Source: an uncultured delta proteobacterium
GTDB lineage: Bacteria; Desulfobacterota; Binatia; Binatales; Binataceae
Reading direction: 5' to 3'
Assembly: GCA_963711565.1 (NCBI GenBank)
Contig: CAVQEQ010000003.1
Span: 520,958 to 584,957, forward strand
DNA length: 64,000 bases
Part shown: positions 1 to 64,000 of the stretch, one piece after another
Layout: every line of letters begins with the position of its first letter
Position numbering within the stretch: the first letter of the stretch is position 1
Notes under the pieces: model-generated
The model's database searches: none
The model's input: the letters and a program-made list of their open reading frames with translations, nothing else
What the model was told of the DNA's origin: nothing
Made by a program: the position numbers and the translations under genes

Positions 1-2475
1 CGTTGCCGAATACCAGGCTGCTCTTCGAGGTCGTCAGATCGACGACGCCGGTGCCGGTGAGGGTCACATTCTGCGGGCTAGTGGTGGCGTTGTCGGATAG
101 CGTCAGGGTTGCGGGATGAGCGCCGAGCGCGTCGGGCGTGAACGAGACTCCGAGCGTGCACGACGACTTGGGCGCGACCGTGATGGGAAGCGAACCGCAG
201 GTACCGGTGCCGCTGAGGGCATACTCGGAGTCGGACGGGGTCGCATTTGAGATGACCAACGGATTGGTCTTGCCGGTGTCGTGGATCGTCAGGTTCTTCG
301 TCACCGTCTGCCCGTCGGTAACGTTGCCGAAGGCAAGCGATGCCGTCACGGTCATCGAGGTAGTCGGAGTCGCGGTCGGCGTCGCGGTGACGGTCGCGGT
401 TGAGGTCGAAGTTGCAGTCGCCGTGGCAGTCGCGGTGGCCGTCGCAGTGGCCGTTGCGGTCGGCGTGGCGGTTGCGGTCGGCGTTGCCGTCGCGGTGCGC
501 GTGGGCGCGGAGGAAGCGGTTGAAGTCGCGGTCGGAGTGGCCGGGCTCGGCGTCGCGGTCGGAGTGAGCGGGGCCGGTTGCAGCGCGATTTGGCTGCCGG
601 CCATCGCGGAGGCCGCACTGTTCTGCGTGCAGGTTTGGGCCGGCGGCGCCTCATTCGACGCTGCGGTTCCGCTATAAGCGATCAGGTTGACGGAGCTGGC
701 GGAGACCAGGCCGGAAGCGCCACTCCCGACAATTTGCGAGTAGGGCGAGACGGGACCAGACCACGGGTTGGCGCCAGTTCCCCTACGCGCCACGCAGTTG
801 AGGATCAAAGCTTCGTTGCTCTGCGCGAGATTAGAAAGAGCTGGAACCGAGAGGCTTGTTGCACTCGTGCTGGTGATGCCGACCCCGGTTGGATTGTTCG
901 GATCGATGGGCGCGTCAGGGTTAACCCCGCTGAAACACTGAATCCAGCCCGCATAGATGGTGTTGGTCGAACTGCTGAGAGTCCAGGTGAAGTCCTCGGG
1001 ATCGCTGCCGCCGCCCAGCGACTTGTACCAGTAGAGGTACTCGGCCGCGCCGGTGACGCCGCTGTTATCGCCGCGGATCGGGGTCCATCCATTGGGAACC
1101 GTTTTGACCGTAAGGGTCGTCGCCGCATCCGAGAACTCGGCGACACAGATGTCGTCGGCGGCCACGCCGGGAGGAAAGTTCAGAGTAACGTCGGCCGTCG
1201 CAGTTGAATCGTAGCTCGTGGTCGCGGCCGGCTGGTCTGGAACCGGGGAAGGAACCATTGGGCCCAAGGCGTTCAGGTAACCGGCATTGTCGAGAAAGTA
1301 GATGGTGCCGTCGGCGCCGATCGCGGCCGAGGAGTAGTTCACGCCGTTGCCGTAGTACGCCCACTTTTGGGTGGCTGAGGTGCCGTCGTCAGTTACTGCG
1401 ATCAAAGTGGGATTGACGGACGCTTGGCCGAGGTAAATGGTGCCGTCGGCGCCGATCGTTGGCGAAGAATGATAGGTCTCCGACAGTCGCATTTGCCACT
1501 TATCGGAACCGTCGGCGTTAAACGCGAGAATATTGTTGTTCGCGTAGTCGCTGAAGTAGATGGTTCCGTTGGCTCCAACTGCGGGCGAGGAGTATCCATT
1601 GGCGCCGGCCGGGTCCGCCCACTTCTCAGCGTATGTGCTGCCGTTGTCGGTCAGGGCGTAGAGGTTCTCGTCAGGATCATCGGAGGCAAAATAGACCGTG
1701 CCGTCCGCGCCGATCGCCGGGGAGGACTGCACCTCGCCTTCGGTCAGAAACGCCCACTTCTCGGTGGCGCTGGAACCGCTGTCAGTCAGCGCGTAGAGGT
1801 TGTCGTCATCGGAGCCGACGTAAATGGTGCCGTCGGCGCCGATCGCGGGTGAGGATTCCACTGCGCCGCTGGTCGCGAACGCCCACTTCTTCGTAACGCT
1901 GCCTTGACCGCCGTCGGTAAGCGCGTAGACGTTGTCATCGAAGGAGCCGAAGTAGATCGTGCCGTCGGCGCCGATCGCGGGTGAGGATTCCACTGCACCG
2001 CCGGTCGCGAACGTCCACTTTTCCGTAACGCTGCCTTGCCCGCCATCGGTTAGCGCATACAGCCTGTCGCCGGAGCCCACGTAAATGGTGCCGTCAGCGC
2101 CGATCGCCGGTGCAGAGATAAAGACAGAGCCGCCGGTGGAGAACACCCACCTTTCGCTGCCGTCGGGATTTACCGCGTAGATATTGCCGTTACCATAGTT
2201 GCCGAAGTAGATGGTGCCGTCAGCGCCGATTGACGGCGAGGAGTACCCTGGGGAGCCCTCACCGGAGGAGAATTGCCATTTGACGTTGGCGCCGATGGCG
2301 CTGGTGTTGTACTCGCTCTGGCCGGTGTGGGAGAGATCGTGCTGGAATACCGGCCACGCCAACGTCACCAATTGCGCGTGCGTAACGCCCAGCGCCGCAA
2401 GCGCAACAAACCCAATCGCCGCCACGCTCAACCACGCAATCGCGCCGACACGTGTTCTTCCCGATGGTTCCCTCA
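1..2475 (-). CDS. Secreted PQQ/BamB-like beta-propeller repeat protein (partial; C-terminus lies beyond window start) with Ala/Thr linker and C-terminal Ig-like (ASH/choice-of-anchor-D-like) domain
   Basis: Minus-strand ORF starts at the ATG at 2475-2473. The N-terminus MREPSGRTRVGAIAWLSVAAIGFVALAALG looks like a signal peptide. At least 9 tandem ~40-aa repeats carry the motif IGADGTIYxGSxDxNLYAL, typical of PQQ-like propeller blades. A perfect (AT)n linker is encoded at nt 361-520. The ORF reads through position 1. Confidence 0.7.
361..520. repeat. Tandem hexanucleotide (gYNgYN) low-complexity DNA encoding an Ala-Thr dipeptide linker
   Basis: The 6-nt periodicity gcggtg/gccgtc is visible directly. 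It translates on the minus strand as ATATATATATAT. Confidence 0.8.
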
Positions 2476-2885
2476 TCGCACCCTCCCTGGTTCGAGCGGA
2501 CACTCAGAACCCTCGAAGGAGCCGCCAAGGTCGCCGCTACGCGATCACCCAATACCACAGGCATCACCATCCCCGGAACCGCGCGTCACGATCCACTCCC
2601 GTCGAGTGTGATGGGTCACTCCAGCATCGCTTCGAAAAAACGCAACATCACGCGTTTCCACTTCGCATCGTTCAGAAGCGATACGGGACTGTACCAATCG
2701 TGAGCATCCTACCGTTAGACTAATATCCTGTCAATTAGTTTATCTAAAAGAAAAATCTGGTCTGCTACCGGCAATTTCAGTGTTGAAGTATCGCAGGCCA
2801 GCCCATGGAGCGGCTGGTGTCAGCCTGATGGATGCGCGCCGGGAAGAAGCGAATCGTGGCGCGCCTGCGAGAGGGGACGCGCGGC

Positions 2886-4715
2886 TCAGGCGGGAGTGAA
2901 TTGGCGGTCGGAGAGCTTGGGAGCAGTCAGGTCGGTGACACCGAGCATGAAGCGCCGCAGCGTTAGCTGGTGAGCAGCCGCGAAAGACTCGAGCGAGGCC
3001 AGTTGCGCGGCGGAGAGGGTCTCCTGCGCGATTACGATTTCGTCGAACGGAGTGCGCGCCATGATCCCGTCAATATTGTCGAGCGAGCCCAGCACCGGGT
3101 AGCCGTGGAACAGCTTGCCGTGCTTGAAACTGTCGTCGTCGAGCAGGCCCAGCAGCTCGGTGCCGGCGCCAAGCGTCGCGTGCAGATGTTGAACGGCGGC
3201 GGCGCCGCGCGCGTCGGCGCCCACAATCACGAGGCGGCGGCCGGAATGCGCCAGGAAGCGGAGGATGCGCTGGAACAGATGGAACGACCAGCGCGTGCCG
3301 ACCAGGAAATTGAACAGCAGCAGAACGAACATCACGGCGGCCGAGCGCGAAATCACGATCGGCAGAATGTGCGATGCCAGCTTGACGGCAAGCCCCGCGA
3401 GCACCGCGGCCAGCGCAAAACGCACACTCTCGGCCAGTCCGGTGTAGCGCCAGATGCCTCGGTAAACGCCTGCCACCAGGAATGAACCGCAGCCAATCGC
3501 GACGATCCACGGCAGGCCCGCAATCATCTGGCTCACCTGGAATATGCTGAGGTCGAAGTCGTAGCGCAGCATCATCGCGCCGAAGTAGGCCGCCGCTACC
3601 AGCGCTACATCGAGGATCAATTCGACGAAGCGGCGCTTGTAGCCGAAGCTCAGGATGACGCGCGCAATCGCGGGCAGGTCCTCGATTTGGCCGGGCGCCT
3701 CGGCGTCGAACGAGCGATCCATCAGGAACAGCGCCACCAGCGCGAAGAACAGGGCCATGAACGGAATCAGCAGGATCGCGTCGTAGCCCGGCACCAGGCT
3801 GAGCGCGATCGCGCATCCGCCCGCGATCACCTGAATGCCGATCAAGGTCATCGCCGCGCTGGTACTCGACATGCCCAGGCGCGTCAGCCGATGATGCGAA
3901 TGATCGAGGCCGCGGCGCGAGATGGGATTGCCGGTCGCGAGCCGCGTCACCGTTACGGTCACGGTGTCGAGCAGCGGGACCATCAGCGCCAGCAACGGCA
4001 TCGCGAGGCGCGCCGGCAGAGACCCCTCGCCGAAACGGCTGCCTTGAATCGAGAGCACGCCCAGCACGAGCCCGACCGCAAGCGCGCCTTCGTCGCCCAT
4101 GAAAATGGAAGCCGGCGGAAAATTGAAGATGATGAATCCCCCCAGCGCGCCGGCGATCGCGAGCGCCGCGACCATCGTGCCGCTGTGCTGATGCAGCCCG
4201 GCAACGGTGGCGATGCTCAAGGCCGCGACGATGCCGACTCCCGCGGCGAGGCCGTCGACGCCGTCGATCAAGTTGAAGGCGTTGGTCGCGGTGACCAGCC
4301 AGAAAATCGTCAAAGCGAGGTTGAAGCTCGCGTACGGGAAGAAGTCGAGATGCGGTCCCCACCATACGAGGACGCAGATGGCGGCCAGCTCGAGCATCAG
4401 CTTGTGACGCGGCTTGAGATCGACGATGTCGTCGAGCAATCCAACGAGGCACATCGCGACCGCGAAGGCCGCGAGCCATGGGATACTATGGTAGGGCAGG
4501 CCTGACAGGATTCCGACGAAACCGATCGCAAAGACGAAGCCGGCCATCACGGCCAAGCCGCCGAGCAGCGCGGTCGGCTTTTCATGGGGGCGGTCGCTGC
4601 TAGGCTGGGCGACGATGCCGAAGCGGACGGAAGCGAGCTTCGCGACCGGCATCATCGCGATGGCGACAAGGAAAGCGGACAAAAGCGTGAGGACTATTTC
4701 AAACTCGATGGTCAA
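2886..4715 (-). CDS. Glycosyltransferase family 4 (MraY/WecA-type polyprenyl-phosphate sugar-1-phosphate transferase) fused to a C-terminal CoA-binding-like domain
   Basis: 609-aa ORF with many TM helices. It carries NAFNLIDGVDGLAAG and FMGDEGALAVG motifs characteristic of the MraY/WecA family. The C-terminal ~150 aa has a Rossmann-like VIVGADARG segment. Confidence 0.75.
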   Translation of the reverse strand: MTIEFEIVLTLLSAFLVAIAMMPVAKLASVRFGIVAQPSSDRPHEKPTALLGGLAVMAGFVFAIGFVGILSGLPYHSIPWLAAFAVAMCLVGLLDDIVDLKPRHKLMLELAAICVLVWWGPHLDFFPYASFNLALTIFWLVTATNAFNLIDGVDGLAAGVGIVAALSIATVAGLHQHSGTMVAALAIAGALGGFIIFNFPPASIFMGDEGALAVGLVLGVLSIQGSRFGEGSLPARLAMPLLALMVPLLDTVTVTVTRLATGNPISRRGLDHSHHRLTRLGMSSTSAAMTLIGIQVIAGGCAIALSLVPGYDAILLIPFMALFFALVALFLMDRSFDAEAPGQIEDLPAIARVILSFGYKRRFVELILDVALVAAAYFGAMMLRYDFDLSIFQVSQMIAGLPWIVAIGCGSFLVAGVYRGIWRYTGLAESVRFALAAVLAGLAVKLASHILPIVISRSAAVMFVLLLFNFLVGTRWSFHLFQRILRFLAHSGRRLVIVGADARGAAAVQHLHATLGAGTELLGLLDDDSFKHGKLFHGYPVLGSLDNIDGIMARTPFDEIVIAQETLSAAQLASLESFAAAHQLTLRRFMLGVTDLTAPKLSDRQFTPA

Positions 4716-5025
4716 TCTTGCTCTATACGATCAGCTCGGTGTGTTGGTTGCCATTCAAAGTCTTCCACAGCCCACCGTGGGCAGCTTAGTCGTTCAGCAG
4801 GTTAGCGCCGTTTGGAGTTTATAGCTAAACCCTCCCTGCTCGGGGACGCGAACCGCTGACGATCATGACGAGGCTGAGTGGTCCATCGCCTCGGTGGGGT
4901 GAACCTTGGCAGAGGGGTCGGTCTACGTCAAGGCTAGCTACATCGATTTATGTAGCGTGTACGCTACGGGTGGCAGGCGGATGGCGGGCACGGCGGCCCG
5001 TCCCACTGATCTCCACAATCAGCGC

Positions 5026-5298
5026 CTACTGCTTCATCACGAGCACGTTGCCGTCTTTATCCAGTGCTAGGCAATCGACCTGCTGCCCGGAATAGAATGC
5101 CCCGCAAATCGACTTGTCCACACCCGGGCATTTGTAAAGGTTCGGCGCGGTCTGCTCGCATTGCGCGAGATTGAAATGGAGCGCCGTCTGCGCCCTGTTC
5201 TCCTGGGCCTGCGAGGGCGAGAAAATGTAGCACCCCGACAGCGCGATCGCCGCCACCGACACAATCACCGCCGCAACTTTTAGCGAGCTTCCCCTCAT
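5026..5298 (-). CDS. Small lipoprotein, unknown function
   Basis: MRGSSLKVAAVIVSVAAIALSGC is a type II signal peptide with an LSGC lipobox. A GGGAGGA RBS lies 7 nt upstream. An alternative start (MKMWEE) at 5322 also has an RBS. Confidence 0.55.
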   Translation of the reverse strand: MRGSSLKVAAVIVSVAAIALSGCYIFSPSQAQENRAQTALHFNLAQCEQTAPNLYKCPGVDKSICGAFYSGQQVDCLALDKDGNVLVMKQ

Positions 5299-5418
5299 AA
5301 CACTTTCCTCCCACATCTTCATCGTGTGTTCCTCCACCGAGGCAAGGATTTATATGGATTCGGCGCGCATCACAACTGGGGGAATCGTGATTACGTTTAC
5401 TGGTCAGGAGTAACGACA

Positions 5419-6462
5419 ATGCGTTCATCTTTGAAACTGGTTTCGGATGGCGCCGCGCTCGACGGGAGCCGTCCGTTCTCTCATGATTCGTCCGACGATC
5501 GTCTGTTCGACGCCTACTCTCGCGCCGTGACGGGCGCCGCCGAGTCCGTCAGTCCGGCGGTGGTGAATATCGAGGTGGCTCATGCGACTGGACCGCGGAG
5601 CAATCCGCACAATCCCGACGCGCCGGCAGGCAGCGGTTCGGGGTTCATCGTCGCGCCCGACGGCTACATCATTACAAACAGCCACGTCGTCCATCACGCG
5701 TCGCGAATCTCGGTCACGCTTTCCGACGGCCGCAAATCGGAAGCGGAACTAATTGGAGACGATCCGGAAACCGATCTCGCGGTGATTCGAATCAGCGGAT
5801 CGAACCTGGCGGCGGTGTCTCTCGGCGACTCGCAGGCGATTCGGGTCGGGGAGCTCGCGATCGCGATTGGAAATCCGTACGGCTTCCAATGCACCGTGAC
5901 TGCGGGCGTGGTGAGCGCGCTCGGACGATCGTTGCGCGCGGGATCTGGGCGCTTGATCGACAACGTGATCCAAACAGACGCGGCACTGAATCCCGGCAAC
6001 TCGGGCGGACCGCTGGTCAACTCTCGCGGCAAGGTTATCGGCGTCAATACAGCGATCATCTTGCCGGCGCAGGGAATCTGCTTCGCGATCGCGATCAACA
6101 GCGCGAAGCTGGTCGCGGGGCATCTGATCAAGGACGGCAAGATCAGCCGCGGCTATATCGGAATCGCGGGGCACAACGTCGAGCTGCCGCGGCGCTTCGT
6201 GCGGTTCTATCGGCTGCCGGCGGAAACGGCGGTGCGAGTCGCGTCGGTCGAGGCGAACAGTCCGGCGGCGGCCGGCGGAATCAAGGAAGGCGACCTGATG
6301 ATTCGGCTCGGCGACTCGCCGATCGCAGGCATCGACGATTTGCAGCGGCACCTCACAATGAACCAGGTGGGAGTGCGCACGCCGGTCGCGGTGATTCGCG
6401 GGACCGAACAGATGACGCTCGAAGTGGTTCCGGCGGAAGCGGCGCACAAATCGCGCGAGTGA
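5419..6462 (+). CDS. HtrA/DegP-family trypsin-like serine protease with C-terminal PDZ domain
   Basis: Triad motifs TNSHVV, DLAVIRI and GNSGGPL are present. A PDZ-like C-terminus follows. AGGAG RBS lies upstream of the ATG at 5419. Confidence 0.85.
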   Translation: MRSSLKLVSDGAALDGSRPFSHDSSDDRLFDAYSRAVTGAAESVSPAVVNIEVAHATGPRSNPHNPDAPAGSGSGFIVAPDGYIITNSHVVHHASRISVTLSDGRKSEAELIGDDPETDLAVIRISGSNLAAVSLGDSQAIRVGELAIAIGNPYGFQCTVTAGVVSALGRSLRAGSGRLIDNVIQTDAALNPGNSGGPLVNSRGKVIGVNTAIILPAQGICFAIAINSAKLVAGHLIKDGKISRGYIGIAGHNVELPRRFVRFYRLPAETAVRVASVEANSPAAAGGIKEGDLMIRLGDSPIAGIDDLQRHLTMNQVGVRTPVAVIRGTEQMTLEVVPAEAAHKSRE

Positions 6463-6815
6463 GGTCTGCGGCGTTTCGCGCTTTGGCGCCGGCATCGGTG
6501 GGAATAATTTTCCTGGCGAGATGCCCAATGCTTTGCGTAACGCAGTGTGTAACTCAGCATCGCTGGGTGTCGCGTTGCTGGTCCCTGGATTGCTTGATTT
6601 GCCACGATGCCGGGCGGGACGCCAGAATGTGAGATGGTTTTAAGGCAAACTCAAGAGAGTTTGCGTGCTATGAAACTGCACATCGTCAATTATCAGCTGC
6701 AGCTCCTGCTGTTGTCCTTGAGAAATCCTGTAGAAAATTCCGACACACCGCGGCACGACGATATAGGCTCGAGCTCCCGCAGTGTTCCGGTACGGAAGCC
6801 GCGCGACTGAGACTT

Positions 6816-6895
6816 AATATAATGTGAAACCCGCGGTGGGTTTCACGCTTCCTTCGGCAGGAGTGACCCCTGCACCCGGTGTTAAAAGAAGAGCG
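6816..6895. repeat. ~75-bp intergenic structured repeat, copy 1 (double hairpin: gtgaaaccc-gcg-gtgggtttcac then gcagg..cctgc)
   Basis: About 85% identical to the copy at 13746-13825. Both lie directly after a stop codon. Confidence 0.7.
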
Positions 6896-6900
6896 ACGTG

Positions 6901-8607
6901 TTATCCCATCGGGCCCTGGTAGACCTCGGCGAAGCGCATGCCGAGTTCGCCGGGGATCGCGAGGTTGGCGTCGCGATTCGTTTTCAGGCAGATGACCGCG
7001 GGACCGTCGGCGGCCTGCGCATCCTTTAACGCCGCGTCGAGATCTTCGATCCTATCGACGTAGAACGATTTGCAGCCGAGGCCCTCGGCGACTTTGTCCC
7101 ATCGCACTGTGCCCATCTCGGTGCCGAAGGTCTTGCCCCAGAGGCGGCGTTCGTTCGGCTCTTCCATGGTCCATGAACCTTCGGCGAAGACGATGACCCT
7201 GACTTTCAGGCCTTCGCGCGCCGCCGTTTGCATCTCCATGAAGTTGAAGCCCGCGGCGCCGTCGCCGCTGACGCAAACGACTTCGCGCGAGGGGTTGCCG
7301 AGTTTCGCGCCGATCGACGAAGGGATTCCGGTGCCGAGCATCCCGAGCTCTAGGATGTTCAGGAACGACCGCGGCTTGGTCGATGGAAGAAACCAGAGCG
7401 ACCACAACGAGGTGTTGCCGCCGTCGGCGACGTAGATACTGTCGGGGCCGAACACCTTGCCGATTTTTTCGATCGCTTGCGCCGGATGGATTCCCGGTCC
7501 GCTCCACTTCGCGACCGAGGCGAAACGCTTCTCGCGCCATTCGTGAGCGGTCTGCCGATAGCGCGCCATATCTTCGCCGTTTTTGGGCTGGGCGCGTTTC
7601 GTCTTGAGCACACGCAGCAAGCCTTCGAGCGCGCTCTTCGCGTCGGCGACAATCGCGAGTGCGAGCGGGCGCGTGACGCCCATGTTGCGCTGATCAATGT
7701 CCACCTGGATGAGTTTCTGATTGGAGGGGTCGCCCCAGTACTTGTCGTAGGGAATGTCGAGGTTGCCCATCCGCGAGCCGGCGACGAGGATCACGTCGGA
7801 CTCGCGGCGCGCGAGGTCGGCGGCAATTCCGTAGCCGTAGAGAAAGTTCGGATGGTCCATCGGCACCGACGAGCGCGCGGCAATCGAACTGATGACCGGA
7901 CAGTTGAGCAGATCGACGACGGCTAGGAGCGCCTCGTTGGCGCCGGCGCGATCGACTCCGCCGCCCGAGATCACGAGAGGCCGCTTCGCCGCTATGAGCA
8001 TCGCGGCGGCCTCTTCGAGCTGCGCCTCCGACGCGCGCGGACCCGATGCGCGGTATTCATTCGGCTTGAGCACGCGGACTTTGGTGTCGTCGCCCGTCGC
8101 GTACATGATGGGCGCGGGAATCTCGATATGAATCGGGCCGGGCCTGCCGGTCCACATCTCGCGAAACGCAATGCGCATCACTTCGGGGATTCGATCCCAC
8201 GACAGAATCGGACCGCTCCATTTCACGACGGGCTTGAAGATTTCGAGCTGGTCCTGTCCCTGGAAGGTCGAGGGCGGCGACGGATAAACGATGCCGAGGC
8301 GATGCTGCGCGGTGATGACGACGACGGGCACGCCCTCGTGGCGCGCGGTGATCACGCCGGGCAGAAGATTCGCGGAGCCGGGGCCTGGATTGCCGAGCAC
8401 GGCGGCGACCTGGCCGGTCGTCTTGTACAGCCCCTCCGCCATGTGGACGGCGGCGGCCTCGTGACGGATGGGCACGAGTCGCACGTCGTACTCCGCGAGC
8501 TTGGCGAGCAGCGGATCGACCTCGGGACAAGGGAGGCCGAAGACGAACTTGACACCCTCGGCAACGAGACATCGCAGCAGCAGTTCGGCACCTGTGATTT
8601 CGCTCAT
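6901..8607 (-). CDS. Thiamine-pyrophosphate-dependent enzyme (acetolactate synthase large-subunit-like)
   Basis: N-terminal TPP Pyr domain (MSEITGAELLLRCLVAEGVKFVFGLP). Central and C-terminal TPP-binding domains follow (GDGAAGFNFMEMQTA). Start is the ATG at 8607 with a GGAGGA RBS. The longer ORF to 8754 lacks an RBS. Confidence 0.75.
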   Translation of the reverse strand: MSEITGAELLLRCLVAEGVKFVFGLPCPEVDPLLAKLAEYDVRLVPIRHEAAAVHMAEGLYKTTGQVAAVLGNPGPGSANLLPGVITARHEGVPVVVITAQHRLGIVYPSPPSTFQGQDQLEIFKPVVKWSGPILSWDRIPEVMRIAFREMWTGRPGPIHIEIPAPIMYATGDDTKVRVLKPNEYRASGPRASEAQLEEAAAMLIAAKRPLVISGGGVDRAGANEALLAVVDLLNCPVISSIAARSSVPMDHPNFLYGYGIAADLARRESDVILVAGSRMGNLDIPYDKYWGDPSNQKLIQVDIDQRNMGVTRPLALAIVADAKSALEGLLRVLKTKRAQPKNGEDMARYRQTAHEWREKRFASVAKWSGPGIHPAQAIEKIGKVFGPDSIYVADGGNTSLWSLWFLPSTKPRSFLNILELGMLGTGIPSSIGAKLGNPSREVVCVSGDGAAGFNFMEMQTAAREGLKVRVIVFAEGSWTMEEPNERRLWGKTFGTEMGTVRWDKVAEGLGCKSFYVDRIEDLDAALKDAQAADGPAVICLKTNRDANLAIPGELGMRFAEVYQGPMG

Positions 8608-8714
8608 AACGTCCTCCGGTGAGACCAATTCGGACACTACGCTCGCTGCCAAACCGGGAGCAAGCCGCGCGTCGCTGATGGAATCGACGTTCCTCCACCT
8701 GCTAGTTTGCGTGC

Positions 8715-10235
8715 ATGTCAACCGAGCCACCAGTCGCTGGAGCCGAAGGAGCATTGAATCGAGGCGCGCGCGAAGCCCTGATTTACGCGGTGCTACTCAG
8801 CGCTGCAGTTTTTCTCTATTTGATCATCCGCAAGTATGGCGACCAGCTAGCGCAACCCACTCGAGCCGCCGCGCAACTTGGCGTCGCCGCGGCCGGCCCT
8901 CCGGGCGGCCATGACGCCGACGTGATGGTTCATATTTTGCTGGCGCTGTCGGTGGTGATCGCGTGCGCGCGCCTGGGCGGAATGCTTTTTCGATTCCTGC
9001 ATCAGCCCGCGGTGGTGGGCGAGATCGTCGCGGGCATCATGCTCGGTCCGTCGCTGCTGGGACACGTCTGGCCAGGGGCGTTCGCGTATCTGCTGCCGCC
9101 GACGGTGGCGCCATTTCTGGACGTACTCGCGCAGCTCGGCATTATCCTCTACATGTTTTTGGTCGGTCTCGAACTCGACCCTGTGCAGGTGGCGCGGCAC
9201 GGGCGAGCCGCGGTTGCGATCTCGCACGCCAGTATCGTCACGCCGTTCTTGCTCGGCACCCTGCTAGCGTTGCTGCTCTATCCGGAGGTTGCCGCGGCCG
9301 GAATTCCGTTTACGGGTTTTTCGCTCTTCATCGGCGTCTCGATGTCGGTGACGGCGTTCCCCGTGCTGTCGCGGATTCTGACCGACCTCGGCATCAACAA
9401 GACGCCGCTGGGGGTAACGGCCCTGACGAGCGCCGCGGTAGATGACGTGACCGCATGGTGCCTGCTGGCGGTGGTGGTTGGCGTGGTCGGGGCGCATGGG
9501 TCCGAGAGCGTGATCACCGTGGCGATGGCGGTCGCTTACATCGTGCTGATGACTGTGCTCGTCCGGCCAACGGTCGGGCGGCTGACGATCCGGCAGGAAA
9601 CCAGCGGGCACCTGACGCAGGGGATGATGGCGATTGTTTTTGTCCTGTTGCTGCTGTCGGCGCTGACCACGGATCTTATCGGCATTCACGCGATGTTCGG
9701 CGCGTTCGCGCTCGGCGCGATCATTCCGTCGGACAGCAAGCTCGCGCACGACATGACGGATCGGCTCGAAGACGTGCTGGTGGTGCTGCTGCTGCCGACG
9801 TTTTTCGCTTTGACCGGGCTTCGCACTGAAATTGGCCTCGTGAGCGGGTTGCACGAATGGATGCTGTGCGGGCTGATCATCGCGGTTGCGTCGATCGGCA
9901 AGTTCGGCGGCAGTTTCGTAGCCGCGCGGCTGACGGGATCGAGCTGGCGCGATGCGTCTGCGATAGGCGTGCTGATGAACACGCGCGGACTGGCGGAATT
10001 GATCGTGCTCAACATCGGCCTGCAGTTGCGAGTCATCAACCCCAGAGTGTTCGCGATGCTGGTGGTTATGTCGCTGGTCACTACGCTCGCGACCAGTCCC
10101 ATACTTCGCCTGATCAGGGGCAAGGAGGTCGCTGCCGCGCCGTCCGAAGGCGGGGTCTCGTGGATGGGGCGGTTGCGGATGGCGCTGCACAAACCAGTGG
10201 AGATAAGCCGGCGCTCGCTTCACGAAAATACATAA
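8715..10235 (+). CDS. Monovalent cation:proton antiporter, CPA2 (Kef/NapA-type Na+/H+ exchanger family)
   Basis: 506-aa polytopic membrane protein with ~12 TM helices. Sodium/hydrogen-exchanger signatures are present (GEIVAGIMLGPSLLG, ALGAIIPSD). Confidence 0.7.
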   Translation: MSTEPPVAGAEGALNRGAREALIYAVLLSAAVFLYLIIRKYGDQLAQPTRAAAQLGVAAAGPPGGHDADVMVHILLALSVVIACARLGGMLFRFLHQPAVVGEIVAGIMLGPSLLGHVWPGAFAYLLPPTVAPFLDVLAQLGIILYMFLVGLELDPVQVARHGRAAVAISHASIVTPFLLGTLLALLLYPEVAAAGIPFTGFSLFIGVSMSVTAFPVLSRILTDLGINKTPLGVTALTSAAVDDVTAWCLLAVVVGVVGAHGSESVITVAMAVAYIVLMTVLVRPTVGRLTIRQETSGHLTQGMMAIVFVLLLLSALTTDLIGIHAMFGAFALGAIIPSDSKLAHDMTDRLEDVLVVLLLPTFFALTGLRTEIGLVSGLHEWMLCGLIIAVASIGKFGGSFVAARLTGSSWRDASAIGVLMNTRGLAELIVLNIGLQLRVINPRVFAMLVVMSLVTTLATSPILRLIRGKEVAAAPSEGGVSWMGRLRMALHKPVEISRRSLHENT

Positions 10236-10290
10236 TCGCCGAAGCCAATTTCACTCAGGTGGATCGGCTCGCCCCTGCTACAATGGTTGA

Positions 10291-11340
10291 GTGGCCGAGC
10301 TTGACGTAATCTTCGCGCCGGCGCTTGCTCCTGACGATCTCGTCGGCCTCGAGTTGCACTTGCTCGACGCGGTCGCGAGGCGCGAGACGGCGCCGGTCCT
10401 GCTCATCTATGCATCGCCGGGGCGAGCGATCTCGATTGGGCACTATCATCTATATGGCGGGCCCGCGGAGCGCGACGGAATAAACGTGATGCGGCGTCTG
10501 ACGGGTGGCCGCGTCGTTGGCGCGGGACAGGGATGGCTCGGGCTGGCGCTGATTCTGCCGACGCGCACCGCGTTGCTGAAGGAAGACGTCACGCGACTGA
10601 AACCTGACCAGATTATGAATCGATACGCGCGCGGCCTGCTCAGTGGGATGCGCGCGCTTGGGGTCGATTGTTTCTACCCCGGCCGTGACGCGATAACGTT
10701 TGAGCAGCGCGAGCTTGCGATGTGCACTTTCGAGACTGACGCGGCGGGTGCGATGCTGTTCGAGGCGTCGATCGCGCACAATCGCGGGATGGAAGAACTC
10801 GTGCACGATTTGGAACGTATCGACCCGGACGGCGCGCTTTCATGCCGCATGTATGACGCCGCGACCGCGACCAAGGTGGTGCGCGAATTGGATCGCGATA
10901 TTACTTTCGACGAGATCGCCGATGCGATCGCGTCGGGCTACCGCGGTTCGCTCGGCGAGACTCGGCGGCGCGAGTTGACGGCGATAGAAACCGCGCAGGC
11001 GCAGTACCGCGGGCGTGCAATTGCGGCCTCAAACTGGTTACGCGGGCCAGTCGCGGGACCGTCGATGACGCTGAGGAATCGGATCGCGTCGCAACTCGGC
11101 GCGATCGAGGCCGCGGTAGCTCTCGGAGACGACAAGACAATCGAAACGATCCGGCTGAGCGGAGATTTTATCGCCAACTCGCCGGCGATCGCGGAACTCG
11201 AGAGCGAGCTTCGCGGGCGCACGCTCGACCTGCCGTCGATCTCTCATGCCGTCACGAAGACATTCGGGCATGACGGAAATTTTTTTCTTGGCGCGAGCGA
11301 GTTGTCCAATCTCGCACGGCTGATCGCGGGTGTGAATTGA
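10291..11340 (+). CDS. Lipoate-protein ligase / octanoyltransferase family (BPL_LplA_LipB catalytic domain) protein
   Basis: The motif VMRRLTGGRVVGAGQGWLGLALIL matches the RRxTGGG-V conserved segment of the LplA/LipB family. GTG start at 10291. Confidence 0.55.
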   Translation: MAELDVIFAPALAPDDLVGLELHLLDAVARRETAPVLLIYASPGRAISIGHYHLYGGPAERDGINVMRRLTGGRVVGAGQGWLGLALILPTRTALLKEDVTRLKPDQIMNRYARGLLSGMRALGVDCFYPGRDAITFEQRELAMCTFETDAAGAMLFEASIAHNRGMEELVHDLERIDPDGALSCRMYDAATATKVVRELDRDITFDEIADAIASGYRGSLGETRRRELTAIETAQAQYRGRAIAASNWLRGPVAGPSMTLRNRIASQLGAIEAAVALGDDKTIETIRLSGDFIANSPAIAELESELRGRTLDLPSISHAVTKTFGHDGNFFLGASELSNLARLIAGVN

Positions 11341-12071
11341 AAGCATCGGATGACAGCGCTGCGCCTTCGGTCGAGAGTCTGATTGGCGAACTTGGCGACG
11401 CGCACAAAACCGTTCAGCGCCGCGCGATCGATGAACTCGTCGCGATAGCAGGGTCAGGCGACCCGATCGTCGTTGAAAAACTTCGCGAGTCGATCACCAG
11501 CGACGACCGGCGCGTGCGATGGGCGGCGGCGTATGCGCTCGGACAAATCGGTGCGACTGCGTTTGCAATGGATTCCGCGGACGCGCTGTGCGAGGCGATG
11601 GCCGACGACGACGGCGATATCAGGTGGGCGGCGACCAACCTGATGGTACGGCTCGGGCGTGAAAACCTCGGGGAGATTGGCGCGCGCCTGCTCAGGCTCG
11701 CAAGCGGCAGCGATCGCAATGCGCGCAAGATGGCGCTCTACTGTATTCGCGACCTTGAAATAGCCGGTCCCGAGCTGCTCGCCGTCGTTGGCATCGCGGT
11801 CCGCGACCCGGATGTTCACGTGCGGCTGGCGGCCGTGTCAGTGCTGTCGCGGATTCGCGATGCGTCGGGCGAGGCGGTGAGAATAATGCTCGAATGCCTC
11901 AAGTCCGATTCCGATGCGGGCGTGCGGCGAGCCGCGGCCTCGGCCCTTGGCAATATTCATAGCGCAAGCGCGGACGCTAGGGCCGCGCTCGCATCGGCGG
12001 CGGCCGACCCCGCCGACGAGTCACTGGCGCGAGCCGCACGCGGTGCGCTCGACCGGCTGGAGAAACGATGA
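11337..12071 (+). CDS. HEAT-repeat (PBS-lyase-type) protein
   Basis: Five or six repeats of the form RxAAxxALGxIG. TTG start overlaps the upstream stop by 4 nt. Confidence 0.6.
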   Translation: MKASDDSAAPSVESLIGELGDAHKTVQRRAIDELVAIAGSGDPIVVEKLRESITSDDRRVRWAAAYALGQIGATAFAMDSADALCEAMADDDGDIRWAATNLMVRLGRENLGEIGARLLRLASGSDRNARKMALYCIRDLEIAGPELLAVVGIAVRDPDVHVRLAAVSVLSRIRDASGEAVRIMLECLKSDSDAGVRRAAASALGNIHSASADARAALASAAADPADESLARAARGALDRLEKR

Positions 12072-12565
12072 TGGCCACGACACCACAACCGATACCCGAT
12101 TCTGCGAACGATCCCGCTACCCGATTCGCCGAACCGCACGTGCGTGAGTTCGTAACCGCCGCGCGCCTGGCGCATCTGGCGACCGCCGACGACAGCGGCG
12201 CTCCACACAACGTACCGCTCTGCTACTGGTTCGACGGCGAACGCATCTACTTCGCGATCGACGAGAAGCCCAAGCGCCACACGGGCCTGGCGCTCAAGCG
12301 GATGCGCAATATCGCGCAGAATCCGCGCGTCGCCGTCGTGATCGATCATTATGAAGAAGACTGGTCGCAGCTCGCGTACGTGCTGATTCGCGGTAACGCC
12401 CAAGTGGTCGACGACCCCGAAGAGTACCTGGTCGCCATGCGGCATCTGCGCGACAAATACGTGCAGTATCGCGCGATGAGCCTGACGCCGGAGAAAAATC
12501 CAATCGTGAAGATCGATCCGGAGAGCGTGCACGTGTGGGGCGCACGTTTCATGGCGGATTCATGA
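12068..12565 (+). CDS. Pyridoxamine 5'-phosphate oxidase (PPOX) family protein, probable F420/FMN-binding split-barrel
   Basis: 165 aa with segments ARLAHLATADDSGAPHNVPLCYWFDGERIYFAI and RVAVVIDHYEED, typical of PPOX-class (often F420-dependent) enzymes. ATGA overlap with the upstream gene. Confidence 0.55.
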   Translation: MMATTPQPIPDSANDPATRFAEPHVREFVTAARLAHLATADDSGAPHNVPLCYWFDGERIYFAIDEKPKRHTGLALKRMRNIAQNPRVAVVIDHYEEDWSQLAYVLIRGNAQVVDDPEEYLVAMRHLRDKYVQYRAMSLTPEKNPIVKIDPESVHVWGARFMADS

Positions 12566-13749
12566 CGGCGCAGTTCGATGAAATTGCGCACGCGCTTGGC
12601 GATACGCGACTTGACGGATGGCTGTTCTATGACTTCCGGCTGAGCGACCCGCTCGCTTATCGAATTCTCGGATTGTCGGAAGATGGTATCGCGACGCGGC
12701 GATGGTTCTGCTTCGTGCCGGCGCACGGCAGGCCGCGGGCGATAGTTTCGGCAGTCGAGGCGCATCGGCTCGACGCGCTCGGCGTTGAGAAGATCGTCTA
12801 TCGCTCGCACGACGAGATGATCGCGGCCTTGCGCACCGTGCTCGGCGGCGCGCGGCGAATCGCGATGGACTACTCGCCTGGATGCGCGATTCCGTACGTC
12901 TCGCGCGTCGATGCGGGCACGGTCGAAATCGTGCGCGCGATGAACATCGAGGTCGTCACGGCGGCCGATCTGATCCAGCGATTCGAGGCGACATTGACGC
13001 GCGAGCAGCTCGGGAGCCATCAGCGTGCCGCGCGGGCGCTTCGAGCGATCGTCGATGAGACCTTCAGGGAGATTGCGCAGTTGATTTCGGCAGATCGTGC
13101 GGTCAGCGAAGTCTCGGTGCAAGAATCGGTGATGGCGCGGTTCGCCGCGCGAGGTCTCGTGACGCACGCGCCGCCGATCGTCGCCGTCAATGAACATAGC
13201 GCCGATCCGCACTACGGCCCGACGCCGAAGCACGACCGCGCGATCCGGCGCACAGATTTTATCCTGCTCGACCTGTGGGCGAAGGAGTCGGCGCCCGACA
13301 GTATTTACGCCGACTTCACCTGGGTTGCGTTCGCAGGAGACAGGGTTCCAGAAGAGCACGCGCGTATTTTCAACATTGTCGCGGATGCGCGCGACGCAAC
13401 GGTAGATTTGGTGCAGCGTCGGGTCGCTGCGGGCGAGCCGGTTAGTGGCCGTGAAGCTGATCGCGCAGCGCGTTCGGTAATCGAGGCGGCCGGCTTCGGT
13501 GAGAAGTTTGTACATCGCACGGGCCATTCGATCGGCCGCGAAGTGCATGGCACCGGCGCGAATCTCGACTCGCTCGAGACGCTGGACGATCGCACGCTTA
13601 TCGACCACACATGCTTTTCGGTCGAGCCGGGAATTTATCTGCCGGGAAAATTCGGCGTGCGCAGCGAACTCGATATGACGATCGAAGACGGGCGTGCGCT
13701 GGTCAGCGGTGAGCCGCGCCAGCGCGAGATCGTCGCGATCCTCGCTTAA
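12562..13749 (+). CDS. M24-family metallopeptidase (Xaa-Pro aminopeptidase/creatinase fold)
   Basis: Metal-ligand motifs HRTGHSIGREVHG and FSVEPGIY in a C-terminal pita-bread domain. ATG at 12562 overlaps the upstream stop (ATGA). Confidence 0.75.
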   Translation: MTAQFDEIAHALGDTRLDGWLFYDFRLSDPLAYRILGLSEDGIATRRWFCFVPAHGRPRAIVSAVEAHRLDALGVEKIVYRSHDEMIAALRTVLGGARRIAMDYSPGCAIPYVSRVDAGTVEIVRAMNIEVVTAADLIQRFEATLTREQLGSHQRAARALRAIVDETFREIAQLISADRAVSEVSVQESVMARFAARGLVTHAPPIVAVNEHSADPHYGPTPKHDRAIRRTDFILLDLWAKESAPDSIYADFTWVAFAGDRVPEEHARIFNIVADARDATVDLVQRRVAAGEPVSGREADRAARSVIEAAGFGEKFVHRTGHSIGREVHGTGANLDSLETLDDRTLIDHTCFSVEPGIYLPGKFGVRSELDMTIEDGRALVSGEPRQREIVAILA

Positions 13750-13825
13750 TTAAATGTGAACCCCCCGGTGGGTTTCACGCTTCCTTCGGCAGGGCTGAGC
13801 CCTGCAGCCAGTGTTAAGCGGCTTC
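13746..13825. repeat. ~75-bp intergenic structured repeat, copy 2
   Basis: ttaattaaatgtgaaccccccggtgggtttcacgcttccttcggcagggctgagccctgcagccagtgttaa aligns to 6816-6895 with partly compensatory changes in hairpin 2 (gcagggc/gccctgc). Confidence 0.7.
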
Positions 13826-13841
13826 CAAAGCAGAGCGGGGC

Positions 13842-14549
13842 ATGCAAAAAATCGCGGGGATGATTCGCGCTGTTATATTCGATCTCGACGGGACGCTCGT
13901 TGATACCGAGCCGTTGCATTTCGCGGCCTTCAATGAAGTCTTGCGCCCTGACGGAATCGAAATCGGTTTCGACGACTACACAGCGCGGCTGATTGGGCTC
14001 AATGATCGCGATTGCTTCTCGACCGTGCTGCGCGAGAATCGCAAGGATGCCGGCGAAGAGCACGTCGCGAAGTTGATTGCGCGGAAGACCGCCGTCTACC
14101 AGGCGGCGATCGCGGAGCGGGACGTGCTCTATCAGGGCGCGGAGAAGTTCGTGCGCGATTGTGCGCGGCGGTTTCCGCTGATGATTGTGACCGGCACCCT
14201 GCGCGTCGAGGCTGAAACGATTTTGCGGCACGCCGGACTGCGCGAATTGTTTCTCGATATTATCGCCGCTGAGGATGTCGAGCGCGGCAAGCCTGAGCCC
14301 GACGGTTTTATCGCGGCGCTCGGGCGTATCGGCTATATCCTGCGGCAGCGCGATCCGGTGCTGGCGGATGAATGCCTGGCGGTCGAGGACACGCAAGCCG
14401 GAATCGACGCGGCGCATCGCGCGGGCATGAAGGTGCTGGCGCTATGCCACATGGCGCCGGCGAGCGAGCTGGCGGCGGCGGACGTCGTGCGCGCTTCGAT
14501 TTCCAATCTGGATCTCGACGACGTAATCCACGCGCTCAGGGGGCGATGA
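13842..14549 (+). CDS. HAD-superfamily hydrolase, subfamily IA (beta-phosphoglucomutase-like phosphatase)
   Basis: Motif I (VIFDLDGTLVDTE), plus motifs II and III (GTLRVEAE..; ACLAVEDTQAGIDAAHRAGMKV). Confidence 0.75.
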   Translation: MQKIAGMIRAVIFDLDGTLVDTEPLHFAAFNEVLRPDGIEIGFDDYTARLIGLNDRDCFSTVLRENRKDAGEEHVAKLIARKTAVYQAAIAERDVLYQGAEKFVRDCARRFPLMIVTGTLRVEAETILRHAGLRELFLDIIAAEDVERGKPEPDGFIAALGRIGYILRQRDPVLADECLAVEDTQAGIDAAHRAGMKVLALCHMAPASELAAADVVRASISNLDLDDVIHALRGR

Positions 14550-15220
14550 TGGCGGCGAAGCTCTACCAGTTTCTCGGCAGCCCATTCTGCGCCAAGGTGC
14601 GCAAGCTGCTCGCGTTCAAGGGCGTCGAGTTCGAAGTGGTCGAGGTTGACTACCTCGAGCGCAAGGAATTGCTGCTGGCGTCGGGACAGTTGACGGTGCC
14701 GGCGGTCACGCTCGATAACGGCGAGACGATCGTCGATTCGGCGCGGATCGCGATGCGTCTCGAGGAGCTTTATCCCGAGCCGACGATTTTTCCCGCAGGA
14801 TGGCGCGGGATGCATGTCGCGCTCGCCGACTATATCGACAACCATCTCGAAGAGAAGGTATATCCGCTCGCGCTCGCCGACGAGCTCGCATACTACAGCA
14901 AGCAAGGTGCGGATCGCGGGGCGCTCTGGCGGTTTATCCGCGAGCGCAAGTTCGGCAAAGGTTTCGTCGATCGGACTATCGCGGATCAATCGGCCAATTG
15001 GGAGCGCTTCCGCAACGCTCTCGCGCCGTTCGAGGAGCAACTCGGCAACGTACCGTTTCTCACCGGCAGGATTGGCCTGGCGGACTTCGCGCTATACGGG
15101 CAGTTGTTCTACCTGGCGTTCACGGGCGATCTGAAAATTCCGGCCGAGATGAAAAATCTGCGGGCGTTTTTTGGGCGCGTCGAGCGGATCAGTTCGATCG
15201 TCGAGGAAACAGGATCGTGA
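14546..15220 (+). CDS. Glutathione S-transferase-like / glutaredoxin-fold protein
   Basis: N-terminal thioredoxin fold LYQFLGSPFCAKVRKLLAFKGVEFEVVEV, then an alpha-helical GST C-terminal domain. ATG at 14546 overlaps the HAD stop. Confidence 0.6.
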   Translation: MMAAKLYQFLGSPFCAKVRKLLAFKGVEFEVVEVDYLERKELLLASGQLTVPAVTLDNGETIVDSARIAMRLEELYPEPTIFPAGWRGMHVALADYIDNHLEEKVYPLALADELAYYSKQGADRGALWRFIRERKFGKGFVDRTIADQSANWERFRNALAPFEEQLGNVPFLTGRIGLADFALYGQLFYLAFTGDLKIPAEMKNLRAFFGRVERISSIVEETGS

Positions 15221-15234
15221 ATGCGCGCACGTAA

Positions 15235-15270
15235 CCTCACCCCTAACCCCTCTCCCTTCAGGAGAGGGGG
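15235..15270. repeat. 35-bp GC-rich hairpin element (cccctaacccctctcc-cttcag-ggagagggg)
   Basis: Directly downstream of the GST stop. The near-identical inverted copy at 60576-60611 matches at 34 of 35 positions. Confidence 0.65.
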
Positions 15271-15282
15271 ACAGAAAAGAGA

Positions 15283-15726
15283 TTACGCGAGTTCGCTGAT
15301 TGCGGTCGTCAGGAAGTGGCTGAAGAGCGCGCCGGTCGAGTCGAGCGCTACGTCATATAGCGAGGCGGTGCGGCCGGGCACGAAGATTTGATGGCCCTCG
15401 TCGGTCAGCGCGTAGACGACGCAAAGCATCAGCGCGAGGTACGGCCGCTGCTTCATCGGTCCGCGCACCAGCAGCCAGAAGAGAATTCCGTACTCGGTGA
15501 AGTGCGCGGCCTTGCGCACCAGCATATGGCAGACGTCGACCGACGCGGCGCTGATTCCCGGAATCAACCATCGCAGGATCGGGTCGATGATTTTGCCGGT
15601 GTTGGCGGCGGAAAACGCCGAGGTCGAGAGCGTGAAGATCAGGGCGCCCCATAGAATTACAGGGATCCATTCGCCGAGCGGAGCGAGCTCCGGCGCGCCG
15701 GCTGACAAGGATTTCTCCGCCGGCAT
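15283..15726 (-). CDS. VanZ-family membrane protein
   Basis: 147 aa with 4 TM helices and a VanZ-like RKAAHFTEYGILFWLL motif. Confidence 0.6.
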   Translation of the reverse strand: MPAEKSLSAGAPELAPLGEWIPVILWGALIFTLSTSAFSAANTGKIIDPILRWLIPGISAASVDVCHMLVRKAAHFTEYGILFWLLVRGPMKQRPYLALMLCVVYALTDEGHQIFVPGRTASLYDVALDSTGALFSHFLTTAISELA

Positions 15727-15901
15727 CTAGAGGGCCGCCGTTTCCATGACCCCTGCGGAGGGCATGCAGTCTGAAGTCGAACGGGGATTACGGACGAGAT
15801 GCTTTTTCATGAGGATCGAAAACGTGTCAAACTTAGCAATCATCGCCGCGCGAAACCACTAGAAGCGCGCGCCTGCGCGATCCGACAAGGAAGGCCGCAA
15901 C

Positions 15902-17425
15902 ATGGACAACCTCTTAACTATACAACGAGCGCAGCCGGCGCCGCCATGCACGGTCGTAATTTTCGGCGCGTCCGGCGATCTGGCCAAGCGCAAGCTGATT
16001 CCGTCGCTGTACAATCTCGTCGCCTGCGGCGAGGGCATGATGCCGCCGAAAAGCGCGGTGCTGGGATTCGCGCGGCGCGAAATGTCGCTCGACGATTTCC
16101 GCAAAAGCGCGCACGACTGGACGACCCGATTCTCGCGGCTGAAGGTTGACGAGGGGTGCTGGGCGAGGTTCGCGGACAACCTCGATTACCTGTCCGGACT
16201 CGACCGTCCTGACGGTTTCACAAAACTTAAAGCTAAACTTGAAGCTATCGAAAAGGCGCACGGGCTGCCGCCGAATCGCGTCTATTACCTGGCGATACCG
16301 CCCGAGGCGATTGGCGAATCGGTCGAGCGGCTGAGCACGGCTGGTCTTATCGCCGCGCCGACCGCGCCGAACTTCACGCGCGTCGTCGTCGAAAAGCCAA
16401 TCGGCCACGATCTGCCGAGCGCGCTCGAAGTCAATCGCACGATGGTGAAGTATCTCGCCGAGTCGCAGATTTTCCGCATCGACCATTACCTCGGCAAGGA
16501 GACCGTGCAGAACCTGCTGGCGCTGCGCTTCTCGAACGATATTTTCGAGCGCCTGTGGGGCGCGCGCAACGTCGATCACGTGCAGATAACGGTGGCGGAA
16601 GCGGAAGGCGTCGGCAGCCGCGCGATGTACTACGACCATTCGGGCGCGCTGCGCGACATGGTGCAGAACCACATCCTGCAAGTGCTGTGCATGCTGACGA
16701 TGGAGGCGCCTGTGTCGCTCGACTCGTCGGCGATTCGCGACGCGAAGCTCAACGTGTTGCGCACGCTGCGTCCGATCAAGCCGATGGATGCGCGCGCGAA
16801 CACGGTGCGGGCGCGCTACGCGGCGGGCGCCGACGCGGACGGCAAGCCGGTGCCGGCCTACATGGACGAACAGGGGATCGCGGACAACTCGCGGATCGAG
16901 ACGTATGTCGCGCTGAAGGCGTACATCGACAACTGGCGATGGTCGGGGGTGCCGTTTTTCATTCGCACCGGCAAGCGGATGAAGGCGCGGGCGAGTTCGA
17001 TCTACGTGCAGTTCAAGGACGTGCCGCAAATTCTGTTCAATCGCGATTCGAAGGTTCCGGCTAACGGGCTGATGATTCGGATTCAGCCCGACGAAGGTTT
17101 TTCGTTCGACGTGATGACCAAGCGGCCGGGGCTCGACCTGGTGCTGCAACCGGTGCGGATGAATCTCAGCTACAACACCGCGTTCGGCGACGGCGCGTCA
17201 CCGGACGGCTACGAGCGGCTGCTGCTCGACGTGATGGACGGCGACCATACGCTGTTTATCAGCGCGCAGTTCGTCGAGAAGTCGTGGGAGTTCGTGCAAG
17301 GAATTTTGGATTCGTGGAGCGACGGCGTGCGCGTCCCGCTGGTCGAGTATCCCGCCGGCAGCTGGGGGCCCAAGGAGGCCGACCAGTTGATTCGTTTCGC
17401 GGGACGAGTATGGCATGAGCCATAG
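15902..17425 (+). CDS. zwf: Glucose-6-phosphate 1-dehydrogenase
   Basis: NADP motif GASGDLAKRKL. Active-site RIDHYLGKE. Conserved EKPIGHDL and G6PD C-terminal domain. Confidence 0.9.
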   Translation: MDNLLTIQRAQPAPPCTVVIFGASGDLAKRKLIPSLYNLVACGEGMMPPKSAVLGFARREMSLDDFRKSAHDWTTRFSRLKVDEGCWARFADNLDYLSGLDRPDGFTKLKAKLEAIEKAHGLPPNRVYYLAIPPEAIGESVERLSTAGLIAAPTAPNFTRVVVEKPIGHDLPSALEVNRTMVKYLAESQIFRIDHYLGKETVQNLLALRFSNDIFERLWGARNVDHVQITVAEAEGVGSRAMYYDHSGALRDMVQNHILQVLCMLTMEAPVSLDSSAIRDAKLNVLRTLRPIKPMDARANTVRARYAAGADADGKPVPAYMDEQGIADNSRIETYVALKAYIDNWRWSGVPFFIRTGKRMKARASSIYVQFKDVPQILFNRDSKVPANGLMIRIQPDEGFSFDVMTKRPGLDLVLQPVRMNLSYNTAFGDGASPDGYERLLLDVMDGDHTLFISAQFVEKSWEFVQGILDSWSDGVRVPLVEYPAGSWGPKEADQLIRFAGRVWHEP

Positions 17426-17437
17426 AGGGATAAATTC

Positions 17438-17770
17438 ATGACCATCGATGGATGCTGCGGTTCCGAATCGCCGATCGCTTGCGAACTCGGCGCAATCTCC
17501 GCCGCCGATCGGCCACGCTACGATGAACTGCGCAAGATGCTCGCCGCATCGGCGATCGGCAAGCGCGAACTGTCGGATGGCGTCGCGGTACGAATCTCGA
17601 CGGAGCGCATGGCGCTCGCGCAGCTTGCGGAGTGGATCTCGTTCGAGCGCAAGTGCTGCCCTTTTCTGGATTTCAGAATCGACGTCGCGCCCGAGTCCGG
17701 GCCGGTGTGGGTGAGCCTGACGGGCCGCGCCGGCGTCAAGGAATTTCTGGCGCACGCGTTCGGCAAGTAG
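17438..17770 (+). CDS. Small Cys-rich hypothetical protein
   Basis: 110-aa ORF 12 nt after the zwf stop. Cysteine pairs CCGSESPIAC and KCCPF. No family recognised. Confidence 0.4.
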   Translation: MTIDGCCGSESPIACELGAISAADRPRYDELRKMLAASAIGKRELSDGVAVRISTERMALAQLAEWISFERKCCPFLDFRIDVAPESGPVWVSLTGRAGVKEFLAHAFGK

Positions 17771-17889
17771 CTCGAAAGCCTTCTCCCCCAAGGGGCTTTC
17801 GGGCTGTGGCATAGCTGACCGGCCTCGGCTAACATCTCTCGCCGCTACTGCGGCTGCGAAATCGCAATTCAACGAGGATCGGAGAGCAC

Positions 17890-19176
17890 TTGGGCGAGAA
17901 CAACAAGGTCGTAATTATCGGCGCGAACGGGACGATGGGCGCGGGCGCGGGATGCGTCTTCGCGGGCGCCGGTTACAACGTCACGATGCTGGCGCGGTCG
18001 CCGGGCAAGGCGGCGGAAGGATTGACGGATGCGCAGAACGACGCGCGCGCGGAGGCGATCGCGGAGAGAATCTCGATCGGCGCCTACGACGCCGACCTCG
18101 GCCGCACGGTCGGCGAGGCAGCGATTGTGTTCGAGTCGCTCGCCGAAGATCTGCCGCTCAAGAAACAGTTCTTCGAGCTGATCGACAAGAGCCGGCGTCC
18201 TGACGCGATTATCGCGACCGGATCGTCGGGGCTGTCGATCGCGGAGATGGCGCGCGGGCGGAGCGAGTCGTTCCGCCGCAACTTCCTCGGCGTGCATCTG
18301 TTCAATCCGCCGCACGTGATTGTCGGCACTGAAGTGATTCCGGGACCGGATACCGATCCCGCAGTCGTGAAGAACGTGGTCGCGATACTGACCAAGCGGC
18401 TCGGCCGCAAGGTGATCGTCACCAAAGATATGCCGGCGTTTGTCGGCAATCGCGTCGGCTTCAAAGTATTGAACGAGACTGCGCAACTCGCGGCAGAGCA
18501 CGGCGTCGCGTACATCGACTATCTGATCGGACCGCATACCGGGCGCGCGATGGCGCCGCTGGCGACTGTCGATCTCGTCGGCTGGGACGTGCACAAGGCG
18601 ATCGTCGACAACGTCCATGCGAATTGTAAAGACGAGGCGCACGAATCGTTCGCGATGCCCGCGTACATGAACGCGGCGATGCGCCACGGATGCCTCGGCG
18701 ACAAGACGCCCGAGCGTGGCGGTTTCTATCGTCGCGCGGGCAAGGAAGTTTTCGTGCTCGATCCGAAAACCGGCGGCCACGAGAAATTCGCGAAGCCCGC
18801 GCCGATCGAGTTCGTCGAAAAGATGAAACAGTTGCATCATGTGGGTCGCTACGCCGACGCGTTGAAGGTCCTCGCCGAGGCGCAGGGGGCGGACGCCGAC
18901 CTGTGCCGGCGCGTGGTGCTCGGTTACGTCAGCTATGCGCTGAACCGCGTCGGCGAAGTAGCGGCGAGCGCGGCCGACGTGGACACGATCATGTCGTACG
19001 GCTTCAACTGGGCGCCGCCGACGGCGATCGTCGATCTGATCGGCGCGAAGGACACCGTGGCGATGCTGCAAAAGCTGAAGCTCACGGTGCCCAAAACCGT
19101 CGAGCAAGCCGCGTCGCGCGATGCTAAAATGTTTACAGGCGGCGTACTCGAATACGGCCGGACTTTTGTCGGGTGA
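17890..19176 (+). CDS. 3-hydroxyacyl-CoA dehydrogenase family protein
   Basis: Rossmann motif VVIIGANGTMGAGAGCVF. 3HCDH_N and 3HCDH_C segments (FNPPHVI, VNRV). TTG start. Confidence 0.7.
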   Translation: MGENNKVVIIGANGTMGAGAGCVFAGAGYNVTMLARSPGKAAEGLTDAQNDARAEAIAERISIGAYDADLGRTVGEAAIVFESLAEDLPLKKQFFELIDKSRRPDAIIATGSSGLSIAEMARGRSESFRRNFLGVHLFNPPHVIVGTEVIPGPDTDPAVVKNVVAILTKRLGRKVIVTKDMPAFVGNRVGFKVLNETAQLAAEHGVAYIDYLIGPHTGRAMAPLATVDLVGWDVHKAIVDNVHANCKDEAHESFAMPAYMNAAMRHGCLGDKTPERGGFYRRAGKEVFVLDPKTGGHEKFAKPAPIEFVEKMKQLHHVGRYADALKVLAEAQGADADLCRRVVLGYVSYALNRVGEVAASAADVDTIMSYGFNWAPPTAIVDLIGAKDTVAMLQKLKLTVPKTVEQAASRDAKMFTGGVLEYGRTFVG

Positions 19177-19245
19177 TGGAATTCCCGGGTTGGATGATTA
19201 GATTAGTTGCCGTATGATTACGCTCATAATCAATAGGAGGGCGCG

Positions 19246-20481
19246 ATGACGAAGCCAGCGCCGGTGTACGTATTGGGCGGAGCGCAAACCGACTTTGCCC
19301 GCAACTGGACCAAGGAAGGAAAGCATTTCGTGGCGATGATGCGCGAGGCCACCCTGGCCGCGCTCGAAGCCACGCGGATCGAGCCGCGCGAAGTCGAGAC
19401 CGCTCACGTCGGCAACTTCGCCGCCGAACTTTACGCCAAGCAGGGTCACATCGGCGCATTTTTCGTCGAGGTCGATCCGGCGTTTTCGGGACTGCCGACG
19501 AGCCGGCATGAGGCGGCGTGTGCGTCGGGCTCGATCGCGCTGATTGCAGCGTCGGCCGAGATTGAAGCCGCGCGCTACGACCTGGCGTGCGTGGTCGGCG
19601 TCGAACAGATGAAAACCGTCGATTCGACCACCGGCGGCGACTATCTCGGGACCGCGGCGTGGTACGAGCGTGAGGCCAAGGGAATTGAGTTCCCGTTCCC
19701 GAAACTGTTCGGCCGGCTTGGCGACGAGTACGACAAACGCTACGGCCTGAAGGACGAGCATCTCGCGCACATTTCGGCGGTGAATTATTCCAACGCCAAG
19801 CGCAATCCGAATGCGCAGACCCGCAACTGGTTCATGAGCGAGAGTCACGCGCAGCACGAAAGCAAGTTCAACCAGGTCATCGGCGGCCGGATCAAAGTGA
19901 GCGATTGCTCGCAGGTCACCGACGGCTCGGTCGCGGTTTTCCTCGCGTCGGAAAAGTTTGCGAGCGCGTGGGCCAAGCGCAACGGCAAGACGCTCGCGGA
20001 TATTCCGCGCATCCTTGGCTGGGGCCATCATACGGCGCCGCTCGAATTCGACACCAAGGTGGCGGAGAGCCGCGACAACGCGTACGTGCTGCCGCATACT
20101 CGGCAGGCGATTCTCGACGCCTTCAAGCGCGCGGAGATCGGGACGGTGGCCGAGCTCTCGGGAATCGAGACGCACGACTGCTTCACCACGTCGGAGTACA
20201 TGGCGATCGACCATTTCGGAATCACCAAGCCGGGCGAATCGTGGAAGGCGGTCGAGGAAGGCGTGATCGAGCTCGGCGGCAAGCTGCCGATCAATCCGAG
20301 CGGCGGGCTGATTGGCGCGGGCCATCCGGTGGGCGCGACCGGAGTGCGCCAGATGCTCGATTGTCATCGACAAATCACGCATAGCGCGGGCGACTATCAA
20401 GTCGAAGGCGCAAAGAAATTCGCGATGCTGAACATCGGCGGCAGCGGCACCACCAGCTGCGTATTCATCGTCGGCAAGTAA
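19246..20481 (+). CDS. Thiolase-fold acyl-CoA acetyl/acyl-transferase (SCP-x-type thiolase-like)
   Basis: Active-site Cys segment AACASGSIAL. C-terminal thiolase domain with GHPVGATG. Confidence 0.7.
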   Translation: MTKPAPVYVLGGAQTDFARNWTKEGKHFVAMMREATLAALEATRIEPREVETAHVGNFAAELYAKQGHIGAFFVEVDPAFSGLPTSRHEAACASGSIALIAASAEIEAARYDLACVVGVEQMKTVDSTTGGDYLGTAAWYEREAKGIEFPFPKLFGRLGDEYDKRYGLKDEHLAHISAVNYSNAKRNPNAQTRNWFMSESHAQHESKFNQVIGGRIKVSDCSQVTDGSVAVFLASEKFASAWAKRNGKTLADIPRILGWGHHTAPLEFDTKVAESRDNAYVLPHTRQAILDAFKRAEIGTVAELSGIETHDCFTTSEYMAIDHFGITKPGESWKAVEEGVIELGGKLPINPSGGLIGAGHPVGATGVRQMLDCHRQITHSAGDYQVEGAKKFAMLNIGGSGTTSCVFIVGK

Positions 20482-20505
20482 GCGCGCGCGATTTTCGAAT
20501 TGTCG

Positions 20506-20541
20506 AAGCGGCGGTCCCGAAAGGATCGCCGCTTTTCTTTT
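20506..20541 (+). terminator. Rho-independent terminator after the thiolase gene
   Basis: gcggcggtcc-cgaaa-ggatcgccgc stem-loop followed by ttttctttt. Confidence 0.7.
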
Positions 20542-20585
20542 GATTCCTGATTGGCTCGCGCTTGGCGGCGCGGCACAATTGCCGG

Positions 20586-21500
20586 ATGCCCAGGAAAACT
20601 CCGTTCATCCTTGTCGATGTGTTCACCTCGCGGCCGTTCGGCGGCAATCAGCTCGCCGTGTTCACCGAAGGCGCCGCACTCAGCGCGAGCGAGATGCAGG
20701 AGCTGGCGCATGAGATGAACTTCAGCGAATCGACGTTCGTGATGCCGCCCGATTCTTCGGGCGCGCGACGCGTTAGGATTTTCACGCCGACGGTGGAGGT
20801 TCCAATGGCCGGGCATCCTACGGTCGGCACCGCCTGGGTGCTCGCGAGTCGTGGCGAGATCGCGCTCAAATCTGCAAGCGTCGATGCGACCTTGCATCTC
20901 GGGATTGGGCCGGTGACGGTCACGGTCGAGAGCACCGGCGGCAAGCCGGATTTTGTCTGGATGGCGCATCGCGAGGCGGAGTTCGGCGCGAAGCGAACAG
21001 ATGTCGAGCGGTTCGCGGCGGCGCTCGGAATCGCTCCGACGGATATCCGCAGTGACCTGCCGATCCAGATCGTGTCGACCGGCTTTCCGTTCGTTTTTGT
21101 CCCGCTTCGCAGTATCGAAGCGCTCGGCAGATGCTATCCCAACAAGGCCGCCATCGCGGCGCTGTTCAAGGCGGGGCCGCGGGAGCAGCCGCCTCTCATA
21201 TATATGTTTGTCGCAGGGCAGTCGGGCGAATTCTCGGTTCGGTCGCGGATGTTCGCGCCGTTTAACGGCATTGCGGAGGACCCCGCGACCGGCAGCGCCG
21301 CGGCTCCATTCGGCGCGTACGCCGCGACTTATGGATTAATCAAGCCCGCGCCCAAGACTGAATTCCTGATTCAGCAAGGCGTCGAGATGGGACGGCCGAG
21401 CGAGATTCGCGTCGAGGTTACGCGCAAGGAGAGCGGCGCGTTCGCGATTCGAATCGGCGGGCGATGCGCGATCGTCGGCGAAGGTTCGATGTTCCTCTAA
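20586..21500 (+). CDS. PhzF-family (phenazine-biosynthesis-like) isomerase
   Basis: FILVDVFTSRPFGGNQLAVF and GHPTVGTAWVL segments are typical of PhzF/DAP-epimerase-fold proteins. Confidence 0.7.
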   Translation: MPRKTPFILVDVFTSRPFGGNQLAVFTEGAALSASEMQELAHEMNFSESTFVMPPDSSGARRVRIFTPTVEVPMAGHPTVGTAWVLASRGEIALKSASVDATLHLGIGPVTVTVESTGGKPDFVWMAHREAEFGAKRTDVERFAAALGIAPTDIRSDLPIQIVSTGFPFVFVPLRSIEALGRCYPNKAAIAALFKAGPREQPPLIYMFVAGQSGEFSVRSRMFAPFNGIAEDPATGSAAAPFGAYAATYGLIKPAPKTEFLIQQGVEMGRPSEIRVEVTRKESGAFAIRIGGRCAIVGEGSMFL

Positions 21501-21527
21501 CGCGCGGGCGCGGCTATTGTTGTGAGT

Positions 21528-22112
21528 ATGGACGATCGCCATATTCCGTCGGTCGGCGAGAAGGCTCCCGAGTTTGCGCTCGCGGACTCGACCGGCGTGG
21601 TGCGCCGGCTCGACCACCTGGTCGCCGGCGGATTGTGCGTCGTCGTTTTCTATCGCGGACATTGGTGACCGTTCTGCCTCCGCCAGTTGGCGGACTACTC
21701 GAAGCATCTCGAGGATTTTCGCGCGGCCGGCGCCGAGCTGGTCGCGATCTCGGTTGACGACGCCGCTCGCGCGGAGCCGGTGCGCCAGGAGCTTGGCGTC
21801 AAATTTCCGCTGCTGTGCGACACGCGGCGCGAGGTCGTCAAGACGTACGGCCTGCTGAACAGCGGAGAGAAAGGCGGAATAGCATTCCCCGCTTCATTTG
21901 TGATCGATCGCGAGCGCGTCGTGCGTTTCCGCGCGCTCGAAGAAGTCGTACCGCGCGTCAACGTGGACCAATTACTCGAACTCGTCCGTGACCTTGGCAA
22001 GGGCGTCGAATCGCAAACCAAACCGCGCACGCGCGGCGTCTTTCCCGGACTGATGTTCCTGCAGGCGACCATGAACGCGCTTCGGCACGGCGTCCGTTCG
22101 CCAAATAAATAA
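21528..22112 (+). CDS. Redoxin/AhpC-TSA (thioredoxin-fold) protein with in-frame TGA at a UxxC position; candidate selenoprotein
   Basis: Continuous reading frame from the ATG at 21528 to the TAA at 22112, except for one TGA at 21666-21668. The context VVFYRGHW-TGA-PFCLRQL matches redoxin FxxxWCPxC motifs, with TGA replacing the first Cys. The downstream part (LVAISVDD...FPLLCD...) is a normal redoxin C-terminus. Confidence 0.55.
21680..21693 (+). promoter_or_regulatory. Candidate bacterial SECIS hairpin (CCGCC-AGUU-GGCGG) 11 nt downstream of the in-frame UGA
   Basis: Perfect 5-bp GC stem with a 4-nt loop containing GU. The spacing from the UGA falls in the range used by bacterial Sec-insertion elements. 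Confidence 0.45.
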
Positions 22113-22160
22113 CTTTCCGTTCGGGCTCGCCGAGCCTATGATTCAGCGGATGAGGTCTGC

Positions 22161-23426
22161 ATGAATCGTCGATATATTGTCGCGCTTTCGTTTCTTCTTG
22201 CCTTCGGACTCATCGCGTGCGCGGGCGGCGGTGTGACCGAAACGCCGCCGGTCTTCGTCACGAGTCCGCAAGGGAACCGCGTCGAGGCGCTCGCGATGAC
22301 CACGCCGCGGGCGAACGCCGCCGCGATTCGGCTGCGCGATGGACGCGTGCTGATTTGCGGCGGCACCGCAACCGGACAAATCGGCGGCGTGCTGTCGAGC
22401 GCCGAGCTGTACGACCCGGTCGCGCGCACCTTCACTCCCACCGGTTCGATGACGGTGCCGCGCACCGGACAGACGATCACGCTGCTGCAGGACGGGCGCG
22501 TGCTGCTCACGGGCGGAGACAAGAACGCCGGCTATCGATCGCAACTCGCCAGTGCGGAGATTTACGATCCATCGACAGGCACCTTCAGCGCGACCGGCTC
22601 GATGTCAACGCCGCGCGAAGGGCATACCGCAACCTTACTTCGCGACGGGCAGGTGCTGGTCGCGGGCGGCAGCCCCAACGGCATCCAGACGACGGGTAGC
22701 GCCGAGATTTACGATCCAGCGAGCGGGACGTTTCTCCGCACGGGCCATCTGCATCAGCCGCGCGTCGCGCATGTCGCCGCGCTGCTCGGCACGGGCCAGG
22801 TCTTGATCGCCGGCGGCGGCCGTGGCGGCATGCCGGGCGGATACATCTCGTACGACACGGCGGAAACGTATGACCCGGCGACGGGCAGGTTTACGACGGT
22901 GTTCGCGCACATGAAGAGCGATCGCGTCGGCGCGGCCGCGGTCAGACTCAACGATGGGCGCGTGCTGATCGTCGGCGGCAAGAGCGGCAAAGTCATCGTC
23001 GGCATGCGCACTCTCGCGTCGATGGCGCCGCTTAACACCGCGGAGATTTACGATCCTGAATTGGGCACCTTCATCAGGACCGGCGACATGAGCGCGCCGC
23101 ATTACCTGGCGACCGCGACGACGCTCGACAACGGCAATGTACTCGTCGTTGGCGGATGGACAATCAGGGGGCCGATCGTGGTCGGGATGCGCGACGCTGA
23201 AGTCTTCATGCCGGAAACGAACGTGTTCTCGCACGTGGGACAAACCAACGTCGCGCGCCTTACGAACACGGCGACCCTGCTGAACGACGGCGAGGTATTG
23301 ATCGCCGGCGGCCTAGCAGACAAGGCGTTGGTGACGGCGTCGGTGGAATTCTATTCGCCGAGGCAGCATCGGTTCCTGATGATTCCCGAGTCGAGCGGCG
23401 GTGCATCGTCTACGCTGGCACAATAA
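22161..23426 (+). CDS. Kelch-repeat beta-propeller lipoprotein
   Basis: Lipobox LIAC in the signal peptide. Seven or more Kelch-like repeats (RxxxxxxLLxDGRVLxxGG ... AEIYDP). Confidence 0.7.
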   Translation: MNRRYIVALSFLLAFGLIACAGGGVTETPPVFVTSPQGNRVEALAMTTPRANAAAIRLRDGRVLICGGTATGQIGGVLSSAELYDPVARTFTPTGSMTVPRTGQTITLLQDGRVLLTGGDKNAGYRSQLASAEIYDPSTGTFSATGSMSTPREGHTATLLRDGQVLVAGGSPNGIQTTGSAEIYDPASGTFLRTGHLHQPRVAHVAALLGTGQVLIAGGGRGGMPGGYISYDTAETYDPATGRFTTVFAHMKSDRVGAAAVRLNDGRVLIVGGKSGKVIVGMRTLASMAPLNTAEIYDPELGTFIRTGDMSAPHYLATATTLDNGNVLVVGGWTIRGPIVVGMRDAEVFMPETNVFSHVGQTNVARLTNTATLLNDGEVLIAGGLADKALVTASVEFYSPRQHRFLMIPESSGGASSTLAQ

Positions 23427-23507
23427 AGGCGCCATCTCTCTCTAAGGTTCACGCTGATCGGCGAAACAAACTAAGAATCGTTACGGAGGCCGGTACGTGC
23501 ATTCGTT

Positions 23508-23819
23508 TCACTTGGGGGCGCGCTTGGCGATTCGGTCCAGCATCAGGAAGAAGAGCGCCGCGACCAAAACCGCGACGCTTACTACTTCGTATGGGAACAA
23601 ATAGTCGAAATCCTGCGCCAGTCCCACCAACCTTCGATGCCACATAAGCACGAGGAACAATGCCGACGAGCACAGCAAGTAGATGCTCAACCGCGCTACG
23701 AAAGGTAGCGACTTCCAGCTGGAACGCGGGAACTTCGCGTTGAGACTCGCTCCGCATCGCGTGCAGAACGCCGAGCGCGAACTACGGCTCGCGGAGCCGC
23801 AGCGGGTGCAGAAACTCAC
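23508..23819 (-). CDS. Double zinc-ribbon membrane protein (2 TM), unknown function
   Basis: CTRCGSASRSSRSAFCTRCG motif (Cx2Cx12Cx2C) followed by two hydrophobic helices. Confidence 0.5.
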   Translation of the reverse strand: MSFCTRCGSASRSSRSAFCTRCGASLNAKFPRSSWKSLPFVARLSIYLLCSSALFLVLMWHRRLVGLAQDFDYLFPYEVVSVAVLVAALFFLMLDRIAKRAPK

Positions 23820-23891
23820 GCGATTCCCGCGTGACTGAGATTCATGGTCGGAGAGTTAAGCAAAATGCCGCGGGACCGGCAAATGGCGAGC

Positions 23892-24377
23892 CTACTGAAC
23901 CCGCTTCACACGATAGTCGTGTGCTCCGCGCCCGTGCCATGTCTTGCGGGAACGGTGCGAAAGGAATTGACGCCTCTCTAGTTCGGTGATCGCTTTGCGT
24001 GCCGCGCCGCGCGATATGCCCGTGCTCCTGGCGATTGTCTCAAGCCGCGAGTGAGACGAGCCGAATGCGTACACGATTCCGGCGAGATAGATGTAAACGC
24101 GCTTGGCGTTCTCGCTGACGGGCGCTGCCAAAATCGGCGAGTTGTGCGGGTCGCTTGCGTCGGCCAGCCATCGCCGAAAGCCCAACAACGAAGCAATCAA
24201 CGTGACTAGAGTCTTGGGTCGCGCCGGCCCGCTTCGTCCGCCGATAACGTAAAGACGATCAGGCGTTGGGTCTGTTTTCCGATTGTGATGAAGTGCGACG
24301 ATCTTGCCGCCACAACGCGAACAGAACTCTGCTCCGTTATTCGGCGGCTCGAAGCCGCAGCGTGGGCAGCGAATCAT
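23892..24377 (-). CDS. Zinc-ribbon plus winged-helix (HTH) protein, putative regulator
   Basis: N-terminal CPRCG...CSRCG zinc ribbon. C-terminal HTH-like segment SHSRLETIARSTGISRGAARKAITELERRQFL. Confidence 0.45.
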   Translation of the reverse strand: MIRCPRCGFEPPNNGAEFCSRCGGKIVALHHNRKTDPTPDRLYVIGGRSGPARPKTLVTLIASLLGFRRWLADASDPHNSPILAAPVSENAKRVYIYLAGIVYAFGSSHSRLETIARSTGISRGAARKAITELERRQFLSHRSRKTWHGRGAHDYRVKRVQ

Positions 24378-24567
24378 TCAGTCTGGTGAGCTAGCAAACC
24401 GCCGCGCGGCCGACAAATAGCGGACAGAATTCTCTTCGCGATGATGACTGGTCACCATGCCGGGCCGTCCTGGAACCGATTCGCGGCAACCTAACCCCCC
24501 AGCCCCTTCCCTCGAGGGAAGGGGAGCAATCGCGGAAGGGAAGCGGAACGCGGCGCTCAAGAAATAG

Positions 24568-26235
24568 CTATCGGATCAAGCTCGAGGTCGATTCGGCGAC
24601 GTCGGTGACCATCTTGCCGGTGGCGGAGAAGGTCGCGGCCGCCGGATCGTAGAGGTCGGCGAAGTTTGTTCTGCCGCCGGCAATCAACGCGCTGCCGCTG
24701 TCGAGCACGGTCGCAGTCGCGCCGACGTGGAGATTGCGCATCGAGCCGGTGGCGGAGAAGGTAGCGTGGGCGGGATCGAAAAGTTCAGCGCTCTGTAGAA
24801 ATTCCGTGTCGCTGCTCTGACCGCCCGCGATCAGCACCTTGCCACTGGCCAGCAATACAGCGGATTGAAAGGTGCGCGCCGTGGTCATCGCGCCCACCGG
24901 TGAAAATGCCGCGGTCTGAGGATTGAAAACTTCAGCACTGTCGGTTGGGGCGCTCGCGTCGCTGCCGCCTGCAACAAGTACGGAGCCGGCGAGCGTGCCC
25001 GTGACGACGCTCGGCGAAAGCCAGGTCGCGCTGTGATTCTCGCGCGGCGTACTCATCGTGCCGGTCGAAGTGAACTGGCCGGTGGCAGGGTCGTAGAGTT
25101 CCGCCGTGGCGACATCGCCACCGCTCTCATCGCTGGTGCCGCCCGCGATAAGTACGTTTCCGGCGAGCGGACCGCTGGCAATCAGCGTGGCCGAATGACG
25201 CGCGCGCGTCGCCTTCATCGCGCCGGTCGCGGTGAACTTGCCGGTGGCCGGGTCGTACAGCTCCGCGCTCCTGAGAGTCGAGCCGAGCGAGCCTGTCGCC
25301 AACGTCCCACCGGCAATCAATACTTCGCCGTCGGCGGGGCAATTGCATCCGGAAATCAGCGTCGCGGTATGTTCGGCGCGCGCGGTGTCCATCGTCGAAG
25401 CGAGCGCTGAAAATTTTCCGCTGACAGGATTGTACAATTCAGCCGACGACAGCGCGCGGCCGGAAGCGCCCTCGCCGCCCGCGACCAGGATTTCGCCGTC
25501 GGACAACACGGTCGCCGTGTGATCCGCGCGCGCATCCTTCATCGAGGAGGCGGCTGCGAACGCGTTTTTGGCGGGGTCGAACAGCTCGGCGCTCGAGAGC
25601 GCAAACTGGCCGCCGCCCTGCCCGCCCGCCAGCAGCACGAAACCGTTATGCGACACCGAAGCGGGATGTGCCGCCGGCGAAGCGCCCGCGGGTTTCGATG
25701 CAGCCGCAGGATTGGCCGCGGGCGAGGTGCTTGGCGAGGTGCCCGCCGAAGTCGGCAGTGAGCCTCCCGTCGGTGAAGTCAGCGGCGCCGAGACGCCGCC
25801 GACCGCGCTCATCGCAACCGGGCCCGCGCCTTGAGCGTTGGCGCCGCTGACAGGAGCGCCGCTGCCCTGATCATTCCACACTCCGGACGACGGTGGCGGC
25901 GGCTCAGGATTTTCTTGCGGCAAATCCGGAACCATCACGACCAACGACGAGTCGGTCGATTTATTTTTCGGTGAAGGCCGCGCGAATCCGATCTGCTTGG
26001 GCAGAGCGCTAGCGACAGGGGACGCGTGACTCGGATGGGTCGCGCCGCTCGATGCTGCCAATCGCGGTGCCGATGCGTCGGCGGAAAGCGTCGGCGCCGA
26101 TGGAATCGAACCGAAGTGAGGACGAGGCGGCTGGCCGCGATCGAACGCGATCAATACGGCTACGGCGCTCGCGGCGATCACTCCGCCGGCAAGCAACGCA
26201 TCGCGCATCAGCGGTCGGTCTCTCAATCCAGCCAT
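24568..26235 (-). CDS. Membrane-anchored Kelch-repeat beta-propeller protein with Pro/Ser/Ala-rich stalk
   Basis: N-terminal TM anchor, a ~180-aa low-complexity linker, then 8+ Kelch-like repeats (SAELYDPATGKFTATGAM...). Paralogous to 22161-23426. Confidence 0.65.
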   Translation of the reverse strand: MAGLRDRPLMRDALLAGGVIAASAVAVLIAFDRGQPPRPHFGSIPSAPTLSADASAPRLAASSGATHPSHASPVASALPKQIGFARPSPKNKSTDSSLVVMVPDLPQENPEPPPPSSGVWNDQGSGAPVSGANAQGAGPVAMSAVGGVSAPLTSPTGGSLPTSAGTSPSTSPAANPAAASKPAGASPAAHPASVSHNGFVLLAGGQGGGQFALSSAELFDPAKNAFAAASSMKDARADHTATVLSDGEILVAGGEGASGRALSSAELYNPVSGKFSALASTMDTARAEHTATLISGCNCPADGEVLIAGGTLATGSLGSTLRSAELYDPATGKFTATGAMKATRARHSATLIASGPLAGNVLIAGGTSDESGGDVATAELYDPATGQFTSTGTMSTPRENHSATWLSPSVVTGTLAGSVLVAGGSDASAPTDSAEVFNPQTAAFSPVGAMTTARTFQSAVLLASGKVLIAGGQSSDTEFLQSAELFDPAHATFSATGSMRNLHVGATATVLDSGSALIAGGRTNFADLYDPAAATFSATGKMVTDVAESTSSLIR

Positions 26236-26310
26236 CGCAGCAAACCCCCTCGCGAGCGATTCCCCGATGAGATTAACGAGATGCTAGTATGATTGCGCGC
26301 AATGAGGAAG

Positions 26311-26724
26311 TCACCACGATGGGGTGCGGGCGGCGAGGTTCCAGAATTCGCGTGGACTAATGATGCGCAGAGCTTTGGACTTTTTCTTCAGCGCGAGCAT
26401 CTCGTGATCGCCGGTAATCAAAATTTCCGCTTTTGCGTTGATCGCCGAAGCGACAACCATCAGATCGTTTCGTTCGCTTAGATCCAGATCGGGCAGGCGG
26501 TGTGGCCTGGGCTCAACATGATAACCGCGAAGGAACCTCTCGTGCCCCTTCACGATATCCGCCGGCATGCCGAACTTTTTGCTCCGCGCTCGACGTAATT
26601 CCTCGATCACTACTTCGCCGGTTACCAACTCGTAATCCTCGATTATCCGCTGCAACACCTCCGCGCACAGGCCGCGCGTACCGAAGGCGCTTGCGAGTAC
26701 GTTAGTGTCGAGGAAGACCCTCAC
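26311..26724 (-). CDS. vapC: PIN-domain toxin VapC (type II TA)
   Basis: N-terminal FLDTNVL and conserved acidic residues (ITGD). 4-nt overlap with the upstream RHH gene. Confidence 0.8.
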   Translation of the reverse strand: MRVFLDTNVLASAFGTRGLCAEVLQRIIEDYELVTGEVVIEELRRARSKKFGMPADIVKGHERFLRGYHVEPRPHRLPDLDLSERNDLMVVASAINAKAEILITGDHEMLALKKKSKALRIISPREFWNLAARTPSW

Positions 26725-26951
26725 GAGACGCTATCGAAAACGTCCTCGTCCGTGAGAAAGCCATGCGCGGCAGCATACGGCATCGTTTGACGGCGCAGTT
26801 GTTGGAATCGCATTACCGCGAGATGCCGCTTGAGCGCCGCGCGGATGACGTCGCTTCGCGTGCGTCCCGAACGTTTGCAGACTTCATCCAGAATTGGCGC
26901 CAACTCGTCGTCGATTCGGACGGTGATAGTGTTTCCCTTCATGTGTGACAT
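26721..26951 (-). CDS. vapB: Ribbon-helix-helix (CopG-type) antitoxin VapB
   Basis: 76 aa. The N-terminus ITVRIDDELAPILDEVCKRSGRTRSDVIRAALKRHL is an RHH motif. It sits upstream of and overlaps the PIN gene. Confidence 0.7.
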   Translation of the reverse strand: MSHMKGNTITVRIDDELAPILDEVCKRSGRTRSDVIRAALKRHLAVMRFQQLRRQTMPYAAAHGFLTDEDVFDSVS

Positions 26952-27054
26952 GGTAACACATCCGGATCGATGTTGCCAAGTGTGAGGCAGAGCGGCAGGA
27001 CGGGTTTATTTGGGGGCGCTTGCGTGATGAAATCTCCTGGCGAGATCGGAGGCA

Positions 27055-28185
27055 TTGGGAAGCTTGATCCTGGAAGCGGAAACGATTCGACCTCAGGGCG
27101 CGGTTGATCCGCGCACTGCGGCGTCCGCGGGGCGCGCGGTCACGCTCGACCCGCCGCCGGAGCGCATCCTGGTCAAGGAAGTCAACTGGCTCGGCGACGT
27201 TGTGATGAGTCTGCCCGCGCTGCGGGCGATTCGGCGCACGTGGCCGCGCGCGCGTCTCGCGGTGCTCGTCAAGCAGGAGCTCGCGAGCTTTTTCGACGGC
27301 GCGCGATGGATCGACGAGGTGATTCCGTATTCGGTTGGGCGCGGTCTCTCCGGGTTTTTCGATCGGCGCAGGATTGTCGGGGAAATCCGTTCGCGGCGTT
27401 TCGACCTTGGCATTTTGTTTCCCAACAGTTTCGAGTCGGCGTTGTGGCTCACGATGGCGGGAATCCGGCGGCGCGCCGGGTTTATCGCGGACGCGCGCGG
27501 CGCGATGCTGACGCTGAAGGCGACGCCGCCGTCCGACGCGGTCACGGGTCACCAGGTGAACTACTGGCTCGCGATGGTGCGCGCGACGGGCGTTGCTGAC
27601 GGCTCCGCCGACGATTTCGCAATCGACGTGCACCCTCCGCATCGCGAGCGGATGCGCGAATGGATCGCGGCGAATCGCAAGCGTCCCGGCCGTCGTGTTT
27701 TTGCGATCGCACCGGCGGCGGCGTACGGACCGGCCAAGGAATGGCCGGCGGAAAGCTACGGCACGCTGATCGATTTGCTCGCGCGGCGCGAGAACGCGGA
27801 GGTCGTGCTGGTCGGCGCGCCGTCGGAGTGCGCCAAATGCGAAGAAGTCGCGGCCGCGAGCAAAGCGGGCGCGATGATCGCCGCCGGACACACCAATATC
27901 GGCGAGCTGATCGCGCTGTTATCGCTATGCGACGGGTTTATCGGCAACGATTCAGGATGCATGCACCTGGCGGGAGCGCTTGGAATTCCAACCGTTGCGA
28001 TTTTCGGATCGACCAATCCGAATCGCACCGGACCGATGGGACCGAAGACCCGTGTGATTTACCGCAAGCTCGAATGCAGCCCATGCCTGGCGCGCACCTG
28101 CCGCTTCGGGCATTACAACTGCCTGACGCAAATCGAGCCGGCGGAGCTGGCCGACGCGATCGTCGCGATTAGGCCGCCGCATTGA
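27055..28185 (+). CDS. GT9-family ADP-heptose:LPS heptosyltransferase
   Basis: GT9 motifs ILVKEVNWLGDVVMSLPALRAI and C-terminal GNDSGCMHLAGALGIPTVAIFGSTNP. Start codon uncertain. Confidence 0.7.
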   Translation: MGSLILEAETIRPQGAVDPRTAASAGRAVTLDPPPERILVKEVNWLGDVVMSLPALRAIRRTWPRARLAVLVKQELASFFDGARWIDEVIPYSVGRGLSGFFDRRRIVGEIRSRRFDLGILFPNSFESALWLTMAGIRRRAGFIADARGAMLTLKATPPSDAVTGHQVNYWLAMVRATGVADGSADDFAIDVHPPHRERMREWIAANRKRPGRRVFAIAPAAAYGPAKEWPAESYGTLIDLLARRENAEVVLVGAPSECAKCEEVAAASKAGAMIAAGHTNIGELIALLSLCDGFIGNDSGCMHLAGALGIPTVAIFGSTNPNRTGPMGPKTRVIYRKLECSPCLARTCRFGHYNCLTQIEPAELADAIVAIRPPH

Positions 28186-28264
28186 ACGCTGGAACTGAAA
28201 TGATAGAAAGGCGCATCCCGGCTGGAAACCGTCCGGCCCGCGAAACTCGAAGGGAGGAACTTCG

Positions 28265-28774
28265 ATGAAGAAACTGGTGATAATGGGTGCGCTTGTGGGC
28301 GCGATTGCTCTGTTTGTTTTCGCGCAACAGTCGAACGCGAAAGAAAGCGACGAAGCTCAAATCCGGGCGATGGAAGCGGCGATGATAGAGGCTTACGCGG
28401 CGAAGGACCTGGACCACGCGCTCGCCGGATACGCTCAGGACGAGACCCTGTTCGTCTTCGACGCGATTCCGCCGCGGCAATACGTCGGCATCAAGGCATG
28501 GCGCGCGGACAATGAAGGCTTCCTCGCGCTGTTCCAGGGACCCGTCAAGGCGGAAATGTCCGACCTTGGCGTCACTACCAACGGCAAGCTGGGCTTCGGG
28601 CACAACATCCAGCACTTCAGCGGCACGGGCAAAGACGGCAAACCGATCGACCTGACCCTTCGAGTGAGCGACGGCTACAAGAAGATCAACGGGAAGTGGA
28701 TGATCGTCGAGGAGCACATATCGTTCCCGGTCGATATCACGACCGGAAAGGCGGACTTTAGTTCGAAGCCGTAG
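28265..28774 (+). CDS. Secreted SnoaL-like/NTF2-fold (DUF4440-like) protein
   Basis: Signal peptide MKKLVIMGALVGAIALFVFA. The ~140-aa body has the NTF2-like pattern (IRAMEAAMIEAYAAKD... KINGKWMIVEEH). Confidence 0.5.
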   Translation: MKKLVIMGALVGAIALFVFAQQSNAKESDEAQIRAMEAAMIEAYAAKDLDHALAGYAQDETLFVFDAIPPRQYVGIKAWRADNEGFLALFQGPVKAEMSDLGVTTNGKLGFGHNIQHFSGTGKDGKPIDLTLRVSDGYKKINGKWMIVEEHISFPVDITTGKADFSSKP

Positions 28775-28794
28775 CGGAAATTCAAGGCGTCAAG

Positions 28795-29814
28795 ATGAAA
28801 CTCAAGGAACTCGCATCGAAGCTGGGACTCGAAATTCGCGGTGACGGCGGCGTGGAGATTTTCGCGCCGGCGCCGATCGAGGCCGCCGGTCCCGGCATGA
28901 TCGTATTTGTCGCGGGGGCGAAGTACGCGCCCGCGCTGCAATCCAGCGTCTCGGCAGCCATCACGACCGCGGAACTGGCTGCGGGCGCGAAGTGCGCGAC
29001 GTTGATCAGCGCGAATCCATACGCGGACTTTGCGCGCGTGCTCGCGATTTTTTTTCCGCCGTACCGGCCGGCACAGGGAATCGATCCGCGTGCTTCGATC
29101 GCGCCCGACGCCACGATCGGTGCGAACGCGTCGATTGGCGCGTCGGCGGTGATCGGTGAGGGCGTGTCCATTGGGCGCGACGCGGTGATTCATCCGAACG
29201 TGACGATTTACCCCAACGTGCGCATCGGCGATCGCTTCACCGCGCACAGCGGCGTGTCGATTCGCGAGGGCTCGGTGATTGGAAATCGCGTGACGCTGTT
29301 GAACGGCGCGGTGATCGGCGCCGACGGATTCGGGTTCGTCGAGGAAAAGGGCGACCTGATCAAAATTCCGCAAGTGGGCAGCGTCATCATAGAAGATGAT
29401 GTGGAGATTGGCGCGAATTCGACGGTCGATCGCGCGATGATGGGCGCGACGGTGCTGCATCGCGGCGTGAAACTCGACGACCAGGTGCATATTGGGCACA
29501 ACTGCGAAATCGGCGAGTACTCGCGCTTCTCGGGGCACACCGGAATCTCGGGCTCGACGCGAATCGGCAAATGGTGCCTGTTCGGCGGACAGGTGGGATG
29601 CGCCGACCACGTGACGATCGGCGACCGCGTGATGGTGGTCGCGAAGGCCGGTATCCACAACGACCTGAAGGACGACGCGATCGTCTCGGGCATCCCGGCG
29701 GTGGACGTGCGCAAGTTCCGCCGCTACGCCGTAGTGCTGACGCGGCTGCCGGAGATTATTCGGCGCGTGCGTGCGCTGGAACATCGCGCCGGTATCGACA
29801 ACCGCGAAGCGTAA
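28795..29814 (+). CDS. lpxD: UDP-3-O-acylglucosamine N-acyltransferase
   Basis: N-terminal MKLKELASKLGLEIRGDG. A long left-handed beta-helix of hexapeptide repeats. Conserved GxxxHxGxG catalytic region. Confidence 0.85.
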   Translation: MKLKELASKLGLEIRGDGGVEIFAPAPIEAAGPGMIVFVAGAKYAPALQSSVSAAITTAELAAGAKCATLISANPYADFARVLAIFFPPYRPAQGIDPRASIAPDATIGANASIGASAVIGEGVSIGRDAVIHPNVTIYPNVRIGDRFTAHSGVSIREGSVIGNRVTLLNGAVIGADGFGFVEEKGDLIKIPQVGSVIIEDDVEIGANSTVDRAMMGATVLHRGVKLDDQVHIGHNCEIGEYSRFSGHTGISGSTRIGKWCLFGGQVGCADHVTIGDRVMVVAKAGIHNDLKDDAIVSGIPAVDVRKFRRYAVVLTRLPEIIRRVRALEHRAGIDNREA

Positions 29815-29827
29815 GCTCTGGTCTCCA

Positions 29828-30754
29828 GTGCCAGCGCTGACGTTCACGCTTCGGCCACGGCCGCCGTTCCGTCTCGACTTGACCGTATGGGCAATCCGTC
29901 GGCGGCCGCATAACGTCGTCGATCGATTCGACGACGGCGTCTGGCGCCGAGTGTTGGTTATCGGCAAGTCGCCGGTGGCTGTCGCAGTCACACAGACTCG
30001 GCGCGGCTCGCGTCCGGAAATCGAAGTACGGATTTCAGCGGCACGTCCGCAAGCGGTGAAGGCAGAAGTCACTGCGATCGTGACGAGGATGCTCGGACTC
30101 GAACGTGACCTGTCGGACTTTTACCGGCTCGCGCGCAGTGATGCGCGTCTGCGGGAGCTGGCCGAGCGTTTGCGAGGAATGAAACCCGTGCGCTACGCGA
30201 CGGTGTTCGAAGCGTTCGCGAATGCCGTAGCATGCCAGCTCGTGTCGCTGAGCGCGGGAATGCATGTGCTGAATCGGATAGCGGGAGCGTTCGGAGCGCT
30301 CGGCAAGATCAAAAGCGCGGCGCCGATGCGATCGTTCCCGGCCGCGGCCGCGATTGTACGCTCGAATCCTGAAGCGCTGCGCACGCTGGGGCTCAGTATG
30401 CAGAAGGGGGAATACCTAATCGGCCTCGCGCGGCTGGCGATCGATCCGAAGGATCGCGACTTCGCGTCGATCGAGCGGCTCGCGGACGGCGACGCAATCG
30501 CGCGCCTTTCGACGATTCGCGGGGTTGGACGCTGGACCGCGGAATACGTGATGCTGCGCGGCTTCGGCCGCATCAACATTTTCCCCGGCGACAACGTCGG
30601 CGGGCGCAACAAACTCTTCGAGTGGCTCGGCGAGGACGGCGAGCCGACCTACGCCGGCGTGGCCGCGATGCTCAAGCGGTGGCATCCGTACGGCGGACTC
30701 ATCTATCTTCATTTGATTGTGAATGCAGTCGCCGACGCCGGTTTTCTCGCGTGA
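29828..30754 (+). CDS. DNA-3-methyladenine glycosylase II (AlkA/HhH-GPD family)
   Basis: HhH-GPD motif LSTIRGVGRWTAEYVMLRGFGRINIFPGDNVG with catalytic Asp. AlkA_N-like N-terminus. GTG start placed after the lpxD stop. Confidence 0.7.
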   Translation: MPALTFTLRPRPPFRLDLTVWAIRRRPHNVVDRFDDGVWRRVLVIGKSPVAVAVTQTRRGSRPEIEVRISAARPQAVKAEVTAIVTRMLGLERDLSDFYRLARSDARLRELAERLRGMKPVRYATVFEAFANAVACQLVSLSAGMHVLNRIAGAFGALGKIKSAAPMRSFPAAAAIVRSNPEALRTLGLSMQKGEYLIGLARLAIDPKDRDFASIERLADGDAIARLSTIRGVGRWTAEYVMLRGFGRINIFPGDNVGGRNKLFEWLGEDGEPTYAGVAAMLKRWHPYGGLIYLHLIVNAVADAGFLA

Positions 30755-30808
30755 TCGGGCCCGGGAAATTCCGAATCGCGAACTTTATGCTCTGCGAGGA
30801 GAAATGAG

Positions 30809-31210
30809 ATGGAGAAAAAGTACATCAATCCGGATACGCTGATGACGCCGCGCGGTTTTACGCAAGTCGTGACGGTCGCGGGGGCGTCGAAGCTGGTATT
30901 TATTTCGGGCCAGGTCGCGGTCGATAAGAAAGGCAAGCTGGTCGGGCCGGGCGACCTGAAGGCGCAGATTCGGCAGGCAGCGAGCAATCTGAAAGCCGCG
31001 CTGACCGCTGCAGGAGCCACCGCCGCGGACATCGTAAAAACCAATACTTACATCGTCAACTACAAGCAGTCCGACTATTCCGCGATGCGCGAGGCGCGCG
31101 CCGAGTTGTTTCCGGAAGGCGAGCCGCCGGCCTCGACGATGGTGGGCGTAACCTCGCTCGCAATCGACGGGCTGATGGTCGAGATGGAAGCGATCGCCGC
31201 GGTGAAGTGA
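30809..31210 (+). CDS. RidA/YjgF-family enamine/imine deaminase
   Basis: 133 aa with YjgF signature VFISGQVAVDKKGKLVG...ASTMVGVTSLAIDGLMVEMEAIAAV. Confidence 0.8.
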   Translation: MEKKYINPDTLMTPRGFTQVVTVAGASKLVFISGQVAVDKKGKLVGPGDLKAQIRQAASNLKAALTAAGATAADIVKTNTYIVNYKQSDYSAMREARAELFPEGEPPASTMVGVTSLAIDGLMVEMEAIAAVK

Positions 31211-31421
31211 GCAACTGAGCGAGCCGGTCGAGTCCTGAGCCGCCCTGCCGCTGCAGTCCGGGGGCTGAAAATAGCCCCCGACCGTCCTCATGTTATAATT
31301 TCTTACAATTTGATTCATTCGTGCGGTCATAGTAGACAGTAGTGTTCGTCGGCAAAGTTGCCGGCGGCGGCAAGCTCGATCCGCGTGGTCCAGCTATCCG
31401 CAAATGACGGAGGAAATTATA

Positions 31422-32732
31422 ATGGAAGCAGAAGTGCAACCGCTCGTGGCGCCTCGCCGGGGGATGGGGACGATGACCAGTATCGAGGAACAATATCGCG
31501 GCGTGACCGAAAAATCGGCGCAACTCGCCAAACGCGCCGAGCGCGTGATGCCCGGCGGTGACACGCGTACGACCACCAACTACAAGCCCTACCCGCTGAC
31601 GCTCGAGCGCGGCGAAGGTCCGTTTTTGTGGGACGTTGACGGCAACAGGTACATCGACCTCCTTGGCAACTACACCAGCCTGGTGCATGGCAACGCCTAT
31701 CCGCCGATCGTCGCGGCTGCGACCAAGGCGGTGCGTGACGGCAGCTCGTGGCCGGCGCGATCGGTGGCGCAGACCGAGCTGGCGGCGCTGTTGTGCGAGC
31801 GCGTCGAGTCGGTCGAGCGTGTGCGATTCTGTAATTCAGGGACAGAGGCCGGGATGCTCGCGGCGCAAGTCGCGCGGCGCCTCACCGGCCGCAAGCTCAT
31901 CTTGATGGCGCGCTACGGCTACCATGGATCGTACGACGACTTGGAAGTCGGGCTGGCCGGCCAGGACGGCGAGCGCACGATGCTCGCGGACTTCGGCGAG
32001 GCGACGGCGTTCGAGGCGTTGCTGTCGGAGCGCGGCGCGGAAATCGCGGCGGTGTTTCTGGAGCCGGTGCTCGGCTCGGCGGGAGTCGTGGAGCCGCCGG
32101 CGGGATTTCTCGAGCGCGTGGCTGAAGCGACGCGACGCGCGGGCGCGATGTTCGTTGTCGATGAAGTGATCACGCTGAGGCTGGCCGAAGGCGGCGGGCA
32201 GCAGATTTTCGAGGTCAAGCCGGACCTGACGATGTTCGGAAAGATCATCGGCGGCGGATTCCCGGTCGGCGCAATCGGCGGCAGCGAAGACGTGATGTCG
32301 GCATTCGATCCGCGCAATCGCGGATCGATTTTTCATTCGGGCACGTTCAACGGCAATCCTGTAACCTGCGCGGCGGGCGCCGTTTCGATCCGCGAGCTGA
32401 CGCAGGCGCGAATCGACAAGATGGCCAAGCAGGGTGAGCGGCTGGCGGCCGAGCTGGCGCGCGCGGCGCGGCAAGTGGATCTGCCGTTTTCCGTGCGGCA
32501 TTGCGGATCGCTGCTGAACGTATTTTTTCTCAAGGAGCCGCCGGCCCCGACGATCGCGCGCGAGGACGCCCGCGCAATCTCCAATTTCCATCTGGCAGCG
32601 CTCAATCAGGGTTTGTTTCTCGCGCCACGCGGGATGATCGCGCTCTCGACGGTGATCACCGACGAAGTGCTGAGCGAGATTTGCGAGCGCACCGCGAAAG
32701 CGATGGCCGACGTTGCGCAAGCCGGCGAATAG
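31422..32732 (+). CDS. Class-III (PLP-dependent) aminotransferase, glutamate-1-semialdehyde aminomutase-like
   Basis: PLP-lysine region DLTMFGKIIGGGFPVGAIGG. FDEVIT and GTFNGNP motifs. GGAGGA RBS 8 nt upstream of the ATG at 31422. Confidence 0.75.
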   Translation: MEAEVQPLVAPRRGMGTMTSIEEQYRGVTEKSAQLAKRAERVMPGGDTRTTTNYKPYPLTLERGEGPFLWDVDGNRYIDLLGNYTSLVHGNAYPPIVAAATKAVRDGSSWPARSVAQTELAALLCERVESVERVRFCNSGTEAGMLAAQVARRLTGRKLILMARYGYHGSYDDLEVGLAGQDGERTMLADFGEATAFEALLSERGAEIAAVFLEPVLGSAGVVEPPAGFLERVAEATRRAGAMFVVDEVITLRLAEGGGQQIFEVKPDLTMFGKIIGGGFPVGAIGGSEDVMSAFDPRNRGSIFHSGTFNGNPVTCAAGAVSIRELTQARIDKMAKQGERLAAELARAARQVDLPFSVRHCGSLLNVFFLKEPPAPTIAREDARAISNFHLAALNQGLFLAPRGMIALSTVITDEVLSEICERTAKAMADVAQAGE

Positions 32733-32763
32733 CGCAGCTTCAGCACATAACTTTTCTTAAACG

Positions 32764-32812
32764 ACAGGAACTCGCGTTACCATCAACGCCGGTTCCTGTT
32801 TTTCGTTTCTGT
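32764..32812 (+). terminator. Rho-independent terminator after the aminotransferase gene
   Basis: acaggaac...gttcctgt stem followed by tttttcgtttctgttt. Confidence 0.6.
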
Positions 32813-32971
32813 TTATAGCCGCGACTCACAATTGAATCGCGCGCGTCACATTGAATTGATCGCGCCGAAAAAACTCCTTCATCGCGCCGTCAAACTCCCC
32901 GGCTAAGGTTGCGCATCTCGCGGATCGAATTCGTCCGTACGCAAACCAACATGCCAGGGAGGAACAGGACA

Positions 32972-34597
32972 ATGCGAAAAAGAACTGCGCGATGTCTCGC
33001 GCTTGGCCTCGTGGGACTGCTGATTCAACAAGGCTCGGTCTCTGCCTTCGGGCCGCCGCCGCCCGAAGGGCCGCCCACGGCGACGCCGATCAAGCATCTG
33101 GTCGTTATCTTTCCAGAGAACATCTCGTTCGATCACTACTTCGCGACTTATCCGAACGCCGCCAACCCAGCCGGCGAGCCACCGTTCTACGCGCAGCCGG
33201 GCACGCCGAACGTCAACGGGCTCGGCGGCGCGCTGCTGACGAGCAACCCTAATTTTCTGAACACCGCGAACATCGACGGCAGCAACCTCAATCCGTTTCG
33301 GCTCGATCGCAGCCAAGCCGCCACCGCAGACCAGGATCACAGCTACACCCCGGAACAGGAGGCGTTCGACCACGGCCTGATGGATCTGTTCCCACTCTCG
33401 GTTGGGGTCAAAGGCACGCCGCCGTTTCCACCGCCGTCGGGCGTCGAAACCAAGGGCCTGACGATGGGCTACTACGACGGCAACACCGTCACGGCGCTGT
33501 GGAATTACGCGCAGCGCTTCGCGATGAGCGATAATTCCTACGACACGGTGTTCGGGCCGTCAACGCCCGGCGCGCTCAACCTCGTTTCCGGGCAGACTAA
33601 CGGCGCCGTCCTGTCGGCGGGCAGCCCCAGCACGGTCTCGAACTCCGACGGCTCCCTCACCCTGACCGGCGACGCCGATCCGGCGGGCGATGTCTGCTCA
33701 ACGTCGAGCAACCAGGTTTCGATGACCGGGCCGAACATCGGAGAAGTGCTAACAACCGCGAAAATCACGTGGGGATGGTTCCACGGTGGATTCAATCTGT
33801 CACTGACCAATTCCAATGGAACCAATGGTTGCAACCGCAGCACCACCTCGGCGGTGACGGGAGTGACGGAAAACGACTACATCCAGCATCACCAGCCATT
33901 CCAGTTCTACTCGAGCACGCAGAACCTGACTCATGCGCGGCCCACGTCGATCGCGAATATCGGACAGACCGACGCGGCCAATCATCAGTACGACTCTGAC
34001 GACTTCTTTGCCACGCTCAAGGAGAACAACCTGCCCGCCGTCAGCTTCATCAAGCCGCCCGGTTTCGAAGAGGGTCATGCGGGATATTCCGACCCGCTCG
34101 ACGAGCAGACTTTTATCGTGACCGTGCTTAACGCGCTCCAGCAGTCGCCCGAGTGGAATTCCACCGCGGTAGTGATCTCGTGGGATGATTCGGACGGGTG
34201 GTACGATCACCAGATGTCGCCGATCCTCAATCAGTCGGCAAGCAGCATGGACGCGCTGACCGGCACAGGACTTTGCGGTACCGGTGCGGCCTCGCTGGCG
34301 GGCGTCAATCCCACCGCGCTCCCGCATGCGCAGGGCCGCTGCGGCTTCGGGCCGCGCCTGCCGTTCCTGGTGATCTCGCCGTACTCGCGCCCCAACTTTG
34401 TCGATCACACGTTGACCAACCAGGCCTCTGTCATTCGCTTTATCGAGGATAATTGGCTGGGCGGGACGCGGCTCGGTGACGGCTCCTTCGACGCGATCTC
34501 GAACTCGATCACCTCGATGATGGACTTCGATCACGGGCCGCAAAGCTTCCCGCTGATCCTGGATACATCGACCGGCGAGCCAAAGTTCTCTTACTAG
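32972..34597 (+). CDS. Secreted phosphoesterase-family protein (phospholipase C / AcpA acid phosphatase type)
   Basis: Signal peptide MRKRTARCLALGLVGLL. Hallmark N-terminal motif IKHLVVIFPENISFDHYFATYP. C-terminal PRLPFLVISPYSR. GGGAGGA RBS upstream. Confidence 0.75.
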   Translation: MRKRTARCLALGLVGLLIQQGSVSAFGPPPPEGPPTATPIKHLVVIFPENISFDHYFATYPNAANPAGEPPFYAQPGTPNVNGLGGALLTSNPNFLNTANIDGSNLNPFRLDRSQAATADQDHSYTPEQEAFDHGLMDLFPLSVGVKGTPPFPPPSGVETKGLTMGYYDGNTVTALWNYAQRFAMSDNSYDTVFGPSTPGALNLVSGQTNGAVLSAGSPSTVSNSDGSLTLTGDADPAGDVCSTSSNQVSMTGPNIGEVLTTAKITWGWFHGGFNLSLTNSNGTNGCNRSTTSAVTGVTENDYIQHHQPFQFYSSTQNLTHARPTSIANIGQTDAANHQYDSDDFFATLKENNLPAVSFIKPPGFEEGHAGYSDPLDEQTFIVTVLNALQQSPEWNSTAVVISWDDSDGWYDHQMSPILNQSASSMDALTGTGLCGTGAASLAGVNPTALPHAQGRCGFGPRLPFLVISPYSRPNFVDHTLTNQASVIRFIEDNWLGGTRLGDGSFDAISNSITSMMDFDHGPQSFPLILDTSTGEPKFSY

Positions 34598-34690
34598 GCC
34601 CGGCCGGCGGCTTCAAAGTTGCGGCAGACGGGCACGCGCTCTTCACGGGCGCGTGCCCGTCATATTGCAAATGACAGAGATGAGGTAGGG

Positions 34691-36352
34691 GTGCCGATCA
34701 CACGACGGGAGTTTCTGAAAAATAGCGGGCTGCTTGGAGTTGCGCTGACGGCCGCGTCAATGCGCGCATTCATACGGCCGGCGCCGAAATTTCGTCCTAC
34801 GCTCAACACCGACTCGCTCGCGCGGTTCGTTGATCTGTTACCGATTCCTTCGATTGCGCACTCGATCGGACGCCGCAAAGCCCCGACCGGCGCCGACGTC
34901 CCGTTCTACCGAATTGAGATGCGCGCATGCGAGAGCCGGTTGCATCGCGATCTTAATCCGACCCAGATGTGGGGTTACGGCTCGACCTTTCCGGGCCCGA
35001 CCTTCGAGACGAAGAGTGGCGAGGGCATCCTCGTCGAATGGATCAACGCGCTGCCGAACGCGCACGTCTTTCCGATCGATCACAAACTTCACGGCGCGGA
35101 ACGAAACCTCCCGGAAGTGCGAACCGTCGTTCACGTTCATGGCGCGAAGACCCCGCCCGACAGCGACGGCTACCCCGAGAGCTGGTATCCATCCGGCAAA
35201 TCCGCCCTCGCCTGGTATCCGAACCGGCAGGACGCCGCGATGCTCTGGTATCACGATCATGCGATGGGGATTAACCGGCTGAACATCTACGCCGGGCTGG
35301 CCGGACTGTTCATCGTGCGCGACGACGCCGAAGCCGCGCTGAATCTTCCGTCGGGAAAATTCGAAATCCCGCTGGTACTGTGCGACCGTCTGCTTGACCG
35401 CGACCATCAGCTCTACTACCCGGACTCGGGAATTCCCGGCGCGCCATGGATTCCCGAGGTCTATGGCAACGTCATTCTGGCCAACGGCAAGATCTTTCCC
35501 TACCTTGATGTGGAGCCGCGGATGTACCGCGTTCGCGTGCTCAACGCCGCGAATTCGCGATTTTTTTCGTTGTCGCTCGGCAGCGGTGGGTCCTTTCATC
35601 AAATCGGAACCGACCTGGGATTGCTGCCGGCGCCGGTCGAACTGAAAAGCCTGCTGCTCTATCCTGCCGAACGCGCGGATCTCATCTTCGATTTCAGCGG
35701 TCACGCCGGCGAGCGAATCGAGCTGAAACATCAGGCGATGGAGGTGATGCAGTTCCGGGTCGCCGACGAACCGGCGAAGGAGACGGGCGTCATGCCGGCG
35801 AGGATGCGGCCGGTCGCGAAGCTCGCCGAGTCGGCCGCCGTCACGACGCGGATGCTGACGCTGGTCGAGTATGACGACTACGTCGGAAACTCGATGGTGA
35901 TGCTGCTAAACGGATCGCATTGGAGCGATCCGGTTACCGAGCAACCGATCCTCGACTCGGTGGAAATCTGGAACCTCATCAACCTCACCGAGGACGCACA
36001 TCCAATTCATCTGCACCTGGTTCGCTTTCAAATTCTCGACCGCCGGCCGTTCGACGTATTCGCCTATCAGCAGAATCGAACGATCCGCTATCTCGGTCCC
36101 GCCACGCCGCCCGATCCGAACGAAGCGGGCTGGAAGGACACCGTCCGCGCCGATCCCGGACTGGTTACGCGAATCATCGCCCGGTTCGAGGGCTTCGCCG
36201 GCCGCTACGTCTGGCATTGCCACCTGCTCGAGCACGAGGACAACGAGATGATGCGCCCATACGAGGTCGTCACATCGGCGTCCGAGCGGGTTGCGGCAAT
36301 CACGGCGCAGGAAGCTTCGTGGTGCATCGGCGGCAACATCGTGCGGCGCTGA
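34691..36352 (+). CDS. Tat-exported multicopper oxidase (laccase/CotA-like)
   Basis: Twin-arginine signal TRREFLKNSGLLGVALTAA. Four copper-ligand motifs HVHG, WYHDHAMG, HPIHLHL and HCHLLEHEDNEMM. GTG start after an RBS. Confidence 0.85.
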   Translation: MPITRREFLKNSGLLGVALTAASMRAFIRPAPKFRPTLNTDSLARFVDLLPIPSIAHSIGRRKAPTGADVPFYRIEMRACESRLHRDLNPTQMWGYGSTFPGPTFETKSGEGILVEWINALPNAHVFPIDHKLHGAERNLPEVRTVVHVHGAKTPPDSDGYPESWYPSGKSALAWYPNRQDAAMLWYHDHAMGINRLNIYAGLAGLFIVRDDAEAALNLPSGKFEIPLVLCDRLLDRDHQLYYPDSGIPGAPWIPEVYGNVILANGKIFPYLDVEPRMYRVRVLNAANSRFFSLSLGSGGSFHQIGTDLGLLPAPVELKSLLLYPAERADLIFDFSGHAGERIELKHQAMEVMQFRVADEPAKETGVMPARMRPVAKLAESAAVTTRMLTLVEYDDYVGNSMVMLLNGSHWSDPVTEQPILDSVEIWNLINLTEDAHPIHLHLVRFQILDRRPFDVFAYQQNRTIRYLGPATPPDPNEAGWKDTVRADPGLVTRIIARFEGFAGRYVWHCHLLEHEDNEMMRPYEVVTSASERVAAITAQEASWCIGGNIVRR

Positions 36353-36453
36353 CCAGATCACAGTCCTGCAACACAATCCTGATGTGCCCGTAAGCTGCGC
36401 GGCGTATATCTGCCGTTCGCAAAAGCCAGAAAGACTCGGAGAGGGAGAACGCC

Positions 36454-38064
36454 GTGGCAGCGACTATAGAACGTTCAATTCCTGTTAGCGGTGCGGTCAG
36501 CGACAAACTCGCGAGAAAAACGGGTACCGGCCCGATAATCATCTTCGGCTTGATTCTCGCCGCGGGCTTGTTCTATGTCGCCACCCACCTGATTTCCGAC
36601 CTCAGTGTCGAGAAGGCTACGACCATCCGCCCCTACATCATGCTCGCCGGCGCGCTGTTGATTGCGCTCGGCTTCGAGTTCGTTAACGGCTTCCACGACA
36701 CGGCCAATGCGGTTGCGACCGTGATTTATACGCACTCGATGGAGCCTCACATCGCGGTAGCATGGTCGGGGCTGTGCAACTTCGCCGGCGTGCTGATTTC
36801 CTCAGGCGCTGTAGCCTTCGGCATCTTGTCGTTGCTGCCGGTGGAACTGATCTTACAGGTCGGCAGCTCCGGCGGTTTCGCGATGGTGTTCGCGTTACTG
36901 GTCGCTGCGATGATCTGGAATCTCGGGACGTGGTACCTGGGCCTTCCGGCGTCGAGCTCGCACACGCTGATCGGATCGATCATAGGTGTAGGTATCGCCA
37001 ACCAGTTGATGGCCGTGAAGACGGGTACCAGCGGCGTCGATTGGGGGCAGGCCGCCAACATCGGCAAATCGCTGCTGGTTTCGCCGATAGTAGGATTCGC
37101 GGTAGCCGCCGGGCTGCTGCTGCTCTTTAAGGCGCTGATCACCGACAAGCGTTTGTACGAAGCTCCGGAGGGGACCGAGCCGCCGCCATTCTGGATTCGC
37201 GGCCTGCTCATTCTGACTTGCACTGCCGTGAGCTTCGCGCATGGATCGAACGACGGTCAGAAGGGCATGGGTCTCATCATGCTGATCCTGATAGGTCTCG
37301 TGCCGACAGCCTATGCGCTCAATCGCGCGGTGCCCGCGAGTGCTACCGCGGACTTCGTCGCGGTCTCGGCGCAGACTGTCAGTGTTCTCGACCAGCATGT
37401 TTCCGCGAGCGCGGTCGTTCCGGGAGATCCTCGCGACGTCGTGCAGGAATACATCCGCAGCAAGACTTTCACTCCCGACACGATGATGGCGCTGCGCCAG
37501 ATCGTGAACGACATCTCCAACGAACTGAAAATCTACAAGGCGATGGCGAATGTGCCGCCGCAGTACGCCCGCAACTTCCGCAATGACATGTACCTTACCA
37601 GCGAAGCCTTCCGGCTGATGAAGAAGCAGAATATCGCGGCTTTCACCGCCTCGGATTGGACCGCGCTCGACAACTACAAGAAGCACATCGACCTGGCGAC
37701 GAAGTTCATCCCCGGATGGGTGAAGGTCGCCGTCGCGATGGCGCTGGGACTCGGTACGATGGTCGGCTGGAAGCGAATCGTCGTGACCGTCGGCGAAAAA
37801 ATCGGCAAGGATCACCTGACCTACGGACAAGGAGCGGCTGCCGAGATCACCGCGGCGGCTACGATAGCCGCTGCCGACTGGTATGGGCTTCCTGTGAGTA
37901 CGACTCACGTGCTGTCATCGGGCGTCGCCGGCACGATGCTGGCCAACAAGTCCGGTCTGCAACTCGAAACGGTGCGCAACATCGCAATGGCCTGGATTCT
38001 GACGCTGCCCGCTTCGATCATGCTCGCGGCGTTCCTGTTCTGGCTGTTCCGCCATGCGTTCTAA
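36454..38064 (+). CDS. pit: Inorganic phosphate transporter, PiT family
   Basis: Duplicated PHO4 signatures GFHDTANAVAT and GSNDGQKGMG. Confidence 0.85.
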   Translation: MAATIERSIPVSGAVSDKLARKTGTGPIIIFGLILAAGLFYVATHLISDLSVEKATTIRPYIMLAGALLIALGFEFVNGFHDTANAVATVIYTHSMEPHIAVAWSGLCNFAGVLISSGAVAFGILSLLPVELILQVGSSGGFAMVFALLVAAMIWNLGTWYLGLPASSSHTLIGSIIGVGIANQLMAVKTGTSGVDWGQAANIGKSLLVSPIVGFAVAAGLLLLFKALITDKRLYEAPEGTEPPPFWIRGLLILTCTAVSFAHGSNDGQKGMGLIMLILIGLVPTAYALNRAVPASATADFVAVSAQTVSVLDQHVSASAVVPGDPRDVVQEYIRSKTFTPDTMMALRQIVNDISNELKIYKAMANVPPQYARNFRNDMYLTSEAFRLMKKQNIAAFTASDWTALDNYKKHIDLATKFIPGWVKVAVAMALGLGTMVGWKRIVVTVGEKIGKDHLTYGQGAAAEITAAATIAAADWYGLPVSTTHVLSSGVAGTMLANKSGLQLETVRNIAMAWILTLPASIMLAAFLFWLFRHAF

Positions 38065-38094
38065 GCGTCATCGGCGTGTGCTGGGGTAAATGAG

Positions 38095-38529
38095 ATGGCT
38101 TTCCCATTCAAACGAATTCTAGCTCCGGTGGACTTCGATCCAAGCTCGCTGATGGCACTGGAGTTTGCCGCGAAACTTGCCAAGCAAAATGACGGCACTG
38201 TCTTCGTCCTGCATATCGTGCCGGTCGATATGGACGTGACCGGGATGCCTCAGTACGTCGATCTCATCAAGCGCCAGGAGAGCCTCGATCGCGACAAGCT
38301 GACCGCGATCGCCAAGCAACATCTGGCGGAAGTGAAATGGGAGATTCTCGACCAGATGGGCGAGCCCGCGGACGTTATCGACGACGTCGCGACCAAGCTG
38401 CCCGCCGACTTGATCGTGATGGTCACCCATGGGCGGCGCGGGCTGGCGCGGCTGGTCGAAGGCAGCATCGCGGAGAAGGTGTTGCGCAACGCACCGTGCC
38501 CAGTCCTCGCTGTGCGCCAAGAACAATAG
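38095..38529 (+). CDS. Universal stress protein (UspA family)
   Basis: 144 aa. ILAPVDFDPSS at the N-terminus. ATP-binding-like C-terminus VMVTHGRRGLARLVEGSIAEKVLRNAPCPVL. Confidence 0.8.
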   Translation: MAFPFKRILAPVDFDPSSLMALEFAAKLAKQNDGTVFVLHIVPVDMDVTGMPQYVDLIKRQESLDRDKLTAIAKQHLAEVKWEILDQMGEPADVIDDVATKLPADLIVMVTHGRRGLARLVEGSIAEKVLRNAPCPVLAVRQEQ

Positions 38530-38583
38530 GACGCTTTTGCCGGATCGCCCTCTTCTCTTTTGGCGATTTGATTCCTACCGGGA

Positions 38584-39025
38584 CTATGCCGCCTTAAGTT
38601 CCGACGTGCAGTGGGGGCATCGCGTGGCGCCGATCGGGACCGCGCTCAGGCAATACGGACAGTCCTTGGTCGAGGGCGGCGCGGGCTTTTCGCCGACGAG
38701 GCGATTCACCCATTTGACGAGCAGGAAGACCGCGAACGCAATTATCAGGAAATCGATGATCGTGTTGAGGAACACACCGACGTTCAGAGTCGGGGCCCCC
38801 GCCGCTTTGGCGGCCGCCAGGCTGTCGTAGTGCTTCGACGAAAGATTGATGAACAGATTCGAGAAATCGACCGCGCCGAGCGCAAGGCCGATCGGCGGCA
38901 TCAGAATGTCGTTAGTGAACGAAGTGACGATTTTTCCGAATGCGGCGCCGACGACGAAGCCGACCGCGAGATCGATCACGTTGCCCTTGATTGCGAACTG
39001 CTTGAACTCCGAGAGTATCGACACG
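38584..39025 (-). CDS. mscL: Large-conductance mechanosensitive channel with C-terminal C4 zinc-ribbon extension
   Basis: [46 protein letters not shown] is near-identical to the canonical MscL N-terminus and TM1. GTG start with a GGAGGA RBS. The C-terminal tail [20 protein letters not shown] is a Cx2C...Cx2C ribbon. Confidence 0.8.
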
Positions 39026-39214
39026 ACGCATCCTCCGTTGATCGGTTTGAATTGGTGAGGAGCCCCGCCTACCAAAGCATCGCGGCGCGCTGAAGTAAAC
39101 GGGCGCGGCTCTGGTTCGCTCGGCGGTCGATTGACTTTGCGGAAATGCATCTGGTAGCCCGTTGGAGTATTCGCGTAGTAAGTTTCGAGAGGAGTCGCGC
39201 CGCGCTGAGCGGCT

Positions 39215-40186
39215 GTGACGGAGGAAGAATTCGTGGACAAGCATCCGATTCGTTTCGGAGTTCAGACCGGACAACAGAACATCGAGTGGGAACAACTGCG
39301 CAGCTTCTGGGCGAAGGCTGATGGCTGGGGCTACGATTCGCTGTGGGTGTTCGATCATTTCTATCCCATCTTCTCGCCCGACCCGGCGGGCCCATGCATG
39401 GAAGGCTGGACGCTGCTGAGCGCTCTCAGTCAGCACACCAAGCGCGCGCGAATTGGCGCGCTGGTCAACGGCAATACCTATCGCAACCCGTCGCTCACCG
39501 CGAAGATGGCGGCGACGCTCGACAACCTCAGCGGCGGCAGGCTCAATCTCGGACTCGGTGCGGGATGGTTCGAAGCGGAGCATCGGAGCCTCGGCTTCGA
39601 TTTCAAGACTCTTGGCGGTCGGCTGAATGCGCTCGACGAGTCGTGCCAAATAATCAAGGGAATGCTCACGCAGGAGAAAACCACGCTGCACGGCAAGCAT
39701 TACAACGTGGTCAACGCGATCTGTAATCCGAAGCCGATCCAGAAAAATCTGCCGCTTATGATCGGCGGTCATGGCGAGAAGGTGCTGCTGAAGATCGTGG
39801 CCAAGCATGCGGACATGTGGAACATGGGCAACGCCGATGCCGCGGAAATGAAACGGCTCATCGGCGTGATCGAGCGCCACGGCGATACGGTGGGCCGCAA
39901 CACTGACGAAATCGAAAAGACCTTGATGCTCGCGCTGTGCTACAAGGCGCCCAAGCAGCGCGAGGAAACGCTTTCATCGATCGTCGCGATGATGGCGCAG
40001 ACGACGCCCGACCGAGCACGCGAGATGATGGTTATCGGCAACAAGCAGGAGTGCGTGGACAAGCTCGAGCGCTACATCAAGGCGGGCGTGACGCATTTCA
40101 TCTTTCTGCACAACCCGCCGATAACCGCCGAAGAGGATATCCAGGCCTTCGCCGAGGACATCATCCCGCAGTTCCACTCGAGCTGA
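39215..40186 (+). CDS. Luciferase-like monooxygenase (LLM) class flavin/F420-dependent oxidoreductase
   Basis: TIM-barrel LLM pattern [10 protein letters not shown]....DSLWVFDH. Conserved [12 protein letters not shown]. Confidence 0.65.
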
Positions 40187-40196
40187 ATTTCCGGAC

Positions 40197-42811
40197 TCAC
40201 TTCCCGGTCCCTTGCAACTCGATCGTCTGGTTCGCGTTTGCCGCGTTGTCATAAATGGTCACGGTGGAGAACATCGGACCCGGCAGAGACGGAGCGAACA
40301 GCACGGTAAGCTTGCACTTCTTTTTGGGTAAGAGCTGCGCGGGACAGTTCGTGGCAAACCCGAATTCCTGCGGGCTCGTCAACGGGACCGCCGCCGGCGG
40401 ATTGCCGAACGTGATCGGCGATCCGTGCTTGGCCGGATTGCTGATCTTGACCGTTACGCTTGCTACATGCCCGACTTTCACTTTGCCGAAATTTACTGAA
40501 GTAGGTTTAACCTTCAGCGACTCGGGTACTCCCGTAGGCGTCGATGTAGGCGTTGCAGTCGGCGTGAGAGTCGGAGCCCCTCCGGTCGGCGTCGCGGTTG
40601 GAGTTGGAGTCGCGCCCGTCGACGTCGCGGTTGGCGTTGGCGTCGGCGTCGATGTCGGCGCGGTCGCGCCGAATGCCATCACGAGATTGTACGCGTTGAC
40701 GGTTCCGATGCCGGTCGCGAAGTCCCATCCGGTGCCCGTCGGATACGCGGGCGCAAACTCGGAGTCAGAGGTTGACAGCACGCCATTCTTGCCGGACGGC
40801 GTGTAACAGTTATGCGAACCGGTGCACGGCACGTCGATGTCGCCCTGCGTCACGTCGTAAAAGATGCACGAACCGGCCGCGCCATTGCCCAGCGTCGAGC
40901 TACAGGAGGCCGCGCCGCCTGCGCCATACTCCGCATCGGCCAGCGCGTAGTACGTCGGATTGGGATTGCCTTGCCGGCTTCCGGTTTTTTGATTTATCAG
41001 CGACTGAATGCCCGCCATTATCGGCGAGGCGAATGACGTCCCGCCGAAACCCGCCCAAGTGCTTGGCGCACCGGTGCAAGGCGCGCCGTAATAGCCCGGC
41101 GTCGGGTCGGAATAGCAGATCACGTAGTAGTGATTCCAAACGCCGTCAGCCGCGAACAGCGATACGTCAGGCACGTCGCGCACGCCGTCGTGAGGGTTGC
41201 CGACTATCGATTGCCAGCTGGGTTTTGCGTAACCCGCGCAGCTTCCGCCGACGACGCCGCTGCTCGACGGCGAGCCCGTGGCGCATCCGCTCGGGCCGCC
41301 GCTGCCAGCGACGACCTCCAGGAAATCGTCTTTGCCTGTGGTGCTATTGCAGAAGCCGCTCGAGCCGTACGCGGTGCCATAGCCGCGGTAGTTGTCGATT
41401 AACGCGCTCGCACACGAGTCGTTCCATGGAATTTCCGGAACGTACGAAAGCGCGGATTCGTAATCGGGACTGTTGGAGTCGCTCCAGTAGGAGCTGTTGC
41501 TGTTTGCGTAAGTATCGCCGAAATCGGTGCCGCCGACCGAGACGTTATACGGCGTCGAGGTGAAGCCGCTGACTCCGATGCCGTGCGACGCTGTAGCATT
41601 ATCTGCATCAGAGCTCGCGGCGCCCTCGTCGCCCGACGCCACAAACACCGATACACCCTCGCCAACAGCCTGCTGATACAACGAATTGATGTACGCGTTT
41701 TGCGTCGCGCCGTCGTCCGCCTCCGACTGGCCGTAACTGATGCTGATGATGGCCGGTGGCGTGTCCGATTCATTGAGCAGATTCGTCATCGCGATGAATC
41801 CGCCGAAGGTGGTCTTGGTGTCGGCGCACGCAGCCACCTCGATTGCGGCGTTCGGCGCGGCCGCGCTCGACCATTCCGCGTCGATCTCGGCCTCACCGTC
41901 GGCGTCATTTATTCCGGGGTCGGAGCAGCCATCCGGATGAAGCTGGCTGAGCGAGCCCTCGGGGTAGGCGCTCGCAAGTCCCATCACGTTGCGAAACGTG
42001 GTCCAGTCGGAGGTCTTGTAAAGGTCGCTGTCCTCGAGCACGACGATCGTCTGTCCCTGGCCGGAATAACCCGCGGTGAACAGTGGATTGAAATTGTAGA
42101 TGGTCGCGAGGTCAGCCGGCACCACCAGGTTCGCCTGCTCGCCATCGACATTGACGGTGTAGGCGGGACGCGGACGGTTCATCGCGTGCGGCCGGAAGTC
42201 GTTGAGCGACACCACGCCGGCCACCGCCGCGCCAGCGCCGCGGGAATTTGCGGGTCACTCATGTTGGCGATATGCGCGGCGCCATTCACCGTGAGATTGT
42301 GAATCTCAGTGTGGAAGGCCTCGCGCACATTGCCGGCGTTGCCCGAGAAATCGATCATCATTCCGTTTTGATAAGTGCGGTTGACGGTCAGGCGGTGCGC
42401 TTGAAGCCAGCCCGCGATCTTCGCGAGATCCTGTTGGGCAAGTCCGAAGCGATCGCCGAACTCCTGTGCCGTCAGCCACTGATGGTAGTTCGGCGACTTG
42501 GGATCCTCGAGCTCATCGAGAAATTTTTCGAGCGCACTCTCCTGCGCGGGAGAGCGTCGCAACTGGAGGATCATGTGCTCGAGCGGGAAGTCGGCGGCAA
42601 CCGGGCCGCGGTCATTGGCCGCGGTCGCTTCGGGACGCGTATTACCGGCGAGCGTGACCAGTGCATTCTCATCGATGGCGGCGGTGATGAGGGGCTGCGT
42701 TCCCGCACCCGCACTGAAGGCGGCACGGCCGCAGGTAAGCAGTATCAGGGCGCCGACGGCGACGAGACTCGCGCGTTTGAGGTGCTTTTTCGCTGATTGC
42801 ACTCCCGACAC
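40197..42811 (-). pseudogene. Secreted S53 (sedolisin/kumamolisin-type) serine peptidase with pro-domain, PT-rich linker and C-terminal Ig-like domain; coding frame broken once between ~42182 and 42254
   Basis: The upstream frame (42811-42179) encodes a signal peptide and the pro-kumamolisin activation domain. The downstream frame (42224-40197) encodes the catalytic domain (SISYGQSE, SGDEGA, GGTSFASP). The two frames overlap by ~70 nt with no slippery motif. This is either an authentic frameshift or an indel error. Confidence 0.6.
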
Positions 42812-43048
42812 ACCAATACGCTACGAACAAAATCGAACTATGAAGCCGTTACGTGAGATGACGTTGTGCTTGAGATGGCACTTGCGGCCATGCCCGCGTT
42901 TGCCGCAGCCACAACCGTTCCAAACATGATTGCTGCCGAAAGGATAGCAGCAAATATGAAGCCGGCGGTATTCATTGCATTCCTCTAACAGGAATACGCA
43001 GGGCGGAGCGGCCGGTTACGCCAAAAAAAGGTGCTATCTGCTTGGCGA

Positions 43049-43969
43049 TTATGCGGCTTTCACTATCAGATCGTCCGGGTCGGGCCGATTGCCCCTACTT
43101 CCGCTATGCGGAGTGCCGTGGCGAACGTCCGTAGCGAGGCCCAGTTTCTCGAGCGCCAGTATCAGCATGTAGCCGGCGTCGGGCTGGCGCCAGCTCCATC
43201 CGAGGCGTGCGGAACCGGGGCGCGCGTGATGGTTGCGATGCCAGTTCTCGCCCTGGAACAGATGCATCAGCGCGAGCCATGTTACGTTGCGGCTCGAATC
43301 CTCGCCCGCCTCGACGCCCGGTTCGGTGTGGCAAACGCTGTTGACGAAACACTGCGCGTGCAATCCGAAGCACAAACGAATCGCGCCCAGCCAGAAAAAC
43401 GCGGCGGGGCTGAAATACAAACCGCCGAGATACGACAGCGTCAGGATCGGCGTCTGGAACCATCGCCAGGCGCGATACGAAACGCCGCTCAAATCGGGGC
43501 AGTAGCGATCGATAGGCGGCTCGCCCGCCTGCCATAGCCATCGCAGATGCGCCCACCAGAAACCGCCCCAGCGCGGGCTCGAGATGTCTTCCGGGGTGTC
43601 AGCCTTGGCGTGATGCAGCCGATGGCCGGCGGCCCACGTGGTCGGCGCGCCGGAGCCGTTGAACATCGCAAGAAAAATAAGGACGCCGCGCGCCCACGGA
43701 TTCAGCGTGAGCGAGCGATGCGCGATCGCGCGATGGTACCCGACCGTGGTGCCCAGCCCGCCGAGGAACACGAGCGCCACCGCGCCCAGAAAGATCGGCC
43801 AGCCGGGAAGCGGATAGAGCACAAGCCCGATCGCGGCGGTAATATGAATGAGGAGAACCCAGCCCAGTATTGCAATGTCGCGCTTGCCGGCGTGCCACCA
43901 TGGCTGCCTCCACGGCGCGGTCTTCATGATTTGTTCGGTTGTGCTCGTCGGCGTGAAAGCTGCTGCCAT
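43049..43969 (-). CDS. Membrane fatty-acid desaturase (acyl-CoA/acyl-lipid Delta9-type)
   Basis: Three His boxes HRAIAHRS, HRLHH and HRNHH, with 4 TM helices. ATG at 43969 with a GGAGAG RBS. Confidence 0.75.
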   Translation of the reverse strand: MAAAFTPTSTTEQIMKTAPWRQPWWHAGKRDIAILGWVLLIHITAAIGLVLYPLPGWPIFLGAVALVFLGGLGTTVGYHRAIAHRSLTLNPWARGVLIFLAMFNGSGAPTTWAAGHRLHHAKADTPEDISSPRWGGFWWAHLRWLWQAGEPPIDRYCPDLSGVSYRAWRWFQTPILTLSYLGGLYFSPAAFFWLGAIRLCFGLHAQCFVNSVCHTEPGVEAGEDSSRNVTWLALMHLFQGENWHRNHHARPGSARLGWSWRQPDAGYMLILALEKLGLATDVRHGTPHSGSRGNRPDPDDLIVKAA

Positions 43970-44333
43970 TCGTCTCTCCAGCGATCGTATTTTGCCCACA
44001 CCAACACCCGCGCCTGTTTGGCTGCACGGATGATGATGCTTCCGGCTGCAGGGCGCGCGTGCTTGCGCGCTTCCAGCTGCCGCCAGCATCAGCACATTTT
44101 CACTTCTAACCGGGATGCCTTCGATTCTAAGGCGGGGGGCTGAATGTGCTTGCCGTCGCGGACTGTGACATTACAGGATACAGACGCCGCGCGCTACAAG
44201 CGATTGCACCAACACAGTTACGTGCGTGTTATGAACTTTGCCCAGTGTGCCCCAAAGAACATCGCGAGATCAGCGCCACGAATCGCAATTGGATTCCAAG
44301 CTGCGCGCTTTGTCATTGCCGGATGCGTGCGAT

Positions 44334-45236
44334 ATGAGTCGGGCCACTATGCCATCGCAAATTAAGAGTCGAGTCGTACGCGCGTCGAATATGAATTTCA
44401 CGGTGCTCGAGATGGGCGACTCAGGAAATCCGCTCGTCCTGTGCCTGCACGGCTTTCCCGACACCGCGCATTCGTTTCGCCATCAGATGCCCGCGCTAGC
44501 GGCGGCGGGATACCACTGCGTCGCGCCGTTCATGCGCGGCTACGCACCGACCGAGCCCGCGCCCGACGGCCGCTACGATTCGGCGGCGTTGTCGGAGGAC
44601 GCGCTCGCGCTGATCGCCGCGCTCGGGTACAAGGACGCGATCGTGTTCGGTCACGACTGGGGCGCAGTCGCGGCATACGGCGCCGCGGCCGCCGCGCCCG
44701 ATCGCGTCAGCAAGCTGATCACGGCGGCAGTCGGGTACGGCTCCGGATTTTTCGAGGCGCTGGTCACCAACTACGCGCAGCAGCGCCGCTCCTGGTACAT
44801 GTTTTTCTTCCAGACCAAGATTGCCGAGGCCGCGGTCAGCCTCAACGACTTCGCCTTCCTCGAAAAGATGTGGGCCGACTGGTCGCCGGGATGGAAATGG
44901 GCGCCCGAGGACATGGAAGCGCTCAAGCAATCCTTCCGCGCCAAGGGCACGCTCGAAGCGGCGCTCGGCTACTATCGCGCGACGCTCGGCCCGGTGCTGA
45001 GCATGCCGGTCGATCTGAAAATGCTGGCGCCCGCGATGAACGTACCGATCAATGTGCCCGCCCTGATGTTCCACGGCCGCGACGACGGCTGCATCGGCGC
45101 CGAAACGCTCGCGGGGATGGAGAAGCTGTTCACGAAGGGCTTGAAGATCGAGCTGGTACCCGACGCGGGCCATTTCGTGCACCAAGAGCGCCCCGATCAC
45201 GTGAACGAGCTGATGCTGAAGTTCCTGAAGTTGTGA
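44334..45236 (+). CDS. Alpha/beta-hydrolase (epoxide hydrolase/haloalkane dehalogenase-like)
   Basis: HGFPDTAHSF (HGxP oxyanion motif). Nucleophile elbow FGHDWGA. C-terminal His region. Start uncertain; 44391 is an alternative. Confidence 0.7.
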   Translation: MSRATMPSQIKSRVVRASNMNFTVLEMGDSGNPLVLCLHGFPDTAHSFRHQMPALAAAGYHCVAPFMRGYAPTEPAPDGRYDSAALSEDALALIAALGYKDAIVFGHDWGAVAAYGAAAAAPDRVSKLITAAVGYGSGFFEALVTNYAQQRRSWYMFFFQTKIAEAAVSLNDFAFLEKMWADWSPGWKWAPEDMEALKQSFRAKGTLEAALGYYRATLGPVLSMPVDLKMLAPAMNVPINVPALMFHGRDDGCIGAETLAGMEKLFTKGLKIELVPDAGHFVHQERPDHVNELMLKFLKL

Positions 45237-45292
45237 AACTTTACGGCCCGGTCTGTTGATATTTTATATAGCCCTATGCATAATGAATACAG

Positions 45293-45847
45293 GTGGACAA
45301 CGCCAACCAGCGATTAACCCCGGAAATGTGCCGAGCCGGCCGCGCTCTCCTGCGCATCAGCCAGGCCAAGTTGGCGCAGAGGGCGGGAGTATCCAGGCTG
45401 ACGGTCGCTCATTTTGAAGGCGAGGCAAGCAGACCAATTCAGGTGAGTCTTGCCGCAATCCGATCTGCCCTTGAGTCCTCCGGCGTTGCCCTGCTTCCGG
45501 GTGGTGCAGTGTTGCTCGAGCCGGCCACCTCAGCGGTCCCGGTTCGCTCTCAGAAAGTTTCCGAAGTACTAGAAATCTTCCTGGCTGCCGCGCCGCGCCT
45601 TCGAGAACTCGGCGTCAGGCACCTCTCCCTTTTCGGCTCGGTAGCGCGCGGTACGCAGCGGTCTGACAGCGATGTCGATCTGATCCTCGATCTCGACGAG
45701 CAGCGAAGAATTGATCTGCTTGACTACGCGGGAATTATCGCTGAGATCCAGAAACTCGTTCCGCAACGAGTAGACGTCGCCCTCCGCAAGTCGCTCAAAT
45801 CTCACGTTGCGCGAGATGCTCTCCGAGAAGAAATCCGTGTCTTCTAG
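45293..45847 (+). CDS. mntA: HTH (XRE-like) plus minimal nucleotidyltransferase (MntA-type antitoxin) fusion protein
   Basis: N-terminal HTH LLRISQAKLAQRAGVSRLTVAHFE. C-terminal Pol-beta NTase motif LFGSVARGTQRSDSDVDL. It overlaps the downstream HEPN gene. Confidence 0.6.
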   Translation: MDNANQRLTPEMCRAGRALLRISQAKLAQRAGVSRLTVAHFEGEASRPIQVSLAAIRSALESSGVALLPGGAVLLEPATSAVPVRSQKVSEVLEIFLAAAPRLRELGVRHLSLFGSVARGTQRSDSDVDLILDLDEQRRIDLLDYAGIIAEIQKLVPQRVDVALRKSLKSHVARDALREEIRVF

Positions 45848-46184
45848 CGACCCCGAACAACGCCTGCGCGACATCCTCGACAACATTTTACGGATTCGCT
45901 CCTACACCGAAGGTATGGGAGCGCCTCAACTGGCAGCCGACCGAAAAACGCAAGATGCGGTCGAGCGGTGCCTGGAACGAATCTGCGAGGCCGCGCGAAA
46001 ACTCGGCGATACGCTCGACGCCAAATATCCGGAGGCCGAATTTCCAAAGCTCCGTCAACTCGGCAGCGTGCTGAGACATGACTACGACTATATAGATGCG
46101 GATATGCTTTGGCGCTCCGTCACCGAACGCCTGGACCCACTCGAACACGCTTGTCGAACCGAGCTCGGCGAGAATCCGCAATGA
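45839..46184 (+). CDS. hepT: HepT-like HEPN toxin (DUF86)
   Basis: Rx4-6H HEPN motif within LRHDYDYID. Size and gene order (NTase then HEPN) fit MntA/HepT pairs. Start uncertain (GTG 45839 or ATG 45807). Confidence 0.55.
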
Positions 46185-46211
46185 CCACTCGATCCTGAAG
46201 TTCTTGAAATT

Positions 46212-46583
46212 CTAACGAGATCGGCTTTCGCTTACGATGTAGCCGCGGAACATCGCCTGCGCGTTCATCGCGGGGCGGTATTCTGAAATCGAGCGCGAGC
46301 CGAGCTGGTCCTCATTCCACACCGCGTGTGGCGTGCCGGCCGGAATGACCATCACCCTGCCCCGCTCCAACACGAACTCCTTTCCCGCAACGCGGCACCG
46401 CACGGTACCCTCGACGACTTCCAGCCGCTCCTCCTGATGCGTGTGTATATGATCCCGCGGCGGCGTCGAGACGACACGCGCGATGTACTCGCATCGGAAG
46501 AATTCGCCGGCAGTCTCCTCCGCCGACTTGAGGACGATCACTCGATCTTGCATTGCAGGACGTTCCGAGACCTGAGTCGCCAT
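46212..46583 (-). CDS. Cupin-domain protein
   Basis: 123 aa with a conserved cupin two-motif region (HTHQEERLEVVEGTV... PAGTPH). Confidence 0.55.
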   Translation of the reverse strand: MATQVSERPAMQDRVIVLKSAEETAGEFFRCEYIARVVSTPPRDHIHTHQEERLEVVEGTVRCRVAGKEFVLERGRVMVIPAGTPHAVWNEDQLGSRSISEYRPAMNAQAMFRGYIVSESRSR

Positions 46584-46738
46584 GATCCTTCTCCTTCGCC
46601 GAATGCTGTGTGAGGAGAAAATTTACCATCGCATCGCGGATGAACCGGAGCGTGACTGCTGACAGCCGTCTGTCAGGAGGATCGGGCGACGCGAGGATTA
46701 CCGGCGAGATCCTGACAGCGTACTGTCAGGAGCGTCGC

Positions 46739-47421
46739 TCAAGACTTGCTGAGCAGATGACGGAAGAGGTCGGCCGCCGACTTGCCGGCCTCCTCAGCAA
46801 AGGGCTCGTTCAGGAACTCAACGTCGTTCATGCGGTCGACGCGGAAGAAACGGAAATCATCGCGCAGCTCACACCACGACGCGGCGGTCCAAAACGGTGG
46901 ATAGAACCAGAGGCTCAAGGGACGCACCTTGCGACGAGTCTCGGCGCCCTTCTCGTCGCAATATCGGAAGCGAACTTTTGTGCATCCGCGAATCGCGGCG
47001 CGCAAACGTCCAAGATCGAATGTCACCGGCACCCGGCGGACGTTTTCGGCGCCCACAGCGATCGATCGTCCAACATCCGCTGCAGGTGCGCCGGCAGAAC
47101 GTTCTCGATCTTCGACAACGCCGCGTCCGCCGCGCGCCCCAGCTCGGCATCGCTCCAGTTCTGCACCATGCGCGCGCCGAAGACGAGCGCCTCGAGCTCG
47201 CTCTCACTGAACATCAGCGGCGGCAGATCGTAACCCTTGCGCAACGAGTAGCCGATGCCGGCCGCGCCCTCGATAGGGACTTTGCTTGCGATCAGGTCGC
47301 GAATGTCGCGGTAGATTGTTCGCTCGCTGGTGTTGAACTGTTCGGCGAGCGAATGGGCGGTAACCACGCGGCGTCTGCGCAGCCGCTGAATGATCTCGAA
47401 CAGGCGATCCGCGCGACGCAT
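46739..47421 (-). pseudogene. YafY-type transcriptional regulator (HTH_11 plus WYL domain), reading frame broken near 47025-47100
   Basis: The N-terminal frame (47421-47023) encodes MRRADRLFEIIQRLRRRRVVTAHSLAEQFNTSERTIYRDIRDL, a YafY HTH. The C-terminal frame (47056-46739) encodes a WYL domain (FRYCDEKGAETRRKVRPLSLWFYPPFWTAASWC). The frames differ by 1 nt. Confidence 0.6.
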
Positions 47422-47482
47422 GATAATTGAGCTTCTCTCACTGTCGTCGTCGAACGGCAACACCCGCGGGTTTCACATTCGA

Positions 47483-49408
47483 TCAAGTTCCGCCGCTGCT
47501 AAGTTCCGCCGGAGTGCGCAGCAACCCATACGCGGTCACCGCGAAGAAGACGGCGAGGTTGATCGATGCCGCCCCGATCAGCGCGGCGTTCAGATGGTCG
47601 GGGAAATATGACGAGGTGTCGGTGAGATGCTTGATGTAGACGAGGTTGAACAGGAACGTCGCGCTGACCACGCCGAAAATCGAGGTGAGAAATTCGCTCT
47701 CCAGCGCGATCGGAATCAGGAAGACCAGCGGGTAGTAGAGATATCGCTCGTGCATCCGCGGCGCGAACATGAAGAAGCCGAACAGCGCGACGAAAATTGC
47801 GAGCAGCGCCGCACGAGCCGACCGCGCGCGCCAAATCATGTACGACGCGATCAGGTAAACGGCGCACGTCAGCGAAAGTCCGAACGCGCTGTACGAAACG
47901 CCGCCGAAGACTTTGTCGGTGTCGGGCGTGCCCATCCCGCCGATCAACCCCATGAAGTTGAACGCGCCGACCGACGCTTCGCTGAAGCGCGTCCCGAGGT
48001 CTTTGTATACGTTGATTATCCAGTCCCACGAATGCCCGAGTTGATACGGCAGGATTCCTATCGCAACCGTGCCCGCGACCGCACTAGCGCACCACACGCA
48101 TTCGACGATGCCCGCGTTGAAAAGCGTCCACAGCGCTAGCGGCGGCGTAAATGCGAGCGCTTGCGGCTTAGCCAGCATCGCGATCGCGGCCGCACTCCAG
48201 CCGAGGCGGTAGCGGCCGGTGAGGATCAGAATCGCTGCCGCGATCATCGGCAGCGCGACGACCGAATCGCTCTGGCCCCATACCACAGTGTCGAAGATGA
48301 GCGCCGGGTTGAGCGCGAACAGCATCATTATAATGAGGGCGCGCGGGCCGCGTCCGTCGCGCCACGTCGCGAAGTAAAGCGTTAGGCCGATGAAGAGATC
48401 GGCAATCAGCGGCGGCGTCTCGACGATCACGCGAAAGCCGTTCGCGGTCGGCTCGAGCAACCTGCCTATCCATCCCGAGAGCCACAGCAGGTACAGCGAC
48501 CCAGGCGGATAGGCGTCAACCGGCAGGCCGGGATCGTAAATCTTCGACGGCCCCAGCGCGGCGGCCAGGAGAGCGCGATTGGTCTTCGCCCAGATGTCCC
48601 AATAGAAGCCGGTAAAATGAAACAGTGCGGCGAACTTGATGGCCGTAATCGCCAGCATGAGGCCTGCCGCGAGCATCCACGCTCCCTGACCTGCCCAAAG
48701 AGCGGGCCGCGCTATCTCAAACAGCGCCCATCCCAGGATCGCGAGCAGGACAATCCCGCAGACGATGCCCGTCGCGCGGATCGAGATTGTAGCGTCGGGC
48801 TGATGCAGCTGATCCTTGTAGAGTGTGCGGATTGCAGCGAGATTAAATCTGACTACGCCCATCGGCGGCGGAGTCGAAACCTCGATCACCTTGATATTGC
48901 GAAATGAGGCGCGCCCCGTATCCGGATTTCCCGCAACGCCCAACTGGCAGAGCAATTCAGTCGTGTCGCCCCATCGATCTTCGATCAAGAAAAATGAAAC
49001 GGTTTGCCAGTCCTTGGTGCCTTGCAGATGATTCGAGATGAGCTGGATGCCGTCGAAGGTGCTGATCGCGATGTTCGCGCCGCCTTCATGCGGCATCGCA
49101 CCCTCGACGCGCGCTTCGGCGCTCACCTTGTAAATCCCCGGCCGCAGCATCAGTGCCTGATGCCAGCTCGAAAACGTCCGGCTGTTGTTCGCGATGCCAA
49201 GCACGCCGCCAGCGGCCGGCGTATAGGTCCATGAAAACTTTGTCAGCTTCTTGTCGGAAGACAACGCGTACCAATCGGCCGGCGCGCCGTCGAAGCCGGA
49301 CGCGAGGTCCGGGTTCTTGACGAGATTGGTCTGGGCGAAGGCGCAGAGCGGCCCCCAGAGCCATGATGCGCACAGTACCAGCGCCACAACCGCGATGAAT
49401 CGACGCAT
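47483..49408 (-). CDS. GT-C-fold integral membrane glycosyltransferase-like protein (DUF2029/PMT-like) with N-terminal periplasmic beta-rich domain
   Basis: Signal peptide followed by a ~200-aa soluble domain. Then 10 or more TM helices with conserved acidic-residue loops typical of lipid-linked sugar transferases. Confidence 0.5.
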   Translation of the reverse strand: MRRFIAVVALVLCASWLWGPLCAFAQTNLVKNPDLASGFDGAPADWYALSSDKKLTKFSWTYTPAAGGVLGIANNSRTFSSWHQALMLRPGIYKVSAEARVEGAMPHEGGANIAISTFDGIQLISNHLQGTKDWQTVSFFLIEDRWGDTTELLCQLGVAGNPDTGRASFRNIKVIEVSTPPPMGVVRFNLAAIRTLYKDQLHQPDATISIRATGIVCGIVLLAILGWALFEIARPALWAGQGAWMLAAGLMLAITAIKFAALFHFTGFYWDIWAKTNRALLAAALGPSKIYDPGLPVDAYPPGSLYLLWLSGWIGRLLEPTANGFRVIVETPPLIADLFIGLTLYFATWRDGRGPRALIIMMLFALNPALIFDTVVWGQSDSVVALPMIAAAILILTGRYRLGWSAAAIAMLAKPQALAFTPPLALWTLFNAGIVECVWCASAVAGTVAIGILPYQLGHSWDWIINVYKDLGTRFSEASVGAFNFMGLIGGMGTPDTDKVFGGVSYSAFGLSLTCAVYLIASYMIWRARSARAALLAIFVALFGFFMFAPRMHERYLYYPLVFLIPIALESEFLTSIFGVVSATFLFNLVYIKHLTDTSSYFPDHLNAALIGAASINLAVFFAVTAYGLLRTPAELSSGGT

Positions 49409-49556
49409 TAGTTAAACGGAATCCGATGCCGCGAGGGGTACCGATTCATGGGCATCCAAGCAAGTGTGGATATGCATATGCAAGACCTGCTGCGTTTTCG
49501 GCCAGCCCCGGCTAGGATGTGCCGCAGTTGGCTCGCAACCATGGGAGGGATTTGCG

Positions 49557-49958
49557 ATGGCTGAGAAATCGCGCGGCACCGCGCTCACGATCTTCGCGCT
49601 CCTGTTCGGACTTCTCGCGATCTCCAACTTCGCCAAACCGTTTCACATCTTCGCCGGAGACGGCTTCGTCTTCATGGGCGTCAAGCAGACCGGCACCCCC
49701 AATGCGATCCTCGGACCGCTGTTCGGGGTCCTCCTGTTGATTTACGCTTACGGCATCTGGACGATGCGCCGCTACGCGCTGCCGGTGGCGTACATCTATA
49801 CAGCATGGGTGATCGTCAACATGGTTCTGTTCACTTTGAAGAACCAGGCCGCTCAGCCGACTCCCCCGGTGTTTGCGATTATTTCTATCGTAATTGGCGT
49901 TGGCATCCCGCTCGCGACGGCGATCATTCTGTCGCGCCGCAGCGCTGAGCTCGGTTGA
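49557..49958 (+). CDS. Small 4-TM membrane protein, unknown function (paralog 1)
   Basis: MAEKSRGTALTIFALLFGLLAISNFAKPFHIFAGDGFVFMGVK... has four hydrophobic helices. It aligns residue by residue with the downstream ORF. Confidence 0.55.
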   Translation: MAEKSRGTALTIFALLFGLLAISNFAKPFHIFAGDGFVFMGVKQTGTPNAILGPLFGVLLLIYAYGIWTMRRYALPVAYIYTAWVIVNMVLFTLKNQAAQPTPPVFAIISIVIGVGIPLATAIILSRRSAELG

Positions 49959-49976
49959 TTGAGCGACGAATCCACG

Positions 49977-50387
49977 ATGAGAGCGAAACCGCGCGGCGCA
50001 ACTCTGACGATTCTCGCGCTACTGCTCGCGCTGATGGTGATTTCCGATTTCCACAAGCCGTTCGCGCATCATCCCGGCGAAGGCTTCGTGTTCTTTGGCA
50101 CGCGCCTTGCGGGCACCGCCAACACGATCGTCGCACCGATTTTCGGGATCATCCTCGCCGTGTACGTGTACGGAATTTTTGCGATGCGCAAGTTTGCGCT
50201 GCCGCTCGGAATTTTTTACGCGGCATACGTGATCCTCAATATGCCGCTGTTCATCCTAACGTACCACGGCACCCCGGTGATGCAGGAGCATTCGTGGGCG
50301 TACCTCGTCCCCTACCCCTTCGTCGCGATCGGCGTCTCGTCGGGCGCGGCCTGGCTGCTGTATCGACGCAAAGCCGACCTGCGCTGA
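49977..50387 (+). CDS. Small 4-TM membrane protein, unknown function (paralog 2, tandem duplicate)
   Basis: MRAKPRGATLTILALLLALMVISDFHKPFAHHPGEGFVFFGTR... has the same architecture as 49557-49958, with ~45% identity by eye. Confidence 0.55.
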   Translation: MRAKPRGATLTILALLLALMVISDFHKPFAHHPGEGFVFFGTRLAGTANTIVAPIFGIILAVYVYGIFAMRKFALPLGIFYAAYVILNMPLFILTYHGTPVMQEHSWAYLVPYPFVAIGVSSGAAWLLYRRKADLR

Positions 50388-50450
50388 AGCCTCTTCTATT
50401 GACAACCCATCGCTTGTCAAGTAATCCTTGACACGAGGTTCAAGTCGATC

Positions 50451-50798
50451 ATGGTCAATGGCAAGATGTTGTATTGCTCGTTCTGCCGAAAGAGCGACGA
50501 GCAACTCAAGAAACTCATCGCAGGGCCCGCCGTCTTTATCTGCGACGATTGCATCGAGCTCTGCAACCGCATCCTCGGTGGCAAACCGGTTCCCGCGTTT
50601 CCGGGATTTGACTCGCTCAAGACGGACGATCTCCTGAAGACCCTGGTACCAGCCGCCGAGCAGCTTCGCAAAACCGAAGATGTGCTTCGTCAGCACGTCT
50701 CCGCTCTTCGCAAGCGGGAGGTGACCTGGACGCGAATCGGCGAAGCCTTGGGTGTTAGCAGACAGGCGGCATGGGAGCGGTTCTCGCAAGAGGAATAG
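50451..50798 (+). CDS. ClpX-type C4 zinc-finger protein with C-terminal HTH
   Basis: [36 protein letters not shown] is a near-match to the ClpX N-terminal zinc-binding domain. The C-terminus [21 protein letters not shown] is HTH-like. No AAA+ module. Confidence 0.65.
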
Positions 50799-50905
50799 CG
50801 TCGTCGTCCCCGTGACTGCCCTTCGAGCATAGAGTCTGGCGAATCCTGGCGGTAGAATTGGCGTTGGCCGCGAACGCCTCGACCGCGGCTCCGCGAGGTG
50901 CGCAG

Positions 50906-52144
50906 ATGAAACGATCGCACACTGGATCGATCATGGGACGACGCGAGTTCCTGAAACGCGGTGTGCTGGCCGGCGTGGGCGTATCGATCCTGCCGCTGGC
51001 CGGCAGCGCGAGCGCATCGCTCGAAGCGGCGCCGCGCGTCCGCCGCTACTCGACGCTTGGCCGCACCGGTCTCAGGATTTCCGACATCTCGTTCGGCGCG
51101 AGCCGCCTGACTTCCGGGGAGGAAGACCTCGTGCGCCACGCCTACGATTGCGGGGTCAACTACTTCGACTCGGCCGATACTTACAGCGACGGCGAATCCG
51201 AGACCACGATCGGCAACGCGCTCAAGGGCAAGCGCGACAAGGTCTTCCTGACCTCGAAGACGATGGCGGGCGCGGACGACAGCCGCGCTTCGATAATGAC
51301 CGCGCTCGAAGGAAGCCTGCGCCGCCTGCAAACCGACCACGTTGACGTGTACTTCAACCATGCGGTCAACGATCCAGCGCGCCTGAAAAATCCCGAGTGG
51401 TACGAATTCGTCACGCAGGCGAAGCGCCAGGGAAAGATTCGCTTCACCGGGATGTCGGGACACGCCGGCAATCTTGCCGAATGCGTTGACTACGCGATCG
51501 ACAGCGGCCACTTCGACGTAATTCTGTGCGCGCACAACTTCGGCCAGGACCCGCGCTTTTACCAGCAATTCACGCGCAACTTCGATATGGTCGCGCGACA
51601 GCCCGAGTTGCCGCGCCTGATGGGGAAGGCAAATCAGCACGGCGTCGGCGTGGTCGTGATGAAAACCTTGATGGGCGCGCGCTTGAACGACATGCGTCCG
51701 TACGAATCGGGCGGTGCGACTTTTTCGCAGGCGGCGTTTCGATGGGTGCTGTCGAATCCGAACGTTAACGGGCTGATCGTCTCGATGACGAGCAGGCAAA
51801 TGATCGACGAATACCTGGGCGCGTCGGGAGCGCGCGCGACCGCCGCCGCGGATCTTCCGCTGTTGAATCGTTACGCGAGTCTCAACGGCGATTCGCAATG
51901 CCGTCCGGCGTGCAACGAGTGCGCGACCGCATGCCCCTACGGCGTGCCGATCGCCGATGTGATGCGCACGCGGATGTACGCTCGCGACTACGGCGACCTG
52001 CGCTTTGCGCGCAGCGAATACGCGATGCTCTCATCGAATGCCGCGGCCTGTCTCACTTGCGATACGAAGCCCTGCGCCGGCGCGTGTCCGCACGGCATCG
52101 CGACCGAGGTGCTGCTCGCGCCGACCCATCGGATGCTCGCGTAG
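50906..52144 (+). CDS. Tat-exported aldo/keto reductase with C-terminal Cys-rich (2x[4Fe-4S] ferredoxin-like) extension
   Basis: Twin-arginine signal MGRREFLKRGVLAGVGVSILPLAGSASA. AKR core (GVNYFDSADTY, catalytic K in LTSK). C-terminal CRPACNECATACP and CLTCDTKPCAGACP motifs. Confidence 0.65.
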   Translation: MKRSHTGSIMGRREFLKRGVLAGVGVSILPLAGSASASLEAAPRVRRYSTLGRTGLRISDISFGASRLTSGEEDLVRHAYDCGVNYFDSADTYSDGESETTIGNALKGKRDKVFLTSKTMAGADDSRASIMTALEGSLRRLQTDHVDVYFNHAVNDPARLKNPEWYEFVTQAKRQGKIRFTGMSGHAGNLAECVDYAIDSGHFDVILCAHNFGQDPRFYQQFTRNFDMVARQPELPRLMGKANQHGVGVVVMKTLMGARLNDMRPYESGGATFSQAAFRWVLSNPNVNGLIVSMTSRQMIDEYLGASGARATAAADLPLLNRYASLNGDSQCRPACNECATACPYGVPIADVMRTRMYARDYGDLRFARSEYAMLSSNAAACLTCDTKPCAGACPHGIATEVLLAPTHRMLA

Positions 52145-52148
52145 CCAA

Positions 52149-53699
52149 TTGTCGCCGGGACGAAACCTATCGAGGACGATTTATAGTTTCCTGCTCATTG
52201 CGATTTTCATCATCGCGACGGGCGGGCAGCGGAGTTTTGCCGAAATGGATGCACCTGAAATCGCACGCCCGGGACTTGAATGGTTCAACGTCGCCGCTCC
52301 GCTGCCAATCGCGAGCCTGCAGGGCCGCATTGTAATTCTCGATTTCTGGACCGAAGGATGCATCAACTGCATCCAGATTATCCCGACGCTGCGCCGCGTC
52401 GAAGATAAGTATCCCGACAAGGTGGTGGTGATCGGAGTTCACTCGCCAAAGTTCGCCAACGAGAAAAACGCGCACAGCGTCAAGGACGCGATCCGCCGCT
52501 ACGAGCTTCGGCATCCGATCATTCACGATCCCGATATGACTATCTGGCGCGCGTACGGGGTGCAGGCGTGGCCGACGCTCGTCGTGATCGGCGCCGACGG
52601 CAAAATCGCCGGCTCGATTCCCGGTGAGCCCGATCCGGATCGATTCGTCGCCGCCATCGACAAACTTGTCGCGGACTCGTCGAAAGACGGCACTCTGAGG
52701 CCGGCGGCGCTCGATCTCGCGCTTATCCCGGAACCCAAGGGACGTTTCCTGTTCCCGGGCAAGCTGAAACCTGTGCCGGGTCACGACAAGCGATGGGCAC
52801 TCGCCGACGGCGGACATAATCAGATCGTTCTGCTCGACGACAACGGCAAGGAACTCGAGCGCTATGGCAGCGGCGAGGCCGGGCTGCTCGATGGCGCAAA
52901 GCGCGCCGCGCACTTCGATCATCCGCAGGGCTTGATCGCCTCGAGCGACGCAATCTTCGTGGCTGACACCGAGAATCACGCGATTCGGCGTATCGACCTG
53001 GTAACCGGCGCGGTGACGACTCTCGCCGGAACGGGCAAGCGCGGGACGCAGCTCGGCGCTGCCGAACCCGGCCGCACGCGCGCGCTGGCCTCTCCGTGGG
53101 ACCTCGAGAAAAAAGGCGACGAGCTGTTCTTCGCGAACGCCGGCACTCATCAGATAGGCGTGCTCGATCTCAAGAGCGGAACCGTCGCGACGCTCGCGGG
53201 CACTGGCGAGGAAGGCTTGCGTGACGGGCGCGCCGCGTCGGCTTCGATGGCGCAACCGAGCGGGCTGGCGTTGAGCGCCGACGGTAAGACGCTCTACGTC
53301 GCGGACAGCGAAAGCTCGGCGGTGCGCGCGATCGCGCTGTCGAAGGATCCTCAGATCGTCACGCTGGTGGGAGCCGGACTCTTCGATTTCGGATGGGTCA
53401 ACGGTGATTTCCAAAAGGCGCGCTTGCAGCATCCGCTGGGAGTCGCCGTCGATGGCGACGATCTACTGGTTGCCGATACCTACAACAGTGCGATTCGCGA
53501 GCTGGAACTGGCAAAGCACGAGGTCGTAGACTTCGACGGTGGAAAATTTACCTGCGTCGATCCGGTTTGCATTCCCACGCGCGAGCCGGCGGGAATCGTG
53601 GCTGACACTCCAGATCGAATTCTGTTGGTCGATACAGGTAATCATCGAATCGATGAGTATCGGCCCTCGCTCAAGACTTACCACACCTGGTCGCGCTGA
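52149..53699 (+). CDS. Secreted thioredoxin-like (redoxin, CxxC) domain fused to NHL-repeat beta-propeller
   Basis: Putative TTG start 5 nt after the AKR stop gives signal peptide MSPGRNLSRTIYSFLLIAIFIIATGGQRSFA. Trx-like VILDFWTEGCINCIQ. Six NHL repeats (FDHPQGLIASSDAIFVADTENHAIRRIDL ...). Confidence 0.6.
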   Translation: MSPGRNLSRTIYSFLLIAIFIIATGGQRSFAEMDAPEIARPGLEWFNVAAPLPIASLQGRIVILDFWTEGCINCIQIIPTLRRVEDKYPDKVVVIGVHSPKFANEKNAHSVKDAIRRYELRHPIIHDPDMTIWRAYGVQAWPTLVVIGADGKIAGSIPGEPDPDRFVAAIDKLVADSSKDGTLRPAALDLALIPEPKGRFLFPGKLKPVPGHDKRWALADGGHNQIVLLDDNGKELERYGSGEAGLLDGAKRAAHFDHPQGLIASSDAIFVADTENHAIRRIDLVTGAVTTLAGTGKRGTQLGAAEPGRTRALASPWDLEKKGDELFFANAGTHQIGVLDLKSGTVATLAGTGEEGLRDGRAASASMAQPSGLALSADGKTLYVADSESSAVRAIALSKDPQIVTLVGAGLFDFGWVNGDFQKARLQHPLGVAVDGDDLLVADTYNSAIRELELAKHEVVDFDGGKFTCVDPVCIPTREPAGIVADTPDRILLVDTGNHRIDEYRPSLKTYHTWSR

Positions 53700-53705
53700 T
53701 TTTCG

Positions 53706-54224
53706 TCAGGGGACAACTTCGAGCATCGTGACTCCGCGAATCCATCGCGCGTGCCGCTTGTCACCGGGAACCACGAATCGCAGCGGACCTTCATGATTGT
53801 CTAGCGGCTTGCCGTCGCGGCGATCAGCCAAAAGGATTATGCGATCGCTGAAATCGGGGTCGAATTCCGCCAGCGAGAAGAGCACATGGTAACCGTCCGC
53901 GGCTCGCGCGATAACGGCCACGGCCATCTTTGGTCCCTTTAATTCTTTGCCAAGCGGAGCGCCCGCCTTCTGCAGGATCTCCGCGACCGGCACTCCTGAA
54001 TACTCAACCGGAGTACCTTTTTCGTCGGTGACGTGGATTGTCTGCCGTGGAAATGCAGCGATATCGGCGAGGGTGAGGTCAAGGTGATTCGGAACATCGC
54101 CGGTGAGGTGGAGAGCAACCGGCGGCGCGGCTTGCGCAAACACATTCGCCGCTGCGCATAAGAGCAGCACGAGTAGCGAGGAGAAAATCGTGCGGGATCG
54201 CCAGTGTCGATCGACGAGCGTCAC
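53706..54224 (-). CDS. Secreted molybdopterin-binding (sulfite-oxidase-fold) domain protein
   Basis: Signal peptide. Oxidoreductase Mo-binding-domain-like segments (YSGVPVAEIL, GPLRFVVPGDKRHARWIRGVTMLEV). Confidence 0.5.
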   Translation of the reverse strand: MTLVDRHWRSRTIFSSLLVLLLCAAANVFAQAAPPVALHLTGDVPNHLDLTLADIAAFPRQTIHVTDEKGTPVEYSGVPVAEILQKAGAPLGKELKGPKMAVAVIARAADGYHVLFSLAEFDPDFSDRIILLADRRDGKPLDNHEGPLRFVVPGDKRHARWIRGVTMLEVVP

Positions 54225-54225
54225 G

Positions 54226-54432
54226 CTAGCCTTTCTGGATCATGACTTCGGTGGCCTTGATCACCGCGGTCACCTTGTCGCCCTTCTTGAGGCCCATTTC
54301 CTCGGCGCTCCGCTTGGTGATAACCGACTCGACGATATTGTCGCCGACCTTCACCGTGATGAGCGCGGTGACGGTGCCGAGAATCACTTCGGTGATTTCG
54401 CCCTTCAGATGATTGCGAGCGCTGAGTGGCAT
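54226..54432 (-). CDS. Mop/TOBE-domain molybdate-binding protein
   Basis: 68 aa. NHLKGEITEVILGTVTALITVKVGD...GLKKGDKVTAVIKATEVMI is a classic TOBE domain. Confidence 0.75.
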   Translation of the reverse strand: MPLSARNHLKGEITEVILGTVTALITVKVGDNIVESVITKRSAEEMGLKKGDKVTAVIKATEVMIQKG

Positions 54433-54530
54433 AGAAACTTTTCTCCTGGCGTAGCTTGTGGGCGGCTCAGTTTTGTTTCACAAACCTGCCACAACACTTG
54501 ATACTCTGCCAGACTGGTCAACGGAGCAAG

Positions 54531-55214
54531 ATGGACACCGAAACATTGGAAAAAACTGGCGCGAGCTTTTCCGTCGCATCTTTGATGACTGCGCGCAAGA
54601 ATACTAAGGAAGCGATTGTGCAGATCGCGCGCTCGATCGAGCCGGAGATGCTCGAAGACGACGCTCGCGTGATGGCCAAAGAAACTCTGGTGCGTCTTGG
54701 TTCGCGCAAGGGATGGCATCGCATCCTGGTCCGTTTCGGACCGAATACGATCAAGAACTTCCGGGATCCGTCCGAACCCGGCACTCGCCTGCGCGACGGC
54801 GATATCTTCTTTCTCGATATCGGCCCGGTGTGGGGCGATACCGAAGGCGACGGTGGCGAGACTTTCGTCGTCGGGAAAAATCCCGAGCCCGAGATGCGGC
54901 GCTGCGCTGAAGACGTTAAGCGGATCTTCCACATCGTCCGCAGCCAGTGGCTTCAAAGCCGAATGACCGGTAAGGAACTCTACGATTTCGCCTACAATAC
55001 TGCGGCCGACCTCGGATGGGTGCTCAACCTGGACCTCACCGGTCATCGTCTGTCAGAGTTCCCGCACAGCGCCCACTATGACGGGACACTTGCCGCGGTA
55101 TCGATTCGTCCTTCACCGAATCTGTGGGTACTCGAGATTCAGATTCGACATCCGACGAAACCTATTGGCGGATTTTTCGAGGACCTGCTGCTCGAAGACA
55201 AAGATTATCTTTGA
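54531..55214 (+). CDS. M24-like (pita-bread fold) peptidase-family protein, possibly catalytically degenerate
   Basis: Creatinase/prolidase-like C-terminal domain (DGDIFFLDIGPVWGD, LDLTGHRLSEFPH). No N-terminal domain. Confidence 0.45.
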   Translation: MDTETLEKTGASFSVASLMTARKNTKEAIVQIARSIEPEMLEDDARVMAKETLVRLGSRKGWHRILVRFGPNTIKNFRDPSEPGTRLRDGDIFFLDIGPVWGDTEGDGGETFVVGKNPEPEMRRCAEDVKRIFHIVRSQWLQSRMTGKELYDFAYNTAADLGWVLNLDLTGHRLSEFPHSAHYDGTLAAVSIRPSPNLWVLEIQIRHPTKPIGGFFEDLLLEDKDYL

Positions 55215-55274
55215 AACAGCGACGCTCCTGAAGATTCCCCAGGAGCGTCGCTGCTGAGTATTCGGTCGCGTGAG

Positions 55275-56786
55275 CTACAGCTTCACATATGCCGACTTGA
55301 TTTGAGTGAACAGGTCGATCGCGTATTTGCCGTTCTCGCGGCCGAAACCCGATTGCTTGTATCCGCCGAACGGCATCGAAGTGTCCGCGAGTCCGTAGCA
55401 ATTGACCCACACCGTGCCGGCCTTGAGCGCCCGCGCAACCTTGATTGCGCGGCTGATGTCTTTGGTCCACACGGCGGCGGCGAGACCGTAGGTGGTATCG
55501 TTGCCCTGGAGGACCGCGTCGGTCTCGTCCTTGAAAGGAATCGCGGCGGCCACGGGACCGAAGATCTCCTCGCGGGCGATCCGCATGCTGTTGTTCACGT
55601 CCGCGAACAGCGTCGGTTTGACGAAGTAGCCCTTGCCCTCGATAGCTTCGCCGCCGATCGTCGCGCGCGCGCCCTCCTTGCGTCCGAGTGCGAGGTAACC
55701 TTTCACGCGGTCGAACTGCTCCTTGGAAACCAGGGGGCCCAGTCTCGTCTTCGGATCGAGTCCGTCGCCTACCGTCATCCGTTCGGCGGCCTTGCCGAAT
55801 TGATCGAGAAAGTTGTCGTACATTTCCTGCTGCACGAAAATCCTGGTGCCGGCGACGCAGACCTGTCCCGAATTGAAGAAGACCCCGCTCATCGCATTGG
55901 GAATTGCCTGGCTGAGATCGGCGTCGGGGAAAATGATATTGGGCGACTTGCCGCCCAGCTCGAGCGAGACCCGCTTCAGATTGCTGGTCGAGGCAGCCAG
56001 GATCATTTTGCCGACCTCGGTCGATCCTGTGAAGCTGACCTTGTCGATATCCGGATGCTCGGAAATCGCGCTGCCCGCGCCGGGACCGAAGCCCGTCACG
56101 ATATTGACGACGCCGTCAGGGATTCCGGCTTCCTGAATCAGCTCGCCGAGCCGAAGCGCGGTCAGAGGAGTCTGCTCGGCCGGTTTCAGGATCACTGTGT
56201 TGCCGCAGGCGAGCGCGGGGGCGATTTTCTGCGCGGCCATCATCAAGGGGAAATTCCACGGCGTTATCAGACCGCAGACGCCGACCGGCTCGCGCAGCGT
56301 GAAGTTGAACGTTGAAGGATCGGAAGGATTTGTGTCGCCGTAAATCTTGGTCAACCATCCCGCGAAATACCGGAAGATTCCGGCCGAGCCGTTAATGTCG
56401 ATAGCCCGCGCCTGCGACAGGGGCTTGCCGTTGTCGAGCGTCTCGAGTTCCGCGAGTTCGTCCCCGTTTTGTTCGATCAGCTCCGCTATCTTGAGCAAGT
56501 AGCGGGTGCGCTGATGCGGCGTGATGGACGACCACTTGCCCTCCTCAAATGCTTTTCGCGCCGCCTTGACGGCCTCGTCAACGTCGGCCTTGTCGCCTTC
56601 CGCAATCAGCGCAAGGACTTGCTCATTCGCGGGATTGATCGTCTCGAAGGTCTTGCCCGATTTCGAGGGGACCCATTTCCCGCCTATCAGCAGTTTTTTC
56701 GGAGAACTGCTCAGAAATCCGATTGCGGCGCTGGACTTGGCTCCACGCGCTGCGCTTTCGACCGATGGTGTCGTTGCTGCACTCAT
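55275..56786 (-). CDS. NAD(P)-dependent aldehyde dehydrogenase
   Basis: ELGGKSP Glu motif and catalytic Cys in FFNSGQVCVAGTR. Confidence 0.85.
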   Translation of the reverse strand: MSAATTPSVESAARGAKSSAAIGFLSSSPKKLLIGGKWVPSKSGKTFETINPANEQVLALIAEGDKADVDEAVKAARKAFEEGKWSSITPHQRTRYLLKIAELIEQNGDELAELETLDNGKPLSQARAIDINGSAGIFRYFAGWLTKIYGDTNPSDPSTFNFTLREPVGVCGLITPWNFPLMMAAQKIAPALACGNTVILKPAEQTPLTALRLGELIQEAGIPDGVVNIVTGFGPGAGSAISEHPDIDKVSFTGSTEVGKMILAASTSNLKRVSLELGGKSPNIIFPDADLSQAIPNAMSGVFFNSGQVCVAGTRIFVQQEMYDNFLDQFGKAAERMTVGDGLDPKTRLGPLVSKEQFDRVKGYLALGRKEGARATIGGEAIEGKGYFVKPTLFADVNNSMRIAREEIFGPVAAAIPFKDETDAVLQGNDTTYGLAAAVWTKDISRAIKVARALKAGTVWVNCYGLADTSMPFGGYKQSGFGRENGKYAIDLFTQIKSAYVKL

Positions 56787-56812
56787 ATCTTTACCTCCAT
56801 AAATCTCTCGAA

Positions 56813-57679
56813 TCAGAATGGAATGCGCGCGGTCAGAACTACGTTGTGGTTATAGGTGCGATGCATCGTCACCGCGACCTGCTCGCCGGCGCCGAACGTC
56901 AACCCGACCCGGTCATGAATCGGGATGCGCCCGATCACCATCCCCGGCGTCAGATAGAGCGTGCTGTGACCGGTGTCGGCGCCGTACGATTGCCAGGTGT
57001 AGTTGGTCTCGAACTCCGGCCAGAAATATTTGAAGAGCCGATACTGAAACGTAGTATTCCACGCCAGCGGCATCCCGAGCCGGTCCAGGCCGCCGCTCGG
57101 AAACGCGACTCCCACGGTGGACTGCACATCAAAATCGCCGAAACCCTTGCCGGCCGCGAGCGTCGGCGTGAAGATCCCGTGGCCGTTGCCGTTGACGTTC
57201 GATCCGGTCGGCACGCTGAATCCCATGAAGGCGGTCACGATGTAGTTGCCGTTCTCTTCGTTAGCAGAGAGCAGCCGGTATTTGATCAGAAACGGCCAGT
57301 CGGCGAAGCCGTCGGTGTTGCGCGGGATGTTGCGCTTCAGGAACCCCGGTATCCCGACTATGACTTCCGTATTTTGAAACGGGATAAGCTCGATTCCCTT
57401 GCCGGCGCCGAAGTTGTCGGTCGCGACCCCGTCGCGCATCGACTCGAAGAACTGGTCGTAGCGCACTTCTTCTTCGAGCCGCGGCGTGACCGTCACCAGC
57501 GGAGTAATCCAGTGCGGTTGCTCGCTCTGGATTTGAGTGACACGCGGGAACCAGTTTGTGAAGTAGTCCTCGATTGCGGTCCCGAAGTCCGAGACGCTCT
57601 GTGCGCGGCACGGCGCCGCGGCGAAAAGAATAACCACAGTCATACTCAACCCAATGGCTCGTAGATGTCTCGTCACCAT
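56813..57679 (-). CDS. Outer-membrane beta-barrel channel (MetA-pathway/phenol-degradation-type transporter family)
   Basis: Signal peptide. Alternating amphipathic beta-strands. Aromatic C-terminal residue F. Confidence 0.5.
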   Translation of the reverse strand: MVTRHLRAIGLSMTVVILFAAAPCRAQSVSDFGTAIEDYFTNWFPRVTQIQSEQPHWITPLVTVTPRLEEEVRYDQFFESMRDGVATDNFGAGKGIELIPFQNTEVIVGIPGFLKRNIPRNTDGFADWPFLIKYRLLSANEENGNYIVTAFMGFSVPTGSNVNGNGHGIFTPTLAAGKGFGDFDVQSTVGVAFPSGGLDRLGMPLAWNTTFQYRLFKYFWPEFETNYTWQSYGADTGHSTLYLTPGMVIGRIPIHDRVGLTFGAGEQVAVTMHRTYNHNVVLTARIPF

Positions 57680-57737
57680 TCGTCCTCCAGAAAAAGCGTG
57701 CGTTGCTTTCCGACGATCCCGCCACGCCTGTCCGCCG

Positions 57738-59243
57738 TTAGAGCTTCACGTACACGGACTTGATTTGCGTATAGAGATCGAGTGAATGAACCCCCAATTC
57801 GCGGCCGAACCCTGATTGCTTGTATCCGCCGAACGGCGAGATCGGATCAGAGCCGCCGTAGGTATTGATCCAGACCGTACCCGCCTTCAATGCGCGCGCG
57901 ACCTTAAGCGCGCGACTGACGTCGCGGGTCCATACGGCAGCCGCGAGACCGTAGGTGGTATCGTTGCCCTGCAGGATCGCATCGTTCTCGTCTTTGAACG
58001 CGATAGCGGCGCCGACCGGGCCGAAGATCTCCTCCCGGGCTATGCGCATCTGATTGTGAACTCCGGCGAAGATCGTCGGCCTCACGAAATAGCCGGCGCC
58101 GGGGACTGCTTCGCCGCCGGTGGCTACCTTCGCGCCTTCACCTTTCCCAATTTCCAGATAGCTCTTGACCCGATCGAACTGTTCCCTCGAGACGACCGGG
58201 CCGAGCCGGGTCTTCTCGTCAAGCGGATCGCCCACGGTCATCTTTTCGCTCTGCTCGATCAGCCGTTCGACGAATTCGTCATAGACCGGTTGCTCGATAA
58301 AGATTCGCGTCCCCGCTGTGCAGACCTGGCCGGAGTTGAAGAACACGCCCCGGGTCGCGGACTGAACGGCGGCCTCGAGATCGGAATCGCGAAAAATAAT
58401 GTTCGGCGACTTGCCGCCAAGCTCGAGCGACACGCGCTTGAGATTTCCCGCCGACGCCTGAAGAATCAGCTTGCCCACTTCGGTCGAGCCCGTGAATGCG
58501 ACCTTGTCTACGTCGGGATGTTCCGCGATTGAGCTGCCGGCGCCCGGTCCAAAGCCGGTTATGATGTTAACGACGCCGTCAGGGACGCCCGCTTCCTGGA
58601 TCAACTCGCCGAGCCGGATTGCGCTGAGCGGCGTCTGCTCCGCGGGCTTAAGCACGATCGTATTGCCACAGGCCAACGCCGGCGCGACCTTCCATGAGGC
58701 CATCGAGAGCGGAAAGTTCCAGGGAATTATTTGTCCGCAAACCCCAACCGGTTCGCGGATCGTGTAGTTGAACGTCGATGGGTCGGACGGGTTCGTCTCC
58801 CCATAGATTTTCGTAGGCCATCCCGCGTAGTAGCGAAAAGTTCTGGCGGCGCCGGGAATATCAGCCAGCTTGGCGATCGCCAGCGGTTTGCCATTGTCGA
58901 GCGATTCAAGTTCGGCGAGCTGGTCGGCGTTCTGCTCGATGAGGTCGGCGATTTTGTACAAGTAGCGCGAACGCTGATGGGGCGTGATCGAAGACCACTT
59001 GCTCTCGTCGAAGGCCCTGCGCGCAGATGTTACCGCCGCGTCAACGTCCGCCTTGTCGCCTTCCGCAATCAGGGCCAAGATCTCTTCGTTGGCGGGATTG
59101 ATTGACTCGAAAGTCTTGCCCGATTTGGCCGCGACCCACTGGCCGTTAATCAGCAGCTTCTTGGGCGAGTCCCTGAGAAAATTAATCGTCGCCCGCGTTT
59201 TTATTCCCGCTACGGCTCTTTCAAGCGATGGAACCGCTGCCAT
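57738..59243 (-). CDS. NAD(P)-dependent aldehyde dehydrogenase (paralog of 55275-56786)
   Basis: Same ELGGKSP and GQVCTAGTR motifs. ~75% identity to the other ALDH by eye. Confidence 0.85.
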   Translation of the reverse strand: MAAVPSLERAVAGIKTRATINFLRDSPKKLLINGQWVAAKSGKTFESINPANEEILALIAEGDKADVDAAVTSARRAFDESKWSSITPHQRSRYLYKIADLIEQNADQLAELESLDNGKPLAIAKLADIPGAARTFRYYAGWPTKIYGETNPSDPSTFNYTIREPVGVCGQIIPWNFPLSMASWKVAPALACGNTIVLKPAEQTPLSAIRLGELIQEAGVPDGVVNIITGFGPGAGSSIAEHPDVDKVAFTGSTEVGKLILQASAGNLKRVSLELGGKSPNIIFRDSDLEAAVQSATRGVFFNSGQVCTAGTRIFIEQPVYDEFVERLIEQSEKMTVGDPLDEKTRLGPVVSREQFDRVKSYLEIGKGEGAKVATGGEAVPGAGYFVRPTIFAGVHNQMRIAREEIFGPVGAAIAFKDENDAILQGNDTTYGLAAAVWTRDVSRALKVARALKAGTVWINTYGGSDPISPFGGYKQSGFGRELGVHSLDLYTQIKSVYVKL

Positions 59244-59406
59244 TATCCCGGACCCCCTTTATCCTGATAGTCGGCGGCCTCTTCGCTGACAGGGAGAACC
59301 TGTGCGATGAATGTGGTACAAATCGCGCGCGGCGCCATGGACGAGATAAAATGCCTTCTCATAGCTACTGATTGCATGCCATGTTAAGAGCGGATTGACA
59401 AGTATT

Positions 59407-60525
59407 ATGGCATTGATTGGCAACGCCATTGAGCGCGCGCGAACCGAGCGGAACCTCACGCAGACCGAGCTCGCCCGCCGCGCGGGAATCTCGCGGCAGG
59501 CGCTGGGCGCGATCGAATCGGGCGCTTACCATCCGGGCGTGGCTATCGCGATCCGCCTCGCGCACGAACTCGACGCCACCGTGGAAGCTCTATTCGGCGA
59601 ACCCGACGCCGAGACCTCAACTCTCGTCGAGGCGCGATGGTTCGACGACGCTCGACGCCCTGCCCCCGCCCAGACTCGCGTTGCGCTCGCGCGTGTCGGC
59701 GGGAAAGTCGTGGCCGTCGCACAACCTGTCGCCCATCTCACGCTGGCGACCGCGGCCGGCGTAGTGCAACGCGCCCGGCGGCATCGCGTCAACGTCTGCA
59801 CCTTTCGACTGCCCAACGAAATCGACTCGACGCTGTTGATGTCGGGATGCGACCCTGCCGTTACGATCCTCGTTGACTGGCTCGCGCGACGCCGCTCCCA
59901 CGTTCACGCGGTCGCGATTCCGTGCTCGAGCCGGGCAGCGCTGCGGGCCGTCGTCGATGGCCGCGCGCACGTCGCCGGCGTGCATCTTCGTGATCAGAGG
60001 AGCGGCGAGTACAACCTCGCGCCAATCCGCCGCACCCTGGGTGACCGGCACTCCGTGGTCGTGAACTTTGCGCGGTGGGAATTGGGCCTTGCGACGGCGC
60101 CCGGCAATCCGCTGGCAATCGATGGGTTCGCCGACCTGCAGAGACCGGGCTTAAGAATTGTGAACCGAGAAGACGGATCCGGGGCACGCTCGGCGCTCGA
60201 CCAGGCGCTGCGCGAACTCGGTATTAAGCCGGAGCGCGTCGCCGGGCATCACTTCGAAGTCGGCGGTCATCTCGAAGTTGCGGCCGCGATCGCGACCGGG
60301 CAGGCTGACGCCGGAGTCACTATCCGGCTCGGTGCCGACGCCTACGGATTGCATTTTATTCCGCATCGCGACGAGCGCTACGACCTCGTGTTCATGGAGC
60401 ACGAGGCCGAGTCGATGCCGATCAAGGCGATGCTCGACGCTCTGAACTCGCGGCGCTTTGCACGCGAGATCAGCCAGCTATGCGGCTACGACACCGCGCA
60501 GATGGGACAAGTTATCCACTCTTGA
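59407..60525 (+). CDS. XRE-type HTH plus periplasmic-binding-protein-like (PBP-like) domain regulator
   Basis: MALIGNAIERARTERNLTQTELARRAGISRQALGAIE is an XRE HTH. The C-terminal ~250 aa is substrate-binding-domain-like. It is divergent from the ALDH gene. Confidence 0.6.
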   Translation: MALIGNAIERARTERNLTQTELARRAGISRQALGAIESGAYHPGVAIAIRLAHELDATVEALFGEPDAETSTLVEARWFDDARRPAPAQTRVALARVGGKVVAVAQPVAHLTLATAAGVVQRARRHRVNVCTFRLPNEIDSTLLMSGCDPAVTILVDWLARRRSHVHAVAIPCSSRAALRAVVDGRAHVAGVHLRDQRSGEYNLAPIRRTLGDRHSVVVNFARWELGLATAPGNPLAIDGFADLQRPGLRIVNREDGSGARSALDQALRELGIKPERVAGHHFEVGGHLEVAAAIATGQADAGVTIRLGADAYGLHFIPHRDERYDLVFMEHEAESMPIKAMLDALNSRRFAREISQLCGYDTAQMGQVIHS

Positions 60526-60575
60526 TCCGTTCTGTTCCCCTCGCCTGAAAAGAGATCCCTTCTGTTCCCCTCTCC

Positions 60576-60611
60576 TGAAGGGAGAGGGGTTAGGGGAGAG
60601 GTTCCAGCGTA
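60576..60611. repeat. 35-bp GC-rich hairpin element (inverted copy of 15235-15270), preceded by a tandem ttctgttcccctc-cctgaa direct repeat at 60541-60590
   Basis: cccctctcctgaagggagaggggttaggggagagg is the reverse complement of 15235-15270 apart from 2 nt. It lies just after the stop of the upstream gene. Confidence 0.65.
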
Positions 60612-60798
60612 AGAATTCGCGCGCTCGTAACATTCGACTCATCATGTCGTAACGACGCCTCTCTAGTTTGCCCGTGCCGCGGAGGGAGGACGCCGATTTC
60701 GTGCACTCAACAGTCGTTGGCGTCTTAGCACGCTCTCGCTGAGAACGTTTCGCCCGCGAGAGTTTTCGCATCGTGGATAGGAGAGTCCAGGGAGGACA

Positions 60799-62484
60799 AT
60801 GATGAGACGAACGATACGAATGGTCGCGCTATCGATGTTGGGCGCGGTGCTGATGCTCAGCGCCGTCGCGATGACACCAAGGCTTGCGGGGATCGCAGAG
60901 GCACAGTCGATCATGCTGTACAGCGATCCCGCCACCGGGCAGGTGTACACCAAGCGATGCAAGCGCTGCGTCAGGCTCGGCGAGTATGTCCCGGCCGGCT
61001 CGACCGAAGAGATCGAGCGCAAGGTCGAGATAAAGACCCAGCAGCAGCTCGATCAGGAGCGCGCTGCCATGCAGGCTGAGGAAGCGCAGCGGCAGGCGCA
61101 ACAGCAGCAGTGGAACGCCGAGATGGCCAAGGAGGTCTCGACGATTCAGCCGTGGGCTACGGAGTTCGGCGATCGCTGGTATAAGAAGATCTCGGTCGGC
61201 ACCCTGGTCTATGCATACTACGGGTTCTGGTCGCACACCGGGTTTGGTCCGCAGTTCATGGACGCCAACATGCAATGGCCCGGCCCTGGCAACAACTCCT
61301 TCAACGAATTCGCGATCAACCGGACCTACCTGGACTTCAAGTTCACGCCGATCGACAACGTCTCGATGCGGATCACGCCCGACATGTACGCGATGGTTAA
61401 CACCGGGACTACCTGCACCGCGACCTCGCCGACAAAGTGCACAGCGAGCAGCGGCGACAAGGTCGGCACCAACACCGGATGGGCCCAGACGGACGATGGG
61501 AACCTTGGTCTGCGTCTGAAATACGCCTATCTCGACTACAACACTTTCTTTCAAAAGGTGTTGAAGATCGCTGCGATGCACGACGATAAGTTCACCTTCG
61601 GCCAGCAGCAGAATCCGCTCGTCGATTGGGAAGAAAATCTGTGGGGCTTCCGTTATACCGCGCTGACCCCGTGGAACTATCTGAGCTTGAGCTCGGCACA
61701 GGTCGGCGCCGCGATGAAGGGACCGATCAAATTTAACGAGACCCAGTACGCTGACTACGATTTCGGCGTCTACGACGACGCCAGCTACCACGCCCTCGAG
61801 CAGAGCGCCTACAAGCAGGTGATGGGCCGCGTAACGGTCAATCCATTCGGCGCCACCTCACGTTACGACAGCCTTGGTCTCACCGGCTTCTATGACTACG
61901 GCTACTCGCAGAAGTGCACGCCTGACGAGAATGAACTGACCGGCAACAACGGCACCTGCGGACATCTCGCGCGCGCTGCGGGGTTAGTACACTACACGGC
62001 CGAACACTGGGGTGTAATCGGCGAGTGGGATTACGGCCACAATGCTTTCAGCAGTTCCAACCTGTACTCGGGCAGCGGTCCGGCAGATGCAATCGGTATC
62101 GCCACCACGGGCCCCAGCAGCTTTACCGCCTGGAACAAGATGGTCGGCGGAATTCTGAACTCTCAAGCGGTGCAGGAGGGCGCAGACTTGCTGGGGCACT
62201 ACGATATCCCGCATACCCCGTTCACGCTCTTCGGCCTGCTCCAGTGGTTCCAGCCTAACACACGCATCCAGAAGGACCCCCTCGACTTCACGCGCTACGA
62301 TCTGGGCGTGCAATGGCTGATCAACCGGTATCTGCGCGTGTCGTTCGACTCGCAGGCCATCCAGTACTACCACAGCCAGTTCACGTTCGAGGGCGGGCAA
62401 TTGGGCAAGAAGTCGGTGGATGTTCCGTTTGCCGTGCCCCGCGACACGCACGCATTCTTCCTGCACCTGGAATTCAGATACTAG
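60799..62484 (+). CDS. Outer-membrane porin (OprO/P-like) with N-terminal coiled-coil segment
   Basis: Signal peptide. A ~60-aa Gln/Glu-rich coiled coil. A long beta-barrel region ending with aromatic EFRY. Confidence 0.5.
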   Translation: MMRRTIRMVALSMLGAVLMLSAVAMTPRLAGIAEAQSIMLYSDPATGQVYTKRCKRCVRLGEYVPAGSTEEIERKVEIKTQQQLDQERAAMQAEEAQRQAQQQQWNAEMAKEVSTIQPWATEFGDRWYKKISVGTLVYAYYGFWSHTGFGPQFMDANMQWPGPGNNSFNEFAINRTYLDFKFTPIDNVSMRITPDMYAMVNTGTTCTATSPTKCTASSGDKVGTNTGWAQTDDGNLGLRLKYAYLDYNTFFQKVLKIAAMHDDKFTFGQQQNPLVDWEENLWGFRYTALTPWNYLSLSSAQVGAAMKGPIKFNETQYADYDFGVYDDASYHALEQSAYKQVMGRVTVNPFGATSRYDSLGLTGFYDYGYSQKCTPDENELTGNNGTCGHLARAAGLVHYTAEHWGVIGEWDYGHNAFSSSNLYSGSGPADAIGIATTGPSSFTAWNKMVGGILNSQAVQEGADLLGHYDIPHTPFTLFGLLQWFQPNTRIQKDPLDFTRYDLGVQWLINRYLRVSFDSQAIQYYHSQFTFEGGQLGKKSVDVPFAVPRDTHAFFLHLEFRY

Positions 62485-62569
62485 CTACGAATCGGTACCG
62501 CCGGCGCGAGCATGCAAAATGCTCGCGCCGGCTTTTGTTTTTGGCGGTCTGCTGATCAATCCCGGAGAA

Positions 62570-62872
62570 TCAATAATCCGTATCGACCCGCTTCAAGGCT
62601 TGAGCGAGCTCGTCGGGCGAAACCTGCTCGCCCGCTGAGATCCTCGCTATCAGTTGCCGGTCTTGCTTCTCCTGAACGTAGTAGTCTTGCTCGGTCACAG
62701 GCTCTTGCGTCCAGAACTTCGCCTTAAATTCGTCCATTTGCTCATGTCTCTGGAGCTGGTGGACGATCGTCGCGCTGTCCGGATTTGGAGCGCTCGATTG
62801 AGCGAGTGCGACGGCAGGAACGGCGAGACCAACGGCGAAGGCGATGATTCCCAAACACCTGGAGTTCATCAT
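62570..62872 (-). CDS. Small secreted hypothetical protein
   Basis: Signal peptide MMNSRCLGIIAFAVGLAVPAVALA. AT-rich promoter-like region upstream at 62873-62940. Confidence 0.45.
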   Translation of the reverse strand: MMNSRCLGIIAFAVGLAVPAVALAQSSAPNPDSATIVHQLQRHEQMDEFKAKFWTQEPVTEQDYYVQEKQDRQLIARISAGEQVSPDELAQALKRVDTDY

Positions 62873-63045
62873 GTCACACCTCCGTAATAATCTATTAACA
62901 TTTTATTAATATACGGTCCCCTCGTCAAGATAAATCGGCTTTCGCCGAGCCGATCGTGTCTGGTCGAGATGAAGCGTGCTTTTGCGACAGTCGATCTGCC
63001 GCTCCGAATTGGGCGGACCGAAAATGAAGGCTAAGGTCTTAGCCG

Positions 63046-63975
63046 TCACACTTGGGAGACCGTATAGGCCACCTGGCTGCCGTCGAAGTATGGCTTGTAG
63101 TAGGTCGATCCAAATACGTAGTAAGTCATGTCGTTGAACGTGGTCGCGTAGGCGCCGTTCGGCAGAGTATAGACGTTAGCTCCTATCGGTGGACTTACAA
63201 TCTGATAGCCGGATCCATTTTGCTGATAGAAGGTCCCATTCGAATAGAAGAAGGTGACGCCGTAGGCGTAGGTCGTCGCCGCACCCGGCGGCAAATAAGG
63301 AACCGTCGCACCTATAGGAGGTGCAACCACGGCATATTGACCGCCGCTCGGCGCTACGAAGTTACCGTTGGAATAGTAGTAAGGAGTCCCGTTATTGATG
63401 ATAGTCGTCGATGATGCCGGCGGCTGCGCCATGCTCGAACCTATCATCATACCTGCGGCCAGACCTCCTACGGCACCGAGCGCAGCGGCGCCGGCAACGT
63501 CACCCGAACTATATCCCCCTCCGCCGCAGCAGTAAGGATTGCCGCCGCCTCCGTAATAATTGTTGGAGTTGTTTTGGTTCACGGTGTCGATCGTGTTGTC
63601 GTTCTCCGTGTTCATCTTTTTTTCGGTCTTTTCATTGTTCTGCTGAAGGGTATTAACTTCGTTGTACTGGGCCTGCTTTTGCGCCGTCTGATTCGCGTTG
63701 TAGGTGTTGTAGTCCGCCTGCTTGGTCGATGAGGAAGTGTTCTGCCATGTGCTCGAAGAATGGTTCTCTGACTGGCCGCCCGAGGAATAGTTATCGGAGT
63801 GGCTGAAGTTGCCACCGCCAAAACCGTCGCCGCCATGACCGCCCCATCCGCCGCCTCCTCCGCCGCCACGTCCGCCAAATCCGCCACCGCCACGACCGCC
63901 ATAGCCGCCGCCACTCCATCTGGCCAAGGCTGGCGGAGCAGTCAGCAAGGCAACTCCGGCTATCGCGACGGCCAT
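63046..63975 (-). CDS. Secreted glycine-rich low-complexity protein with duplicated C-terminal Tyr/Pro-rich ~40-aa repeat
   Basis: Signal peptide. (GGGxGGRGGG)n. Asn/Gln-rich middle. Two C-terminal repeats (PPIGATVPYLPPGAATTYAYGVTFFYSNGTFYQQNGSGYQIV). Confidence 0.5.
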   Translation of the reverse strand: MAVAIAGVALLTAPPALARWSGGGYGGRGGGGFGGRGGGGGGGWGGHGGDGFGGGNFSHSDNYSSGGQSENHSSSTWQNTSSSTKQADYNTYNANQTAQKQAQYNEVNTLQQNNEKTEKKMNTENDNTIDTVNQNNSNNYYGGGGNPYCCGGGGYSSGDVAGAAALGAVGGLAAGMMIGSSMAQPPASSTTIINNGTPYYYSNGNFVAPSGGQYAVVAPPIGATVPYLPPGAATTYAYGVTFFYSNGTFYQQNGSGYQIVSPPIGANVYTLPNGAYATTFNDMTYYVFGSTYYKPYFDGSQVAYTVSQV

Positions 63976-64000
63976 TTGAAGCGCGCGCCTGCCGCCAGTC

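Follow-up and report, generated by a model that had tools for sequence, protein, structure and literature searches.

The BOX elements of pneumococci, the ERIC/IRU elements of enterobacteria and the Correia elements of Neisseria are modular, transcribed intergenic repeats of 100-150 nt with stable RNA folds, and effects on the stability of neighbouring mRNAs have been reported for them. Terminal inverted repeats are a feature of both Correia and ERIC elements, and TA duplications are found with Correia elements. To our knowledge, none of these families is tied to a stop codon in one orientation. We also know of no cultured representative of the Binatota, the group studied here, and of essentially no described non-coding RNA biology in it.

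REP elements and their BIME mosaics have been proposed to act in translation and in stabilising the 3' ends of mRNAs (PMC3733652, PMC2817692, PMC12306157). A REP is recognised as a single short stem-loop of 20-40 bp with a terminal GTAG/CGTC beside the stem in more than 90% of members; REPs occur mostly as head-to-head or tail-to-tail dimers (REPINs) or in clusters, and a RAYT (Y1 transposase) gene is flanked by the repeats (PMC3733652). They have been reported to block 3'-to-5' decay or to set a processing site, and those no more than 15 nt from a stop codon to affect translation (PMC12306157; PMC3733652). Stalling of ribosomes by REPs located no more than 15 nt from a stop codon is mentioned in a passage of PMC12306157 that cites its reference 17.

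Here we describe a structured repeat family from the Binataceae, which are uncultured soil bacteria. The family is previously undescribed. A 15-mer from its core had no match in the searched literature, and no report of such a repeat in Binatota was found among the listed titles and abstracts, which belong to microbiome and genome-assembly papers.

Results

Two copies and a remnant in the window

The analysis started from a 64-kb stretch of Binataceae DNA (the window), which holds two full copies of the element and one remnant. The core unit of copy A occupies positions 6813-6885 on the plus strand and consists of a lead-in (CTTAATATAAT), hairpin 1, a linker, hairpin 2 and a tail (ACCCGGTGTTAA). 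Hairpin 1 (6824-6846, plus strand) is a perfect 9-bp stem in which GTGAAACCC and GGGTTTCAC, at 6824-6832 and 6838-6846, enclose the loop GCGGT. It is followed by the pyrimidine-rich linker GCTTCCTTCG (6847-6856, plus strand), which contains an anti-Shine-Dalgarno-like CUUCC, and by hairpin 2 (6857-6873, plus strand; GCAGGAG/TGA/CCCCTGC), in which six of the seven pairs form and 6862 faces 6868 in an A.C mismatch. Copy B has its core unit at 13745-13817, also on the plus strand, and is orthologous to positions 6003-6077 of locus L080 from another genome. Its hairpin 1 (13756-13778, plus strand; GTGAACCCC/CCGGT/GGGTTTCAC) forms eight of nine pairs, with a C.U mismatch between C13761 and T13773; the intact 9-bp stem that the preliminary description gave to both copies is therefore present in copy A and interrupted in copy B. 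The linker of copy B (13779-13788, plus strand) aligns with that of copy A and is again GCTTCCTTCG, and its hairpin 2 (13789-13805, plus strand; GCAGGGC/TGA/GCCCTGC) is a perfect 7-bp stem. The innermost pair of hairpin 2 differs between the copies, with G:C in copy A against C:G in copy B. The covariance model of the family spans 6800-6900 at copy A with 97.5 bits (E = 3e-36) and 13732-13832 at copy B with 88.9 bits.

The two copies are direct repeats of about 73 nt with 88% identity in an ungapped alignment (blastn: 89% over 65 nt), close to the ~85% in the same orientation stated earlier. They share an identical 27-nt core, GGTGGGTTTCACGCTTCCTTCGGCAGG, for which shuffled sequences gave a chance expectation of 0 matches. 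When the plus strands of copies A and B were folded alone, the result was not significant compared to shuffles (z = -1.4 and -0.7, respectively). The support for the structure is family-wide and does not come from these two copies themselves.

Copy A sits between a gene for an HtrA-like protease (5326-6462) and the 3' end of a convergent gene for a TPP-dependent enzyme (6901-8754, minus strand). The well-supported stop codon of the latter (6901-6903) lies 5 nt past position 6895, where copy A was first taken to end, and this is the rarer, antisense arrangement. The plus-strand TGA before copy A (6808-6810) ends a 67-codon ORF that has no Pfam match and was not selected by the gene calls. Copy B overlaps the TAA (13747-13749) of a Peptidase_M24 family gene (12535-13749, plus strand, Pfam match), which falls inside the lead-in, and a HAD hydrolase gene starts downstream at 13842, leaving a gap of 92 nt between the two genes. 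Both copies had been described as following a stop codon; copy B overlaps that of a real gene, while the stop before copy A belongs to no supported gene. The third copy (47464-47495, minus strand; covariance model 12 bits, E = 0.08) is truncated: the first 28-32 nt of the unit, GGAACTTGATCGAATGTGAAACCCGCGG, run into unrelated sequence. It lies directly after the stop codon (47483-47485) of an ORF at 47483-49408 on the minus strand. Copies A and B were also considered as the attL and attR ends of an island. This was rejected, since the copies are dispersed family members and the genes between them are ordinary (such as a TPP-dependent enzyme, a Na+/H+ exchanger and an M24 peptidase).

A high-copy family of the Binataceae

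The family search started from exact matches to a 20-mer of the core that covers the linker, TTCACGCTTCCTTCGGCAGG, in a collection of species-representative genomes. Matches were found in at least 115 genome stretches from 30 Binatus/Binataceae assemblies, along with one chance match in a Bdellovibrionia MAG. Binatus is placed in the Binataceae, Binatales, Binatia and Candidatus Binatota, and the matched assemblies carry the labels Candidatus Binatus, Binataceae, 'uncultured delta proteobacterium' (MFD soil MAGs) and palsa 'Deltaproteobacteria'. One further label, 'Candidatus Acidiferrales', belongs to a MAG with ten copies and Binatus-like flanks. Across 127 anchored copies, conservation sets in about 30 nt ahead of the anchor and drops off about 27 nt past it, giving a core of about 77 nt, and the drops lie at about the element boundaries first drawn from the window alone. 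A profile HMM (nhmmer) and covariance model R1 recovered about 50 extra full-length copies without the exact 20-mer in the same 8-kb chunks. With these, the fetched loci (0.9 Mb) yielded about 174 usable full copies, almost all of them located outside the called genes. Since there are two full copies in the 64-kb window and about 0.5 extra copies per 8-kb chunk, a genome probably holds on the order of 100 copies or more, which is an extrapolation and not a count. The element is a multi-copy family with covariation rather than a duplicate found only twice.

An Rfam scan, named as a check in the preliminary description, matched no family: Rfam 15 gave nothing at gathering thresholds in the 64 kb, and searches of the two loci at E values up to 10 gave nothing or one meaningless match. 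No copy was found in a collection of viral contigs, and no tRNA or tmRNA origin was found. A small protein-coding gene (VKPAVGFTLPSAGVTPAP) and the reading as a small start-stop ORF (ATG-TGA) were both rejected: linker length variants shift the frame, the compensatory changes are non-synonymous (for example, VT to LS to LN) and the start ATG/GTG is not conserved.

Two hairpins kept by compensatory change

The unit runs from a purine-rich tract through an AU-rich lead-in, a 9-bp hairpin, a CUUCC/CCUCC linker and a 7-bp hairpin to a CACCC tail. In the consensus, the 5' part reads (stop) GGGGAAGGGtAAATCAC or GAGGAAC, TTtATTgAAT, GTGAAACCC-GCGGT-GGGTTTCAC and GCTTCCTTCG, and the part 3' of the linker reads GCAGGGG-TGA-CCCCTGC followed by ACCCaGTgnTAAGAAA.

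Covariation was scored on alignment A4, a model-derived set of 96 sequences enriched for divergent copies. The two stems comprise 16 pairs, in which 98.9% of the cells are paired, and five pairs show double-sided changes (32 cells). In hairpin 1, the pairs 26:49 (UA/CG) and 28:47 (AU/GC) covary. In hairpin 2, pair 69:106 is GC in 77 sequences, CG in 9 and UA in 4; the innermost G:C/C:G swap between copies A and B, pointed out earlier as a compensatory substitution, recurs across the family. None of 500 shuffles reached the observed value for the stems, partners slid out of register were only 26-55% paired, and RNAalifold independently predicted both hairpins. Both helices are conserved through compensatory changes across the family, in agreement with the argument for structural conservation at the RNA level that the window copies had suggested.

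We attempted to assign the folding strand from the main stems, but the counts of G.U (15) and A.C (12) inside the helices are about equal and uninformative. This balance favours a rival explanation, namely that the family is a selfish mobile repeat of the REP/REPIN, PATE or MITE type, which acts at the DNA level and has no RNA function. The hairpins would then be recognition structures for a transposase on single-stranded DNA, and the position after stop codons would reflect a target preference or tolerated insertion sites.

Candidate pseudoknots between loops and single strands

A mutual-information scan of all column pairs placed, post hoc, two additional correlations of Watson-Crick type near the top of the ranking. 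Loop-1 position 39 changes together with linker position 60 (GC 55, CG 21), loop-2 position 72 with tail position 117 (GC 72, AU 12), and the neighbouring pair 71:118 is UA in 58 sequences and UG in 23. The mini-helices 38-40 with 59-61 and 71-73 with 116-118 are 92% paired compared to 40-55% when slid, and they contain 36 doubly changed cells against 11.7 expected. A third haplotype class of five copies has the loop NNCGC with the linker CCGCG, so that complementarity is kept. In these pairings, G40.U59 is present in 78 of the 96 sequences and U71.G118 in 23, and both would be A.C mismatches if the other strand folded. G40.U59 and either A or G at 118 opposite U71 are tolerated only with the plus strand folding. 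The selfish-repeat explanation accounts less well for loop pairings that depend on G.U.

In copy A, the proposed pseudoknot 1 joins T6854 C6855 G6856 at the 3' end of the linker to G6836 G6835 C6834 of loop 1, and the proposed pseudoknot 2 joins T6864 G6865 of loop 2 to G6878 C6877 of the tail. We consider the two small pseudoknots likely but not proven, as they were found post hoc and reflect few subfamily-founding events. Much of the covariation is at the level of subfamilies, so that the number of independent events behind it may be small. Column 54 shows a comparably strong correlation with column 47 (both U to C) that is not Watson-Crick. This could be a base triple changing from U.A-U to C.G-C or it could be lineage linkage, and the signal indicates that lineage linkage can mimic covariation.

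The U/C variation of column 54 tracks the A-U/G-C variation of pair 28:47, which is the pattern of isosteric U.A-U and C.G-C triples, so the pyrimidine strand may lie along hairpin 1. Such a strand would be part of a bolder reading, which we regard as unlikely, in which the core would be more than a REP analogue, namely an autonomous structured RNA of a new class. It would be doubly pseudoknotted, would be deployed some 100 or more times per genome at the very starts of 3' UTRs and would act via a specific partner. Candidate partners would be a blocked exoribonuclease, the 30S subunit or a mimicked rRNA-tail-binding protein, the latter two through the anti-Shine-Dalgarno-like strand. If true, this reading would give the Binataceae a genome-wide, translation-coupled layer of mRNA 3'-end control.

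Position behind genes

Genes were called with a crude log-odds model of codon usage, for which the long ORFs in the loci served as the training set, and the calls are consistent with the genes in the window that have Pfam support. A co-oriented upstream gene was called for 75 of about 130 exact-match copies, and in 63 of these 75 its stop codon lies between -10 and +26 nt of the 5' end, from 10 nt within the element to 26 nt ahead of it. The antisense mirror, an opposite-strand gene ending within 30 nt of the 3' end, was seen in 6 of 57 cases, window copy A among them. Among the copies with a locatable hairpin 1, 88 of 172 have a called co-oriented stop 4-46 nt upstream of it. The association with stop codons, first noted for two copies, holds for the family as a whole. 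The stop usually abuts the purine tract (TGAggggaaggg, TAGgagaaggg, TGAggagagaggaac), and in some copies, such as copy B and its L080 ortholog, it lies inside the lead-in ACTTAAT/ACTTGAT. No bias in stop-codon identity was detected (p = 0.24). Convergent gene pairs often have one copy behind each gene. About one-quarter to one-third of the copies have no called co-oriented gene before them, and several exceptions are found 50-90 nt away from where a divergent gene starts, or shortly before a gene in antisense orientation. The 87 upstream proteins matched 120 Pfam families, none of which occurs in more than three proteins, and a functional theme among the host genes was rejected. The repeat is a generic gene-end element and not a regulon.

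The occurrence of copies at gene ends is also what a family of transcription terminators, intrinsic or factor-dependent, would show, and a terminator was one of the candidates in the preliminary description. Two of the hairpin modules that follow the core in other genomes, 2b and 2c (see below), have the appearance of short GC stems between runs of A and T, and on the minus strand of copy A, where hairpin 1 is followed by an AU-rich run, a terminator-like site was flagged. On the plus strand, however, the sequences next to the hairpins are GCUUCCUU after hairpin 1 and ACCCAGUG after hairpin 2, neither of which is a U-tract, and the scan found no plus-strand site at copy A, copy B or locus L014. 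Copies are also located between co-directional genes with operon-like spacing, such as the M24 peptidase and HAD genes of the window, and a terminator would have no need of a conserved linker or loop pairings. We therefore find a terminator family highly improbable.

The purine tract brings in a possible link to translation. Tract and linker (CUUCC/CACCUCCUU) might form a switch that is read by the terminating ribosome or captures the 30S subunit, and that tunes termination, recycling, re-initiation or translation-dependent decay of the upstream message. A Shine-Dalgarno-like tract with 65% purine, compared to 50% after other stops, follows the stop codon without a gap. Complementarity between tract and linker has a median of -9.3 kcal/mol versus -6.2 kcal/mol (p = 1e-24), and the consensus minimum-free-energy fold pairs the two. 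The CACCUCCUU in the linker of one subfamily is identical to the canonical 16S 3' tail. The stalling at near-stop REPs, as relayed by PMC12306157 from its reference 17, also fits with such a device. As the tract is within the ribosome footprint of the stop codon, a terminating ribosome would hold it unpaired, which suggests an alternative fold of tract and linker that is sensitive to translation. On the other hand, tract and linker do not covary, and copies of the CCUCC subfamily retain GGAAGG tracts. The distance from stop to hairpin varies from 4 to 46 nt, copy B has no tract, and some copies have no upstream co-oriented gene. We did not accept a conserved tract-linker helix, for which complementarity is enriched and covariation absent; such a helix is at best possible. 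The idea that the 16S rRNA 3' end is mimicked was also set aside, given that the identity covers 9 nt in one subfamily and the wider resemblance is marginal (p between 0.001 and 0.3). In all, a translation-linked switch seems to us quite unlikely.

Mosaic structure, subfamilies and turnover

In other genomes, the core is often followed by a variable purine-rich spacer and then by one of several hairpin modules. Of 55 cases of module 2a (gatgcgggacttcgtccctgttagaac), 44 come immediately 3' of a core and share its strand; the figures are 27 of 37 for module 2b (aatcgcaaaatggcgaggacgccattttgctctcagg) and 5 of 10 for module 2c. No accessory hairpin module was found in the 64-kb window; the L080 ortholog of copy B has module 2a and copy B is without it. 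Most orthologous sites across species retain the element, with flanks that are 77-94% identical. Filled sites facing different or empty orthologous sites were seen in two comparisons (L043 vs L086 and L064 vs L012), and neither of these polymorphic sites shows a target-site duplication or clean boundaries.

Subfamilies recur at non-orthologous loci in several species, among them GTGGAACCC/GGGTTCCAC with the linker ACCTCC and the GCGGAACCC variant, and a 25-nt insertion in hairpin 2 is common to non-orthologous loci. Some pairs of orthologous sites hold different subfamilies, with the full set of coordinated changes; examples are L078:7269-7369 vs L043:1835-1935 and L055:6066-6165 vs L085:5632-5757. 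This pattern points to one of two processes, replicative spread or gene conversion between copies, in which the fold has been maintained.

Much of this would be expected of a selfish repeat. The family is dispersed to more than 100 unrelated loci, its subfamilies carry common blocks of change and the shared insertion, truncated remnants such as the one at 47464-47495 occur, and presence and absence vary at orthologous sites. The details fit the known types of mobile repeat less well. In the conservation profiles, inverted termini do not exceed about 6 nt, and with neither terminal inverted repeats nor a target-site duplication seen, the MITE proposed as a candidate in the preliminary description is not supported. 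A canonical REP, the other mobile candidate, fares no better: among 171 copies, the tetranucleotide directly before the hairpin-1 stem is AATG in 116, TATG in 21 and GTAG in only 11, and no CGTC is located beside either stem in the conserved unit. The copies are mostly singletons, with only seven neighbouring pairs within 300 nt among 174 copies, and six of the seven are convergent, each copy lying behind its own gene where examined. No transposase was seen beside copies among the few genes checked (NmrA-like, ParA-like). Furthermore, insertion at the DNA level would not by itself readily produce the 63-versus-6 polarity to the direction of translation. The conservation of the loops, the single-stranded linker and the loop-to-linker complementarity across about 30 species is also explained less well. 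A selfish repeat without RNA function is thus, in our estimation, rather unlikely, while standing ahead of the other alternatives.

Discussion

We see an even chance that this undescribed, high-copy structured repeat of the Binataceae works as an RNA fold in the 3' UTR, right after stop codons. Under this explanation, the transcript of the upstream gene would carry the element at the beginning of its 3' UTR, and the element would act as RNA, its stable fold protecting or delimiting the 3' end of the upstream message by analogy with REP elements. With three bases of loop 1 paired to the 3' end of the linker and two or three bases of loop 2 paired to the tail, the fold would be compact and doubly pseudoknotted. 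In the simplest case, such a compact structure would block 3'-to-5' decay or fix a processing site. The terminating ribosome may influence the element, because the purine tract is within its footprint at the stop codon. The family presumably spread by a copy-and-insert or gene-conversion process.

The family is real, abundant and undescribed, and its fold is more elaborate than that of a REP; its function is what we infer. The repeat may mark roughly one gene end in ten or twenty, a rough extrapolation from two to three copies among the genes of the window and from loci chosen because they have copies, where the share is about 13% of gene ends. A covariance model built on the family would allow hundreds of sites to be annotated in each genome and would serve as a lineage marker. 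It would also improve gene-end calls, because several stop codons lie inside the element. The model could flag mis-binned MAGs, as the repeat already marks the one assembly labelled 'Acidiferrales'. If fold and polarity do reflect function, the family would be a natural system for studying mRNA 3'-end protection or processing without canonical terminators.

Integron attC sites resemble the repeat in lying directly 3' of an ORF in the orientation of the ORF and in being structured, at 57-141 nt, and the ends of copy B (GCTTAAT...GTTAAGC) resemble inverse-core and core sites. Even so, attC sites were rejected. The copies are dispersed among housekeeping genes, occur in both orientations within a few kb and form no cassette arrays; they have two separate hairpins in contrast to one long imperfect palindrome; and the consensus ends, ACTTtATT ... 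TAAGAAA, do not fit RYYYAAC/GTTRRRY. The BOX, ERIC/IRU and Correia elements are similar in size and modular build to the Binataceae repeat, which would likewise be a transcribed intergenic repeat with a stable RNA fold. Compared with Correia and ERIC elements, the Binataceae repeat differs in having no terminal inverted repeats or duplication that we could see, and its tie to the stop codon in one orientation sets it apart as well.

The likeness to REP/BIME elements is greater. These are also high-copy, extragenic hairpin repeats, which are often near or overlapping stop codons, have subfamilies with alternative complementary stem residues and combine modules into mosaics. The Binataceae repeat is likewise high-copy and extragenic, and its core joined to module 2a, 2b or 2c on the same strand forms a BIME-like mosaic. 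Unlike a REP, its unit is about 77 nt long, with two unrelated hairpins, a conserved 10-nt linker and apparent loop-to-strand pairings, and it is polar to the upstream gene and nearly identical in sequence across about 30 species. Our best reading is that the family is a lineage-specific mosaic repeat of the REP/BIME-like kind that bears pseudoknots and is polar to stop codons.

Subfamilies of the element

In one subfamily of the two-hairpin element, hairpin 2 carries a shared insert of roughly 25 nt (CCTCCTTCGGCTTCGCTCAGGACAGGCT). Copies bearing it were located in loci fetched from other Binataceae assemblies (L009:1790-1915, L074:174-299, L085:5632-5757, L086:5660-5785 and L040:561-684), and the insertion is common to non-orthologous loci of several genomes. 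The copies with CCUCC in place of CUUCC in the linker form another subfamily, examples of which are L043:1835-1935 and L030:97-197. Their linker reads CACCUCCUU, which shares a 9-nt identity with the canonical 3' tail of 16S rRNA. When hairpin 1 plus the linker was compared with the 16S 3' end, the wider similarity was marginal (p 0.001-0.3).

Ten element loci (L020, L038, L052, L059, L069, L070, L083, L088, L102 and L106) are found in DATNLS01, a MAG that bears the label 'Candidatus Acidiferrales bacterium SMAG_U11458'. In L106, the flanks share 85-93% identity with the Binatus loci L007 and L084. This MAG is probably mislabelled or a chimeric bin.

Partial copy and other features of the window

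A remnant of the element is seen at 47464-47495 (-), where only the first 28-32 nt are retained and unrelated sequence follows. The remnant adjoins the stop of an upstream ORF of 641 codons (47483-49408), which has no Pfam match. About 350 nt (6463-6812) separate an HtrA-like gene from copy A of the element, and this spacer contains no supported gene; its sole ORF (67 codons) has no Pfam match, and no similarity to the spacer was found in the fetched Binatus loci.

Repeats were also observed elsewhere in the window. A long ORF, 2-2503 (-), codes for a repeat-domain protein and contains eight coding repeats in tandem (1285-2245), each 123-135 nt in length. Five repeats spaced by about 150-180 nt (22398-23071, within ORF 22161-23426) share a conserved 35-nt core, whose predicted translation is an AEIYDP-like motif. 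At 55336-59177 there is a tandem duplication with a period of 2.46 kb and about 75% identity, a sequence arrangement consistent with paralogous genes.

Hairpins at gene ends and accessory modules

Two tandem 30-nt units (GATCCGTTCTGTTCCCCTCGCCTGAAAAGA) lie 3' of a stop codon at 60524-60600, and the second continues into a CCCCTCTCC/GGAGAGGGG hairpin that has no U-tract. A similar arrangement, TTCTGTTCCCC...hairpin, stands 3' of a core element in L110. In L012, a CCTTCCC/GGGAAGG hairpin takes the place of the element at the orthologous site.

Accessory hairpin modules occur repeatedly directly 3' of the core: module 2a in L003, L012, L054 and others, and module 2b in L014, L024, L026, L051 and others. 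Both are absent from the window. Module 2b consists of a short GC stem with an AGGA loop, flanked by AAAA and TTTT. Such a layout is reminiscent of a weak bidirectional terminator and also of a protein-binding hairpin of the GGA-loop type.

What the first reader, a model, noticed from the sequence alone, without database searches (positions are those of the whole stretch)
49557..50798. Tandem duplicated 4-TM small membrane proteins followed by an orphan ClpX-type zinc-finger/HTH protein
- **Paralog pair.** Two adjacent paralogs of ~133 and ~136 aa share the same 4-helix architecture with no recognisable family. The stop-to-start spacing is 18 nt.
- **Downstream gene.** Sixty-three nt further on is a 115-aa protein. 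Its N-terminus is an unmistakable ClpX zinc-binding domain (LYCSFC...ICDDCIELC). It has no AAA+ module, and its C-terminus is HTH-like.
- **Hypothesis.** Orphan ClpX-ZnF proteins can act as adaptors or regulators. The trio could be an uncharacterised membrane-coupled regulatory module.
Basis: partly seen in the sequence, partly recalled or inferred. Interest (0 to 1): 0.55.

Follow-up and report, generated by a model that had tools for sequence, protein, structure and literature searches.

The report
ClpX zinc-finger self-repressor beside unrelated membrane-protein pair
The three genes are real but are not one module: the small zinc-finger protein belongs to a widespread, unstudied family of self-repressing DNA-binding proteins that looks like a ClpX-directed counterpart of the mycobacterial antibiotic sensor ClpC2, and the two membrane proteins belong with a different neighbouring gene.

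Summary
All three genes exist as described. TM_A (49557-49958) and TM_B (49977-50387) are 42% identical 4-helix paralogs. The 115-aa protein (50451-50798) has a genuine ClpX zinc-binding domain (ZBD; Pfam E=3e-17; 58% identical to the E. coli ZBD).

The trio is not a module. The membrane pair sits next to the zinc-finger gene only in the four closest genomes. Other Candidatus Binatus genomes keep the pair, divergent from a GT-C-like membrane protein, without the zinc-finger gene. The zinc-finger family (about 1,200 protein clusters, 406 species genomes, many phyla) has no conserved neighbour.

The zinc-finger gene does carry its own operator. The palindrome TGTCAAG-N5-CTTGACA occurs one to three times just upstream in essentially all 79 loci scored, about 600-fold enriched. 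Its C-terminal domain is homologous to the HTH domain of M. tuberculosis ClpC2 and RelI (hhalign 97%; RelI E=6e-10). ClpC2 is a published self-repressor and antibiotic sponge with operator CGTCAAC-N5-GTTGACG.

Best reading: a ClpC2-like autorepressor with a ClpX N-domain copy as its sensor. Autoregulation is well supported in silico; the sensor/decoy role is inferred. The membrane pair's function remains unknown.

The parts
49557..49958 (+). TM_A, a 133-aa small membrane protein with 4 helices
   Evidence: ORF and GGGAGG ribosome-binding site. 334 homologs, all named ones from Candidatus Binatus or similar MAGs, starting MAEKSRG. AF2 model.
49977..50387 (+). TM_B, a 136-aa paralog of TM_A
   Evidence: 42% identity, E=1e-29. 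The orthologous second copy is conserved in L001-L004, L081 and L084. Fused A-B proteins exist, for example P0245, 262 aa with two matched stretches.
50399..50404 (+). TTGACA: the surviving right half of an upstream operator copy, and a -35-like hexamer
   Evidence: It aligns with the right half of the first full palindrome in L005. The left half is replaced by the end of TM_B in the window and in L001-L004. Its role as a -35 element is inferred; the consensus promoter scan did not call a promoter here.
50415..50433 (.). Palindromic operator TGTCAAG-TAATC-CTTGACA, 17 nt before the start codon
   Evidence: It is the only exact GTCAAG-N5-CTTGAC site in the 64 kb. The same palindrome lies upstream of the homologous gene in essentially all 79 loci scored: 12.6 sites per kb against 0.02 per kb elsewhere.
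50451..50798 (+). ZBD-HTH protein, 115 aa
   Evidence: ORF. Full-length family of 1,234 protein clusters and 406 genome loci. AF2 model with pLDDT 88.8.
50472..50576 (+). ClpX-type C4 zinc-binding domain (residues 8-42)
   Evidence: PF06689 E=3.2e-17. PDB ClpX ZBD hits at E=1e-16. Foldseek match to 2ds5 at rmsd 1.1 A with 58% identity. C9, C12, C31, C34 and C38 are invariant or nearly so.
50613..50795 (+). ClpC2/RelI-type helical HTH domain (residues about 55-115; recognition helix SRQAAWERF)
   Evidence: RelI 9sdc E=5.6e-10 and ClpC2 8ada E=0.17. hhalign against ClpC2 N-terminal fragments gives 97.1%, E=7e-11. Model helices at 58-63, 65-88, 93-100 and 104-114.
47483..49408 (-). 641-aa polytopic membrane protein, GT-C-like, divergent from TM_A; the conserved neighbour of the TM pair
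   Evidence: Conserved next to the TM pair in L001-L004, L081 and L084. Sub-threshold GT87 (E=0.004, profile positions 3-236 of 237) and ALG6/ALG8 (E=0.03-0.14) hits in three orthologs.
49409..49556 (.). Divergent intergenic region between the GT-C-like gene and TM_A
   Evidence: 82% mean column identity across six genomes whose TM_A proteins are only about 68-72% identical. It contains no ZBD-HTH operator.
46739..47463 (-). HTH_11-WYL regulator gene, frameshifted in this window
   Evidence: The intact 227-aa ortholog (L081) aligns in two frames, switching at about 47044-47047. Pfam HTH_11 E=1.5e-13. It is conserved beside the GT-C-like gene.

Best explanation
The region holds two independent units.

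**Unit 1, gene 50451-50798.** This gene, with its upstream palindrome at 50415-50433, is a self-contained autoregulatory cassette.
- The protein joins a copy of the ClpX N-terminal zinc-binding domain to a ClpC2/RelI-type helical HTH domain.
- It binds as a dimer to the 19-bp palindrome TGTCAAG-N5-CTTGACA, which overlaps its own promoter, and so represses its own transcription.
- By analogy with mycobacterial ClpC2 (the same HTH class fused to a copy of the ClpC1 N-domain), the ZBD is proposed to be the sensor.
- Molecules that normally dock on the ClpX ZBD would bind it, release it from DNA and raise its level. Candidates are adaptor tails, certain degrons, or a ZBD-directed toxin.
- The protein could then also act as a buffer or decoy.

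What is shown and what is inferred:
- Shown in silico: the domain identities, the homology to ClpC2 and RelI, the family-wide operator, and the absence of a conserved partner gene.
- Inferred: repression, dimer binding, ligand-induced release and the decoy function.

**Unit 2, TM_A and TM_B.**
- They are a pair of N-in/C-in 4-helix membrane proteins that probably work as a heterodimer, because fused two-copy versions exist.
- In Candidatus Binatus they belong with the divergently transcribed GT-C-like membrane protein and a WYL regulator.
- A role as accessory or lipid-linked-sugar-handling subunits is a weak inference from context only.
For: **Domains**
- ZBD.
- HTH domain: RelI E=5.6e-10 and 1.7e-7; hhalign against the ClpC2 N-terminal domain gives 97.1%, E=7e-11.

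**Operator**
- There are 149 sites within 150 nt upstream in 79 loci, against 21 in about 1.06 Mb of flanks.
- Twelve of those 21 are the true upstream sites of L006-L011.
- Most loci have 2-3 copies, 18-41 nt apart.
- In 35 of 61 two-site loci, a -10-like hexamer lies 16-18 nt after the TTGAC of site 1, within or touching site 2.

**The same operator goes with the same HTH class when the partner domain differs**
- L106: a BrnT-like toxin plus RelI-like operon.
- L187: an HTH-DUF3887 protein.

**Published precedent (PMC10030653)**
- ClpC2 binds CGTCAAC-n5-GTTGACG.
- Often two copies overlap the -35 and -10 elements of its own promoter.
- Cyclomarin A releases it, and it acts as a sponge.
- PMC13284704 links RelI to ClpC2.

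**Independence from the TM pair**
- No conserved neighbour across 80 loci.
- No clpX nearby.
- TM pair context.
- Fused TM copies.
- GT-C-like hits.
Against: - There is no experimental datum for this family.
- The window has only one full operator plus a half-site. Its -10 is weak (TAATCC or AATCCT), and the consensus promoter scan found no promoter there.
- No terminator separates TM_B from the gene, so read-through co-transcription is not excluded.
- The direct sequence hit to ClpC2 is weak (E=0.17) because the crystallised fragment lacks the recognition helix.
- Taylor et al. assigned DNA contacts partly to the ClpC2 Clp_N domain, which is absent here. The release mechanism therefore cannot be copied literally.
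- The domain order is reversed relative to ClpC2.
- The ZBD could be only a dimerisation module.
- No regulon beyond the protein's own gene could be searched.
- For the TM pair, distant family members sit in unrelated contexts, and fold search gave nothing significant.
Confidence: 0.6

Rival explanations
1. One reading: the two 4-TM proteins and the ZBD-HTH protein form one membrane-coupled regulatory module (an operon of three).
For: The genes lie on the same strand with short gaps (18 and 63 nt), and no terminator is predicted between them. They are co-localised in the four nearest genomes.
Against: - Co-localisation disappears at 83% protein identity (L005) and in all 75 more distant loci.
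- The TM pair occurs without the gene in other Binatus genomes.
- The ZBD-HTH gene has its own family-wide operator in the gap.
- There is no operator at the TM_A promoter.
Confidence: 0.05
2. An ordinary autoregulated transcription factor. The zinc ribbon serves only as a dimerisation, zinc-sensing or redox-sensing module and has no functional link to ClpX or proteolysis.
For: The ClpX ZBD is a constitutive dimer in isolation, as shown by the PDB entries 1ovx and 2ds5 matched. Palindromic operators need a dimer. No clp gene lies near the gene in any locus.
Against: - The ZBD is 55-58% identical to the E. coli ClpX ZBD across phyla, well beyond the four cysteines. This suggests the ClpX-like surface is kept.
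- The HTH domain of ClpC2 already dimerises on its own.
- The only characterised relative pairs this HTH with an unfoldase N-domain copy used as a ligand sensor.
Confidence: 0.25
3. A ClpXP adaptor, anti-adaptor or inhibitor. It would act by heterodimerising with ClpX ZBDs, or by delivering or withholding substrates, with DNA binding secondary.
For: It has a near-canonical ZBD. It overlaps in part with the decoy idea.
Against: The HTH and the operator are the most conserved features of the family. No conserved substrate or partner gene was found.
Confidence: 0.1
4. A type II antitoxin like RelI (Rv2664).
For: The strongest solved-structure hit for the C-terminal domain is RelI. A RelI-like toxin-antitoxin operon (L106) has the same operator.
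Against: No BrnT/RelS-like gene or any other small conserved gene lies adjacent in the 80 loci or in the window. The protein carries a ZBD, which RelI does not.
Confidence: 0.03

Closest known systems
ClpC2 (Rv2667) of Mycobacterium tuberculosis and M. smegmatis (Taylor et al. 2023, PMC10030653)
   Same: - The HTH/dimerisation domain is homologous (hhalign 97%).
- The operator is almost identical: 7+5+7 bp with the core GTCAA-N7-TTGAC.
- It usually occurs in two copies over the protein's own promoter.
- The gene is monocistronic and self-regulated.
- The architecture is 'HTH plus a copy of a Clp unfoldase substrate-receptor N-domain'.
   Different: - The sensor domain is the ClpX zinc-binding domain, not the ClpC1 Clp_N domain.
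- The domain order is reversed: sensor at the N-terminus, HTH at the C-terminus.
- The innermost operator base is G/C swapped.
- It is found in Binatota, Alpha- and Gammaproteobacteria, Myxococcota, Acidobacteriota, Eremiobacterota and Acidimicrobiia, rather than in the mycobacteria and streptomycetes where ClpC2 has been described.
- No ligand is known.
RelI (Rv2664), antitoxin of the RelS-RelI system (PMC13284704; PDB 9sdc)
   Same: The C-terminal helical HTH domain matches (E=5.6e-10 by profile, 1.7e-7 by single sequence).
   Different: RelI has no zinc finger and pairs with a BrnT-like toxin. No toxin gene lies next to the ZBD-HTH genes.
ClpX N-terminal zinc-binding domain (PF06689; PDB 1ovx, 2ds5-2ds8)
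   Same: C4 zinc ribbon, 55-58% identical, rmsd about 1 A in the model.
   Different: There is no AAA+ unfoldase module, so it is not a ClpX.
DUF2127 (PF09900), for the TM pair
   Same: Small predicted 4-TM proteins. Six of 30 distant TM-family members hit it weakly, best E=1.7e-4.
   Different: The window proteins do not hit it. DUF2127 has no known function.
ArnE/ArnF or GtrA-type small subunits that accompany GT-C glycosyltransferases (recalled from memory; a lead only)
   Same: They are small 4-TM proteins, paired in the case of ArnE/ArnF, and encoded beside a GT-C enzyme.
   Different: No sequence or fold similarity was detected. Foldseek hits to SMR proteins have E of about 1.

Membership tests
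zf-C4_ClpX (PF06689) | Score above the Pfam gathering threshold, with four zinc-ligand cysteines (CxxC...CxxC) | tested here: met
   62.6 bits against a cut-off of 27. C9/C12/C31/C34 are conserved. The model superposes on 2ds5 at 1.1 A.
ClpX unfoldase | AAA+ ATPase module with ClpP-docking loops | tested here: not met
   The protein is 115 aa. The NCBIfam ClpX equivalog models score 44 bits against cut-offs of 359-371, covering the N-terminal residues only.
ClpC2/RelI-type HTH domain | Sequence or profile homology of the helical HTH domain | tested here: met
   RelI E=5.6e-10. hhalign against the ClpC2 N-terminal domain gives 97.1%, E=7e-11.
ClpC2-like autorepressor | Palindromic GTCAA-N7-TTGAC operator(s) in the protein's own promoter region | tested here: met
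   Window site 50415-50433. Family-wide enrichment of about 600-fold. Published ClpC2 operator.
ClpC2-like autorepressor | Two operator copies overlapping the -35 and -10 elements | tested here: inconclusive
   Sixty-one of 79 loci have at least 2 sites. In 35 of those 61, a -10-like hexamer is correctly spaced. The window has one full site plus a half-site, and no promoter was called by the consensus scan.
ClpC2-like autorepressor | Direct DNA binding and self-repression (EMSA, reporter) | not testable with these tools
   Requires experiment.
ClpC2-like autorepressor | Ligand binding to the unfoldase-N-domain copy releases DNA; sponge function | not testable with these tools
   No ligand is known. 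This rests on inference by analogy only.
ClpC2 proper | Clp_N (ClpC1 N-terminal-like) domain | tested here: not met
   No Clp_N hit; the partner domain is zf-C4_ClpX.
RelS-RelI type II toxin-antitoxin | Adjacent BrnT/RelS-like toxin gene | tested here: not met
   No conserved neighbour in 80 loci, and none in the window.
   Seen in only 4 of 80 loci, all of them near-identical relatives. The TM pair occurs without the gene in L081-L084.
DUF2127 / DoxX / SMR (for the TM pair) | Pfam hit above threshold, or a significant fold match | tested here: not met
   - No hit for the window proteins.
- DUF2127 appears only at sub-threshold level in 6 of 30 distant relatives.
- No DoxX hit.
- Foldseek against the PDB gave a best E of 0.31.
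GT-C glycosyltransferase (neighbouring 641-aa protein) | Pfam GT-C family hit above threshold | tested here: inconclusive
   GT87 E=0.004 (17 bits against 25) covering nearly the whole profile, and ALG6/ALG8 E=0.03-0.14, in three orthologs.

The most novel reading that the evidence does not exclude
The ZBD-HTH family is the ClpX-directed counterpart of ClpC2: a self-amplifying sensor and sponge.
- It would detect molecules that dock on the ClpX zinc-binding domain, such as natural antibiotics, phage or competitor proteins, or an overload of ZBD-dependent substrates or adaptors.
- It would then protect or tune ClpXP.
- This implies that 'a copy of an unfoldase N-domain fused to a GTCAA-N7-TTGAC-reading HTH' is a general bacterial design, spread well beyond Actinobacteria.
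- It also implies that ZBD-targeting natural ligands exist and could be fished out with this protein or its promoter as a reporter.
- A corollary is that the shared HTH, rather than the Clp_N domain, is the DNA-reading head in ClpC2 itself.
Probability: 0.35. Interest if true: 0.8.

Novelty: new variant of a known kind. Interest (0 to 1): 0.62.

Why it matters
**A possible general design.**
- ClpC2 showed that bacteria can guard an essential AAA+ protease with an autoregulated copy of its substrate-receptor domain.
- So far this was described only for ClpC1 in actinobacteria.
- A family with the same HTH and the same operator, but carrying the ClpX receptor domain, suggests the strategy is general. 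The family is present in at least 406 species genomes across many phyla.

**A direct experimental handle.** The family's promoter could serve as a reporter, and the protein as bait, to discover what binds the ClpX zinc-binding domain in nature.

**A question about the ClpC2 model.** The shared operator across four different partner domains (ZBD, Clp_N, DUF3887, RelS-binding) argues that the HTH is the DNA-reading element. The published ClpC2 work placed DNA contacts on the Clp_N domain.

**For annotation.**
- 'ClpX C4-type zinc finger protein' or 'hypothetical' could be replaced with 'ClpC2-type HTH autoregulator with ClpX ZBD'.
- The TM pair should not be linked to it.

Tried and rejected
- **Trio as a module.** Rejected by neighbourhood analysis.
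- **Regulon search in the window.**
  - The only other near-match (32214-32230) lies inside an aminotransferase coding sequence and lacks the flanking T/A. It was judged to be chance.
  - No site lies at the TM_A or AKR promoters.
- **Metagenome scan for the exact 19-bp palindrome.**
  - 115 of 120 loci have no gene of this HTH class and look like chance TTGACA-based palindromes, so no regulon could be derived.
  - The five positives were still informative.
- **Search with the ClpC2 44-aa fragment.** It returned only truncated proteins. No full-length ClpC2 was obtained, and the fragments were used for hhalign instead.
- **Antitoxin reading.** Rejected because no toxin neighbour exists.
- **Glutamine-II riboswitch hit upstream of TM_A.** It scored 16.2 bits against a gathering threshold of 33 (E=0.055-0.075). 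Its matching single-stranded motif is not conserved in relatives and it was not found in their loci. It was judged to be chance.
- **clpX linkage.** No clpX is present in the window or in any fetched locus.
- **Literature searches for a described ZBD-HTH family.** They found nothing.
- **ZBD residues that bind the SspB tail.** These could not be retrieved, so conservation of the ligand site was not tested.
Full report
**1.

- TM_A: 49557-49958, 133 aa.
- TM_B: 49977-50387, 136 aa, 18 nt after TM_A.
- A 115-aa ORF: 50451-50798, 63 nt after TM_B.

TM_A and TM_B are clear paralogs, 42% identical with E=1e-29. The AF2 model of TM_A shows four long helices (7-29, 46-68, 74-95, 104-127) and a small hairpin at 38-43. 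It has pLDDT 84 for the best of five models; the other four scored 49-70. Lys/Arg clusters at the N-terminus, in the 2-3 loop and at the C-terminus suggest an N-in/C-in topology for both proteins; this is an inference.

Neither TM protein hits Pfam or NCBIfam.

The 115-aa protein has a bona fide ClpX zinc-binding domain (ZBD):
- PF06689 matches with E=3.2e-17.
- PDB ClpX ZBD sequences match with E=1e-16.
- The AF2 model has pLDDT 88.8.
- That model superposes on the E. coli ZBD 2ds5 at 1.1 A with 58% identity.

It has no AAA+ module. Names attached to homologs place the window in Candidatus Binatus, phylum Binatota.

**2. The three genes are not one module**

The ZBD-HTH protein belongs to a tight full-length family of about 113-120 aa. 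The protein search found 1,234 clusters. The species-genome collection gave 406 confirmed loci. These loci span Binatia, Alpha- and Gammaproteobacteria, Myxococcota, Acidobacteriota, Eremiobacterota and Acidimicrobiia.

In the 80 best loci, with 8 kb of flank on each side:
- The TM pair lies next to the gene only in L001-L004. These are the nearest relatives (87-91% identical), and in them the whole region is syntenic.
- L005, at 83% identity, already lacks the pair.
- All-against-all clustering of flanking ORFs found no gene family conserved beside the gene beyond within-clade synteny.
- Neighbours that were checked are unrelated to each other: a hybrid histidine kinase, an acyl-CoA synthetase, a GFA protein and a ketol-acid reductoisomerase.

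The reverse test gives the same answer. In other Binatus genomes TM_A and TM_B stay in tandem, divergent from a 580-666-aa membrane protein. An HTH_11-WYL regulator and a cupin gene lie beyond that protein. In those genomes TM_B is followed directly by the aldo-keto reductase (L081-L083) or by an erythromycin-esterase-like gene (L084). There is no zinc-finger gene.

**3. What the ZBD-HTH gene carries with it**

Reading the 120 nt upstream of the gene in every locus showed a striking palindrome, TGTCAAG-N5-CTTGACA.

The numbers come from one search, which allowed one mismatch to GTCARG-N5-CYTGAC:
- 149 sites fall in the 150 nt upstream of the 79 genes scored, or 12.6 per kb.
- 21 sites fall in the remaining 1.06 Mb or so, or 0.02 per kb.
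- Twelve of those 21 are the true upstream sites of L006-L011, where my start-codon choice was wrong.
- Most loci have two or three copies, 18-41 nt apart.
- The right half-site contains TTGACA.
- In 35 of 61 two-site loci, a -10-like hexamer (A at position 2, T at position 6) lies 16-18 nt after the TTGAC of site 1. It falls inside or against site 2.

In the window:
- One perfect site lies at 50415-50433, 17 nt before the ATG.
- It is the only exact match in the 64 kb.
- Upstream, only the right half (TTGACA, 50399-50404) of a second copy survives. Its left half is overwritten by the end of TM_B. L005 still has both full copies.
- This fits a secondary juxtaposition of the gene with the TM pair.

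**4. Homology of the C-terminal domain**

A profile of the family hits two solved structures apart from ClpX:
- RelI (9sdc, Rv2664): E=5.6e-10 by profile, 1.7e-7 by single sequence.
- The N-terminal fragment of Rv2667, which is ClpC2 (8ada): E=0.17.

Fragments of ClpC2 recovered from the protein collection continue ...SWSDIGKSMGVTKQAA past residue 72, where the crystallised piece ends. A profile-profile comparison of the family with these ClpC2 fragments gives 97.1% probability and E=7e-11. It aligns [26 protein letters not shown] with ARRSGASWSDIGKSMGVTKQAA. The RelI paper independently links RelI to the ClpC2 HTH region by HHpred at 99% (PMC13284704).

**5. The published precedent**

Taylor et al. 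2023 (PMC10030653) showed the following for ClpC2:
- It has an N-terminal dimerising helical domain plus a copy of the ClpC1 N-domain.
- It represses its own promoter.
- It binds a pseudopalindrome, CGTCAAC-n5-GTTGACG. The site is often present twice and overlaps the -35 and -10 elements.
- It is released by cyclomarin A and is then strongly induced; clpC2 mRNA rose 263-fold.
- It acts as a sponge that protects ClpC1.

The operator found here has the same 7+5+7 geometry and the same GTCAA-N7-TTGAC core. Only the innermost base is swapped.

A limited metagenome scan for the exact palindrome returned mostly chance hits. Five of its 120 loci, however, had a gene of this HTH class right at the site:
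- Three ZBD-HTH genes.
- One operon of a BrnT-like toxin plus a RelI-like protein (L106), with a TTGACA half-site followed by a full palindrome, as in the window.
- One HTH-DUF3887 protein (L187).

The same HTH class therefore travels with the same operator whatever its partner domain is. This argues that the HTH reads the DNA. It also argues that self-regulation is the family's common theme.

**6. Proposed mechanism**

Shown in silico:
- The domain identities.
- The homology to ClpC2 and RelI.
- An operator conserved across the whole family at the protein's own promoter.
- A monocistronic arrangement with no conserved partner gene and no linked clpX.

Inferred:
- The protein binds the palindrome as a dimer and represses itself.
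- The ZBD, which is a copy of the ClpX docking platform for adaptors and some substrates, is the input domain.
- Ligand binding relieves repression, so the protein accumulates and can buffer those ligands, as ClpC2 does for cyclomarin A.

My confidence in autoregulatory DNA binding is about 0.85. My confidence in the ClpC2-like sensor/decoy logic is about 0.4.

Caveats:
- The window's -10 is weak, and the consensus scan called no promoter.
- No terminator separates the gene from TM_B.
- The domain order is reversed relative to ClpC2.
- Taylor et al. implicated Clp_N arginines in DNA binding. That cannot apply here.

**7. The TM pair**

- The family is small: 262 representatives among 1.84 billion proteins.
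- It includes fused two-copy proteins such as P0245. This supports a heterodimeric or pseudo-dimeric working unit.
- Distant members give only sub-threshold DUF2127 hits.
- Foldseek against the PDB found nothing significant.
- Distant members sit in other contexts.
- Within Binatus, the constant partner is the divergently transcribed large membrane protein. Its membrane domain gives consistent but sub-threshold hits to GT-C families: GT87 at E=0.004 over nearly the whole profile, and ALG6/ALG8.
- The intergenic region between the two genes is unusually conserved, at 82% identity.

A role as accessory or lipid-linked-sugar-handling subunits of that enzyme is a context-based guess with a probability of about 0.25. 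The function is otherwise unknown.

**8. Novelty**

I found no paper describing a ClpX-ZBD/HTH family. Databases call it 'ClpX C4-type zinc finger protein' or 'hypothetical'. It is best classed as a new variant of a known kind: a ClpC2-type autorepressor with the sensor domain swapped for the ClpX ZBD. The TM pair is an uncharacterised, lineage-restricted family and is otherwise unremarkable.

Noticed in passing
window 46739-47463 (-): The HTH_11-WYL regulator conserved beside the GT-C-like gene is split by a frameshift near 47044-47047. The intact ortholog is 227 aa. This is either a pseudogene or an assembly error.
   Followed up: yes
window 49409-49556: The divergent intergenic region between the GT-C-like gene and TM_A is more conserved (82% identity across six genomes) than the flanking proteins. 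It is likely a dense regulatory region. A weak Glutamine-II riboswitch hit at 49496-49557 (16.2 bits against a gathering threshold of 33) is probably chance.
   Followed up: partly
L106 4220-4800 (-): A metagenomic operon of a BrnT-like toxin plus a RelI-like HTH carries CTTGACA-N8-TTGTCAAGGCAGCCTTGACA at its start. The M. tuberculosis RelSI paper reported no inverted repeat upstream and doubted DNA binding. Some RelI relatives may therefore be autoregulated through this operator.
   Followed up: partly
L187 2433-3099 (-): A 217-aa protein with the same HTH at its N-terminus and DUF3887 at its C-terminus has a perfect TGTCAAG-N5-CTTGACA site at its start codon. This is another sensor-domain swap on the same DNA-binding chassis.
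   Followed up: partly
L006-L011 (Binatia), match 8001-8490: In these Binatia genomes the homologous gene spans about 490 nt for query residues 6-112. This implies an insertion of roughly 50 aa between the ZBD and the HTH. Two operators lie upstream of the true start.
   Followed up: no
window 32214-32230: A GTCAAGCCGGACCTGAC match to the operator pattern lies inside a class-III aminotransferase-like ORF (31404-32732). It is probably chance.
   Followed up: partly
window 50858-52144 (+): The downstream aldo-keto reductase has a twin-arginine-like signal (RREFLK) and a C-terminal 4Fe-4S dicluster-like cysteine region, an unusual combination. It is followed by a thioredoxin-fold/NHL-repeat protein (52005-53699).
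   Followed up: no
P0245 / L085 539-1327: A 262-aa protein is a head-to-tail fusion of two TM-family copies. This suggests the tandem pair acts as one unit.
   Followed up: partly
PDB 8ADA versus P0391 and related fragments: The crystallised ClpC2 N-terminal fragment (residues 4-72) ends just before the predicted recognition helix (TKQAA...). The published 'dimerisation domain' therefore probably lacks its DNA-reading helix.
   Followed up: partly
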